NCBI GenBank assembly: GCA_037379345.1
Contig: CM074518.1
Span: forward strand, 15,686,001 to 15,750,000
Source: Perna viridis
Lineage: Eukaryota
Direction of reading: 5' to 3'
Length of the DNA stretch: 64,000 nucleotides
This document shows positions 1 to 64,000 of this stretch, piece after piece (within the stretch, counting starts at the first letter, position 1; the number at the start of each line of letters is the position of its first letter). A program made the translations under genes and the position numbers. The notes beneath the pieces are model-generated. The model was not told the origin of the DNA. It saw only the letters and a program-made list of their open reading frames with translations, and searched no databases.

Positions 1-330
1 GGTTTCATATCTTTTGTCATGCGAATGTGAGATTGCACAGTCATATTTCGCAAACTCATCGGCAATTTCTTTGGGAGTACGTATTGTTCTGTCCGACATC
101 CGTATCTCATTACAGAAAGAGCGTTTCTTCTCCTTACGTCCGTTCCACATTTTGCAAAAAAAGATGGAGATTACATGCATTATTCACTTTATCAGCAATG
201 TCATTTTAATATTTGTTATAAACCTCATTTTGTTTACGATTGTATGTTCGTGCCGCTGATTTTTACTTCTTGTAGCTTTCTTAATGCATCCCGCGTGGAC
301 GGCCTAGATCGATCCATTTTCGTCGCATTT
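1..330 (-). mobile_element. Decayed LINE APE-RT linker fragment
   Basis: F.KM.N.RK...CNEI....RTPKEIADEFAKY with in-frame stops; resembles the linker at 44700-44900. Confidence 0.45.
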
Positions 331-2044
331 CTCTCGCAGTCCTATGCGCTTCACGTACCTCTGTAGTCCAATACGGTTTCAATCTAGCGTTGTAGTTGGG
401 TAAAAAGGAATGTTTTGATAAGATGCTTTTAATGCGATATCAATAATCGCACTATTCAGTTGGTCTATTTCTGATTCTGAGTTTATATCTACTAGTGTAC
501 ACAATTAATATTGCATATCTTTATCGACTGCTAACTGATAGTTTATTATATTTTCTGTAGTGGTCTTACACCAGGACACTGTTCGTGGTTTTTTCGCTAT
601 TTGCATCGTGTTGCATAATCGGAACTTTAATTTGGCAGTAAATTGGCAAGTGGTCCGAAGCTATCTCAGTGTATGAATTAGAAAACACACTACATTCCGA
701 TACACAGTCAATAAACGAAAGAGGAATAAGAATATAATCAATGGTGGTCTGCAGAGGAGAAAATGCATAAGAGTATTCCGAACAGATATTACATGTATTG
801 ACAGCTAGTTTCTATGCGGGCTGGTATGGACCGGCTAGCTTCACACTGGTTTGACTGAAGGGTTTACCTATTTCTTATTTAACCTTTCTATGAAAAAGGG
901 TTTTGAAATATATCATCCATTCAACAGATATATGAATTTTCTGTATTTTAGGTACGAGATACGGTATTATGATTGATTGATTGATTGTTGGGGTTTAACG
1001 CCGCTATTATGGAACCAGACACAGTTAATTTTCAATACAGAACATTTTCAACCTCTGCACAAACAAATCTGAACATTAATATAGAAAAAAAAACCATGGC
1101 TTTGCCATTTACCTTGGTTTATACACGTGCTTCATGGTTAGTTCCTTGCTCACTTCACGAAATATTTAGATTGACTAATACGATGACATTTTAAAATATG
1201 AGATATGGTACACTTGATGTGGCATGATTGCCAATGAGACAGTCATCCACCGGAAGCCAAGCAACTTCTATATGTCACAACACGGTCTTCAATGAAAGGC
1301 AAAATCCATACCATACAAGCTGTTTAAGCTTTCAAAATAAATGAAGTGAAACTATTCATACAGACGAAAACCGATGTTCGCTATAAAGCTTAAATAAAAT
1401 ATATATGCTAAAGTTTATTTACAAAGCAATTTTTAAGTTCCGTTAATCTGGCCACGATCTAGGATGTTACAGTACAAACAGCATTGTTTTTGTTTTCTTT
1501 CTTTATGATAGAAAGATGACTTACTCCCCAAAGAACGCAGTTTGGTTTTATCCAGCTGGAAAGTACTAAATAAATACAAACGTGCATTCATTCTGTTTTG
1601 TCATTACATCTACAACGTACCCATACGTGCAAGAAGGCCAGTTTCTATCTTGGAACTAAAACGCTTATTTAACCGATAATGTCAATAATCTTGCATAACA
1701 AAAATATATACAGGTATTTAGCAACAAACACTTCATTTATTTTCAAGTCCGAATATTTATTTTATAATTTTGCACATACTGTAAACGGAAACATTCCTGC
1801 TCTTTTTCACAAAAGAAGCTCAAATACTACAATTCAATGGTCGTCATACTTATTTATTCAGCGACCAAAAATTCTGTCACACAGTTCTAGTGATTACATG
1901 TATATGCATTGAATTTTAATTTCGTTCAAATATTCCACATTTTTCCCTTTCTTGTAGACAATCTTTCAATAATATAATATCCACGTTGTTTAACATAAGA
2001 ATCGTTTACCTCAATTCATTATCAACATCAAGTAGGACTCCAGC

Positions 2045-2413
2045 TAAGGATCATGCAAAATGTGATTCATTGGTAAAAAGCCTACATATTTTTATTTTTG
2101 ATATTTTGTTTGAAAGGTCATAGTAAACAGAAATTGACATGTGGTTTTTCATATAACCCGTGCTCTTAGGAGATAAAAATTATATAGAATGCACTTAAAA
2201 TTCAAAATTAAGGGAGATAACTCTGTGAATGGCACTCAAATACAATAGAATCTACTGGATTTTCAATGTGGATTATCTCCTAAGAGCAGGCAGATTTGAA
2301 TGAATAATTACACATTTCATAGTATAGACCCATAAAACAACCTAATTACAAAAATAAAAATATGTAGCCTTTTGTGGGGTGTATCACATTTTTCAGATTT
2401 TGCATGATTCTTA
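2045..2413. mobile_element. MITE-like element with nested inverted repeats
   Basis: 2045-2100 is an imperfect inverted copy of 2348-2413; inner perfect 16-bp pair TGCTCTTAGGAGATAA at 2161-2176 and 2273-2288. Confidence 0.6.
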
Positions 2414-3396
2414 CAAAGACAGCTACTTAATTGTTCAGTCAAAATTATGAACGTCTTGGGTGAAACTGGGTTTAGTTTATATTTTGCTTTGATACGGCGT
2501 AGCCAGAAAGGTGATTGAGTTAGATCACACAAGTGATAATATCAATGTTTAATTTGCCACTAACGTAAAACAGTTACCAGGAAACTTGGATCTATAAATG
2601 AAAGATATGGTTTTCGTTTTATTTGGGTACACGAACGGTACGTAACACGAGGACATATAGACTTGATCGAATACTCTGTTATTTACACTTGTTTTGTCTA
2701 TCAAATCTTTGAGTTACATAAAAACGGATAACCGAATAAAAAAGTTACATGTATACTATAATAGACATAAAGTTTTGATATTGGTCCAAACAACATCTGT
2801 TTTAACTGTCACAGATCCTGCTTTAGAAATCCGAGTACGAATCGATCTTATTAAAAAAATGAATGCAGGAAGTCAAAACTTAGCTATATGAATTCGTTTG
2901 CACCACACATTTGACCAAAGTATTGACACGCTCGAGGACAACAAACCCAAAGTATATTTTTTCTTCTAAATTGGTTGAATCGATGACAATAATATTTACT
3001 TGAGAGACAATAATTACGGTTAATGATGGAAACACACTCCATTTACACCGATGTTACCAATGGGTAATGACGACCAATACCACTTACGGCTAAGTAAGTT
3101 ATTTTGTGGAAATCGAAAACTTCAGGATGTTTTTGCCAAAACTATATGTTAGTAGAGGATCTAGTGTCTGCTGTGATAGTTCACTGAATTACTCAATATC
3201 ATTGGTTTTTGTGTATTTGCTGACAAAACAGAATTAATTGTGTTAAAAGGATATTATACAACACACAAGACTTAAAAGATAAAACTTAAATTTATTTTAA
3301 CAATTTGTTATGTTTTACCAAAATTCCAATAAATCTCTTTGTACTAAAAATATATAATAACGGTAATAACTTTTGTTTTAAAAGATCTAAAACTCC

Positions 3397-3552
3397 TCAC
3401 ATAGGTTTTACATATAAAGCTGTTTTGAATGCGGTTTCTCTCGTTCCTATGAGTTCGTTATATTCTGGTACTTTATAAGCAATCTCCTTCATGTAAGGAA
3501 TACAGATGTATGAATGAAATATGTGTTTGTTCACGGACTTAGTGTCTGAAAC
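3397..3552 (-). CDS. Candidate NOS terminal exon 25 (VSDTKSVNKH...LYVKPM-stop)
   Basis: ACTAG acceptor, phase 0, 51 open codons in AT-rich DNA, AATAAA about 100 nt after the stop (3291-3296); no homology support. Confidence 0.4.
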   Translation of the reverse strand, partial: VSDTKSVNKHIFHSYICIPYMKEIAYKVPEYNELIGTRETAFKTALYVKPM

Positions 3553-4060
3553 CTAGTTCATAAATATAACAGAAACCTTGTCCGGATTCCTGTGGGTGCA
3601 ATAATCATTGGTTACATTTTTTCCTGTGAAAGGCTTGTTTAGATCAATACATAAATGTATATCACATGTAGGGCAACTATTCAACGAGAAATGCTCCAAA
3701 GCAGTTATTATGTACAAAAACCTGTATCATACATTGGCTAGACATGAAACAAATGACAAATTTTATTTTCAGTTATTATTTTTGGGTTACATTTTTGGGT
3801 TTCAATTATAACAAAAATACAAATAAATTATAACGCATGTAGTGCCTTCCTCAAATGTCCTTTGATAAAGTTGAAAACTACTCTCTCTGAAAATATAATT
3901 TTTGAAAGAATATTAATTTTCTTCATGTACACATATCTATACAATTACTTTTTTGCAGTGTTTTAATACCGCGGAAGTGTAGTTGTTAAAATCTCAATAT
4001 TCTGTTAAAAGGTGGAAATAATTTAATGTATCATTTTGTAGCTGCATTAATTAGAAACAA

Positions 4061-4780
4061 AACTTAGAAACACCCACTACAAAAAACTTAGAAATACACA
4101 CCACAAAACTTAGAAACACCCACTACAAAACTCTTAGAAACACCCACTTCAAAAGTCTTAGAAACATCCACTACAAAAAACTTAGAAACACCTACTTCAA
4201 AAGTCTTAGAAACACCCACTACAAAAAACTTAGAAACACCTACTAGAAAAAAAAAACAAAAAACAAAACAAAAAAAAAAAAAACAACGTAGAAATACCCA
4301 CTACAAAAAACTTAGAAACACCTACTAGAAAAAAAAAAAAAAAAAAACAACATAGAAATACCCACTACACAAAACTTAGAAACACCCACTACAAAACTCT
4401 TAGAAACACCCACTTCAAAAGTCTTAGAAATACACACCACAAAACTTAGAAACACCCACTACAAAACTCTTAGAAACACCCACTTCAAAAGTCTTAGAAA
4501 CATCCACTACAAAAAACTTAGAAACACCTACTTCAAAAGTCTTAGAAACACCCACTACAAAAAACTTAGAAACACCTACTAGAAAAAAAAAAACAAAAAA
4601 CAAAACAAAACAAAAAACAACGTAGAAATACCCACTACAAAAAACTTAGAAACACCTACTAGAAAAAAAAAAAACAAAAAAAAAAAAACAAAAAAAAAAA
4701 AAAACGTAGAAATACCCACTACAAAAAACTTAGAAACACCCACTACACAAAACTTAGAAAAACCCACTACAAAAGTCCTT
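4061..4780. repeat. Minisatellite, about 24-bp unit CTTAGAAACACCCACTACAAAAAA, with poly-A interruptions
   Basis: More than 20 visible copies. Confidence 0.95.
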
Positions 4781-5299
4781 AAGATTTTGATGTCAAGTGT
4801 TTTTCTTTTTCACGTCCCTGATATTATTAGGACATGTTTAATACTTCATCATACATATATAAAAGGCACTCTAGGGATCTTAATATGAAACGTATGCAAC
4901 TCTGGAAGACTTACGAAAAATATCTAGATTACAAACTTAAGATTATATCTCAAATTATGCGAAATTTGAAAACATATTTCAGAGCAAACTCAGAAAACGT
5001 AAACCTGTTTATGTATCTGAGAAATTAATTGCCACGCATCCTTTAACTTCATTGTTTTTTTTAATACAAGAATTAATAATCTAGTCTTCGCAATTAAGAA
5101 CAACAAAATTGAAGTTTCTAATCAGTGTTTGCATTAAGTACTAATATCTATTTACGATACGTTCAAGTCAGGTCTATCCTATAGAAATATAAAATTTAGA
5201 CAAATCGTTGATCTTGAATTTCAATGTAATTCGGACTAACTATTGAAATTAAATGTACGTCTTTTTGTTTTTGAATACTGATTTCAGAAATTATAAGTA

Positions 5300-5398
5300 T
5301 TAAATTGAAAAAAAAACTACCTTAAAATGCTTTGGATCTTTTTTGTTTTGTTTCTTTACTGCGACTCCAAAGATATCTTCATGTAAACGATTTTCTTC
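5300..5398 (-). CDS. NOS: NOS coding exon 24 ([26 protein letters not shown], then either VVFFSI-stop or splice after 5321)
   Basis: HEDIFG terminal FAD-shielding motif; AAG/GTAGTT possible donor; read-through TAA at 5300-5302. Confidence 0.9.
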   Translation of the reverse strand, partial: EENRLHEDIFGVAVKKQNKKDPKHFKVVFFSI

Positions 5399-8300
5399 CT
5401 AAAATATAATCCAAGAAACATGTCAAATGTAGTATAACCAACGAGTGATACTACTCACAAGATTGTTGGTTCATGTTCATTAAAACCTGGCAATTTAAAA
5501 TTTATCTGCTTTAATGATCTAGATAACCTTTATATCATGCTACATCCAGGAGTGGATGAGAAATATATTTTTAAAGAAATATGAAAAGATGGGAATTCTT
5601 GTTTATCCTCCTTTTTGCAAAGTAAATATATCCAGACAGAGACAACAAACAGGATACAGATAATGAGTGACCTTCAAATTATACTGAAATATAAACAAAG
5701 GTGCCACACAGTAACAGACTTTAGCTTTTTGTGTTATTCTTCTTTTACTTTAAAATCTCTTAAGTTGTTGCAGATGATGCTTCACAATTAGAATTGAAAT
5801 ATCTACAATGTTGTGATATGTCTAAACCCCTGCATGTCAAAATTACAAAACAAGGACGGCATAAAATAAGACAACTAACCACAAATAGTTTTTAAGAGCA
5901 TTTTTTAAGTAGGAGGATTCAAATATATTACTATTCACCATAGATGCACAGAAATGCGGCAGAAGAATTTTAATCGTTCAATTGAAACTGTTTTTACATG
6001 AAAAATTCTAAACGATGAACATTGGCCTCATGTAATCAGATTAATTGTTTACCGAATACCAATCACAAATCGTGATGCTAACGTTTTAATCTTTTTGAAT
6101 GTAACCTGTTGAAAGGTCAAAACACACATTTATTCACTTAATCGTGCATAAAATCTTAAACAGAATTTAATCATTCAAATACCTTCATTTTGTCAATGTA
6201 GTCATCAGCCTGCTTTTGCGATTTCCTACCGAATGACATGATTAGGTTTCGCAGTGATAGTTTTACATCGGAGGCCATCTGCACATTGCCACAGATATAC
6301 AAATGTCCATTTTCTTTGATCAGTTTCTTATAAACATCTCTCCCATTTTTGCTAATAAGATCCTGGACGTAGGTCTAGAAGAATAAAAAATAACCCAACT
6401 GTTTTTATTTTGAAGACGGACTTATAGTAACACTATATTTCGAATGTATTTGCTTCTTCAAAACAATTTGATTGACCTTAAGTTGAGATTGGATTTCATA
6501 TTAGAGTGAATACTCAGTCAAAAGACTCGGTTAAAAATGTGTTTAAAGTGTCAGTTGAAACTGCGAGAGCTATATCAGTTTAGATGAGTTTAGAAAATTT
6601 GTTTGTTTTTTTTTATCTAATGTCTTTGAACACATAGAATTCGACCGAATACGTTTGACTCACATGCAGTTTATGTTACCTGAGTATAAAGGGACAACTA
6701 TTGCGCTGTACCTGCGTATAATGATGTTTTGGGGCCGACTGCAGACTGCCCTGTGGTATGTAGGTTTTCTCGTTGTTCATTTAAGACCAATGGGGGCTTT
6801 TGGCTGACATATTCCTCCCGTTTGGATGTTTTCTCTTTGACATATTCACCATACCTATTCTCGTTATATTAAACACTTGTTTTTTTTGTCTTGGATATTA
6901 GAATAAAGTGGACCCTCATATTCCTGACATGTACAAGCGAGGATATTTGATCTATCGAATATGACCAGCTTTGTGTTAGTATAATGACGTGAGCTTGAAT
7001 TTGTAATGAGTTATCTCTAAAATGTGACAGCCTCGGTTCTGTGCACATTATCTCTTATTGCAATGCCCAAGTAACGAAATTTAAATGTTACTAAGTTGTA
7101 TACTTATGGTGAATTAAATGGGCTCAGCTATCGACAAGCTAAATGTTTTGTTGTTTTTATGCAAAACAATAATAATTTATACTGACTTTCTTGATTCCTG
7201 GTTCTCGGGAGAATGCAAAGAAACACTTTGTCAAAATTTGGTCTTTTTGGCAAAGCATCAGTTCTTCTCTGAAGATATTGTCACTGGTGGCATTACGGCA
7301 TCCAAAGTAGAGAATCATTTCGCCGAAGTTTTCTCGGAGTAAATCTTTAAGAAAAGCTTACAAATATACTGTAGACGAAAATGATTTTTACGGTTGCAAA
7401 TTTTCGATGATTCTGTCAAATGAACACATTCACGTGTATCAATTTTCGCGGTTTCACAAACGACTATAGCTTCATTCAAATTAAGCGTTAAAAACCAATG
7501 TCAGAAGTATCATAAAGTATTTTTCAGTATAGGAAATTCATGCAAAAGGGAAATAGGGAAGCAAATCCCTGTAGTTTAATTTCATTTTATATCTTTACAC
7601 ACATTAACACAAAAGAAACGCAATAAAATGCCAGAAAATGCACGTATTTCTTCATGAAAACTTAAACATGATGTATTGAATCAAATTGTGATGACAAACC
7701 TCTGGTTGAAGACAGACATTTGGTGTCATATTTTCTTTGCATCCAGAAACCTCTAAACGGTGCTATTCCCGTACCAGGACCAACCATAAGTATCGGAACA
7801 GACTGGAACTTCGGTAAGTGAAACAGCGGTGCTCTGTCATAAGATGATTCATAAAGGTTTAAAACATAATTAAAAGTTTCTAAGTAAAATTACCAGTTCT
7901 AAAATGTATTTTGTATCAATACAATAAGTGTTTCTGTAAGTTAGAAAAGCATTTTGAGTTCATGTATTTGCTATAAATGTGATTTGATCCATTTCGTACA
8001 TCAATTGTACGTTACCTGCCACCTAACACATTTTATTCAGTCAGTTTTTGGTGTTCATGTGAGGAGTAACCTTTTTTCGTCCAAGTATATTTTTTCAGAT
8101 TAGTTTGTCTCCTGAAATTCGATGTTTAGCGTTATATTTCACTGTGGTCACCTTTGTTACTAAGCTGATGTAAACATTGCCTATAGAACACAATCTGTCA
8201 ATATTTCCCTAAAAGCCAAACTGTTGGTTTAACTTACCTCCGCACTGAACACATAACTGTTTCACCTAATGGTAATTCGTTCAGCCAATTACTGCAAACA

Positions 8301-11300
8301 CCTTTGTGCTTTGTACCGTCTGAAACAAGTTTACACATACAAAAATAAACAAAGATTGCATGTGAAATGCCAATAAATTGTTAATTTGCTTAGATTGCTA
8401 AAACATCAATATTTGTTTTGAAGCGTAGAGGTAGAATTATATAGGATTATTGTGATCACCACAAAAAATTGTGGTCGTCATCATGATCTTTATGGTGTAT
8501 TTATCTGCACCATGAGACCAATTTATTCACTGTATCATAGTTTATCTTCTTTTTCCATATATTCCGGACGTGATCAACTCGGTGGGTGTTACAAAATTAC
8601 CATATACTACTTCGATCCAAAGTCAATGGAAGTCCAAAGGAAATCTAGCAAAATCGATATTACACCACAGAAACAGCTGGTACCGCAATGGTCCTGATTT
8701 AAGTGGTACTGGCATTTCAAACAAAATGGTGGTTTAAATTTATGTTTTACAGCGTGCTATACCTTCCTCTTACATTGCGACGTGAATATACCGTTGATGA
8801 TTGAATACTTTTTGCATGCTATTGCGCAATAATCGGTAAATCAGCGGTCACATCTACGCAAAGAACAATTTGCAAACAAAATGAATAAAAAAAATAAAGA
8901 TAAAAATAATAAATTGAAATAAATAAATAAAAATAAAAAAAAACAATCATCTTTATTTTAGGGGAATGTGAGCATTTTTCGACAAAAGAATAATGTCTTA
9001 AAATATTTGGTAAGACCTTTTGAAACGCATTTCCTTATACCCCAGATTCAGGAGATTAACGGAGATATATATATATATATTGTTAAAGGAAATCAAAGTA
9101 GTTAGTACTTGGTCTAAGCGTAGCGTTGCTGCATAGGTAAGGAAAATCTATCAACATTAAAAACGTCCCTTCTATCTTAGTGCTGAGATGACCACTGTTG
9201 CTAATTGTGTTATGTAGGTCCAAACATGATACAGAACAAGCTATTTCTGTAGTCACATATATCTCGAGCTCTGGTGGATATTGAAGTTAACCATTTACCA
9301 TACACTTTCAATACAACGGAGGAGTTTCCCTACCGGTGCAGCTGCCGTGGTCCATTTTTCCGTTTTTTTTGAGTCTGGGTTGCTTAGTTACTTTAGTTTC
9401 ATTACACGTGTTAGTATGGCTATTTAATGTTCTTTGTCATGTGTGTTTTAATTTCATGTTTATTTTCTTCTTTTGATACAATTTCGTTGATTGCCGTTTA
9501 AATCCTAGTTTCCTTTACTTCCCTTTCTTCAACGAAACTTTATTTGGGATTGTATCATGCGAAGTAACTTTTCTTGAATATCTTCATTATTAACAAGCCA
9601 ATAAAAAAGTAAAGTTTATAGGCATTGTTTAAGTATTACATGTAAGTTTAGAGAATTAATAACCGATCCTAATTTCTGGAAGATTATTATTACCCGGTGT
9701 CTGATATTCCACTACTTCAGCTGTTACATGTATTTCACCGGGACAAGCATGTAAGGATGAACTAATACTGTAATATCTTGGCTGTAGTAGCGGAAGTTGT
9801 GTCAGTAAGAAAGCAGGAGATACATGTAAGGATGGAAACATACGTATGACCTCACAAATATTTGGCATTCCATGGCTCTTCCAGTCGTTATAAGCTCTTG
9901 AATTCTACAATGGCACATGTAAAATCATAAGCGTGAAGCTTGTTTACGACATTGACAATAGCAAAACATTCGCAGACGATTTTTCTTTGAAAAAGACACA
10001 GAGATATTCAATCCTACATTAACGAGAAGAATGTGCAAACCTGATCTTATCCATCCCCGAAAAGTAAACGATTTGAAATAATAAACAACAATGTCCCAAA
10101 GCTTTAATACACTATGTATATAAGGGCATTTTTTATTTGTATATTAATTATATACATAGCTGCAATCAGTAAAATGTCAATTGTAGAGTGAGGATGTATA
10201 TCACTTTGAATTATTTAGAGGATTAACTTACATTTACAAGTCTTTTAATCTTGAATTTGTCCTCTGATGTTTCTGCTAGATTAGACAAGACGTTGAGAAA
10301 ATCTTGAGTGGGCGGTGTTGCGATGTCTAGATATTTTGACAGAATCTCCTCCAATGTATCAATTGGTAGTCGATTGTAAACCTTCCATTCACTGATTACT
10401 ATAGAAATGTATTGACTACTCGTTATTTTTCCACATGTATATAGTAACCTTATGATTCAAACTACTACACACTAAGAACAAAATATAAAAATAATTATTG
10501 TTAATGAAGGAATCAAAATTTAAGTTTGAATATAGAGGCAGAAGCAACGATTTTTATTATGGTATCGGATTTTGAATATAAACAAAATCTAATTGATTTA
10601 CGCAATATCTATTATGGCATATAGAAATACACTGCATTTTTTTAATAGTTATATATAACAAAGCAGCTTACACAAATTGTAAATTCGTATGCTAAACAGT
10701 AGATATTGATCAACAAAACTAAAAAAGACAACCAAATATATTTAAGTTATAATTAATGAAAGTTTAATGAATATTTACTGAAGTTACCTGCAGTAGATCC
10801 ATGACACTGAGTCCGCCTTTCTATAGTTATAGGTGTGTTTTCAGAGGGAACATCCTTTAAAGAGGCAATAAGTTGTTGTACTTGTTTTTTAGTGTTCTCT
10901 GGATACAGTAACACGTGATCTCCTGGACTAAACTGCAATAGTTCAGCAAACCTTCTGATATCGATCTTTGCTAGTATCGTTTGATGGCTGAAAATATATT
11001 TGATATGTGTCATACTAAAGAATATTTCATCATAGAACATGGTCGTATATAGACATGAAATATAGCTCAAATAATCGAGTATTTCTTAGCTATTTCTTTT
11101 TAAACGGATTATTAAAACAAGATTAATGTCCAACTGTTACAGTGTAAATTCGGTCAAATTTCAATACTTTTGGTTATCCAAGTTCTACAACAATTTAGGC
11201 AAATTTAGCGTTACATTATGATAAACAAAGATGTTTCCTCTCCAAACACAAACACTAAAACTAATTATTAAAATAAGGAATGCAGCATAAAGTGACACCC

Positions 11301-14300
11301 TTTCTTAACTAACTCCCATAATGAACCCATAAATTCAAAATGTCAATGTTGCAGTCAGCAACTCATGACAGCAACCAAAACTGCTAAAGATTATTGTCAT
11401 CGTTTCAATATCAATTATAGTATAAACTTCCACTTAATGACTCTTGTAAAGATATATATTTCATCAGTGCAAAAATATAACAAACCAAAAAACACCAACT
11501 GAGCAATGAATTCTTGATACCGAATCCCATTTTCACGCTGATACGACATAAATCCGAATATGTTAAGTCTACTTTTATAGACTGTTATAGAATAGAATAG
11601 CAATCGAAGACTAGCCTAGTATATTTCTTACTTGATATTTTTGATTTTTAACTGATTGATATTGAAGAAATAAACAATTAAAAGAAGAACATCAATCAGT
11701 CGACTTTTACACTATACAAACTGTATTTAATTTTTTATGTACACAATTGTAAATGTGCTGCCTAAAACAAGACTGATGCTTCACTACTCCACTAAATCCA
11801 TATTTTGTATATCATTTTCTGTTCGAGTATTCATGACAAAAAAAAAAAACAAAAAAAAACCAAAAAACCTATATTTACCTGGATCCTCTTAAACTAAGTC
11901 GTTTTCTGTCTTTCAGCTTACATGGGAACACTTGCTTTCTGAATAATCTGCTAAGCTCTTTGATATATTAAAGAAGGAAGGATCCACGTTAACATTAGAA
12001 CATGACAATTGACACTGAATATATTTTACAATGGGTAAAAAATTATCCTATATTAACATGCTTTTCACGTGAATTATCTTACCTGAATTTCATGTTATTT
12101 GAAATTTATGTAAAAGCTCGATTCACAGTAAATTCACATGAGATCAGCCACATGGTTTTTGCTTAATTCGGATGAACACCATAAGAAATCTCTAAATATT
12201 TACTACAGCAAAACAATCCAAATGAACATTATAAAATTATCCTATCTTATCGTTCGTTAAGTTACCTTCGTGAGATGGTACTTGTGTATTCACTGCTTCA
12301 ACCAGTCTGTATTTTCCTTGGCTCCAGCTCGTATCTGCTCTTTCCAACACCTCTGATACATTATAAATTCCATGCTTGCCTCCAATATTAAAAAAACTGC
12401 ATGCGACCTGTTAAGCATAAATCAATCAAGGAAATATTATCACTTTCTTTGACACACAGAAATAACTTTCTTAATCATTCGCATATCTTAATTAAGTTGC
12501 ATATTGTCCCATTTTTTTCTTTTTTATAATTTGATGTCTTTTATTATCAATACATATAACCTGACAGTCTCGGCAAGTTATTTATCACACTCGATTCGTG
12601 AATTGTCTTTGGAATAAGAAGGAAGCACATGATATGAACATAGAACATCTTATCCACAATCCACGGACGAAGAATAACAAAACGCCACAAATTTACAAAA
12701 TAATAATATACACACTAACTAATAAAAATAAAAGCAACATATAAAATCTACTTAAATAAACCAAAAGTATACTTGTACATTGTAACTACAGAAAAAAAGA
12801 CATATGGACTCCGCTAAAAGAGTAATCAAGGGAACCAATATTCTAGCGGAAATTAAGAAAGAATGTAATCCGTGGATAGAATTCGGTCCTGGGAAACAGA
12901 CGCATACAACAAAGAACATAAAATAACCAAAATAATACATACATACATAGTAACAAAAGTAAATGAACAACCTGGACTCCACTAAAAACTTGGAGCATGG
13001 AGTAAGCGTCCTCTGCTGTTCTAGAAACACCCACCGAGTAGCTCATAAAAAGTAAAGTCCAGTGAGGAAGAAAGGGGATAGGAAAAACTCTGATACGTTG
13101 AACAAATCAGTTTCCATGGGGCAGATGGGCGCACCTTAGAAATGGGAGTATAACTACAAAAAATGGAAACAACAAAATAACAGAACACTTATCCGATCCA
13201 TTACCAAGTCAAGGCCAAAACAAATCTGCCAAATGAATATTACACCACCGGAGCAGCTGGTATTCAAGGAGACACATGGACTCCTCCTAAAAAAACTATT
13301 TTCAAACTGAAAAAAACCACATACATGGACTCCACTAAAAATTGGGGGTATAGACAAAAACACTGGTAGAGTTAACAGTCTCTGCCTTTCGAGAATTACG
13401 CACCGACTTATTAATATGTAATAAAATACCAGTGTATTACATATTGAAGCTACTAAATTGTAAAGACATAGCGAGTTAAAAATGACATATAAAAGAAATC
13501 ACACATGAATGTATTATCGAAGTAAATAACGTGATAAAATAATCGAATCAATTTACTACACTGTACTGCATTAAAAATATAAAAGAGAACTACATAAATA
13601 TTGCGTTGGTAAAATGTTGGAACTGTAGGCCATTATTGTGATCAGTGTCTTCCTATTTTTTTAATACTGATAAAGGTTCGTACTTCATATATAAATTAAC
13701 AATTGGTGGTTTATAAAAATATGAAATAAATGTTAAAGAATTTCCGGCCTAAATATTTAAAACGGAAATAACAAATTATACAAAGGACTGTTCCTTGTTA
13801 TGAGGCACCATTATTTATAAAGATATCTTAAATTTCAATCACAGATTACATATATAAAGTGAAAGGTGACTTAATGAGGACAGCCTGCTAAACCGAATAA
13901 AACATTGTATGAAAATCTTCTGAATTCTGATGTTCAAATTCAGATATATTTTCAAATATCGTTATTTTCCTTATTGGAAGATTAAACAAATGAAGTATGC
14001 ACCAAGTGATATAGTATTGTTTTGATTATATCAGATGCAGATAATCTCCAAAAACAATGTTATATATCTGCCATTACCATATCAGAACATGTAATACTTA
14101 AGGAACTGCTTTTTGTTGGCGATGTCTACTAAAGATTCGCCCGTTAAAGAGTTTCAAAGCATATAATCGAGAAATAAAACAGTTTCTCAGCTCAGTATTG
14201 AATATGTGTTTATTTCACATACAAATCAGAGGGATATTATTTATTATTGGTTGTTTTATTTATTTCTGTCTTTTCTCTTCAGAGGTAGTAATATTGTGTT

Positions 14301-17300
14301 TATCAATAAAATCTGTGTCAAACATTGATAACTTGATTTATCAAAGGTGTTACTTGATTTCACTCAAGTAAATGCTCATCCAAAACTATATTTCACCTTA
14401 CCTGATAAACCTTTTTTGCCCAATGGCGAAATGACTCTTCCTGTCCACATAATTCATCGCCCTCTCCCAAGCTATATATTCGTGTTGCACCAAGTGATTC
14501 TATTGTTTTATCTATTAATTGGCTGAAGGCGCAAAACTTTGGGTAGGCTCTAGATCCTAATCCAAACACACTGAACTTGATATGACCGAGTGACTGTGGC
14601 AAATATCTGTTTGACTGTCGACTCGAAAATCTGCTGTGGTTGTCATTGTCATATTTTCCACTTTAATATGCAGTGATTTAATTATAATACAAGGGCAAAC
14701 TAGGGAAATAAAGCTGCTATTCGTTTTCGCAATAAATACTACTTGTAACAGTTTCTTTATTTCATTATACTAGAACTTGTCGTTACTTGAGCAAGTCAGT
14801 GTTTGTTTCTGGAAAGTAATGTTTGCTTATTCTACCGGTTTATCTTGTCCATACTCCAATTGTTTAGTGGAGTTCGGGTTTCTCATTCATTTTTCCAGTT
14901 TCTGTGTGTATTATTTTACGAAAGTGTTACCTTTGTGATTTGTCAGTGTTCATGGTTTAGTGTTTGTCCTTAAGCTTGGATCATGAAAATAATGTTCATC
15001 TTAATCATGGTCTACGGTTTAACTATACAACAGTAGAGTATACTTATGAAACAACAAGAAGAAAGTCTACCGAACAGACACAGTAACAAAACACAACATG
15101 TCATTCCCTCTATTAGTATACATAGGGATTCGACCAAATAATTGACAATAATCCATGATCATTTTCTTTAAAAAACTATGATAGCAACATTCAGTATGTT
15201 TATACAGCTGTAACTGACTTACATTAAACGTCCTGGTAATTCTTTGATTGTCGTTAATGCATGTGCAAATGTCTACAAATGATTTAATATTTCAATGAAC
15301 ATGAAAATCTTACACAGTGAAAACCGTCTATTATTAGAAGCCAAACCTCTTCCGACCTTTACAGTTAGTCTGGTTTAGACAAGTGTTTGGTCCACAAAGG
15401 TTTTACTACATTCAACATTTTTCATTCCGTTTGTATTGGTGTCTCTTTGACATATTTACCATCGACATTCTCGTTATAATCAAATTGTTAATATGGACTT
15501 TAAAAAGTGTCTGGCTCAGACAGGTTTATGTAATATACAATGTTTAGTACAGACAGGTTTCACAGTAGTTAATGTTTCCGATATGTATCAATTAGTCACG
15601 TTACTCTCATATAGATGTTATAATCATTCACAGTGTTAATCTTACTGGAAACCATTTTTGAAAACTCGTGTCTCAAGTATCATGCTTTTCCTGTTAATTC
15701 GTATCCCATGATACGGGAAAAACCTGGTTTTGGTACAACAAAATGCCACCAGTTGATTGGACATATCTAACATGTACCACATACTTTTTTTTAAAGTACT
15801 TCAAAGTTAATCTGATTTCTGACTGACCTATTATATTGTATTTCAAATCAGATTGTATCATGACCATTTTGTACTTATAATTTGCATTAAGTGTTATAAA
15901 CTAATGTTTCCCTTTTCTGTTGTTTAAAAATGAAAAAAGGTTAAAATAAACAAGATAATACCTTTCCATTCTCAGGTGGATCTCCGTTTCCGAATGTACT
16001 TGTTACAAACAATATGAACTCTTCATGTTTAAGTTCTTTGATATTATAATGATCCATAATCAAAACCTGTAAAGTAATATTCTAGCATTCTTTCTTCGAG
16101 TAATTGTGAGAAGATCTCGGCCCTGTCATTGATGTTTCTATATGCAATTTAATTAAGGTAAAACAGATCAACTAAGAACAAACAAAAAACTAATACTTTT
16201 TCATTATTGTCCCTTACATTTTGTCTACATATTCATTGTTGTTTAAAAAAAATGGTATTTTCAATTAACTAAATTATATAACAATTTCATTCCTACCCGA
16301 ACATTGAAGTTTTGCCTGAACATTTTATGAAGGGTATTGGCAAACATCTCTGATTTTCCTGTTTCAGTAGCATACAATATTGTACACTTTACTCGCTGTG
16401 CCATACTTTGTTTCATCAGACTAAACCATTGGTAAATAACACTGAAATCATGAAAAAGAGATTGGAGGAAAACAAATAAAAGCTATCTTCTCAACTCCTT
16501 TACACTGTCTTCAGTTGGAAAAGGGAAATCTAGGGAACCAGGATTGGAGCGGTAATAAAAGAGAACATGAATCCAAAAACACTGACAAAACGAAAATAAC
16601 AGACACACATAACGTACAAAGAACAAGATATGATAAAAAACAACACACACATCAAACGTAAATGAGATTCACACGTGGAATATTTCATGTAATGATTAAT
16701 AGCGTACTTGCATTAAACCTGCAATTTCCATCGATCCAACTCTCAGTGTATGGTTTAAAATCGAAACAGTTCATTCATCTATTTGATTTTTGTCATCAGT
16801 AGGTGAATCATCCTGTGTTATAATTCCTTTTTCTATCTTGTTTCTATTCCATTAAATCAGACATTTTTCCTCGTTTTCCAGGGCCAACATGTTTTTTATA
16901 TAACTAGCACTATGACAATTATTTAACAATTCGTTGATCGTCATTTTGGAATATTCAATTTATATTGACCAATGTGTGGTTAGAATTATGTCACATGACT
17001 CGATGAACTTTTACCAACCTCGACAGAATCTTAAAACTCAGTTTACGTCTCGGTTTTGGTTGACGCACGTATTGGTCCTTTCGCCATACATAGGTTCTCC
17101 AGGCTTCGTCCTACCAAGACAACTTTTGTTTTACTTAGGTTACAATATTTGTTTTAGATTTGGAAATGAAATGGTGAAACGCCTAGTAAATCTACCAATA
17201 TTATAATTGAATCAATCTTTCTATACAACTATAAAAACGAAAAGGTAAAAATTGTACTATGCATTTCTTTAAATAAAAATTGCTGTAATTAATGACAAAA

Positions 17301-20300
17301 AAATAGTGTTTTAAAGGTAGTAACATGCTCGTTCAGGTACCTGGTGATGAAATAAAAACTGAAACTCATCATTACAATGTAAAAATAAAGACATTGAATC
17401 TTTACGTCAAGGTTAAAAATCTTGCGTCTGGTATCAAGTGTTTAAAAATTGTTAAGTTGTACGATATGTACAAAACCGAGATTTGTTCGTAAAGTTACCA
17501 TTAATGAATACAAGAGATTATCAATAACATAATTGAAAGTAGTGGAAGCTTTTAACAAATCACCCTCCCCTTTGAGGCAATGAGACAATTAAGTTTGCCA
17601 AAATATAACATGTTTGCATTTTATCAATGGTACATGTACGTTGGAAAGTCATTTATTTACTATCTACCAGAAATAGATGGCAGATTTCGGGAGTCACATG
17701 TATATGTACTAATGTATCACAACAAGTATAGAATTCCGAACTATTACGGCTTTTACTTGTACCTGGTATTCGTAGGAAGGTTTCAATTTAAACAACAACA
17801 TTTCTTGGTGAAACACAGACATCAGACTCCCACTGATAGGAGGAACAATCCAAACCCAATCAGCTGGGCATCCTCCTCTTTGTCTGTATTCGTTTTGCAT
17901 AAAATTCATGAAAGATTCTGATGCACTGTGATGATCGACAATGGTAGCTCCTACAGCCTTATACAAGAAATGAACCGATCAGAAGTCGTCGCAAAAGCAT
18001 ATGACGTTGTAAATGATATCATTCTTTCAAATTCCACATTTGATGGTCGCACAACAAAGCTAGAGACAATATGTACTATTTGATTAATTAATTTAAGTTT
18101 TTCGTCCTATGGTGAGGTCTTGTTTTCGTTATCTTTAATTTTATATGCATTAAGTTAGGTAATTCTTATGTTATCTACATTGTGTATGTATAGTCTTTGT
18201 TTCCTATTTTCACGTTTTGTCATGTACTTGAAGTTTTATGATTCTGGAATGTCTTTCTTTTTTAATGATTATGGAATGTCTTTCTATTTTTATGCCTTGA
18301 TATTTTTACCTTTATATGGCAGTAATATATTGTTTTTTTAAAATATACCCGAAAACTGTGAATAACTGCGATGTTGATTTCTACCACTGCTTTGTCGCGC
18401 CATAGAGAGGCATTGCTTTTAGTGTCAAGGCCAATTGCTCCAGCTATTTTCTGCAATGATAAGCAGTATGCAATAAAGTTATGTATCAAAAGTGATAAAT
18501 TTGCAATATGATTGATTATCTATTTGATCTCCATCTATGAAGTATATTATCCTTAGCTGTGTCTCATGATGCTAATCTTAATGAAGCGATTCGGACAGTT
18601 ATGTTTATTTATAACCACTCTTGTTTTCATAATCTCCTGGCTCTGGACAAGTACCAAAATTGTATGTCTTTGTTTGTTGCGATAAAGTTAGAGTGAAATT
18701 GAGATGTATGGGAATGTGCTGGCCACAGTGTGAAAGTTTGAATTCTTGAAAGTAGTTAGGAATGAGTGGTGAAAGTGAATAGATGTTCATTATTTGACAA
18801 AGTAATTATATATATATATATATATCCACAGAGAGTGAAGCGGGAGGGATTTTGGATAAAAGAACTCCGTGTTTTACACCCACACGAAATTAACAAAATA
18901 CGTTAAGTTCTTCCTATTTTGTACAGTTTCTTATAACAGTGTTTGTAAATATTTTCAGTTTTATGGTTCAGTATTCAAGATCAACACACAACGTGTGTCT
19001 ATAACACAATGTTCAAGATCTTTCTTACTGTCGATAAAATATTATACGTCACAGGTATTCACCTGATTAGGTAGTGAGTTGTGATCACAGACCATTTACT
19101 TTCATATACACTCAGTTTATTCAAGGCACTGAAGAAGGTCATTTGTTGACTGAAAATTTTGCTCATTATACATTTTATTATAGTCTATAAACATCATTAT
19201 CGGTATCGTTGTTCAATCCGTTAGACTTATATAATTTATTTGTTTGTACTGCATCATCATGACTCGACGATCCGATACCCATTAAATTTGCTGGTTGGCA
19301 GATTTCTTTAGACTTAATTTATATATATATATAAAGTCTAAAGGAATCTGCCAACCAGCAAACTTAATGGGTATCGGATCGTCGAGTATAGATATAAAAT
19401 AAATATGTATATAAGGACTATGACTTGACTTAAAACCAGTGCATAGAAACAACTCGGTTACATGTGTATAATGTGTCAACAAACTATTATTTGCATGTTG
19501 CAGAGTCTTCTATTTATAAAAGCAGATCGTGCTGTCATCACTAAACTCCAAATTTGATGATCAATTTAAAAATATGTTAAACTGCGTACTCGTTTATGTC
19601 TTTATTTCAAACGATCGGAAACCGGCAAATGTACATACATATAAAATGTTTGTTCTTAAAACTGCACGCAAAATAGGTAGAAATGAGAATTAGTCAGAGT
19701 GATGTACATTGTTTCCACATGCGTTGTTCATTTTTTCCGTACCTCTAGCATGTTATATCTATGCTTATCACACAGATCTCTGGCACCAACTTCTGTCCCC
19801 ATGTACCAGCCACTGAATGGACAAGCTGTAAACTGTAGACCGCCACAGTCTAACATCATATTAGCCACTGCTGGGAGACAATACCAACGGATACCAAGTT
19901 CTTTGATTCCTGGGTATCTACACACGAAATGTTATTTTACATTTTTTGCTTTTGTTTTGTGTTTTATCTGTACTAATAATTTTTTGTTTAATCACTTTAA
20001 CTTTTTACTTTTATATTGATTGTTTATACTTATAACTCTTATTATATTACTATCATTTAAAAGCATCTAGAGCAATACTTATGTGTGACGAAATTAAGAA
20101 AAATGAGGTCAATACGTTTACACATGATAGGTAAATAAAAAGATGAGTCAGGCACTTAATCGTGAAATTAGGCTTTCTAAATCTGTAGTAAACGTATTTA
20201 TATGTAACTGACTGTCGTATTGTGCAAAACAAAAAAAAAAAAAAAAAAAATCCATACATGCAAAACAAAATAAAACAAAACAAAACAGATTAAGTAAATT

Positions 20301-23300
20301 ATAGGAAAAGTTAGATTACATTGTTTTTTAACTCAAGTAAAATCATAAGGATTCTTTGATAATAAGAATTCTGTTAGTTGAGCTTAAAGTCAGACGGACT
20401 TCTTGGCTTATTCGTGAAGACTTCCCGCAAATTTATGATATTTTTGTTTTATTTTTTAAAGGTGTGTTGATTATAGATTTAGAGTGTTGAAAGGAGCATT
20501 ATACAGTCTACAGGGTACGAGGTGGGTGTTTACCTTGGATGTGTTATTTCAGCCTCTAGAACCAGTTCGTTGGGGTATTCAAACCATTCTGGATCACCTC
20601 CGTTTGCTTGCATTACCAATGGTAAAATATCAAACATACCAAATTTCCCCTTCCATCCCATTTTCATACAAATCTAAAAAGGTCATATATGCGGTCGTAA
20701 ATAATTTAAAATATGTTTAGCTTTTTGTGTGTGGAAAAACCCCGTGTTTAACCTCTAACGCGGGTTTTACGGTTTAAACACTTGATTCAGGGTTATTCTA
20801 ACGTCCGTTTTTGTTAATGTGGGGTCATTTCCTGAAAAAAAAAGCGTAAATAAATTGCTCTAACAAATGACTGTTTAGTTAATCTAAACAGCAATATGAG
20901 CATCCGGTGCTAAAATGGACGGATATAAACAACTACCGGCGTTAACAAAACCGTAAATTCGGCGCTGAAACCGAAAAACAGGCGTTAGGGGTTAGACACG
21001 GTGATAAAGAATAAAATGCATATGCAAGCCACATTTTAAAGCTTATGCACTAAAATACAATGAATGTTGCTAGATGTATTACATTTGATGCAAATAACCA
21101 CCAAGCTGATGTACATGTTTTAGACAACATATAACTATTGGCATTCAACATGTCTAAACTCTCCCTGCTAATTTTATTTACTATCGGGCAACTTCATAGT
21201 GAATTGCTTAAGAAAGGAAGACAAATATTTGGCAAACTATTTTATCTCATTTTGTGCAATATCAATGATAAACTGACACTGATCCATCCTCGGCTCTGTA
21301 ATAAATATAACCAACTCTTTGATAAACGTTATTACAGAGAATTTCAATTTTATAAGCATTTCGTTTTATCTTACCAAACTTATTCCAGATATCAAAAATG
21401 TTTTGTTTTATTACCTCGTGGTAAACAAAATTACTTCAACAATTTTACCGCTAGTATATCACTATGGGATTTAGAGGGTTTTTATAATACTTTTAGTGTG
21501 TTTCTTTCGGTACAAGTGTGTTGCTGATTGCTTCATTCTCTTTTGTTTTTAATTGTTTTTTTTCATCGACTTTCAATTTAATCGTCGTTAGCATTTATAT
21601 AACTAACCTCGGTAAAATGTGCGTTCATTGGATCCCCGATAATTATACCGTCTGCTTGCCTGTATCCCGCATACATGATCAACTGGGTATTCCATATCCT
21701 AAAGTCGTGATCATTGTCATTTCTCTGCCGGAAAACAGTAATTGCCGACCTTCAATGTTTAAGTAAGACTACATGATACTTACGACTCTATTGCATACAC
21801 AAGTCTAATTTGAATACAATTGAATACACAAATTAAAACGCTTCCAACAATTATTTTATTTTCCCAATTATTGTAGTTTGAGCAGATAAAAATAATTGCA
21901 CTTCAATTAAAAATGATAACCGATAGATTCGTTTACAAAAATGTTCTATAGTCGTAATAATCGAAGTGTTTATTTAAGGAATGACATTATTAATATTATT
22001 TTTTCCTGCTCTATGAAGAAATAACCTCAATCACGTGGTGCAAACAAAATAATATGCGTATCAAAATACAACTCTAACGTTAACTCTGTTCAATTTATAC
22101 ATGTAAAACAAATATATGCAACCGAAAACGTCAGTAAACGTCGGGAAAATACAGAAATTTAACTTATGTTGGAAAATTCTAATCGTGCATTAGCCCTAAT
22201 CCAACTCAAGAGCAGAGGTTTTCATAATGTTTTATGTGTTTCGATTGATGGTAGTAATATCAGAGACCAGCACATCTGCTTTTGGTAATTAGTATTGAAC
22301 CTAAAGTTACAATAACAGCCCATACATGATAATTTGTTAGCTACTCCAATTAATTAAACGAAATGCAAATTAAATAACTGTGAAAATTCTACCTTAGTAG
22401 AGTCATATGAATATGATCACCTTTTCGTATATAATTTAAATACATCTTCTTATGTAAATTATACCGTATAATTCAGAAATTAAAATATTAAAATATCCAG
22501 TTTATCAACTTTTTATTAGTTGTTATTTGTCAAATAAATTATGTAAGAGATAAGGAACCCAGTCACACTACAAGCCTATTCAACTAGCATTGTTATATGC
22601 ACCAAATATAAACATATTCAACAGGGTGAAGAAATTAGTTATTAGTAATACAAATATTTAACTTGCGATTTAATTCTAAAATTTCATACGACTAATTGGA
22701 AATAAATTGATTTCTAAATATTTTCTACAAAAGATATAAAATTATTTTACCACTTGATAAATCTATAGTGTATTGGTGTCTTTTTGCGCAGAAATACAAG
22801 TAAGGTTATTTACAAATCGATTTCTAAAACATATTTTTATGAAAACGTTAATTAAGTTCAATATAACTATATTTTCGATGAATAATGCAATCAAAAATTT
22901 CAAAAGACATAATTTATAGAACGAAATAGTATTAAAACAAAGCCTACAGAAAATGAATAGGTAATATCTGCTTAGTGGTACAAACCACGAAAAAGTTACT
23001 AGGAAGACGTTCCGATGGGAGTAGTGCCAATGAAAAGCCATCTGAGCAAAACCGGCTTAAAGAGAGGTCTGATCTATCCTACATGCACACTCGACCATAA
23101 ATAAAATAAGCCTTTCCCGTTACACGAGAATTAAAGAACAATGGACTGGACAGACCAGTGCCAGTCGTGAACCAGTCACTCTTGGTATACGGATACAGCT
23201 TAGTTAACCTTCATTAAATAGAAACTAGACGTGCGGAAATTTTTAAGACATCATTATGCAAAATGAAAACTCACCTGAGTTTACCGCCGTTAGTAGCATA

Positions 23301-26300
23301 CTTCATGTGTCGGCAGATAACCTCAAACATCCCACTTGCATCAGTTACATCTCGAGCATCGAACAACTACAGAGAGATAAATCGTTTGTTAATTACTCAG
23401 ACTCCCAAACTTGACTAACTGGAGGGAGATTACTATATATGTCGTTCGTACACAGTGAAGGTACCATATGTACATTATTCTAAAGTACATGTATTATCCC
23501 AATAAAGATAAATTGATTGAAGAACAGAATCATATGGACACGAAGATTCGTTGAATGCATTATGCATTTATATTTGTGGAACATTTATTCCCCTTGCAGC
23601 AGATAAAAAATGCATACATTTATATCAATCTGATTAAAAAAGTCAATATAGTTTGGAGAAAGCCTGATCAATGGTTTCTTTACATTCGTCCCGAGAAACG
23701 GCAGTTAATTTATGTGCTAGGGTAAGATTGTCATACAGCTGTATTTCTACAATATATAAATGTAATATTAGACCATTTAAAAAGCAACAAAACAAAACAA
23801 ACAACAATCATAACAAGACGCATTTACTTGAAATGTACTTAACCTCCATGCAGGGATGTAAATAGAAACAAAAGTAGTATGAACAAATTCAGTAATGACT
23901 CAGATAACTTAATTGCCTGTAAATTTGACCACTGTATTCTCCCAATACATCGCGGCGCATTCCTCCAACCTGTTTTGGCACCGAATTGTAGCTCTTCTGT
24001 TGTCATATGATAGGTACCGGTATCTTCTATTGATGTCTTCACTTCAAGCCATCTTCTAGTGTGTTGTGCCGAGTCCTTCCTGCTCACAAAGACAATCGCT
24101 TTAATGATTGAAACATGCAGAATTTAAGAAGACGAAAACTTCTCCAATCTTTGTGTTTTAAACTATAGATACAGGTTTGTCATTTATAAATAAAATAAAA
24201 AAAAAGTTTTTAAATTTCAAATGCAATTACCACAATGCCCGTTAATGTGTATCACACCCTGCAGATACTGGAGCTAGATTTGTTCTTATAGGTTTAGTGT
24301 ACGTTAATCCAGCTGTTAGTACGTTTCTGCATGCAAAGTAATAAAATAAACCTAAACATTTGGCAATTTAACCGACAAGTACTGGCATGATTGCAGGAAA
24401 GACAGCTTTTCGCTCATAACAGTTTTTCATAATTGCAATTGCACAATGCAATATTAATGCTTTAAGCAGTTTGTACTAAATACACCGCAACGGAAAGTAG
24501 TCTGATTTAAGCACAAAATTATTACCTTACTTCTTCATACCTTTTAAAACTAGAAAAGTATTGCTGAAAAAAATCTTCTGCTTCAGTCAGTATTTCTTCT
24601 TTTAATTTTGGTTTCTGTTTTGTCAAAGTTCCCATTAAAGAACCTTTACACTTCGATCCGCATGCAATATTCTACAAAACATTTGTTTTCAATCAAGGAA
24701 TACTTCTGTTCAGATGTCTGTACATCTAATAACTACCAATAACAATTCGAAACCAATAGTCAGTATATTATTCTCACGTATTTGCATGTGTTTGGAGTGG
24801 CAGGATCTGAAGTTTAACTGGATATGTGTTTGGTGTACCACTCCTTATAATGATACAACTGTCCATGATATTGTTACACAAAAACATATACGTAATAGGT
24901 ATGTTTATATGCATATACCAATCAGACATCAAGTCGTGTCCCTATAGAGTTTATGATTTATAACGTTCGTCTTCTGAAGCAAATCAGGGTTCTTACTAAG
25001 AACGACCATGTTCAGCAGGTTATATTTTATGGTAAATTAGATGAATTATTGAGACACACAGGCATTTGTTCTTACTTTAATACATTCATTTTAATAGTTT
25101 GAGTCAAATATAATGCATTGAAGTGGCTTGCATTTGCATGATTCGAATGATACATGCTTCTGTGTCAGGTAAAGTGGTTTTCTTTCAAGGGCTGGCCACT
25201 GTCTAATATTCAAATATGAAAGTTTGATATTGACAGGTCACTGATACAAACATGTATCCTTGTTCAGTATGAATTGTACATATGTTTCATGATTTTTTTT
25301 AAATCTTAATATGTAGAAAAGCTCAAACATAGGTTATCTTAACTATTTATGTACATAATATTGAATCACTCTTAGAGTTATACAGTAATTTTTATACGAT
25401 TATCGTCAATTATTCTTTCCTAACGTCGACAGTAGATATCAATAAGACAGTGGGAATTTTAGCCTGTTCATTTTAAGAAACAATCGAATTGTTTAATATC
25501 ATACGCATAAATGGGGCAAATATGTTACAATCGGAAGTATTGTCATTGAAGTCAAACTATGCCCCACTTTTTAACTCTTAATAATTAAATTGTGTTGCTA
25601 ATTTTGTTCACAATTATATATTACATAACTCTAGTAAAATCATTCATGTCTGCACAAATATTTGCTTTCTGTTATATGTATTTCCGAATAGTACTGTTCT
25701 CCGAACAATAGGGCGGAATAATAACAGACCAAATGGTTGACATAAGACATCGGCAAGAAAGTATTTAATCTTTATTGCGTTTAAGATTTGTTTAAGACTT
25801 ACTCAACATTGTGATACATATGACAAGTTATTTTCGAATAAAGGTTACTCTGAGTACGTCGACAGAGGAACGCTATCAAACTGAATAATGTGGCATGAAT
25901 CTGGTGTATAATATAGTAATTAAAACTGAAAATGAGAGGTTCTAATGAGCCTGGATCTGGGTCATTTACATGGGGAAATGAAATAATATATTCGTATCAT
26001 TTGGAACAAAATGTCCTTCAATTATATCATTTCCAATACCCGCTGAGCCATTGGATCATTTGTAAAGAGAATTGAGATCAACACCCCTTTAAGTTTCAAA
26101 ACAATGGCACTTGAGGTTTCAGAGGAGTTGATCTTTAAATGAATAAAAAGATCAAAAAGAAAAAAAATCGACAAAAAGACAAAGAAAGATCAATACATTT
26201 TAATAATAAATAATTCCATGGTTGGATTAAGCCATGCTGAATACGAAAACAGCCCATCATTTAGTAAGTGACATATTTAACATATCCATCTGAAGTAAAA

Positions 26301-36893: not shown

Positions 36894-38118
36894 TAAATAT
36901 AGCCCAGGGGTATTCATAACTTGAAAGAAAATAATCACGTCCCCCTTTTTGATATGATCGTCCCGAAAATCGTTTTACCTTTAGGTTCAGTTTTTGCTCT
37001 AAAACATATCTTAAGTCTTTGAATATTGTAGCGATTAACTCTGTGAAAAGTGTATTTTATGTTTTTCTAGCAAGCATGTTCACTTCCGGCTTTTTTATAA
37101 CAAAACCTAAAACAAAAATTACATTATCTCCCCTTTCCCGCGTGACCAATAAGTGGAACTCTCCTTGCAGCGCGGCATTCCCACTGGAGGACGTTTTACC
37201 AGTAGGAGTGTAAGCTTTATGTACAGTTTAATTTTTTTTAGGCCATCCCATTTCTGTAGTAAAGACTTTTGTATACTTTTGAGGGAGTATCAACTGTATT
37301 ATCAATGTCATATCATGTGCCTCATCTGTGACAGTGACACTCTTATTTACTGTGTATTTGTTTCTTATTTTACTGCTTGTTTTTTCGTCATTTTAATTAA
37401 TGATATTTACGCAGATCTACGCTAAATTAAAAGTTAATATTTTCTATTACATCTTTTTTGGTTAAACTAATTTTATATAATTGTAATAAAATTTAGGTCC
37501 TATGTCAGTTTTTATCGCACGATTTATTGCTTTGTGATATCAAATTTAAGCTTAAATTCTAATTCAAAATCATAATTGACAATGGGATATATTTTATAGT
37601 GCTTTTTCGTTATCTTATTATTTTTTTAATTTCGTATATTTGTCCCCTATTTCCATGTTATCTAATACGGTTACAAAATACTAGATTAAAATGAAAGGTT
37701 ACGCCCTAATGTCAACAGCGTTTGCCGCGTGTCGCGAACTTGCATTATTGTTGATAGATTATTACTGGATTAATATACTGACTTGCAAAATAGCGCGTGC
37801 CGCTGGCAGAACAGGATATACTTACTCTTCTGTAAGCACCTGCTGTCACGACCGGTTTTTTGTGGGAGTTCATATTGCCAGTGCTTTAGTGTTTTTTGTG
37901 ACATCTTGTTTTCCTTATCGTCAGTTTTTATCTGTAATCTTTTTTTTTTATTTGATTGTGTATGTAGATCGCCTTTGCTTCATGTGTTCACGTTAAGGCT
38001 ATGTTTTTTTAGGATCCTGACGTATTTGAGTCACTCCACTGCCGACGTTAATATGTCGATATATCAATAGATGTTTTTTTTTTTCATCAAAAGAGAGACC
38101 AATACCTGCTGAATAGTT

Positions 38119-38212
38119 TTATTGATGATAATATTCTGGATGTTTGTACTCTGGACCTGCTCTGTAAACTCCATAGTCTGATACCTTGGCGTCATGGAAA
38201 TGGAGAACCAAT
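38119..38212 (-). CDS. MIF: MIF-like coding exon 3
   Basis: TTCTTCTGTTTAG acceptor, correct phase; RLVLHFHDAKVSDYG matches MIF RVYINYYDMNAANVG. Confidence 0.82.
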
Positions 38213-41200
38213 CTAAACAGAAGAACATGTTAATCTGAGTTATATGTGCTATAAGGATGCTGGTACAAATTCATGAAATAGGAATAGAAGTCGGAGTGTA
38301 TAGACTGATAATAATAAAAAATGTATTATAACATATGCAAACTGGATACAATGATATGGAAGCCATTTTTTGGTATCCCGCCGTTAATAAATTACGTTAA
38401 AATTTGTAAGCTGAGTCTGCCTAAGGAGAAACCTATTGTTAATTAAAAAAAATGTTGACAACGGCAAACAACTCACAGTCTTGATATGATTTATAACATG
38501 TTTGTAATATACATATGGAATTTTCTTTTGATCTTATAGTCAAATAACCAACTTAAAACTGTTCACCTTTAAAAACCATGGTCTTACATGACGATTTGAT
38601 ATTATATAATGATTTTCACGTCACTGAAAATAAATCATTCATTTGCTTTACAAGTAAGTAATGGTCTAACATAAAGATTCAAACTTTATTCCATAGTTTA
38701 AACCCCGCCCATCACAGTACGTAAAAGGGAGATACATATATGGACAACCACCAATTATGAAGTCAATATCGGGTAAGAGCGCGTTACTACGGCAAATATT
38801 GTTTATTTTCTACACAGTAATAAAATATCGTAATCATTTCAAAAATTTTGAGGAACTACTTTTGTACATTTTAATTCATGTTCAGCTTTGTCTTCTTTTA
38901 ATCCAATTAAGTCTTAATGACTTGTGCTGTAATAAGTCTATCATAATGTTGATTTTATTGTAGAGCTCTAGAATGGCACGCCTACTTCTCTTTTTTATAA
39001 GCATCCTTTCGAAGGAATACACTTTTTTCCAAATTTGAAAAGTCACAGTTTATAAAGGTTTCCACAATACACCAATGAATATCCACCACGAATTAACATA
39101 CACTGTTAATCTAGAATAACATAACAGGAGAAATGTGCCATGTTTTGTCGCAACCTCGAGTAGAGTGTAATTTGTAACAGTAACTTCTATACATTTTTAC
39201 TGTGTAGTCAAGTATTTGATAGTCACCAATAAACAGATGTGTTAAATAATTATAATCCAATACAAACTGGGTAATGTTCATTCTATTTGAGAAGTTTTTA
39301 TATTCCATTTCACCGATCAAATTCTGTCCTAAATTTATGACTTGATCGGTAAATAAATTTATCTTAACATCACTCAGTTGTATTCTGTCACCTACATTTA
39401 CTCCAGTTTCTCGTTTATCACTTCTGGTTAAACCCAAGCGTGTAGTTGAGTGTGATATTATTCAGTTATTATCACCTAGCGTCCAATTATGTGGCAGTTT
39501 TGTATTCTCATTTACCTAAAGTACATTTGTTTTGGTAGGTTGAAGATTTTAGTGGCGTAGGTCTGAATATCGTTTTACAATGTTGAAAATACGTTGTAGT
39601 TCTGCTCTGGAACGGAGTACGGCTACTTCATCAGCACATGTTGGTATTGCAATATAGATGTTTCCAAGTTTTAACCCAATAGAGTTTCTCTCAAGTTCTT
39701 CAAGTAGATCTTGTAAACATGTATTATTTAGAAAAATATAGTTTAGAAAAAGTGAGTCGATCAAATGCCTTTTTTGTTTTTTTTCCAAATCCTTTACTGT
39801 GATCTCCCTTACATTTTACTTTTATAGTTAATCCTGTGTATAGATCTCTGATAATCAATAAAAAATCCGGTTGTACACCTTTATCAAGTAATTTGCTGAA
39901 TAAGAAGACTATTTAAATGTCTACCCCGGACTTGACTTTTTATGAGCAACTCGGCGAGTGTTTCTAGAAAAGCAGAGGACGCTTACCCTACCGGTGCACC
40001 TGGTCCATGCTCCCAGTTTTTAGTGGAGTCCGAGTTGCTCATTTACTTTTGTTACTTTGTATGTATGATTTTAGTTACTTTATGTTCTTTGTTGTGTATG
40101 TCTGTTTTCCATGTCTGCTCTTTGTCCCTGGATTACATTCTTTTGATTACCGCTATAACTTTGGTTACCTTGATTACTCTTACAATATATATTTACTTAT
40201 TTCCTCTTATGCAGAGATTTTCACATGAATAATGAAAAGGAAAAACGATTATTATTATATGAATCACATAAAAATGTACTAAATATCAGAAAAAAAATAA
40301 TGGGAGTGAATCGCTGAAAGTTACACAGGAGGTGGTAAAAAATGTCCTTTATGGAAAGTTTTGTACATTCTGAAGGTATACTGTAAGCAAATTTTATTGA
40401 AAAAGTCAAGTTCATCACTTTCTAGTTCGAAATCAGTATTGCAGGATAAGATATTAACAGGGAAGTTAACAGGTGCTACACTGTCTAGGTTTACGCTAAA
40501 CTGAATTGGACTAATGTTAATAATGTCTTTCCAAAGATCATCACGTTCGTCGTTCAATGTACTACATGAGACTAAGATGTGTTCTACGATATTTGAAAAT
40601 AACATCCCACATCGATCACAAGGTAATATGTTATCGTCTTGTTTAATAACGGAACATAAGTCATCAACATATTTAGCTGCTTCTCGTTGTTCTGGGTAAA
40701 GGTTTGCTATAGTCCAGGCACGGTGTGGTTTAATTTCGCTTTGTATACATCTGGATAGGGTAAAATCCTCGTCGCTTGACAGCATCGAATACCACTCAGA
40801 ATGTTCAGTCTTTTTATCTGATCCCTGACAATAGCTGACCATGTTTTCTTTGATGGACATTTACCAGAGTCCAAAAATGTAACAAGGTGTTCTGTCATAT
40901 CGTATTTATGAGCTAGTCTATACACGTCAGGAATAAGACCCAAGTTTTAGAACATTTATATTTGAATTCGAATAGCCTGGTCATCATAATCCTTCTAGGG
41001 AATGCATTCGATTTTAGTCTACATATTCTGCCAAAGAATAATAACTTGCATTTATCAATGTAACACTCGATGCTGAACTAACCTAACAAACTTGTACAAT
41101 TGTCCGAACATGTCCGTTTCGAGAGTCCTTGTAACGTTTTACATGCGAATTTATGTGACCGGTCAAGCATCTCAGTTTCAGATTGAGTTAAGCTTCTCCA

Positions 41201-44200
41201 AAGTTCACAACCATAAAAGACTTTGTGTAACATAACTGTTAAACTATCTTTGAACAAGTCAGTGGGTTTACAATTGACGAGTGAATTCCAGAGTTGATAA
41301 CGGACAACACGGATCAGCGCAAAGACCGACAGGCATTGAAAGTTTCGTTCGTTGATTTTAAAGAACTCTCCAAAGAGTAATCAACGGAACCAATGTTATA
41401 GCGGTAATCAAAAGAATGTAATCCAGGGACAAAGAGCAGACATGGAAAACAGACATACACAACAAAGAACATAAAGTAACTAAAATTATACATACAAAGT
41501 AATAAAAGCAAATGAGCAACTCGGACCCTACTAAAATCTGGGAGCATGGACCAGGTGCACCGGTAGGGTAAGCGTCCTCTGCTTTTCTAGAAACACCCGC
41601 CGAGTTGCTCATAAAAAGTCAAGTCCGGGGTAGACAAACGAGGAAAGGAAAACTATGACCCGTTGAATAAATCAGTCTTCATGGTGCAGATGAATACACC
41701 ATAACGACCCACGAGTTCATGATGACCATAAAACTTCTGTAGTGATGACGTCAATCTTGTAGCAACAAAACCCTGTTCCAGAAGCCTATTTGTTAGAGTT
41801 CTAGCGCGATACAAAAAGTCTGCGTAGTTTTGGCAAGCTCTGGTATAACGTATGAGTTGTGATATGAACACACCATACGCTGGTGCCGAAGGAATGTTGC
41901 CACAGATGAAAGGAAAGTTGACAATACTGAATGAAAAGTCATCACATTTGTCGTAAAGTTTTGTCAATAGTTTTCCTTTTCCATCGATGTCTAAGTGTAG
42001 GTCAAGATATGAGGCTGACTTTACAGTGTCTGTAGTATCCTTTATCTCAAGTTCTTTTGGGTAGATGCAATGTATCAAATCCCCAAAATTAGGATTGTTT
42101 AAAGATAATAAGTCATCTATATAGCGGAAACTGAGATTGAAGGATCTATACAAACGATATTCGTTCTTTCTGATCAGATCAGCTATAAAGTCAGCCTCAG
42201 AAGAGTGAAAGAATGGATCAGCAAGTAAAGGAGCACAATGTGTTCCAATAGGAATGCCGACCGTTTGATGAAAAACACGTCCACCACAGTGGACAAATAT
42301 GTTGTGGATTAAGTATCCCAACATGTTTAGAAGAAGTAACTAAGGGTATTGTGTCACCATACAATGTTAGTTTTTTTTAATCATTGCGGGGATTTACACC
42401 ATAATGTAAAACTTGACTTTTCGAGGGAAAGAATTTTAACGCCCATGAAGTGCTATAATGTTCACATAAATCGAAGAGATTATGCATTTCGTGTTCATTT
42501 GATGATATCAGAACTATATCGTCTGCTTGCACAGAAGTGCTGACACAAATGTCAAGTAACATAGCACCGCGTTTTGACCAGTCAATATCATGAAGTAGAT
42601 CATTAATGCAAACAAGGTAAAATAGAGCTGACAAAACACCACCTTGTCGTACACCATGTTCAAGAGGAAAACAACGAGACATGTTGTTTCGAAACAGGAC
42701 ACAACTGTTCATGCCACTGTGCGTGTTATCGATCAAAGTGTTCCCGTGTATACCATGTCTATAAAGTTTCAGTTACAAGGCGGAGTGCCACACTGTGTCA
42801 AATGTTTTCATGCTATCTAGGAGGACGACACAAACTTTATTATGACGTTCGATGTAGTGATAAACAACCTCTTGTAAATTGAAAGAAGCAAACATGCTTG
42901 AAAGTTGTTTCTCGTGAGCCATTTGTAAAGGGTGTGGAAAGTTTCTTTTCAGAGAATGAAGGCGTGTTACTAAGGTTTTTTCAAAAAACGTTTGAGATAG
43001 AGCATATTAATGATATTCCACGGTACGAATTAGGATCGCTTTTCTTTTTATTACCGCCTTTAACAAGTGGAATAACTGCACTAGTCTTCCAGCACAAGGG
43101 AATATAGCATGATTCAAGTATTATGTTGAATAAGTTACACAGGTGTTTTATAAGATTCTTTCCGCCGTATTTGATGTCTTCGTAGTGTGGTAGCCTGTTT
43201 TTTTACTGTATATATTATGTTTTATTATATTTTGACAGTATTGTATTGTAAATTTATGTTTCGCATTTATTGCATTCTTTATATGAATAAAGATAGTATT
43301 TGATGAATATTTGAATTATTAAACCTATTTGGTTAATTGTTTTATTTGACGATTTACGCTAACTGGACTTGTGGACAGACGACGAATTCTACTGGTTTGT
43401 TAAGTTTCATTTCTTCTATATTTAACTTCAAAGGTTTCGAGTTAAATCTTCATGGTTGATTAGACCGCATACTTTCTTTATTTCTATTGGTCATTTTCTT
43501 TTGGCGGTAAGATTCTTTTGTTCTTTATTCGGAGACGCACTTACTGTAAAACTTTCATTGGTATAGGATTGGAAAAAAACTATCCAGACGAGACTATCTA
43601 CCATTTGTGATATTTCTTGTGTTCTTGTTTATCTGAGACATAGGAGTCTATTTCTTGAAAGGTCAGTTTCTTTCTCTGTTATTAATATTTCGTTAATAGT
43701 CCAGAAAATAGTATTTTAGCCGGCATGAGTTATTTGCATGAGACGGTTCAATGTTAGAATGGCGAATGCGAGATGTGCGCTGTATGAATGTTTAAAATGC
43801 ATAAATTTCTAGATAAAGAATATGTTGACATTAAATGAGCATTATTTCATTTTTATTCATATTTTTCCTAACTAGAGTATTAGCGAATATAAATAGGATA
43901 TTTGAATAAATTGCCGTATGAATGAGGATTCGATTCGAGTGCTCCTGAATGAGTGATGTTAATATTCTATCTTTTAAAGTTAGCGCTACGAAAAACACTT
44001 TATTTAATTGTGGTCAATGTTATTGTTTCCTTAGGAGTACAAATCAAGTATTCACGGGTAAATGAATGAATACAATCTATTTATAAGTGTCATTTGTTAT
44101 ACAGGTACTTTTCATGATGAACCATGGGATGATATTGATGTAGATTTTTAAGATTCAGGATAGCCTTTGCACCTTGATGTGAGGTAGGCAGTGTATTATG

Positions 44201-47200
44201 TTTGTTTTAGTTATATTTTGTTAATTTGCTATGGTTTTGGCCTATCGCATAACTTTGCAATCAGCATTATGTTTTTATCATTTTGTTAATATTTTGATTG
44301 AGATTCGTATTGCTTGGCAATCGTTATAATTTTCATGCCTGATTTGGTAACACGCAAATTTGCGAGTCATTAACATATTTCAAGAGTTTTGAGGTCATCG
44401 TATAATATACTGATGAGACCGTACTGAACTTGCTACTTTGTATTTATTACTGTATTTGTTTTATAGGGCCTATTTCCTGTATTTGATCCCGTGTTGTCGT
44501 ATACAGTAGAATAAAACGAATCTTAACCTTTGATGTCTTGATGACTCTATATTAGCCCATTCTAAGAGCTGTTACAGTAGGATATATTATCCAAAGCGGT
44601 ATATTTGTTGCTTGGCAGATTGCTACAAATATGATATCTTATTAACGGTAAATCGCTCAATTTGATATCATTAATTTGACAGTGCAGACGAATTTCACGA
44701 ACAAGCTCATCAATGGAATTGATGTTTTCTCGATTTGTTAACGTGTCGTCAAATTTGAATAGTGATTCAAAATGTTCAGCCCACGCATTACATATGTCAT
44801 TATCGTTAGTGTGTGATACACCTTTCACGTTTAGCTCACGACAGATAGTTTTATGTTGTCTTCTACTTTTTAAAATGGACCACATGTACTTTTGATCAGT
44901 TTCAACAGAATCTTCAATCATTTTCCACCACTTTTGCAAATGTTCATTATACGCGTTGTCCAGTTGGTGTCGGAAATCCCTCTTAGCGTTCTTATAGTTT
45001 AAAAAATGTGCATCATTACGACCATGAACTTTGCCATTAAGAATCCATTAAGAATCCATGCAGTTTGTTTTTCTCTCATCGTTTTTGGTAGACATCAACA
45101 GTTTCAGGCGAGGCAGAGTGTCGTTTTCGGCGGACTTGATTGCGTCAACTATACTTTTATAGTACACTTCTATATCATCCGGGGAAGCAGCGGCTGGAGC
45201 TTGAACACACCATAAATTTTGAGACAATGCAAACGAGTAGTAAATTAAAGCGTCTGAGGTTTTAGCTTTTGACCAAGTAACTTTCTCACAAGCAAATTCA
45301 TTAATAGTGGCACTATTTGAGAACGGATTTGAGTCTGTCATATTGTCATAAGCACATGCTATTGGTTTATGGTCCGAAACATTGTACATATGGTCATCGT
45401 CCGTTAAAAAAAACTTTACTAACATCTCGCAAATTGTCTCTATGATTAGTTATGTGATCAATTACAGAATTTGGACCGTTAGAGTATGATTGGAAAGTGT
45501 GGGTAGGCCCTCTAGCAAATTCTGGAATGTGAAGGGACACCTTATTGTTTTGAAGCAATAACTCTTCCAATAGGCTGCTCCGAGATACGGGGCCCAGACA
45601 CTTTACAATGGAAATCGCCAAGCATAAAAACTGTCCCGTGGTTAGATAATGCACTGTAAATATCGAAAAGGTATTCGAGTTCGCGGATAAATAGATCATG
45701 TGGTTGTATGACAGCAGGTACACAGACAAAAATAAAATGCTTGGTTCATTTGGAATTTTCAGTTCTATAACACATATTCTGCTACTGTCTATGTCTATTT
45801 CGTATATAAAAAGATATAAATGTTTTGAAACTATAACACTCACTCCACTACGGGCATTGTATCTAAAATTCTCGGGGAAAAATTCATCAACGCCATTCCC
45901 ATAAGCTTTATAACGACGACTGTCAATAGTGTGAAGAAAATCAAATTGTGATTTACGTAACCAGTGTTCGGACAATGCAATAATATCAATGTTGCTTTTC
46001 TGTAAAAAGATAGGGAACAGCTTACATAATGCCTCTACAGTTCCGACAAGCAATATCAAGTTTCATTGTCTAGTTACTGTATATCTGTGTAGTTATTTAT
46101 GTCCTAATTTTTCATTTCGAAAAACAGCCAAAGGAAGCCAATTTTTCATGAAGATACCTTCAGGCCAGAAAGAGGGTTCATGTAATTTATATTCGTCACA
46201 TTCGTCAATGTTAACTTGAGCGGAGGCAATTCCCCTGTTTGACCTGTCGAAGTAACGGAGATGTGTTACTCATACACCTTTCTCTAAAAGACGAAGTGTA
46301 TTTGTTGATACCACCAACATAGAAACGACTTATTTTACGCTTTTCTTTTCGCACATAACTGCAAAATTTGGAAGAACTTATAGGATAACATGCTGATGTC
46401 GGAAAATGCACTGGGATACCTTTATTACTAAGACATGTATCATTTAAAGGTTCAGACATATTTTCCCTCCAGTATTCACAAATATCAACACGCTGAGCAT
46501 TAGTGGGTATGTCCCTTATTCTTGTATCGGAAGACAGTTTTTACACGAGTCAGAGAGTTTTCAGACCTAGGAGTTTCCAATGGATCATTGCTGTGCAATA
46601 TTTGCGGGATGTCAGAGATTCTGGCATTTACAGATGAAACGCAGTGCGTAGATCGTCCTTGTGATTCTGGGATATCAGAGCGCCTAGAATAATCAAGTGA
46701 TATAAAGTTTGTACTTCTTTTGTTTGGTGGCGGAAAGTCAGAACATTAGACATTGTCTGATGATACAAGGTGGGTATTTCTTGTTGAAGAATTGAACGTA
46801 GACTTGGTAGTATGGTCGACTCCTTCAAGCTCAAATTGATTAGGTTTGGTCTTTAGAATTTCAGCATTCATAGTGTAACATGATCTCACCAATTCACAGT
46901 TCAATACATCCACTATATATCAACTAAAACGCCAAAACTTTTTTTCAGTATTAACAACGACCATATATATCAGGGACAGATAACCAAAAAAAAAGTAATT
47001 TGTTGAATAAGAAGAATATTTACAATGTATTACGACAAGGATAAGCTTCTGATATTAAAAGACTAGCCAATGATGGGCATTATCCTGGAGGAGAGCCAAA
47101 TTGTAAGTTACATTGCAGGTGAGAACCTAAATTAAGTCTATTCAAGATACAATATTCATGTCTCAGTTGTCTAAGAATAGATTTTAGAGTGATACCTCGA

Positions 47201-49833
47201 TAGCTGTTGACAAGACTTTGTCCTGTTTGAGAACTGAAGTTACTAATCCAGTTTTAAATCAATCAGAAACTGAGCTATTCATGAGTATTTTGTTGAATAT
47301 TTTAATAAATATGGAGTAATCACTTCCTTAAAGTTTTTTAAATGTTCAGCTGACAGTTCAAATTCATCATCAGATTTTTCCAGGATTCAATTCATCAATA
47401 GCAGTTTTCATTTCCTTTTCATTATAGGGGTCTAAAGAAGGAGAAAAGATTCAGCAATATTCTGTTGTTTTTCGATGCCAAAGATGATATCAAGTCATTC
47501 GGAGAAAACAAAACTTGTGTCAGTATCACATGTATCAATGTTTGAAGGTGTAATTACTGCAATAACTGATTCATTTCCAACAGGTACATGTAAGCATTTA
47601 ATTTTAGTAATGTAGTTTTTCGGCCATAGAATGGAGACACCCGCCATAGAATGGAGACACCCGCCATTAAATGGAGACACCCGCCATAGAATGGAGACAC
47701 CCGCAATAGAATGGAGACACTGCCATAGAATGGAGACACCCCGCCATAGAATGGAGACACCCGCCTGTCCTGTAGATAATTCGCCAGTCTAATAGATCAT
47801 TGCTGTCATGGCACCAAGTGAAGTCTGGTGGAAAATTATATAGCAGATGTAATTAGAAGTTCCATAAATATGTTCTTGAAGACATATTATACTTAACTTA
47901 TTGCCAAATTAATGTAGAAAAACTGTATTTGATTAACTCCTTCATTGTTACAAGTAATTACATTGACAGTCGATTCTCTGCTTGTACCATATCCTGCAGA
48001 ATTATCGAAATCTCCGGTATTAGGTTTGGAGTCATGTTTTTTTTTAGAAAAAGATTAAAACCGTGATCAGGTTCCTTATTGGTAAAATTGATATGTCGAG
48101 GCAAAGTTTGATGAATGTATCGAAAGTCTTACTTGTAAAACAATGAATTAAGCGGACACGATTTTGTTAATAATTACAATGAAATAATAAAATGAAGGTC
48201 TGAAACACAACACTTCCTCTTAAGACTGAATACCAACATGCCAAATATCAAAAGCCTGCATGTATATTGCAAGGCAACAAACGTGGCTGGTCTCGGACGG
48301 ATGGACGGACACACAAAAAAAAACATATCACAAACAAGAGACAACCCAGGAGTCTGCATCGTTTACCTGGTTAAACATTGCTTAAAAAATCCCCCACCAG
48401 TTCTATGCAGAATACCACATGGAATATTCAAGTTTGTTTTCAGTTTGTCATGTTGTGTCAGAGGAGAAAAGTTTTGAAAAAAATTGTTAACGGCGACGAT
48501 GACGCCGGACGGACGCCAGATGATGGCAATATATCACATGGCCTTCGGCCAGGTGAGCTATAATAGGGCGATCGTCATTTTTCAAGAAGTTCGTTACCTT
48601 GACTTCGGAATGTTAAGAGCTTTTGTGAAAAATTCCTGAAACTGTGCTGTGTATGATGGGTTGATTGTCTCATTAAACTTGTTTGCTGTATCTATATCAA
48701 CGAAAGCCATTGGATCGCGACTGCCATTATGAAACATCCTGTCCCCTGTTGTCACGGAAACGTAAATAATCTAAAACATTGTAAACATAGACAATTGAGT
48801 AAAGTTCAAGAAAAAACACTTTCATAAAATAATTGACAAACCAAGTGTTTGTAAACAAGAGGCTACCAGGAGCCTGAATCATTCACCTGGTTAAAGTTTG
48901 TCTTTCAAGGGCAATAAATATAACAAGGAGATGTCCAACAGTTTTGAATCAAGAATACTTTGGTAGAACTTATCATGAATATCATTTTAGCAGTTGAAAG
49001 TTTCTTTCTATCTACTATCTAACTTTAAAGTTATTGGCTGAAAACTGTAAAAAAAAATACACCATATCTCATCTTTCAAGGGCAATAACTCTTACAGGGA
49101 GTCGCCTGACAACTTTGACCCCTAATGACTTTTGAAGGCCTTATAATAAGGATAATTTCAGCAATTGAAAGAGTTTGGCTAAACCTAATGGTTTTAAAGA
49201 TACATTTGTATATGCTAAAAACTACTGTCTGACCTCTTTGTTCATCGAAAAAGGGCAATAACTCTAACATGGCTTAACAGAGTAAAACGAAAATTTGACC
49301 GTGATTTATTTCATCGTGCGTAACATTTTAATTCTGTTAAAATGTGGCTAAATCTAATAGGACACCCCATGAAACATTCATACCAAGTTTGGTATCAATT
49401 GGTCAAGTAGTGTCAGAAGAGAAGAGTTTTGAAAAATTAATGACGACGACGACGACGGACGCCAAGTGATGGCAATAGCTCACTCTGCCTTCGGCCAGGT
49501 GAGCTAAAAATCGCAAGTAATGGTAATTGATTCTAATATGTAAAAGTGAAAGCTTAGAAACATGTGCGTCATTCAAACCAGAAAATTTCATGTTAGGATA
49601 CCAACAATTACAAATCTTAATATATTACAAAGTTATGATAACCATGTATTACTCTGAGGAACCGTGATGAAAATAAGGACAGAATTCTCGAATATTGACT
49701 GAAGACCAAAAGATATATAACTCACTTCAGTGGGGTAACCAACCACCTCAGACACTTTGCTCGTCACTTGCTCCTCAAAATCATCTGGTACTTTGTCATC
49801 TTTGATGTTTGTATGGATGATAACTTTTGGCAT
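38119..49833 (-). CDS. MIF: MIF / D-dopachrome tautomerase family protein, 124 aa, 3 coding exons (gene span)
   Basis: MPKVIIHTNIKDDKVPDDFEEQVTSKVSEVVGYPTE/IIYVSVTTGDRMFHNGSRDPMAFVDIDTANKFNETINPSYTAQFQEFFTKALNIPKSR/LVLHFHDAKVSDYGVYRAGPEYKHPEYYHQ aligns without gaps to recalled human MIF; catalytic Pro2; MIF-type intron positions. MIF versus DDT subfamily is not resolved. Confidence 0.88.
38900..39917 (-). mobile_element. Older LINE RT remnant, downstream part
   Basis: KLLDKGV...IRDLYTG and IAIPTCADEVAVL (TCADD-type RT core); left boundary approximate. Confidence 0.75.
39918..40181 (+). mobile_element. Penelope-like 3' terminal segment (non-autonomous copy)
   Basis: Near-identical to the reverse complement of 41373-41636. 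Confidence 0.9.
41373..42310 (-). mobile_element. 5'-truncated Penelope-like element: RT C-terminal half plus 3' structured region
   Basis: ORF 41653-42324 with GIPIGTHCAPLLAD, FRYIDD, SASYLDL, LYDK.DDF and thumb; no C-terminal GIY-YIG, consistent with the Naiad-type group. Confidence 0.9.
43186..44576 (+). mobile_element. Solo LTR (1391 bp), probably Gypsy/Ty3
   Basis: TGT...ACA termini, 4-bp GTAG duplication on both sides; removing it restores the LINE reading LDNISY-EDIKYGG; AATAAA near the right end. Confidence 0.8.
46993..47490 (-). mobile_element. Older LINE RT remnant, upstream part of the same element
   Basis: KTAIDELNPGK..DEFELSAEH and LASLLISEA remnants; overlaps the downstream part through a 35-bp duplication. 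Confidence 0.7.
47623..47764. repeat. 20-bp tandem repeat (GCCATAGAATGGAGACACCC) x7
   Basis: Direct inspection. Confidence 0.95.
48331..48561 (+). mobile_element. Non-autonomous Helitron/Helentron-like repeat, copy 1
   Basis: AACAAGAG start, GACG-rich tract, end GGCCTTCGGCCAGGTGAGCTA shared with copy 2. Confidence 0.6.
48598..48770 (-). CDS. MIF: MIF-like coding exon 2 (173 bp)
   Basis: TTTAG/GTAAC; M..NGS.DP.A and N.SY...L.I...R pattern. Confidence 0.92.
48853..49510 (+). mobile_element. Non-autonomous Helitron/Helentron-like repeat, copy 2
   Basis: AACAAGAG start, internal AAGGGCAATAA repeats, (GAC)n tract, GCCTTCGGCCAGGTGAGCTAAAAA end. Confidence 0.6.
49726..49833 (-). CDS. MIF: MIF-like coding exon 1 (108 bp)
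   Basis: MP..HTN...VP..F pattern; GTGAG donor. Confidence 0.92.
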
Positions 49834-50692
49834 GTTTCCAACACAAACTGGTTTGATGTTTCTATAATACATAACATTATATATGGACAAACTTCGTGTA
49901 TAGCTCAGAGACGTAGCACCAGAATCTCGATTGGTATGGCAGAGGAAACCAACAAATATGTTTGAACTTGGTTGTTATAGTTACCAAGTATAATACTCTT
50001 TTTTTTCTTTTTATTTCGATCTTTTTTTGTTTTTTTTTGTTTTGTGTGTTTTTTACAAGAATTTTAGATACGGCATGCTGTACTACAATAAATTATCGAA
50101 ACTCTTCCATTAGAACCTTCCACACCAAGCTACGTCCCTGTAGTCAGTTATAGCTTTATTTAAGTTACTTCTACATGACTTGTGTGGTTTCAAAAGTTAA
50201 CAGTTTTGTATACAAATCAAAATGCTGAATGTTTGCATTTACAATGTTTACGAGTTAAAAGGGGCCATTTAAAAAAAAAAAAACAAAAAAAAAACGGGAC
50301 GCTTCCTGAAATTCGCTGTTGCATCGGGAATTGAAAACAAAAACAACACCCCTTACACACATTTATTGACATTTTGACTTTTACGTCAAATTTCCTATGA
50401 CATATTTATCCTATTACTAACCGTATACTTTTTAAACCATTTACTGCAAACTGTAGCTTTCCACTTCCAAAAATATACGTCACCTTAAAAGTCTAGTATA
50501 ACGTCCCGAACCTGTAAACTGACAGCGCCTATATTCAGTTCGACACCATTGAAAATCCCTTAAATATACCATTTGACATAAATCGGAACAACTTAAATAA
50601 AATCTTCTCTGTGTAAGTTGGTCAATTTATAATCTTGGCAATTATTACTACAGATTAATTACAAATGCCAGTGAAGTTTAATAAATACATAC

Positions 50693-50735
50693 CTGCAAAT
50701 TTCTGCTTTTCAAGGATGTGTAAACAAATGACTAT
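50693..50735 (-). other. Candidate 5' non-coding exon of the MIF-like gene
   Basis: CAG/GTATGT donor; a TATAG acceptor lies 28 nt upstream of the ATG (exon start 49861); 5' boundary is approximate. Confidence 0.35.
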
Positions 50736-51624
50736 CTTAGTGTACACGAATAGATTAATTCTATAAATAAACTACTTTAAATTGATTATGGTATAAATAT
50801 AGATTTTTCTATAGTCATGTTGTGTAGTTTTAAATTATTTCTCCACTCTTAGCTGAAAGGTTTAGATTTTCAAAATACTGTACTAAATATTTTAATTGAA
50901 AACATCAACATTAGAATCTTTTCGAAGTATACATGTATAAATAAAGATGCCTGAAAAGGACTTTGTTCGATTTTCCTTTTTAAAATATGGTCATTCTTAC
51001 AGGGCTTAGAGCGATGCTGACCTAACGTTTTGGGAGAGTATATCATAGGTATTTTATAGATTATAAAAGTTATTTCCAATATAATTTGATTTAATTTGAT
51101 ACAAGCCTTTTAGCCTATTAAGATATGTAATGGTCCCTGTGTAGTCATAAACGTTGATAGGTCCACGGTCCACAATTCAAATAGTTCTAAATTACAAAAT
51201 AAAATAAAGCTTTGATGAAGGAATAAATCTGAATTTTGACTGGGATTGATTAAAAAATCAAATTATAAGATGTGTTAATGGATGGAGCGTGAACTGCCAA
51301 AAGTGTTTATGTCGCATAACTTGGTCATAAACTACATACAAATATTAAATGTGCAGCATGAACTATAAAACAATTGTGTTGTCATTATAATACAATAGAA
51401 TGAACTGAGCATTGTGAAATTCAAAAGCCCCATGACACTTCTGTCTTTGTATTAAACTTGGTAGAAACTGTGGCTCGGATTTCGACCGTTTTTGTTTAGA
51501 GTATTCCTTGTACAATTTCGGAATAAGATCTTCTTACGTGTTTGGTTCTAAAGTCCATGATGAGAGGTTAATCAAGAACGTGTACAACGAATTGTATTTG
51601 TCTGCATGGCGTTTTTATGAAATT

Positions 51625-51751
51625 GTTTTAGTGGAGTCCGAGCTGCTCAGTTACATTTGTTACTTTGTTGTCTGTTTTCAGTGTCTGGCCCTTGTACCTG
51701 GATTACATTCTTTTGATTTCCGCTAGAACCTTGGTTCCCTTGATTACTCTT
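51625..51751 (+). mobile_element. Short Penelope-like 3' segment
   Basis: TAGTGGAGTCCGAG...CCTGGATTACATTCTTTTGAT...GATTACTCTT. Confidence 0.8.
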
Positions 51752-52856
51752 TAATCAATGTTTACTAATGGGGTGGATGTAGAAAATACAAGCATTAACA
51801 ATACTTGTACTGCTACATTTGTGCCACACTTAGTTGAAAACCTTAAATCCGTTCTATCCTCTTTCCATCTTTCTACAAAACCCAAACGATGATTGTGATC
51901 TTGAGTCCATGTATTGTATTCCTATTGTATTCCTGGACTCCATATAAACAACACTCCGTAGATCTAAAAACGTCTTTCAAATCTGGAAATATGAATACTT
52001 ACAACTGTCAGGGTCTCAAGTCTTACTACGACACTTGATACTTTCGTAATGGTATCAATTACATTTTTGTTATATTTTGGAGTCGAAAGTTCATAATCAA
52101 GAAATAATTCAGGGAAACCTCAATATATTATTTTCTATTACGCGCTGGCCATCTATGTCGCATTGCTTTACCCAGAGCGATAACAAGGGATTAGGTGCAG
52201 ACATAAATGGCAGCCTGTGGTTTAGCAATGAAATATTGGAGTTTCCGTTAATAATTTCGATTCAAATAGGACTAGTTTCTTCATATTTTTGAATAGACGC
52301 TGGCGTTTACGTTGCACGAAATGTTGGTCATGTGTTTATCACTTTTTTGGCATGGCTGTGGTCTTAAGAGTTTTGAAGCATGTCATATTAGAATCGGAAA
52401 ATAACAGCATTTATACCTTTAATTTGTCAATTATGTGTTTTTCTTAAATTTTATTCTCCATACTCCGTTGAAATTTCAATTTAAAAGCATTATACATTGT
52501 TCTTAGGCTAAGAAAGATGGAACACCTAGATATAAAAAACACAGTATTTGGCTGATATCCGTAATACTAAAACAGTTACAAATAAACTTGTAAAATGTAA
52601 CAGACGCTGTAAAAATGATTGAATTATTAATTTTCCTTTGAGTTGGACGTGTTTTTAAACAAAATATTGCAATGTGAATAAACAGTCTCCGGGGCAAGTT
52701 TGAAATTCCGGTGAGTGTATAAATGATCTTCGCTATTTTAAGTCGCAGGAAAAAAGTTTTTGCTAGAGATGATGCACTAACATTTTAGTGAAAAAATTAC
52801 ATAAGTTACATATTTACCATGCTTACCATCGACGCACAATAAGCATTTAAAACATA

Positions 52857-53285
52857 TTTCCTCTGTGAAATCTCATTTCCTTTAAGGAAATTCTGATTTT
52901 TTTCCTTAAGGAAAAACTATATGTCAAATTTCCTCATAGGAAATTTTATAATGAGCATTTTCTCTTAGAAAACACTTTTTCCTTAAGGAAATTTATTGAG
53001 TTGAAATTTCCTCTAAGGAAAAGTGTTTCCTTAAGGAAATATATCAAAATAAAATTTCTTTTGAGGAAATTCCATCACTTAAAATTTCCTTAAAGGAAAA
53101 ACTAGGGAAGAACTTTTTTCCTTAGGGAAACTTATCATGTCAAACTTTCCTAGAAGGAAATTTCATCTCATCAAGTTTCCTTTGAGGAAATTTTCTAACT
53201 TGAAATTTCCTTAAAGGAAAAAAAAGGTCTTCCGAAAATTCACCAAAACAAAATCTCTTTTGCAAAAATTCTATCTGAGGAAAAT
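52857..53285. repeat. Array of about 14 palindromic TTTCC-N4/5-GGAAA motifs with variable spacers
   Basis: Motif starts 52857, 52876, 52901, 52929, 52959, 52978, 53007, 53026, 53055, 53085, 53117, 53146, 53176, 53206. Confidence 0.85.
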
Positions 53286-55581
53286 AAAACTTTAGAGCAA
53301 CAAGCTTCAAGTAGAAGTTTTATTTTTAGAAAATTGTTTAATATTTGTACATTATGTATATCAACACTTTATATTTTTGTGAGCTGAGCATCAAACTTGA
53401 GATTATTTTTTTTGTAGTATATATACACTTAAACACAAAGTGTATTTTTTAATTTAAAATTATTAATTGTGCTTGTTACATCAAAACAAGGAGTCATTTT
53501 GATTATATTTTAAGTGATCGGTCTATAAATGGATAATAAATATAAACTATAAATTCTAATAAGCATTCAAAGAAATGTCTTGTTGGGTTTGATGGTTAGC
53601 AGATTACTGACTGAGCTTGATCATCTTAGCTGGTGTGTCCTCTGAGATTGTTTAGGACAGTGCTGTAACAGTGGATCAGTGGAGATCAACCACGAGACGG
53701 AACTACAATGTAGTTTAGCCTTGGAAACATTTTGTTTCAGGTAATTGGTTTGATCAATATCTGCTGCTGGTTTGTGCAAGATGTTATAACACAGTCACAC
53801 TGGAGGACTGCTGCAACCTTCTTCAACAGTTTCCTGTGAAGTAACAAAGTAGTGGTTTTAAATAAATCATTTAGAAGAGTGTCATTTTAAGACATGATCT
53901 AATTAAATATCCTTAATATGTGTAAGTCACTTGTGTAATCCAGCATAGACACAGTAGACAATAAACTACCTTTTGGCATTTTCACAATGTAATGGAAGCC
54001 TACAACTACCAAACCAACAATTTAAACTTCCATTTCTTTTGTTATCTTAAAGGGCTTACAGATGGACTACATAAAAACTCTCTGTTCCTCATTACATTGT
54101 ATCTCACCAAGTTTGATTAAACACAAAACACAACTTCATAATATTCAATGAAAGTAAATATATATTCAAAAACTGATAAACACTAATAAATATAACAATA
54201 ATTTGGAAATGTTCCACATTAATACCTGTTTTTCTTTAATTAAAATAATTCGATAAAAATCAAAGGTGTAAATGTGCAAATAGAAAAGCCAGCTAAATAA
54301 ATTCAGAACATATATGTGTATAGGGTGATTACCAGGTGTATGAAAAAAAGACAGCTACACCAAAGTTTTGAGTGTGCAAAGAACATAAACTTCTGGATAT
54401 AATCTAGTACATGGTCTTGTTTACAATTAGCCTACCATTACTCACAAAATAAGCAACTTTTATTAAAATGTTACCAATAAACAATATTTGTCTTAAAACA
54501 CATTTAAAATCTCTTACATACTATTTGGCAATAACCAAACATCTTCATGACTTGGTCATTCTGTTGTGTTAGCATATCATCTGAAATGATATATATGTAA
54601 GTAATATATCACATCTCATCATCAGAACGTATCATTAACACATCATATTTTTGGCAGTACAGTACCACAAAAATAAACAGAACTCCACATAAACCTTAGG
54701 GATGACATGTTTGTTTTGTGGATATCAGTTATGATAACATAATGAATAATTAATTCAATAATATCAGCTATGACATAATAAAAATGAATAATTAAATGTT
54801 TTAACCATTTTGCAAGGTGAAAATGGATATTTTGATCCAAAAAAAAATTCCGGGTTCTTATAACGGTGATTTTTCTTCATCACCTATATTTATGTTATCT
54901 AACACCTAATTGTTCATCTGAGTGGTACATATACCTACACTATGACAAGAGACAATTTTGTTTTACTAAATTGAAGTTGTTGGGCCTAGCGGATTAGGAA
55001 ATGTATTTTTCTGTTAATAAGTAGTGCGTGGCATTTCTAATGGTTCTTAAAACTTGCTGGTAGTAATACCTGTTAATTGTATCAAGTTATGAAAGATTTA
55101 GGCTACCACAAGGTGGTAAAATTTAAAAAAAAAAACAACTAAAAATTAGCTAAAAAAGTACTTCATTAAAGAAACAGAAAATTCATGGGTATTATTACCA
55201 AGGATGGTTATAAAGAAGGAAGGGGCTCAGCATTACATAGACTGATAAATTAGAGATATTCTTGACGTCATGGCATTATTTTTTGTAAATAACACTGTTC
55301 TATAAATCTTTTAATTTCATATTGATGAATTAATTAAAAAAAAAAGGATGTTCTTCGCATGCCAAGTAACAGTTTCCCTCACAACTTTGATATCCTTCTA
55401 TTAAAACTATGTTCCCACCTAAACCCATTCATTGAAACTGTCTATAAGTTGGTAAATTTGCTCAAAATATCTCTTTAGGTAACAAGCCACTTATTCAAGC
55501 ACTAAGCTTTTAGAATGTACACACACATGTCTCAAGCCAGATGATCGGCCTTATCAAAGGCGGCATCGACTACCGTTCCTA

Positions 55582-55738
55582 GCTTAGGGCACTTACTTCA
55601 AACCATAGTGGTCATCGAGTAAGTATTCTGCTTAGGGCACTTACTTCAAACCATAGTGGTCATCGAGTAAGTATTCTGCTTAGGGCACTTACTTCAAACC
55701 ATAGTGGTCATCGAGTAAGTATTCTGCTTAGGGCACTT
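55582..55738. repeat. Perfect 48-bp tandem repeat x3.3
   Basis: GCTTAGGGCACTTACTTCAAACCATAGTGGTCATCGAGTAAGTATTCT at 55582, 55630, 55678, partial at 55726. Confidence 0.95.
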
Positions 55739-58561
55739 GATTACTTTAGGCCAGATCAATGATGTATCCATGCAAGCATCGAATTTTGCTCCTGAGAGCA
55801 CTTGTCTCAGACCAGATCAATGGTAAATTACCCTTAAATATGTTATGGATGTTTTGTGGAAAATAAATTAGAAAAGGCACGAGAAAGTTTGAAGATTCCT
55901 TGATTTAGAAGTTATTTTCTTACAAATCAGAAAGTTATTTATTTTGCTAACAATAAGTATATTTCAAAGCTGTTAGTGCGTGTAATAATATAGGCTTCGA
56001 TTACTACCATTGATTATCTGGTTATTCTTATTAAGTATTAAAATATATATAAGCACTGTTACAACGACTCGTTGACTACGTAGTACCAATTGCCCTTTAC
56101 ATTGAAGAACTCAGTATCAGTCCATATACATTTTAGACACTACATATGGTTGGGGTGGTTCATGATGTAAAAAAAAACCATCGAACAAACGATGCTTTTT
56201 TGGTCTATATATGCTGTATTTTTTAAGTAAAAGTAGTTTTGTATTACATATATTTTTTTAGATAACCATATGATCATCTCTCACTAAAATTAACCATACT
56301 AAACCGAATCAAGAACGGTAACTCTTGCAAAGTGCCAATATATAATTTTAATTTAGAAAGATCAGTAAATGACAAAGACTGCATGATTAAGTGGTGTGTA
56401 ACTTTTTATGAATTAGAAATAATAAATGAATGGATGTTTTTTTTACATATAAAGACTGCTACTTAAACAGACTGAGAACAGGAGTGGTCTTGTTGATACT
56501 ATTGACATGCAACTAAAATATTATGCTCATGTACTTCCTTATGAGCACATGCACACAAGCACTGACTGTTAATTTTAATGAACAGTATATGTACAATATG
56601 ATATTCTTAATAATTGTATTTTGACAGATGAAATGCATAAAAATTTTCATATGTCAAAGTTCTTTGTGTAGGAGATCACATACAGAAAAGAACATGTAAA
56701 ATTAATGTTATGAACTATACACTCACATGTATAAGGAATCCATTTCGAACGGAACTTTTTGTGTATTTTGTAATCATCGGTAAGTGTCATCATGCATAAA
56801 ATATGCATGAAGTACTATCAGTAAAGGCTGACCTAAGCAGAGCGATAATTTAAACATTCACCTAATGTCCAGACCTTGTGTAACATTTATGGGAAATGGA
56901 TTCTTGCTACGGTATCATTTTTGTTGGAAAAAGCAAGTTTGTGTATTAATTTTTTTATGATTATGTACATCGATAAAGCTAGAACTGTAGATTTCTACGT
57001 AGATTCGGGTAACTTGAATCCGAAGGGAAAACCACCGGATCCTGATGATAAATTATCACAATGCCACTGGTCACAATGCCACTGGTCACAAGGTCGTTTT
57101 CGTTAAACAAAGTACTTATATGCAGAACAGGACAGTTTGTTCAGTTTTCGTAAGTAAATAGTGACATCTTTTCTAATTTATTGATGGTAGGATTTCTCGT
57201 GTATTATTCGGGAATATATTTACCTATAAGGGAGGCAACATGAGAATTTCTACGATAAAAAAATATATTAATTACCAATGCGGCCTATTTTGCATAGATG
57301 ACAACTCTTATGTTCTTAAGATAATCCCACCACCTCCCTGTTTTGACAGACATTTTCTAATTAGAGCAACGTAATTTACAAATAATCAACGGATCAGGTC
57401 TATTAAGTTTTTGCAGATATTTTTCCAGTCCTATAGGTCCCTTTTCAGATTTAGGTAATCTGCCGATATCACCGAACATCATGATATAAAATCATCAATT
57501 AATTTTTGTATAGTTAACTCTTTAAAATCATTGGCAAGTATCAAATTTGACTACTCGGGGTATCCAAATATACGATAAACCTATATTTTCAAAAATTCCG
57601 TTCCTGGACTCGACCCACATGAATAAGGGTAACAATAAAATTAACAAACACTAATCCGAACCATAATCATGTCAAGTCCAAAATAAATCTTGCAAAATAG
57701 ATATGACACCACTGGAGCAGCTGGTACCGCAATGGTCTTGACTTGGTACAGGCATTCACTTCCGGTAGTCCATGGGCTGAGATAACCCCAACTCATCGAC
57801 CAAAATATGATTTTCAGTTACAAATGTACCCTTATACCTTTCATTTACGAATCATTTTATCGCCAAAAAATGAACTGAAGTATTTTTGTGTTTTTTTTAC
57901 TACTACGTTTTATATCTCATTGAGGCAAAATTACATTTTTTTATTAGTAAAACTTGAAACAATTCGTGTATAAGTCAATTGGGACCTTTACAATGCAAGT
58001 CAAACATTGGTTCTTTTGTGTGTGTTATCTTTGTGTTTTAAAGCTTGTATAGGTATCTTCTCCGATAAAAAGAAATTCAGAAAAATAAAATTCTCTAAAG
58101 GTTTTTAATTCACTTTTTCAACTGGTAAAACTAAATAATTAAAAACAACTGATCCTTTGCTTCTACTTGTGTTCGCAAGTTCAAATTAACATCAACTATT
58201 TATAAATAAAACACAAACACAGTGTTTGGATATCAGGTTGCCTTACAGTACTGTAAAATTTAATTGATTTAAAAAATAAAGTATATTACATAACACTGTC
58301 TGTCTACGCTGCATACAAATAACAAAACAAACAATCTAAAAAAGAAAACAATATGTTAAACATACACCATAAAATAAAACTGACATAATTAAAAAGAAAC
58401 CAAAAACCTTACTACATGAAAAGCAGCCATCGAATACTTAATACTACTTCTAGTTGACCGTTACAACCATTTCAGCTAAAATACCATTTCAAACCCGTGC
58501 CTTAAACCACTATATTACAGGGCTCATTTACACTGTACATGTATATATACCATTAGATACC

Positions 58562-58601
<40 letters not shown>
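58562..58601. repeat. (AAT)n microsatellite
   Basis: Direct inspection. Confidence 0.95.
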
Positions 58602-58605
<4 letters not shown>

Positions 58606-60130
58606 CTTGTTAATAATATGTTAATATATATATAATTTTATATTAGCCCTGTTATAGATTTGAGGTCTATCATATTGGTCGAGGAGGTTGTATTGATCAC
58701 GAGGCATCGCCGAGGGCCAATATGAGATTACATATGTATTGACAATTGTATTAACCAACTCAACTAGATAATTAGTAAGAGCAGTTGTTTTCGTGTTTTA
58801 CCAAGAACATGTAGGTTTATTTTGCATTAATCAGTCTTAAAGATCCTTTTGTATAAAATGGGAAATTTTTTGTGTTTCTGCAGTTTTTATCAGTCCTGGT
58901 GATCAAAGTTCATGAAATCCAATTCTAACTAAAAAATGGCGGTGTCAAACGACCGGATGTTATAATGCCGTATTGACTCTGGTTTGATCCATATTGGCCC
59001 CGTATAAATGCCCGGTTTGAATTAATATCAATTGGTCAGTTTATAACATATTTTAACGTATTTTGGGTGGTTGGTTAAAAATATAATTTATAAATGCATT
59101 TCTTTTATTATGAGCGTCACTTTTCACATAAAGTAATTGATATAAAAAAGTTTGTTTTCATTCTCTTTTTTTCAACAAGTAAAACTGATTATCTCAAAAC
59201 TTATTTAAAGATATGTTTGATTAGATTCATTTAAAACTTCATTCTGAATCATGAATGCAATGTACAAAGGGAAATAACTCTTACATGAATGCTTTGCATT
59301 ATAGTATGTGTTACCATCATCTGTATTGAATAATTTTGACTTTTTCTGTTAATATAATCGTCGCTTTTCGTAGAAGGTAATTGATATACATATGTATATA
59401 TAACAAATAAGTCAATTTAAAGTGTTTATACAGTTTTGAAACTTTATTAAAGCGATTTTAAGATGACTATAATTTATGTTTCGGCGAATATATCAAAACT
59501 ACTTGTTATTTATTTTTTTTGTTTTAAGACCTAATAATCCTAGATTAACTTTGTCAAAGTTAACTTTGTTTCAATTCAATAATGAAAAATATCTTATCAA
59601 TATTTGATCTCAGTTCATAAATATTTAATACGAGAATATTTGGTTTTGTATATATGTATATATGTATGTTAAATACGAAGGGAAAGAATTCGAATTGTTA
59701 CATATTTTTATGTCTAATTAAGTTGTTGGTATAGATATGCATAATAGATATATAGATCTTCTTTATACGTACTTTGATCTCATTATCATCACGTGTGTCA
59801 ATTAGCACAGAAAATTACTAGTTAATTTTGAAACCTTTACTCAAAGAAAGTCCTTGTATAATAAATATGTCGTCACCAAATATGTACTCTTCTGAAGGCT
59901 ATTTGAACCTTAGATTAATTAAATCAGAATATTTCCATATCTTATTACCAAAATTTTCTGTTTTCATTTCGGTATCAATTTGAAACTTAATTTTAGATTT
60001 ATGAAACTATCAGCTTTTACAAGCCTAATATTAACGTAATATTATATATGAATATGTATCTATTTATCTTAATATTATTATATTTGATATATTTTTAATT
60101 GGTTGTGTTTCATAAGCCTCTTAGATTTTA

Positions 60131-60832
60131 AATTCGACTCTACAAGTTATTGCGCAACTGAAACGTCTCTAATTTGGATAATTCGATAGATAATTTAATT
60201 TTCTACATACACAAACCACGGGAAACTCATTTTCAAGAGAGAATGTAAAAAAAAATATTAAAAAATCTTACCCCTACGCAGCCTTGAATACTGGTCTCAG
60301 TATTTAACAAAATTCTCATTCAAAGCATACCGACACAGTAAAACGCACATTTTGGGAGTTCACAATTAAGATGATGATGTAACGAATATATCTGATCAAT
60401 GTAGCCTCTTTGATTTTCTTTTTGGTGTTACAATTACTATAAAACAGTAAAAAAAGGAATTTTCAGAACATCAAAATTTCTTCTTTTATCAGTCGGTATT
60501 GCTATTTTTTTTTCAGAATACCGCAATTTAAACAAGCTTATGTATGATAAGTACATGTATGTACTGTCTTAGCTTTCAAATGAGCCAAGGTAATCAAGGT
60601 ATTTTACCCCTACCCATGAAAAAAAAAAATTACCTCAACATGAATCAAAATGTGAATTTCTAGCATATAAGTGATGTACAATAGACATGTCGGGTTTTTG
60701 TTATTGTTTTATTATTGTTTTAATTACTGATGTATTCAACATATCTGATCGTTTAGGCATATATTTTTTTCAGTTTCAGATAATACCAAATTGGAGACGT
60801 TTAAGTTGAGCAGTAACTTGTAGAGTGGAATT
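60131..60832. mobile_element. MITE-like element with about 50-bp inverted repeats and TA flanks
   Basis: AATTCGACTCTACAAGTTATTGCGCAACTGAAACGTCTCTAATTTGG versus its imperfect reverse complement ending at 60832. Confidence 0.55.
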
Positions 60833-61279
60833 TATGAGACTTTTTACTGGAAAATCGAAAATCCCATTGTTTGCATTTTTGGTTGATAAATTCTGACTAC
60901 GGAATTCATCACAAGTCATTAAAAGAGCGCCCCAGAAGTTTAAATTCAGATGATACTAATCAGTACTAATAAATAAGTCATTTTGACTGAAGTATAAATA
61001 CTCTGGGGGTTTTGACATTGAAAAATCAATTTAAACGATTTTGGGATAGGGATAAATTATTTTCATTTTACTGAAAATTCTAAAGTGTCACCGCAACTTT
61101 CTTGGTGTCATTGTAAAGCTAAGACATGTTGATGTATATTAGTATTTAGTTCTTTACAATTACTGTCCCAGGTAGACTTAGACGTTCTAATAATTGAGTC
61201 ACAAATATCTTGGCATTTTGACCAAGTGGGAAAAAATATATGCTTATACGGAATAAGAACCCGAAAATATTATTTCGTG

Positions 61280-62480
61280 ACCAATTGATTCGGTAAAAAG
61301 AGGTATAAGGTTTCTGAAAATCACCATGAAGTTGATGAATAGGAGTGGGTACATGATGGACCTTCCCAGCTCATGGACGATAACATTTTCAACAATTATT
61401 GTTAAGTCTTGAGCATATGGGCTGAGTAAGTACGCAGTTTCATTTATCTTGACACCAATGACATCGGATCATTTTTAGTGATGCCGGTATGAACTCTATT
61501 ACAAGAATGAATATGTAGGGTGTTGAAGGATCCCCCTGCCTGACATCTCATTATAAATAAAAGCATCAGACATATGACCATTGTTTGTACAGCACTTGTA
61601 AATTCAGTATAAAAGGCTTTCACCCAATTACATAATTACTGGCAAAAACCATAAAACCTAAGGGTACTTGTTATGAGAGACCATTCAATCATATCGAAAG
61701 TTTTCTCAAAGTAAATTAGCAGTAACAAATTCGGTGTATCATCTTACCCTAACGTAGCTATGAGATCAGAGATAGTCGGATACATTCCCCCATAAACCTA
61801 CCTTTTAAAAATTCCTTTTTAGCTAATTATGTTTTTGTAATACTGATTTCGATCTACTTGCTATACATATAGAAGTTTTTTTGTGGTCAAAACATAATAA
61901 AGTAATATGTAAAAAGTTTTTTTTAATGAGGTGTTTTGTATTTCTTCTCTTGTTGGGCAGGAAATAATACCTTGTCTTTGACTTATTTAAAACGTACCTG
62001 TTTCCAGACCTCTGTTCAGGCTACTTAAGAGTAAATACTTAATATCCGGTCCAGAAAAACTTATAGAATTATATACCGATTGACTTGAAATGTTTCATAT
62101 TTTTTAATGAAGTCAAACATTCTTGCAGAGAAAGCTCAATTTCACAAGATTCAATTACTTCCGGGATTAGTGACAAAAGGGTTGCTGTCATAAAAAAAGT
62201 AACGTGTGTGTAAAGTTCAATGTAGTGTTAGAATTGGTGTATAATTGTTTGTAGAAATGTTTTTTGTTTGATCCAAAATTTATTCAGGATCTCAAATAAC
62301 CTGATCATATTCAGTGACCAGTTTGAAAATAATCGTAAATTTTCCAGTAATAAAGCGTCTACTGTTTCTTCTCCTTCTACCTGCTATTTGGCTTTTGCTC
62401 TAGTAAATATTCCCTTATTCTTTCTTTCACGAAAAACCAAAAGTTCTATTTGCAGCATTTCTATTTTTGATTATAAACTG
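61280..62480 (-). mobile_element. Highly decayed L1/Tx1-like LINE RT
   Basis: Remnants FMGECIR, FEKTFDMIEW, QGDPSTPYIFILVIE. Confidence 0.7.
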
Positions 62481-63832
62481 ACTCTTTAGTGTCTGGAAAT
62501 TCATATGGATTTTTTAAATTCTTTCTTTACATAAGAGGAGAAGCAAATGACAAGAACATTAAGAAGTAGTAGAAAGTAACTACGAAGAAACGAGCACGGA
62601 TCTTCACTCAAATGAAAAAGCCATTCTGAAACTTTCAATTTGTATCATTCTATCATTGTAATATTCGATGTCGAGGATATTCAAGAACAGAGATGTAAGA
62701 CTTTTCTGACCAAGAACAAGTATATATTATAGAAAAAAGGAGCAGATATGGTAAAACGTAACAAATGCGCCATCGTATAACCTTTATAAAAATAGAAAAT
62801 ACCTCAGAGATCATCATAAGACTCAGATACTCCTTATAAGCACTATAAACTGTCAATATAAAACAAGTCGTTTACTTCTTTGAAATTAAGAAAATCAGAG
62901 CGTGCCAATGTTTTCAAGAAGCCATCAAAATTGTCTTAATACTTTATCACAATACATGATATACAATCTTCCTACCATAATGTAACATTTTTAGACTCCC
63001 TCATTTTCATTTTGTTTTCTATATTTAAATTCATTATGAGTTTCACAATCGCCTGAAGAACTGGCCTCTCTGTAAAGTTCACATATACAATTTGCTTATC
63101 ATAACCAGTTGCTGAAATTCTATCGTAAAATGTAATATGAAAAAATGGTGAAACTAAGACAAACGGAATTGTGTTGCATTGTTTAGAAAAACACAACACA
63201 CGATAGCAATTGTCATGTCTATTATAAACATTGATAAAAAATGGGAAAGTAGATCATACAATGTGCAATATAAAAGTGAACGCATTCAGATGATTTTCAT
63301 TTAGTTGGCAAGATATTTGTCTGACCTATTAAGACAGAAGAAAAAAAGTACCAAGTGCAATAACAAACTTTGCAAGAGGAAAACAATATACGGTTTAAAA
63401 AATATCGACCTTCAAGTTCAGAAATAACAGTCCATTACAACATGGTATGAAGGACGATAGTAGTAAACAGTTACAAAAAAGATTTTCTGTTTTTGAATTT
63501 TTCTCAGTAAGTTTGATGAATTTGTGAAAGAATACGCTTTGACTTTCGGAGACAACACCAAGAACACTGATCGTGCCTCAATAGCCAGGTATTTTTCTAT
63601 GACTATATCTGTTAATGTTTCTTTTTGGTTTTGTTTACAATCAAACAGCGAGCAGATTCCTTTTCAATGGTACATTATTAGTTTAACCAAGAAGGGTATT
63701 TCTATTTCGGAAAATGCGCTATTCTCATGGTGTGACGTTTACGTTAAGTAGAAATTCGGTCTATAGCGAGAAATGCATAGACATATTGATCTCATATCTT
63801 TACATTTCTTTTTTACAGCAATATACCAAGGC

Positions 63833-63963
63833 NNNNNNNNNNNNNNNNNNNNNNNNNNNNNNNNNNNNNNNNNNNNNNNNNNNNNNNNNNNNNNNNNNNN
63901 NNNNNNNNNNNNNNNNNNNNNNNNNNNNNNNNNNNNNNNNNNNNNNNNNNNNNNNNNNNNNNN
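63833..63963. other. Assembly gap
   Basis: Run of N. Confidence 1.
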
Positions 63964-64000
63964 AAAAACATTAAATTAACTAGGCACTAGGCAGTAGTTA

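Follow-up and report, generated by a model that had tools for sequence, protein, structure and literature searches.

The window, a stretch of 64,000 nucleotides of the Perna viridis genome, carries on its minus strand a PDZ-less NOS gene of 24 coding exons (5300..26522), which we modelled under the guidance of Mytilus proteins. From the first modelled exon, the frame is open and intact over about 1148 aa, with the candidate start at a Met at 26501 or in an exon further upstream, and the heme, substrate, pterin, FMN, FAD, and NADPH motifs were all located in it. Pfam PF02898 and motif location identified the heme Cys, substrate Glu, and pterin Trp motifs of an animal NOS oxygenase, and the FMN, FAD, and NADPH reductase is fused in the same single frame (five central joints come from contigs, the rest is modelled from DNA). 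The motifs quoted in the original prediction all exist and belong to the minus strand of this gene; none of them is on the plus strand, and a plus-strand reading was dropped.

All features given below are on the minus strand. The zinc-tetrathiolate motif, Cys-X3-Cys, lies within one exon (24648..24662). The heme-thiolate motif WRNAPRCIG (23941..23967) is in an exon modelled from DNA only, with a GC donor at 23916; this exon ends in WSNLQ, where the paralogues seem, also from DNA only, to run on with Val codons (GT). The last oxygenase exon (17763..17957; Pfam PF02898, joint in contigs) holds the pterin-binding DWVWIVPP, and is followed by a linker exon (17019..17110; joint in contigs) with the first half of the calmodulin helix and its anchor Phe at 17035. 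An intron with partial contig cover in runs X5 and X6 (16442..17018) splits the helix, and the next exon (16297..16441) carries its second half (Gln 10, Trp 11, Leu 14) and the start of the FMN domain. Then come an FMN exon ending in GDPPENGK (15962..16066; joints in contigs), a mini-exon of 50 nt seen in contigs, with the first 16 codons of a 45-aa segment (15223..15272), and an exon with the rest of the insert (RFSS at 14632-14621) and FSVFGLG (14402..14660), for which 14660 is the observed acceptor. The 21-aa beta-finger segment (10379..10830, split by an intron at 10787-10399) and the C-terminal tail (5300..5365, 21 aa if unspliced) were read from DNA only.

No PDZ domain match was found in the whole 64-kb window, and the paralogue at C9:14.06 Mb gave a strong one. 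The locus is an intact, spliced, PDZ-less NOS gene whose fast-evolving branch contains, among the sequences compared here, those of mussels only, and its predicted activity is NO synthesis from arginine. As for its surroundings, a 24-bp tandem array with poly-A runs lies just downstream (4059-4777), and a broken LINE-like retroelement spans about 40300-46100 on the minus strand, where the ORF 42380-42772 matches RVT_1 and its neighbours resemble endonuclease/RT pieces. A MIF-family gene of two exons matching Pfam PF01187 (48597-49833, minus) shares the strand of the NOS gene and lies about 22 kb upstream of it; a conserved MIF-NOS linkage was rejected, with no MIF match near the other four NOS loci.

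Out of 24 listed runs, four (X5, X6, X12, and X13) were compared with positions 14300-18100, the stretch to which the RNA coverage refers; X1-X4 (0.82-0.85 of words) were left out. X5 and X6 come from two studies and were listed as 'RNA?' by guess, and we took them as RNA because their joints are GT-AG. Joints 17763/17110, 17019/16441, 15962/15272, and 15223/14660 were present in the contigs of both runs and 16297/16066 in those of X5, and one X6 contig crosses three exons across the insert. Being contig-based, this evidence drops rare forms and may miss minor acceptors. From the raw runs X12 and X13, of which 19% and 24% were read, came only repeat-derived reads and about one pair on the gene. 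A short intronic repeat at 15493-15527 attracts many reads from elsewhere.

The calmodulin helix had been read across the 17019/16441 intron, and this spliced reading was right, with the joint in X5 and X6. The segment between GDPPENGK and FSVFGLG had been put at about 45 aa at most, and it is exactly 45 aa (59 in the retrieved nNOS, 17 in the retrieved iNOS): the contigs, at a depth of about 5, join 15223 straight to 14660, and therefore the segment has no extra exon. The original prediction had named such an exon between 14660 and 15223 as a finding that would refute it; the contigs of both runs skip that intron whole. Six open AG-GT candidates in 14661-15222 and eight in 15273-15961 were also rejected, as both introns are skipped whole and show no exon-like cover.

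Several phase-compatible acceptors had been proposed to tune calcium sensitivity. Four further in-frame AGs do exist (14633, 14630, 14621, and 14606), but their count is not beyond chance: the insert exon has four, the 18 other exons of the gene have 0-3 (mean of all 19, 1.7), and the same exon in four paralogues, including the two canonical ones, has 4, 2, 3, and 3. Choosing among acceptors 14660-14606 would give segments of 45, 36, 35, 32, or 27 aa, and 14630 and those beyond would cut into RFSS or delete it. The acceptor in use is a weak one, with AAG and only a short pyrimidine tract, and a small matrix from 22 acceptors of this gene gives the tandem site at 14630 a higher score; however, real sites are poorly resolved by this matrix (leave-one-out -3.9 to 5.1), canonical paralogues have in-frame AGs just as often, and in the C5 paralogue the position that gives the long form (46 aa) holds a strong acceptor. 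Only the farthest acceptor, 14660, was seen, in two of two informative runs. We consider calcium tuning by acceptor choice very unlikely, and the calcium setting is likely fixed by the gene, not by splicing.

Only the intron that splits the helix is covered by contigs, at its two ends in X5 (16414-16518 and 16851-17048) and inside in X6, and reading through it stops after nine codons, which would leave an oxygenase-only protein. Drosophila has NOS variants that act as dominant-negative regulators. That retention of 16442-17018 makes such a regulator an additional, or even the main, product of this locus is nevertheless highly improbable, since the cover is only 2-5 deep, both runs contain the spliced joint, pre-mRNA or DNA explains the cover, and the read-through varies among paralogues.

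The genome contains five NOS loci, two canonical ones on C9 and three divergent ones (in the window, on C5, and on C9). The canonical paralogues have segments of 55 and 52 aa and a standard helix, and one has a PDZ exon; the segments of the divergent C5 and C9 paralogues are 46 and 42 aa (DNA only). The second canonical-type NOS (C9 58001-98000) showed no PDZ in the examined stretch and has GDSPENG for GDPPENG and a mini-exon of 41 nt, which is 50 nt in the other three of the four paralogues.

For the phylogeny we used a quick IQ-TREE run (LG+G4, SH-aLRT only) on 60 of 64 rows, leaving out P0098, P0134, P0068, and P0082; helix, insert, and beta-finger columns were removed, and paralogue rows were tblastn mosaics. 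Three of the five genome NOS loci and five Mytilus proteins (P0001, P0002, P0003, P0009, and P0121) form a clade (SH-aLRT 100), sister to canonical mytilid NOS (support 100) and far from vertebrate iNOS. This mytilid-only clade supports the independent origin that had been proposed, and the tree does not place the gene as an orthologue of vertebrate NOS2. The clade is PDZ-less, with short C-tails and Cys-X3-Cys. Within it, the window gene and the C5 paralogue form their own branch; identity to the window NOS is 69% for the C5 paralogue and 56-62% for P0002, P0003, and P0009. The nearest proteins and the tree alike indicate a mytilid mussel. We found no description of this clade in the open-access papers searched; subscription journals or supplements may have one.

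We compared the 22-residue calmodulin helix with 12 of 19 iNOS, 56 of 57 nNOS, and 18 of 21 canonical mollusc proteins, the others having no parsable site. It had been described as closer to iNOS than to nNOS, which the scores do not bear out: the BLOSUM62 score is 33.0 against iNOS and 34.3 against nNOS, and identities are 7.8 and 9.0. Its hydrophobic character leans to iNOS but is intermediate, in a sequence equidistant from both: hydropathy is 1.09, lower than in all nine distinct iNOS helices (1.38-2.22) and higher than in nNOS (0.13-0.51) and canonical molluscs (0.24-0.45), with a range of 0.92-1.53 among six scored members of the clade. The lack of acidic residues is non-discriminating as an iNOS sign, since 56 of 56 nNOS helices scored show it, although these are mostly non-mammalian and do not include the mammalian Glu-bearing form quoted in the original prediction. 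What is iNOS-like in the helix is that positions 3, 9, and 13 no longer carry a charge (Ile, Tyr, and Ser for lysine). Position 10 is Gln, whereas all scored helices of iNOS, nNOS, and canonical molluscs have Phe there. Of the six clade members scored, five have Trp at position 11. Position 5 of the window helix is Ser, vs. Val/Ala in iNOS.

The 45-aa segment of the FMN domain is 10 aa below canonical mussel NOS (55) and 28 above iNOS (17, no insert); it ranges from 35 to 47 aa in clade members with sound models and from 52 to 55 in canonical mytilid NOS. In place of the full insert of canonical molluscs (55-69 aa, with a Y-x-R-M-S core), the window NOS has an R-F-S remnant only, and the insert charge is 7 K/R and 3 D/E vs. 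7 and 10 in the canonical Mytilus NOS P0005. Counted ungapped from the splice joint, R-F-S would stand in register with the K-M-S of the canonical paralogue, which we take as the counterpart of R-F-N-S in vertebrate nNOS (P0109), an element with a regulatory role. With this register, the 10 missing residues would come from the acidic stretch behind K-M-S. In phmmer, the insert was not aligned to solved nNOS structures.

Retention of the beta-finger had been correctly anticipated: in our DNA model it has 21 aa, as in nNOS (21) and not the 14-15 aa of iNOS, and it lies outside the interval given in the original prediction, with its joint read from DNA only. It is an ancestral retention, since nearly all molluscs have 21 aa. 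In the DNA model, 21 aa follow HEDIFG as the tail, vs. 6-23 in the clade, 33 in nNOS, and 38-100 in canonical mollusc rows, and the V-T-L-R...R helix that nNOS shares with canonical mollusc NOS is not seen in it (a further exon is possible). A candidate donor-like site follows tail codon 15. Before it there is a four-T run (5318-5325), the C5 paralogue stops there after 14 tail codons, and the tail length of the window NOS may hinge on one base or a further exon. In the AlphaFold model of the clade member P0003, used as a stand-in (mean pLDDT 77.6), the zinc motif, calmodulin helix, insert, and tail are all below 50.

The absent PDZ, short tail, and hydrophobic helix could suggest a full convergent iNOS, with calcium-free calmodulin binding, high output, and induction by infection. 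The near-absence of reads in the two raw RNA runs points the same way, as does the database label 'inducible-like' on relatives, which is an automatic name, and an iNOS given an insert is reported to be still active at low calcium (PMC10904358). However, the segment is 45 aa, not 17, the helix falls under every iNOS helix in hydropathy, and Phe10 is lost. A kB-like site at 26512 was also discarded: it is a single palindromic site, not above chance (0.33 expected by shuffling) and missing from the C5 paralogue. Besides, amphioxus NosB, devoid of loop and PDZ, is linked to gastrulation (PMC10342570). A complete convergence on iNOS seems to us distinctly unlikely.

The zinc motif, which the original prediction had not mentioned, is Cys-X3-Cys in all eight clade members, whereas both canonical paralogues have Cys-X4-Cys. 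Among 308 retrieved proteins, 258 have the heme motif, of which 217 are Cys-X4-Cys, five Cys-X3-Cys, and 36 had no parsed motif; the five are all Mytilus clade members, so that 217 of 222 parsed motifs are Cys-X4-Cys. By eye, none of the 36 heme-motif proteins outside the parsed set showed the three-residue spacing. A further 140 representatives included 79 with the heme motif (23 four-residue, one three-residue, 55 none), and the lone three-residue case, P0430, is a distant 460-aa protein matched by a loose pattern. According to a 2013 review, all animal NOS seem to share a conserved Cys-X4-Cys (PMC3701330), a claim that the motif found here contradicts. The window NOS departs from this spacing and keeps both cysteines, with putative zinc binding, and we treat it as a variant feature, not as loss of NOS membership.

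Codon differences between the window gene and the C5 paralogue are 29 synonymous and 9 non-synonymous in the FMN exon and 20 and 5 in the oxygenase exon; these core exons are under purifying selection. In the helix, 9 of 17 codons differ (2 synonymous, 9 non-synonymous differences), and the gene appears to be maintained while its calmodulin helix moves. Such change relative to the closest paralogue would also fit relaxed constraint. This could still be an ordinary, strictly calcium-dependent NOS, a fast-evolving duplicate that has changed by drift: the stem of the clade is long (0.36) along the entire protein, also after removal of the regulatory columns, paralogues differ in their helix, and 28 insert residues, the basic remnant, and the beta-finger length are kept. 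Yet helix, insert, tail, and PDZ have all shifted together towards iNOS in all clade members examined, and duplicates of abalone, pearl oyster, horseshoe crab, and amphioxus show parallel shifts. We regard drift as rather unlikely.

Regarding those parallel cases, abalone and pearl-oyster duplicates sit on long branches of their own, with segments of 25-43 aa in abalone and 22-27 aa in pearl oyster, and the segments of amphioxus and horseshoe-crab proteins are 27 and 21 aa. Short-insert duplicates had separate origins in abalone, pearl oyster, and amphioxus. NOS has duplicated independently in molluscs (PMC7926364), and the repeated rise of short-insert duplicates is an already known pattern. 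In the abalone duplicates (P0024, P0028, P0030, P0042, and P0045), the calmodulin region is unlike the canonical helix, and they are a stronger candidate for a calmodulin-independent animal NOS. In decapod NOS-like proteins (P0016, P0017, P0056, and P0093), the insert is very long (91-121 aa) and the tail measures 2-5 aa.

The reading that we prefer, at slightly less than an even chance, is that the PDZ-less NOS of the mussel clade still requires calmodulin but would be activated at a lower calcium level than canonical mussel NOS. The lower calcium dependence, part of the original prediction, is plausible from the protein features, and the case for it rests on the short C-tail and missing PDZ, both overlooked there, as much as on the insert. 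Ile, Tyr, and Ser at the lysine positions 3, 9, and 13 of an nNOS-type helix would tighten calmodulin binding as in iNOS. An insert that has lost 10 mostly acidic residues and kept the basic R-F-S would weaken autoinhibition, not remove it, and a tail without the helix by which constitutive NOS restrains its FMN domain would raise reductase output. Output would then be set mainly by transcription, because basal expression looks low. Deleting the insert in eNOS lowered the calcium need about 7-fold with calmodulin still required, and the NOS C-tail is inhibitory (PMC10904358); the same regulatory elements are listed in PMC3509625. Some points count against this reading: the helix, having Ser 5 and Gln 10, could bind calmodulin less tightly instead of more, the loss relative to the mussel canonical insert amounts to only 10 residues, and the beta-finger length is constitutive. 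The tail and the R-F-S register are read from DNA and from an ungapped count starting at the splice joint.

A bolder version is that mussels evolved their own family of calcium-independent, high-output NOS by a route unlike that of vertebrate iNOS, keeping most of the insert, rebuilding the helix around a new Trp anchor, cutting the tail, and re-spacing the zinc clasp to Cys-X3-Cys. We hold this to be unlikely. If true, the re-spacing would be an animal exception to a motif thought universal, with altered dimer stability or redox control.

The immune role that had been attached to this NOS is unsupported. Bivalves are usually described with one nNOS-like enzyme doing the immune work. Scallop canonical NOS, which keeps PDZ and loop, is induced by LPS and TNF (PMC3724850), and so NOS structure does not predict an immune role. 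The five loci, three of them remodelled, offer a natural series for learning whether calcium dependence is set by the helix, the insert, or the tail, and qPCR and inhibitor studies of mussel NOS may mix paralogues.

Compared with known systems, the closest are the Mytilus 'NOS1-like / inducible-like' proteins, which like the window NOS are PDZ-less, with Cys-X3-Cys, Trp 11, a 35-47 aa segment, and a short tail; they are on another branch than the window NOS and the C5 paralogue and are uncharacterised in the papers that we found. In canonical mollusc NOS (Mytilus P0005; scallop CfNOS, PMC3724850; Crepidula, PMC7926364), the domains stand in the same order, the cofactor motifs and the 50-nt mini-exon are shared, the beta-finger also has 21 aa, and the introns next to the insert have the same phases. 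Canonical NOS differs in having the PDZ and a 55-69 aa segment vs. 45 here, whereas the window NOS has the short tail and Cys-X3-Cys, and the helices have 6.3 identities over 22 positions.

Vertebrate iNOS (NOS2) is likewise PDZ-less, with hydrophobic helix positions 3 and 9 and a similar tail length, but it is non-orthologous, and the window NOS has 28 insert residues, a longer beta-finger, and Cys-X3-Cys. Amphioxus NosB, placozoan NOS, and the abalone and pearl-oyster duplicates share shortened inserts, are lineage-specific, and have been proposed as inducible-like (PMC10342570, PMC7400543), with intermediate inserts in placozoan NOS (PMC7400543). Their origins are independent, and those examined are Cys-X4-Cys where the motif is present. 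Finally, the NOS of Ostreococcus tauri has the same Cys-X3-Cys zinc motif, with zinc binding unproven there, and is reported to retain about 70% of its activity in the absence of Ca-calmodulin (PMC3701330). It belongs to a green alga and its insert is wholly absent, and the shared spacing would be convergent.

Follow-up and report, generated by a model that had tools for sequence, protein, structure and literature searches.

Two covarying palindromes in a 3' UTR motif of Naiad Penelope-like elements suggest a dimeric, possibly self-cleaving RNA

Our analysis of a 64,000-nucleotide stretch of Perna viridis DNA (the window) identified the 101-nt unit at 39942-40042 as a motif in the 3' UTR of a Naiad Penelope-like element (PLE), and two covarying palindromes in this motif are likely to pair two copies of it into a symmetric dimer. 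Judging from sequence comparison, we lean slightly towards the view that the motif is a dimer-gated self-cleaving RNA, which would replace the hammerhead in Naiads. The original prediction is supported in part: the 3' UTR of a PLE does hold a cis-acting RNA that is conserved and covaries. The role of ribozymes in the transposition of PLEs is an open question in which Naiads are the counter-example, being very successful and said to lack hammerheads, and this lack had fed the idea that hammerheads are mere passengers. The motif has a conserved and apparently undescribed fold, whose palindromes covary among elements of shellfish and acorn worms.

The host element was named via motifs in full-length copies elsewhere in the genome; searches of Pfam (five ORFs) and PDB with the reverse transcriptase (RT) fragment of the window gave no name. 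The unit is 3,410 bp long (about 3.4 kb), with a GIY-YIG motif N-terminal to the RT (YGLECNLCGLIYxGET, upstream of the RT in L031, L033 and the L343 unit, compared by eye with PMC8557442) and the Naiad diagnostic motifs CxC (DCSC), DKA (ADKAQNN) and GxKF/Y (KGPKY). The readable Cys and DKA sites use ordinary codons, with no in-frame UGA. A tail-to-head junction was found in 30/30 loci, with 38-nt go-back joints, and the motif core has about 10,000 matches in the P. viridis genome. In all these respects the element resembles the Naiads of Craig et al. (2021; PMC8557442), which have an N-terminal GIY-YIG, CxC, DKA, GPKY, a length of about 3.4 kb, strong 5' truncation, partial tandems, 38-nt tail repeats and very high copy number, and from which canonical hammerheads were reported absent, as they are here. 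In the portion of that account compared here, only hammerheads and SECIS elements were sought, and there is no mention of a fold in the 3' UTR, of palindromes or of dimers. The motif is present, in the same layout, in nine of the Naiad consensi published there, bivalve and hemichordate (read by eye). No description of the motif was found in Rfam or the searched literature, a search whose scope did not extend to Dfam, Repbase, ZWD and subscription journals.

Copies in the window were located with BLAST and a covariance model (CM) and are summarized in Table 1. The unit with its perfect 13-bp closing stem was confirmed at 39942-40042 (+) and 41612-41512 (-), the latter starting after the RT stop at the predicted distance. 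The other copies originally listed were recovered, together with two that had been missed (14788-14886 and 9325-9384), and the shared end claimed for full-tailed copies was found, the tails terminating at GATTACTCTT(T). The claim that the unit spreads as short copies did not hold, since 69 of 100 tail-anchored copies span the whole motif, many reaching into the RT, with scattered 5' ends; the short copies are ordinary 5' truncations. A non-autonomous SINE or retrozyme family was rejected, as the 100 copies share no fixed 5' end, their 5' ends lying anywhere from beyond -687 to +192. The insertion flanks of tail-anchored copies look AT-rich; a (TA)n target bias and an insertion-in-fingers domain are Naiad traits, along with a body of 3.4-4.4 kb, partial tandems (pseudo-LTR) and a tail of 30-40 bp.

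Table 1. Naiad copies in the window and elements of the motif at 39942-40042
Position	Strand	Feature	Basis or remark
9325-9384		Further motif copy, absent from the original prediction	BLAST/CM
12817..13128	-	Truncated copy; 17-nt deletion removes palindrome 2 and P1 3' strand	Motif at 13046-12963
13304..13417	-	Diverged motif relative	CM 34 bits; match 13409-13327
14785..14898	+	Diverged motif relative, absent from the original prediction	BLAST and CM; match 14788-14886
30616..30834	+	Copy 5'-truncated within motif, with tail	Motif part 30616-30695
31510..33862	+	Older Naiad copy (73-78%), endonuclease-linker region through RT, broken inside motif	Motif part 33833-33862 (+), 5' part only, interrupted
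37779..37894	+	Diverged motif relative	CM 43 bits, E 3e-9
39918..40181	+	5'-truncated Naiad copy with the whole motif, 24 nt of UTR ahead of it, and a tail ending GATTACTCTT	96% identical to the 41372-41636 copy
39942..39954	+	P0 (outer stem) 5' strand, pairs with 40030-40042	Two-sided changes in 5/6 tested pairs
39955..39960	+	P1 5' strand, family CGGGUG, private G-to-A here; pairs with 39997-40002	Chosen by RNAalifold
39961..39970	+	Palindrome 1 (UUUCUAGAAA), putative 10-bp intermolecular helix	87/89 cells paired, all 5 pairs covary
39971..39988	+	Core AGCA-GAGGA-CGCU-UACCC: weak hairpin P3 and YACYC; candidate catalytic or protein-binding core	Likeness to twister-sister L1 strands
39990..39995	+	Palindrome 2 (ACCGGU), putative second intermolecular helix	Self-complementarity across 18 relatives
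39997..40002	+	P1 3' strand (CACCUG)	Alignment, covariation table, RNAalifold
40009..40029	+	P5 hairpin (hairpin 3 of the original prediction)	5/5 pairs change on both sides
40030..40042	+	P0 (outer stem) 3' strand	Folding and covariation
41372..42327	-	5'-truncated Naiad copy: C-terminal RT (ORF 41653-42339), 3' UTR, tail	92% to full-length unit elsewhere in genome
41512..41612	-	Second full motif	40 nt past RT stop codon (stop at 41653)
51626..51752	+	Copy beginning in P5 loop, with tail	3' motif part 51626-51649

The fold was examined in an alignment of 18 family-level relatives, in which the core letters were partly fixed by the search pattern. P0, P5 and the palindromes covary across these relatives, and two-sided covariation between families from different hosts amounted to 79 cells versus 27 in shuffled alignments. 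Of the three hairpins originally proposed within the closing stem, the third (P5) covaries, whereas the first and second do not rise above the shuffled level (score 0.137 vs 0.139); the real signal comes from the two palindromes and the helix CGGGUG/CACCYG (P1). P1 lacks two-sided covariation because its sequence is almost invariant, and the change from GAG to GGG, formerly taken to preserve pairing, reflects a mutation peculiar to the 39942 copy (the family letter is G), which breaks this conserved helix. Alternative partners of GGGUG, namely YACYC and YGCUY (hairpin 1 of the original prediction), are pairable in 18/18 rows; the mean folding energy is -36.4 kcal/mol with P1 versus -32.1 (YACYC) and -30.2 (YGCUY), and there may be a two-state switch between the partners. 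On either strand the folding z-scores lay between -3.1 and -4.7, owing mainly to the outer stem. The letters C-A, G-C-U, A-C and C of the core (CA..GCUYAC) are invariant across the relatives, being partly fixed by the pattern.

The strongest signal of the motif is palindrome 1, with 97.8% of cells paired and a covariation score of 1.16, versus 0.27 in shuffled and 0.14-0.25 in slid controls. It occurs as 14 distinct perfect 10-mers among the families, and even its innermost pair covaries, with no loop between the two halves. On average 4.17 of its 5 pairs were formed in 122 metagenome matches, versus 1.26 of 5 in chance prokaryote matches. Palindrome 2 is self-complementary over at least 6 nt in 15/18 relatives, over 4 nt in one and not at all in two. 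The covariation of palindrome 1, including its loopless centre, together with palindrome 2 therefore points to an RNA homodimer around the invariant core. Predicted self-dimers have energies of -7.6 to -23.2 kcal/mol, versus 0 to -4.3 for hairpins, and the one-mismatch variants of the palindrome lean to sense RNA (G-U 22, A-C 9, although one variant makes up 11 of the 22).

The motif fails every named ribozyme family. As originally stated, it has neither a hammerhead core nor a SECIS element, which was confirmed by a UTR search and Rfam: no CUGANGA or YUGANRA (canonical or minimal hammerhead) occurs on either UTR strand, the AUGA at unit positions 1-4 lies in a Watson-Crick helix and varies between relatives, in contrast to the AUGA/GA kink-turn with an AAR loop of SECIS elements, and neither family gave an Rfam match. 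The unit had no match in Rfam at E<=5, and at this threshold the whole window yielded miRNA-like matches only, all in an unrelated inverted repeat. Against the Rfam twister consensus, the GAGGG/UAA loop, the L4 loop UCCCAAGC and the two pseudoknots (T1 and T2) are not conserved in the motif; its GAGGA is confined to this family and varies in others. HDV-like ribozymes have a nested double pseudoknot, a pyrimidine-rich L3 pairing GG, and a J4/2 with catalytic C and A. In the motif the loop is purine-rich, no conserved P1.1 is seen and no Rfam match was obtained; this class was dropped, as were pistol and the hairpin ribozyme, by comparison of consensus features only.

A partial likeness was found to twister sister (RF02681), for which the published material considered here (PMC5660989) gives L1 strands GCAAG and GCUC^AU, an order also followed by GCA(R)G and GCUYA in the motif. 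The long strand reads GCUUAC in 15/18 and GCUCAC in 3/18 relatives (letters partly fixed by the pattern), with a final C instead of U; the change C62U is tolerated in twister sister (Zheng 2017, PMC5660989). The short strand in the 18 rows is GCAAG (2), GCAGG (9), GCAGA (2), ACAGG (3), ACAGA (1) or CCAGG (1), so that G5 of twister sister is A or C in 5/18. The SL4 loop GUGCAAGCC, the 3-bp P2, the junction between the strands and the local P1 are absent from the motif. RF02681 gave no match in the window at E<=5, while phage controls scored 74-91 bits; its lack of matches in two bacterial genomes and 14 controls is uninformative. The same L1-type core letters occur in the TS-like lantern ribozymes, as far as the material considered goes (PMC11620745). 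These have an internal loop closed by two stems. For the monomer this class was rejected, as the bases flanking the core are non-complementary and P2 would shrink to 1 bp under a loop of 2-3 nt; a swapped-dimer form may differ.

The hammerheads of metazoan PLEs, in the published portions considered here, carry palindromes and are active in dimeric form (Cervera and de la Pena 2014, PMC4209133; minimal dimeric hammerheads in Lunse 2017, via PMC6765202). They occupy a slot in the pseudo-LTR/3' repeat, where a covarying palindrome forces a dimer of tandem copies, and a cut-and-circularise role was proposed for them (PMC4209133). The motif has the same slot and a covarying palindrome, and the reading as a hammerhead replacement is supported because this slot is that of palindromic dimeric hammerheads in other PLEs. 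It differs in having no CUGANGA/GAAA core, two palindromes (10 and 6-8 nt) versus one 2-4-nt loop, and an outer three-way junction. In the proposed mechanism, a tandem transcript (upstream pseudo-LTR and full element) would hold two motifs 3.4 kb apart, and palindromes 1 and 2 would pair with 1' and 2', respectively, into two mixed four-way junctions, in each of which P1 from one copy meets the core hairpin from its partner. Once assembled, the dimer would cut itself, perhaps aided by Naiad protein, at a putative site GCUY^AC placed by the twister-sister likeness, and the ends would be re-joined into a unit-length circle or a processed monomer. RT starting at the fixed tail site and reading more than one round would yield partial tandems. 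A copy without a partner would escape cutting, in agreement with the read-through copies.

All 30 loci with an element 5' end are preceded by the element's own tail, with one shared junction. The upstream tandem lengths extend across the motif up to whole units with seamless junctions, and a second whole motif is kept in 9/17 independent loci; against a circle, concatemeric transcripts or DNA recombination could also give long tandems. The copies have fixed 3' ends and scattered 5' ends, the latter with a modest excess at unit positions 41-42 (12/70; post-hoc P ~0.008 in a 2-nt window and 0.13 in a 4-nt window), which lies 2-3 nt from the twister-sister-type site and is fitted equally well by an RT pause. 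By eye, 3' ends within the motif are rare and scattered, and a sharp 5' or 3' boundary at the cut site was sought in genomic copies and found absent. In three raw RNA-seq runs the sequence was present in both orientations, transcribed by read-through at many loci, and neither starts nor ends piled up, although standard RNA-seq cannot show 2',3'-cyclic phosphate/5'-OH ends, and a proven PLE hammerhead likewise leaves no such pile-up (PMC11167929). None of the indexed runs holding the sequence was recorded as RNA. The PAc hammerhead is dispensable for insertion in vitro (PMC11167929), and the invariance of P1 and the core also fits protein binding, which speaks against the cleavage reading. Among the roles originally considered, processing and RT recognition are live, and priming is disfavoured, since reverse transcription begins at the end of the tail, about 140 nt further downstream.

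A second Naiad family has, in the same UTR slot, a twister type-P5-like fold with the same two-palindrome design, in which both pseudoknots have changed in step. Its assignment to type P5 (RF02684) rests on a letter-by-letter comparison with the Rfam consensus, because an Rfam search with 12 loci gave no match at E<=10. Its core lies outside the palindromes, whereas that of the motif lies between them. In an RT tree (no outgroup), the twister-like lineage was placed between two groups of motif-bearing elements, and the RTs of core-sharing elements are only 35-66% identical. A dimer-forming motif in the hammerhead slot, with a twister-like alternative, suggests a general requirement (to pair two tandem copies and then likely cut) with interchangeable chemistry. 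We propose tentatively, and with some doubt, that all Naiads keep a dimer-gated cutting 3' UTR RNA whose chemistry was swapped between lineages (the motif fold, a palindrome-armed twister or rearranged hammerheads). At about 100 nt and with natural compensatory variants, the motif opens the cleavage question to short in vitro testing; new small ribozyme classes are rare, and two-palindrome self-assembling RNAs are of structural and engineering interest even without cutting.

Retroviral dimer-initiation sites pair two template RNA copies by a self-complementary stretch. The same RNA dimer could act in this way without cutting, as a dimerisation or protein-loading signal by which a dimeric Naiad RT-endonuclease selects its own RNA and holds two templates for strand transfer. 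We judge this main rival unlikely but worth weighing, as all the dimer evidence fits it, P1 and the core are invariant rather than covarying, as is often the case at protein sites, and cleavage ends are absent from RNA-seq and genomic 3' ends. Moreover, the PAc protein is a predicted dimer that binds RNA adjoining the hammerhead and the RT start site (PMC11167929). However, the two-palindrome design of the sister family sits within a twister-like fold, the palindromes of other PLEs serve a ribozyme in the part of PMC4209133 considered, a core common to such divergent RTs is tight for a co-evolving protein site, and about 140 nt separate the motif from the site where RT starts. The motif also differs from dimer-initiation sites in its two palindromes within a multiloop, its free sequence turnover, and its non-LTR-type element without a capsid.

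Action of the palindromes on DNA (through cDNA pairing, or as a pseudo-LTR site for an endonuclease or promoter) is improbable. Perfect palindromes pair on either strand and antisense folding z-scores are as good, but a sequence-reading DNA-binding site is excluded because the letters of the palindromes turn over freely from family to family. P1 depends on G-U pairs, which become A-C on the opposite strand, and a loopless 10-mer is not known to form a stable cruciform. A neutral inverted repeat carried passively by a high-copy element is very improbable: the window copies do differ by mutations and deletions that arose after insertion and often disrupt the fold, but the excess of two-sided covariation contradicts this reading, as does the layout shared by the published bivalve and hemichordate consensi. 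Least credible is the suggestion that RT uses the junction as a telomerase-like template for copying telomeric repeats. In its favour are a one-base likeness, seen in this family only, and the sister relationship of PLE and telomerase RTs (PMC8557442). Against it, other families read CUUACUC, CUCACUC and similar, the required A is C or U in 18/18 relatives (the pattern fixed Y) and by eye in the nine published consensi, the UTR has no TTAGGG/CCCTAA hexamer, and insertions are spread along chromosomes, ending 140 nt downstream without telomeric repeats.

The core pattern had no match in viral contigs and 47 in prokaryote genomes, 46 of which are chance matches (no palindromes and no CM match). 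A 407-bp prokaryote contig (L187) is likely contamination because it matches, by eye, a published pearl-oyster Naiad end.

Two units of the motif, a fold of about 101 nt in the 3' UTR of a Penelope-like element (PLE), are 96% identical to each other, and their location, closing stem and distance from the stop of the reverse transcriptase (RT) agree with the original prediction (table). The remaining copies in that prediction were recovered by BLAST and a covariance model, which found two more in the window. In longer copies elsewhere in the genome the RT is preceded by a GIY-YIG endonuclease, and the motifs CxC, GPKY and DKA follow the endonuclease. Since these features, with the endonuclease N-terminal to the RT, are diagnostic of the Naiad clade in Craig et al. 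2021 (PMC8557442), the host element is a new member of this already known clade.

The full element unit is 3,410 bp. The genome contains 10,001 matches to the exact core pattern and 15,340 to the tail pattern, each with 0 in the reversed control. Among the first 100 tail-anchored copies, a set with near-duplicate loci and six poorly anchored rows, 69 span the whole motif, 22 have their 5' start inside it and nine start beyond it, and at the 3' side the copies terminate in GATTACTCTT(T). Because the 3' end is fixed and the copies either traverse the motif or start in or after it, the short copies reflect ordinary 5' truncation and do not constitute a separate small element, contrary to the earlier notion of a motif spreading as short copies.

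Features examined. Positions are window coordinates unless prefixed by L (single loci or contigs) or G000.
Feature	Position	Strand	Remark
Motif unit	39942-40042	+	perfect 13-bp closing stem
Motif unit	41612-41512	-	perfect 13-bp closing stem; starts 40 nt past stop of 228-aa RT remnant
Second Naiad family, twister type-P5-like fold	~8680-8790, within 8591-9296	-	also L164-L175
Second Naiad family, tails	57625-57758 and 13168-13262	-	
Copies with 9-nt P3 deletion	L384, L410, L418, L429, L446, L465, L466		
Head-to-tail Naiad array	G000:C3 ~46,023,000-46,081,500		L326-L338, L343, L344
Duplication of last 38 nt of tail	L003:1789-1831		
Box at element 5' start	L033:3700-3760	-	also L313-L342
Decayed LINE remnants	42340-43200 and 44400-46200	-	
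Near-perfect inverted repeat	19262-19387		126 nt, around short (TA)n loop
Tandem array and two imperfect inverted/tandem repeat clusters	4055-4777, 52875-53275, 27102-27192		no relation to motif

Covariation was examined in an alignment (A1) of 18 family-level rows, one per distinct type, hand-picked from the pattern-matched loci described below and aligned by MAFFT without structure. Most near-copies were excluded, as were two rows that probably matched by chance; in the final six rows the outer stem P0 and the hairpin P5 are misaligned. The first two hairpins proposed originally inside P0 scored 0.137, no signal above the shuffled value of 0.139. An alternative structure, composed of P0, P5, P1 (CGGGUG/CACCYG), a weak core hairpin P3 and two palindromes, scored 0.452 versus 0.183 when shuffled, with slid controls at 0.09-0.13, and held 79 doubly changed cells versus 27 in shuffles that ignore relatedness. 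P1 and palindrome 1 were chosen unprompted by RNAalifold. P0, P5 and the palindromes covary; the claim of an RNA structure conserved with covariation thus stands for P0 and P5 and is unsupported for the two hairpins. Because the search pattern fixed the letters of P1 and of the core, their invariance in A1 is in part imposed.

Palindrome 1 (10 nt), directly 3' of GGGUG, covaries at all five pairs, and 87 of its 89 cells in A1 are paired. Its innermost pair, which encloses no loop, occurs as five different pair types. Because adjacent bases cannot pair in a hairpin, selection on this centre argues for pairing between two molecules, and the same argument has been used for PLE hammerheads in PMC4209133. 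The predicted energies of palindrome 1 were -7.6 to -23.2 kcal/mol for the self-dimer versus 0 to -4.3 for the hairpin. Palindrome 2 stands immediately before CACC. In 15 of the 18 rows it is at least 6 nt long and in one it is 4 nt, whereas two rows, both decayed copies, lack it; by fixed columns it is weaker (67-78% paired) because its register shifts. We infer with considerable confidence that the motif RNA forms a homodimer.

A degenerate core pattern matched at least 122 loci in metagenome contigs (among the 80 listed, 61 come from one assembly) and seven in the own genome. Many of these loci follow a Naiad-like RT at a distance of 40-170 nt, and two at 400-540 nt; relatives with at least 120 aligned residues are 35-66% identical to the RT of the window. 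Palindrome 1 is perfect in 53 of the at least 122 metagenome matches and has four of five pairs in 49, and when the own-genome matches are included, 14 different 10-mers are perfect. In the 47 pattern matches from prokaryotes an average of 1.26 of five pairs is formed, and the sole perfect one is on the 407-bp contig L187 of a bacterial assembly, which is likely eukaryotic contamination; by eye, it matches a published pearl-oyster Naiad 3' UTR. The last 300-600 bases of published Naiad consensi were also compared by eye, with names assigned by file order. Nine of the 27 examined, from 54 in the PMC8557442 supplement, carry the motif (three oysters, one ark clam, one pearl oyster and four hemichordate families); two were reached via motif words and seven by name, and all are outside the computations. 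They have the same P1 and core letters, with one exception at the YACYC end, a palindrome 1 that is perfect in seven and has one G-U in two, and palindrome 2 in all nine.

The motif had no match in Rfam 15, a search that the original prediction had called for, and all tests of hammerhead, twister and SECIS identity failed, as already stated there for hammerhead and SECIS. In its letters and their order, the core GCA(R)G..YGCUYAC agrees with the L1 strands of twister-sister (GCAAG, GCUC^AU), and according to PMC11620745 little beyond that loop is needed for cutting by TS-like lantern ribozymes. However, the motif was not assigned to twister-sister: it lacks SL4, P2 and a local P1, and the first G of the corresponding short strand is A or C in five of 18 rows. 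The phage control contigs (L476-L602, L603-L728) are rich in twister-sister ribozymes, with 25 Rfam matches in the 20 loci tested and frequently two or three on one contig, and also hold type-P5 twisters. No description of the motif was found in the accessible literature, and subscription journals, Dfam, Repbase and other supplements may mention it. The fold is apparently an undescribed, unclassified variant of the theme of a palindrome-gated dimer in a PLE 3' repeat.

Other folds occupy the same slot of the 3' UTR. A different motif is seen by eye in five other published consensi (three mussel and two clam families), and it is also present in a second Naiad family of this genome, which has 229 pattern matches and an RT with about 47-48% identity. 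It agrees element by element with the Rfam twister type-P5 consensus (GAGG-U, UAA, P4 with loop GUACCAAGUC, a perfect 9-bp P5); T1 is ACC/GGU versus CCC/GGG in Rfam, T2 is GU/AC (GG/CC in clams) versus GC/GC in Rfam, and two palindromic stretches replace P1; the Rfam search gave it no score. Among 14 RT fragments with midpoint rooting only, this lineage was placed between two groups bearing the present motif (branch 100/100), which suggests that one module replaced the other. By eye, hammerhead core blocks are present in four more Naiad ends in supplement S5 of PMC8557442 (coral, acanthocephalan, octopus and spider). The spider has the canonical order; the other three have the cleavage-site block, then GAAA, then CUGAUGA, resembling the non-circular type-SGC of PMC10085705.

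The dimer may well self-cleave, which would limit processing to transcripts with two motifs and would replace the hammerhead. The main rival, a non-catalytic dimer that acts as a protein-loading signal, is possible but less likely; the two roles may coexist, because the PAc hammerhead is protein-assisted (PMC11167929). No pile-up of read starts or ends was found in the RNA runs, nor clustered 3' ends among the motif copies; loose read ends occur at position 42 (L003:1630; 103-141 reads in two runs, flanks mixed). With 29 indel-bearing rows set aside, 12 of the 70 copies truncated at positions 20-58 start at 41-42, where about 4.4 are expected (post-hoc P ~0.008 with a window of 2 nt and 0.13 with one of 4 nt), and a further excess is at position 35 (7/70; L376-L475). 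The excess at 41-42 lies 2-3 nt from the twister-sister-type site and may come either from pausing of the RT at the P3 base or from a subpopulation that was cut. Seven of 99 selected copies share an identical 9-nt deletion in P3, flanked on each side by a GC dinucleotide, through repeated RT slippage or as one subfamily.

The element's own tail precedes its 5' end in 30 of 30 loci (17 after collapsing one array and one duplicate), with an identical junction throughout. The upstream parts of the 17 begin +229 to -821 relative to the motif; nine contain a second whole motif, and six start inside it. One array has about 17 whole units with a period of 3,409-3,410 bp, which are 99.1-100% alike and have frameshifts in common; a 5'-truncated part opens the array and the normal tail closes it, and it arose by either rolling-circle insertion or later tandem amplification. 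The tail is fixed, and the tandems fit a circular or concatemeric template on which copying starts at a fixed internal site, a scheme put forward for hammerhead PLEs in PMC4209133, although a circle is not required. Internal initiation has been shown for PAc (PMC11167929).

Duplication of the last 38 nt of the tail is frequent, both in genomic copies and in RNA reads. The 5' start of the element has a conserved CTGCTGGTGGA..CCCCGAGG box, which by eye many published Naiad consensi share at their start; it is possibly a promoter, splice or protein-binding site. The inverted repeat around the (TA)n loop gave sub-threshold miRNA-family matches in Rfam. Among the LINE remnants, beside the Naiad 5' junction, is an RT piece (RQGGVLS, ADD), which we take to be of LINE type, and there is also an endonuclease-like piece (Pfam PF03372, E 0.003, below the cut-off).
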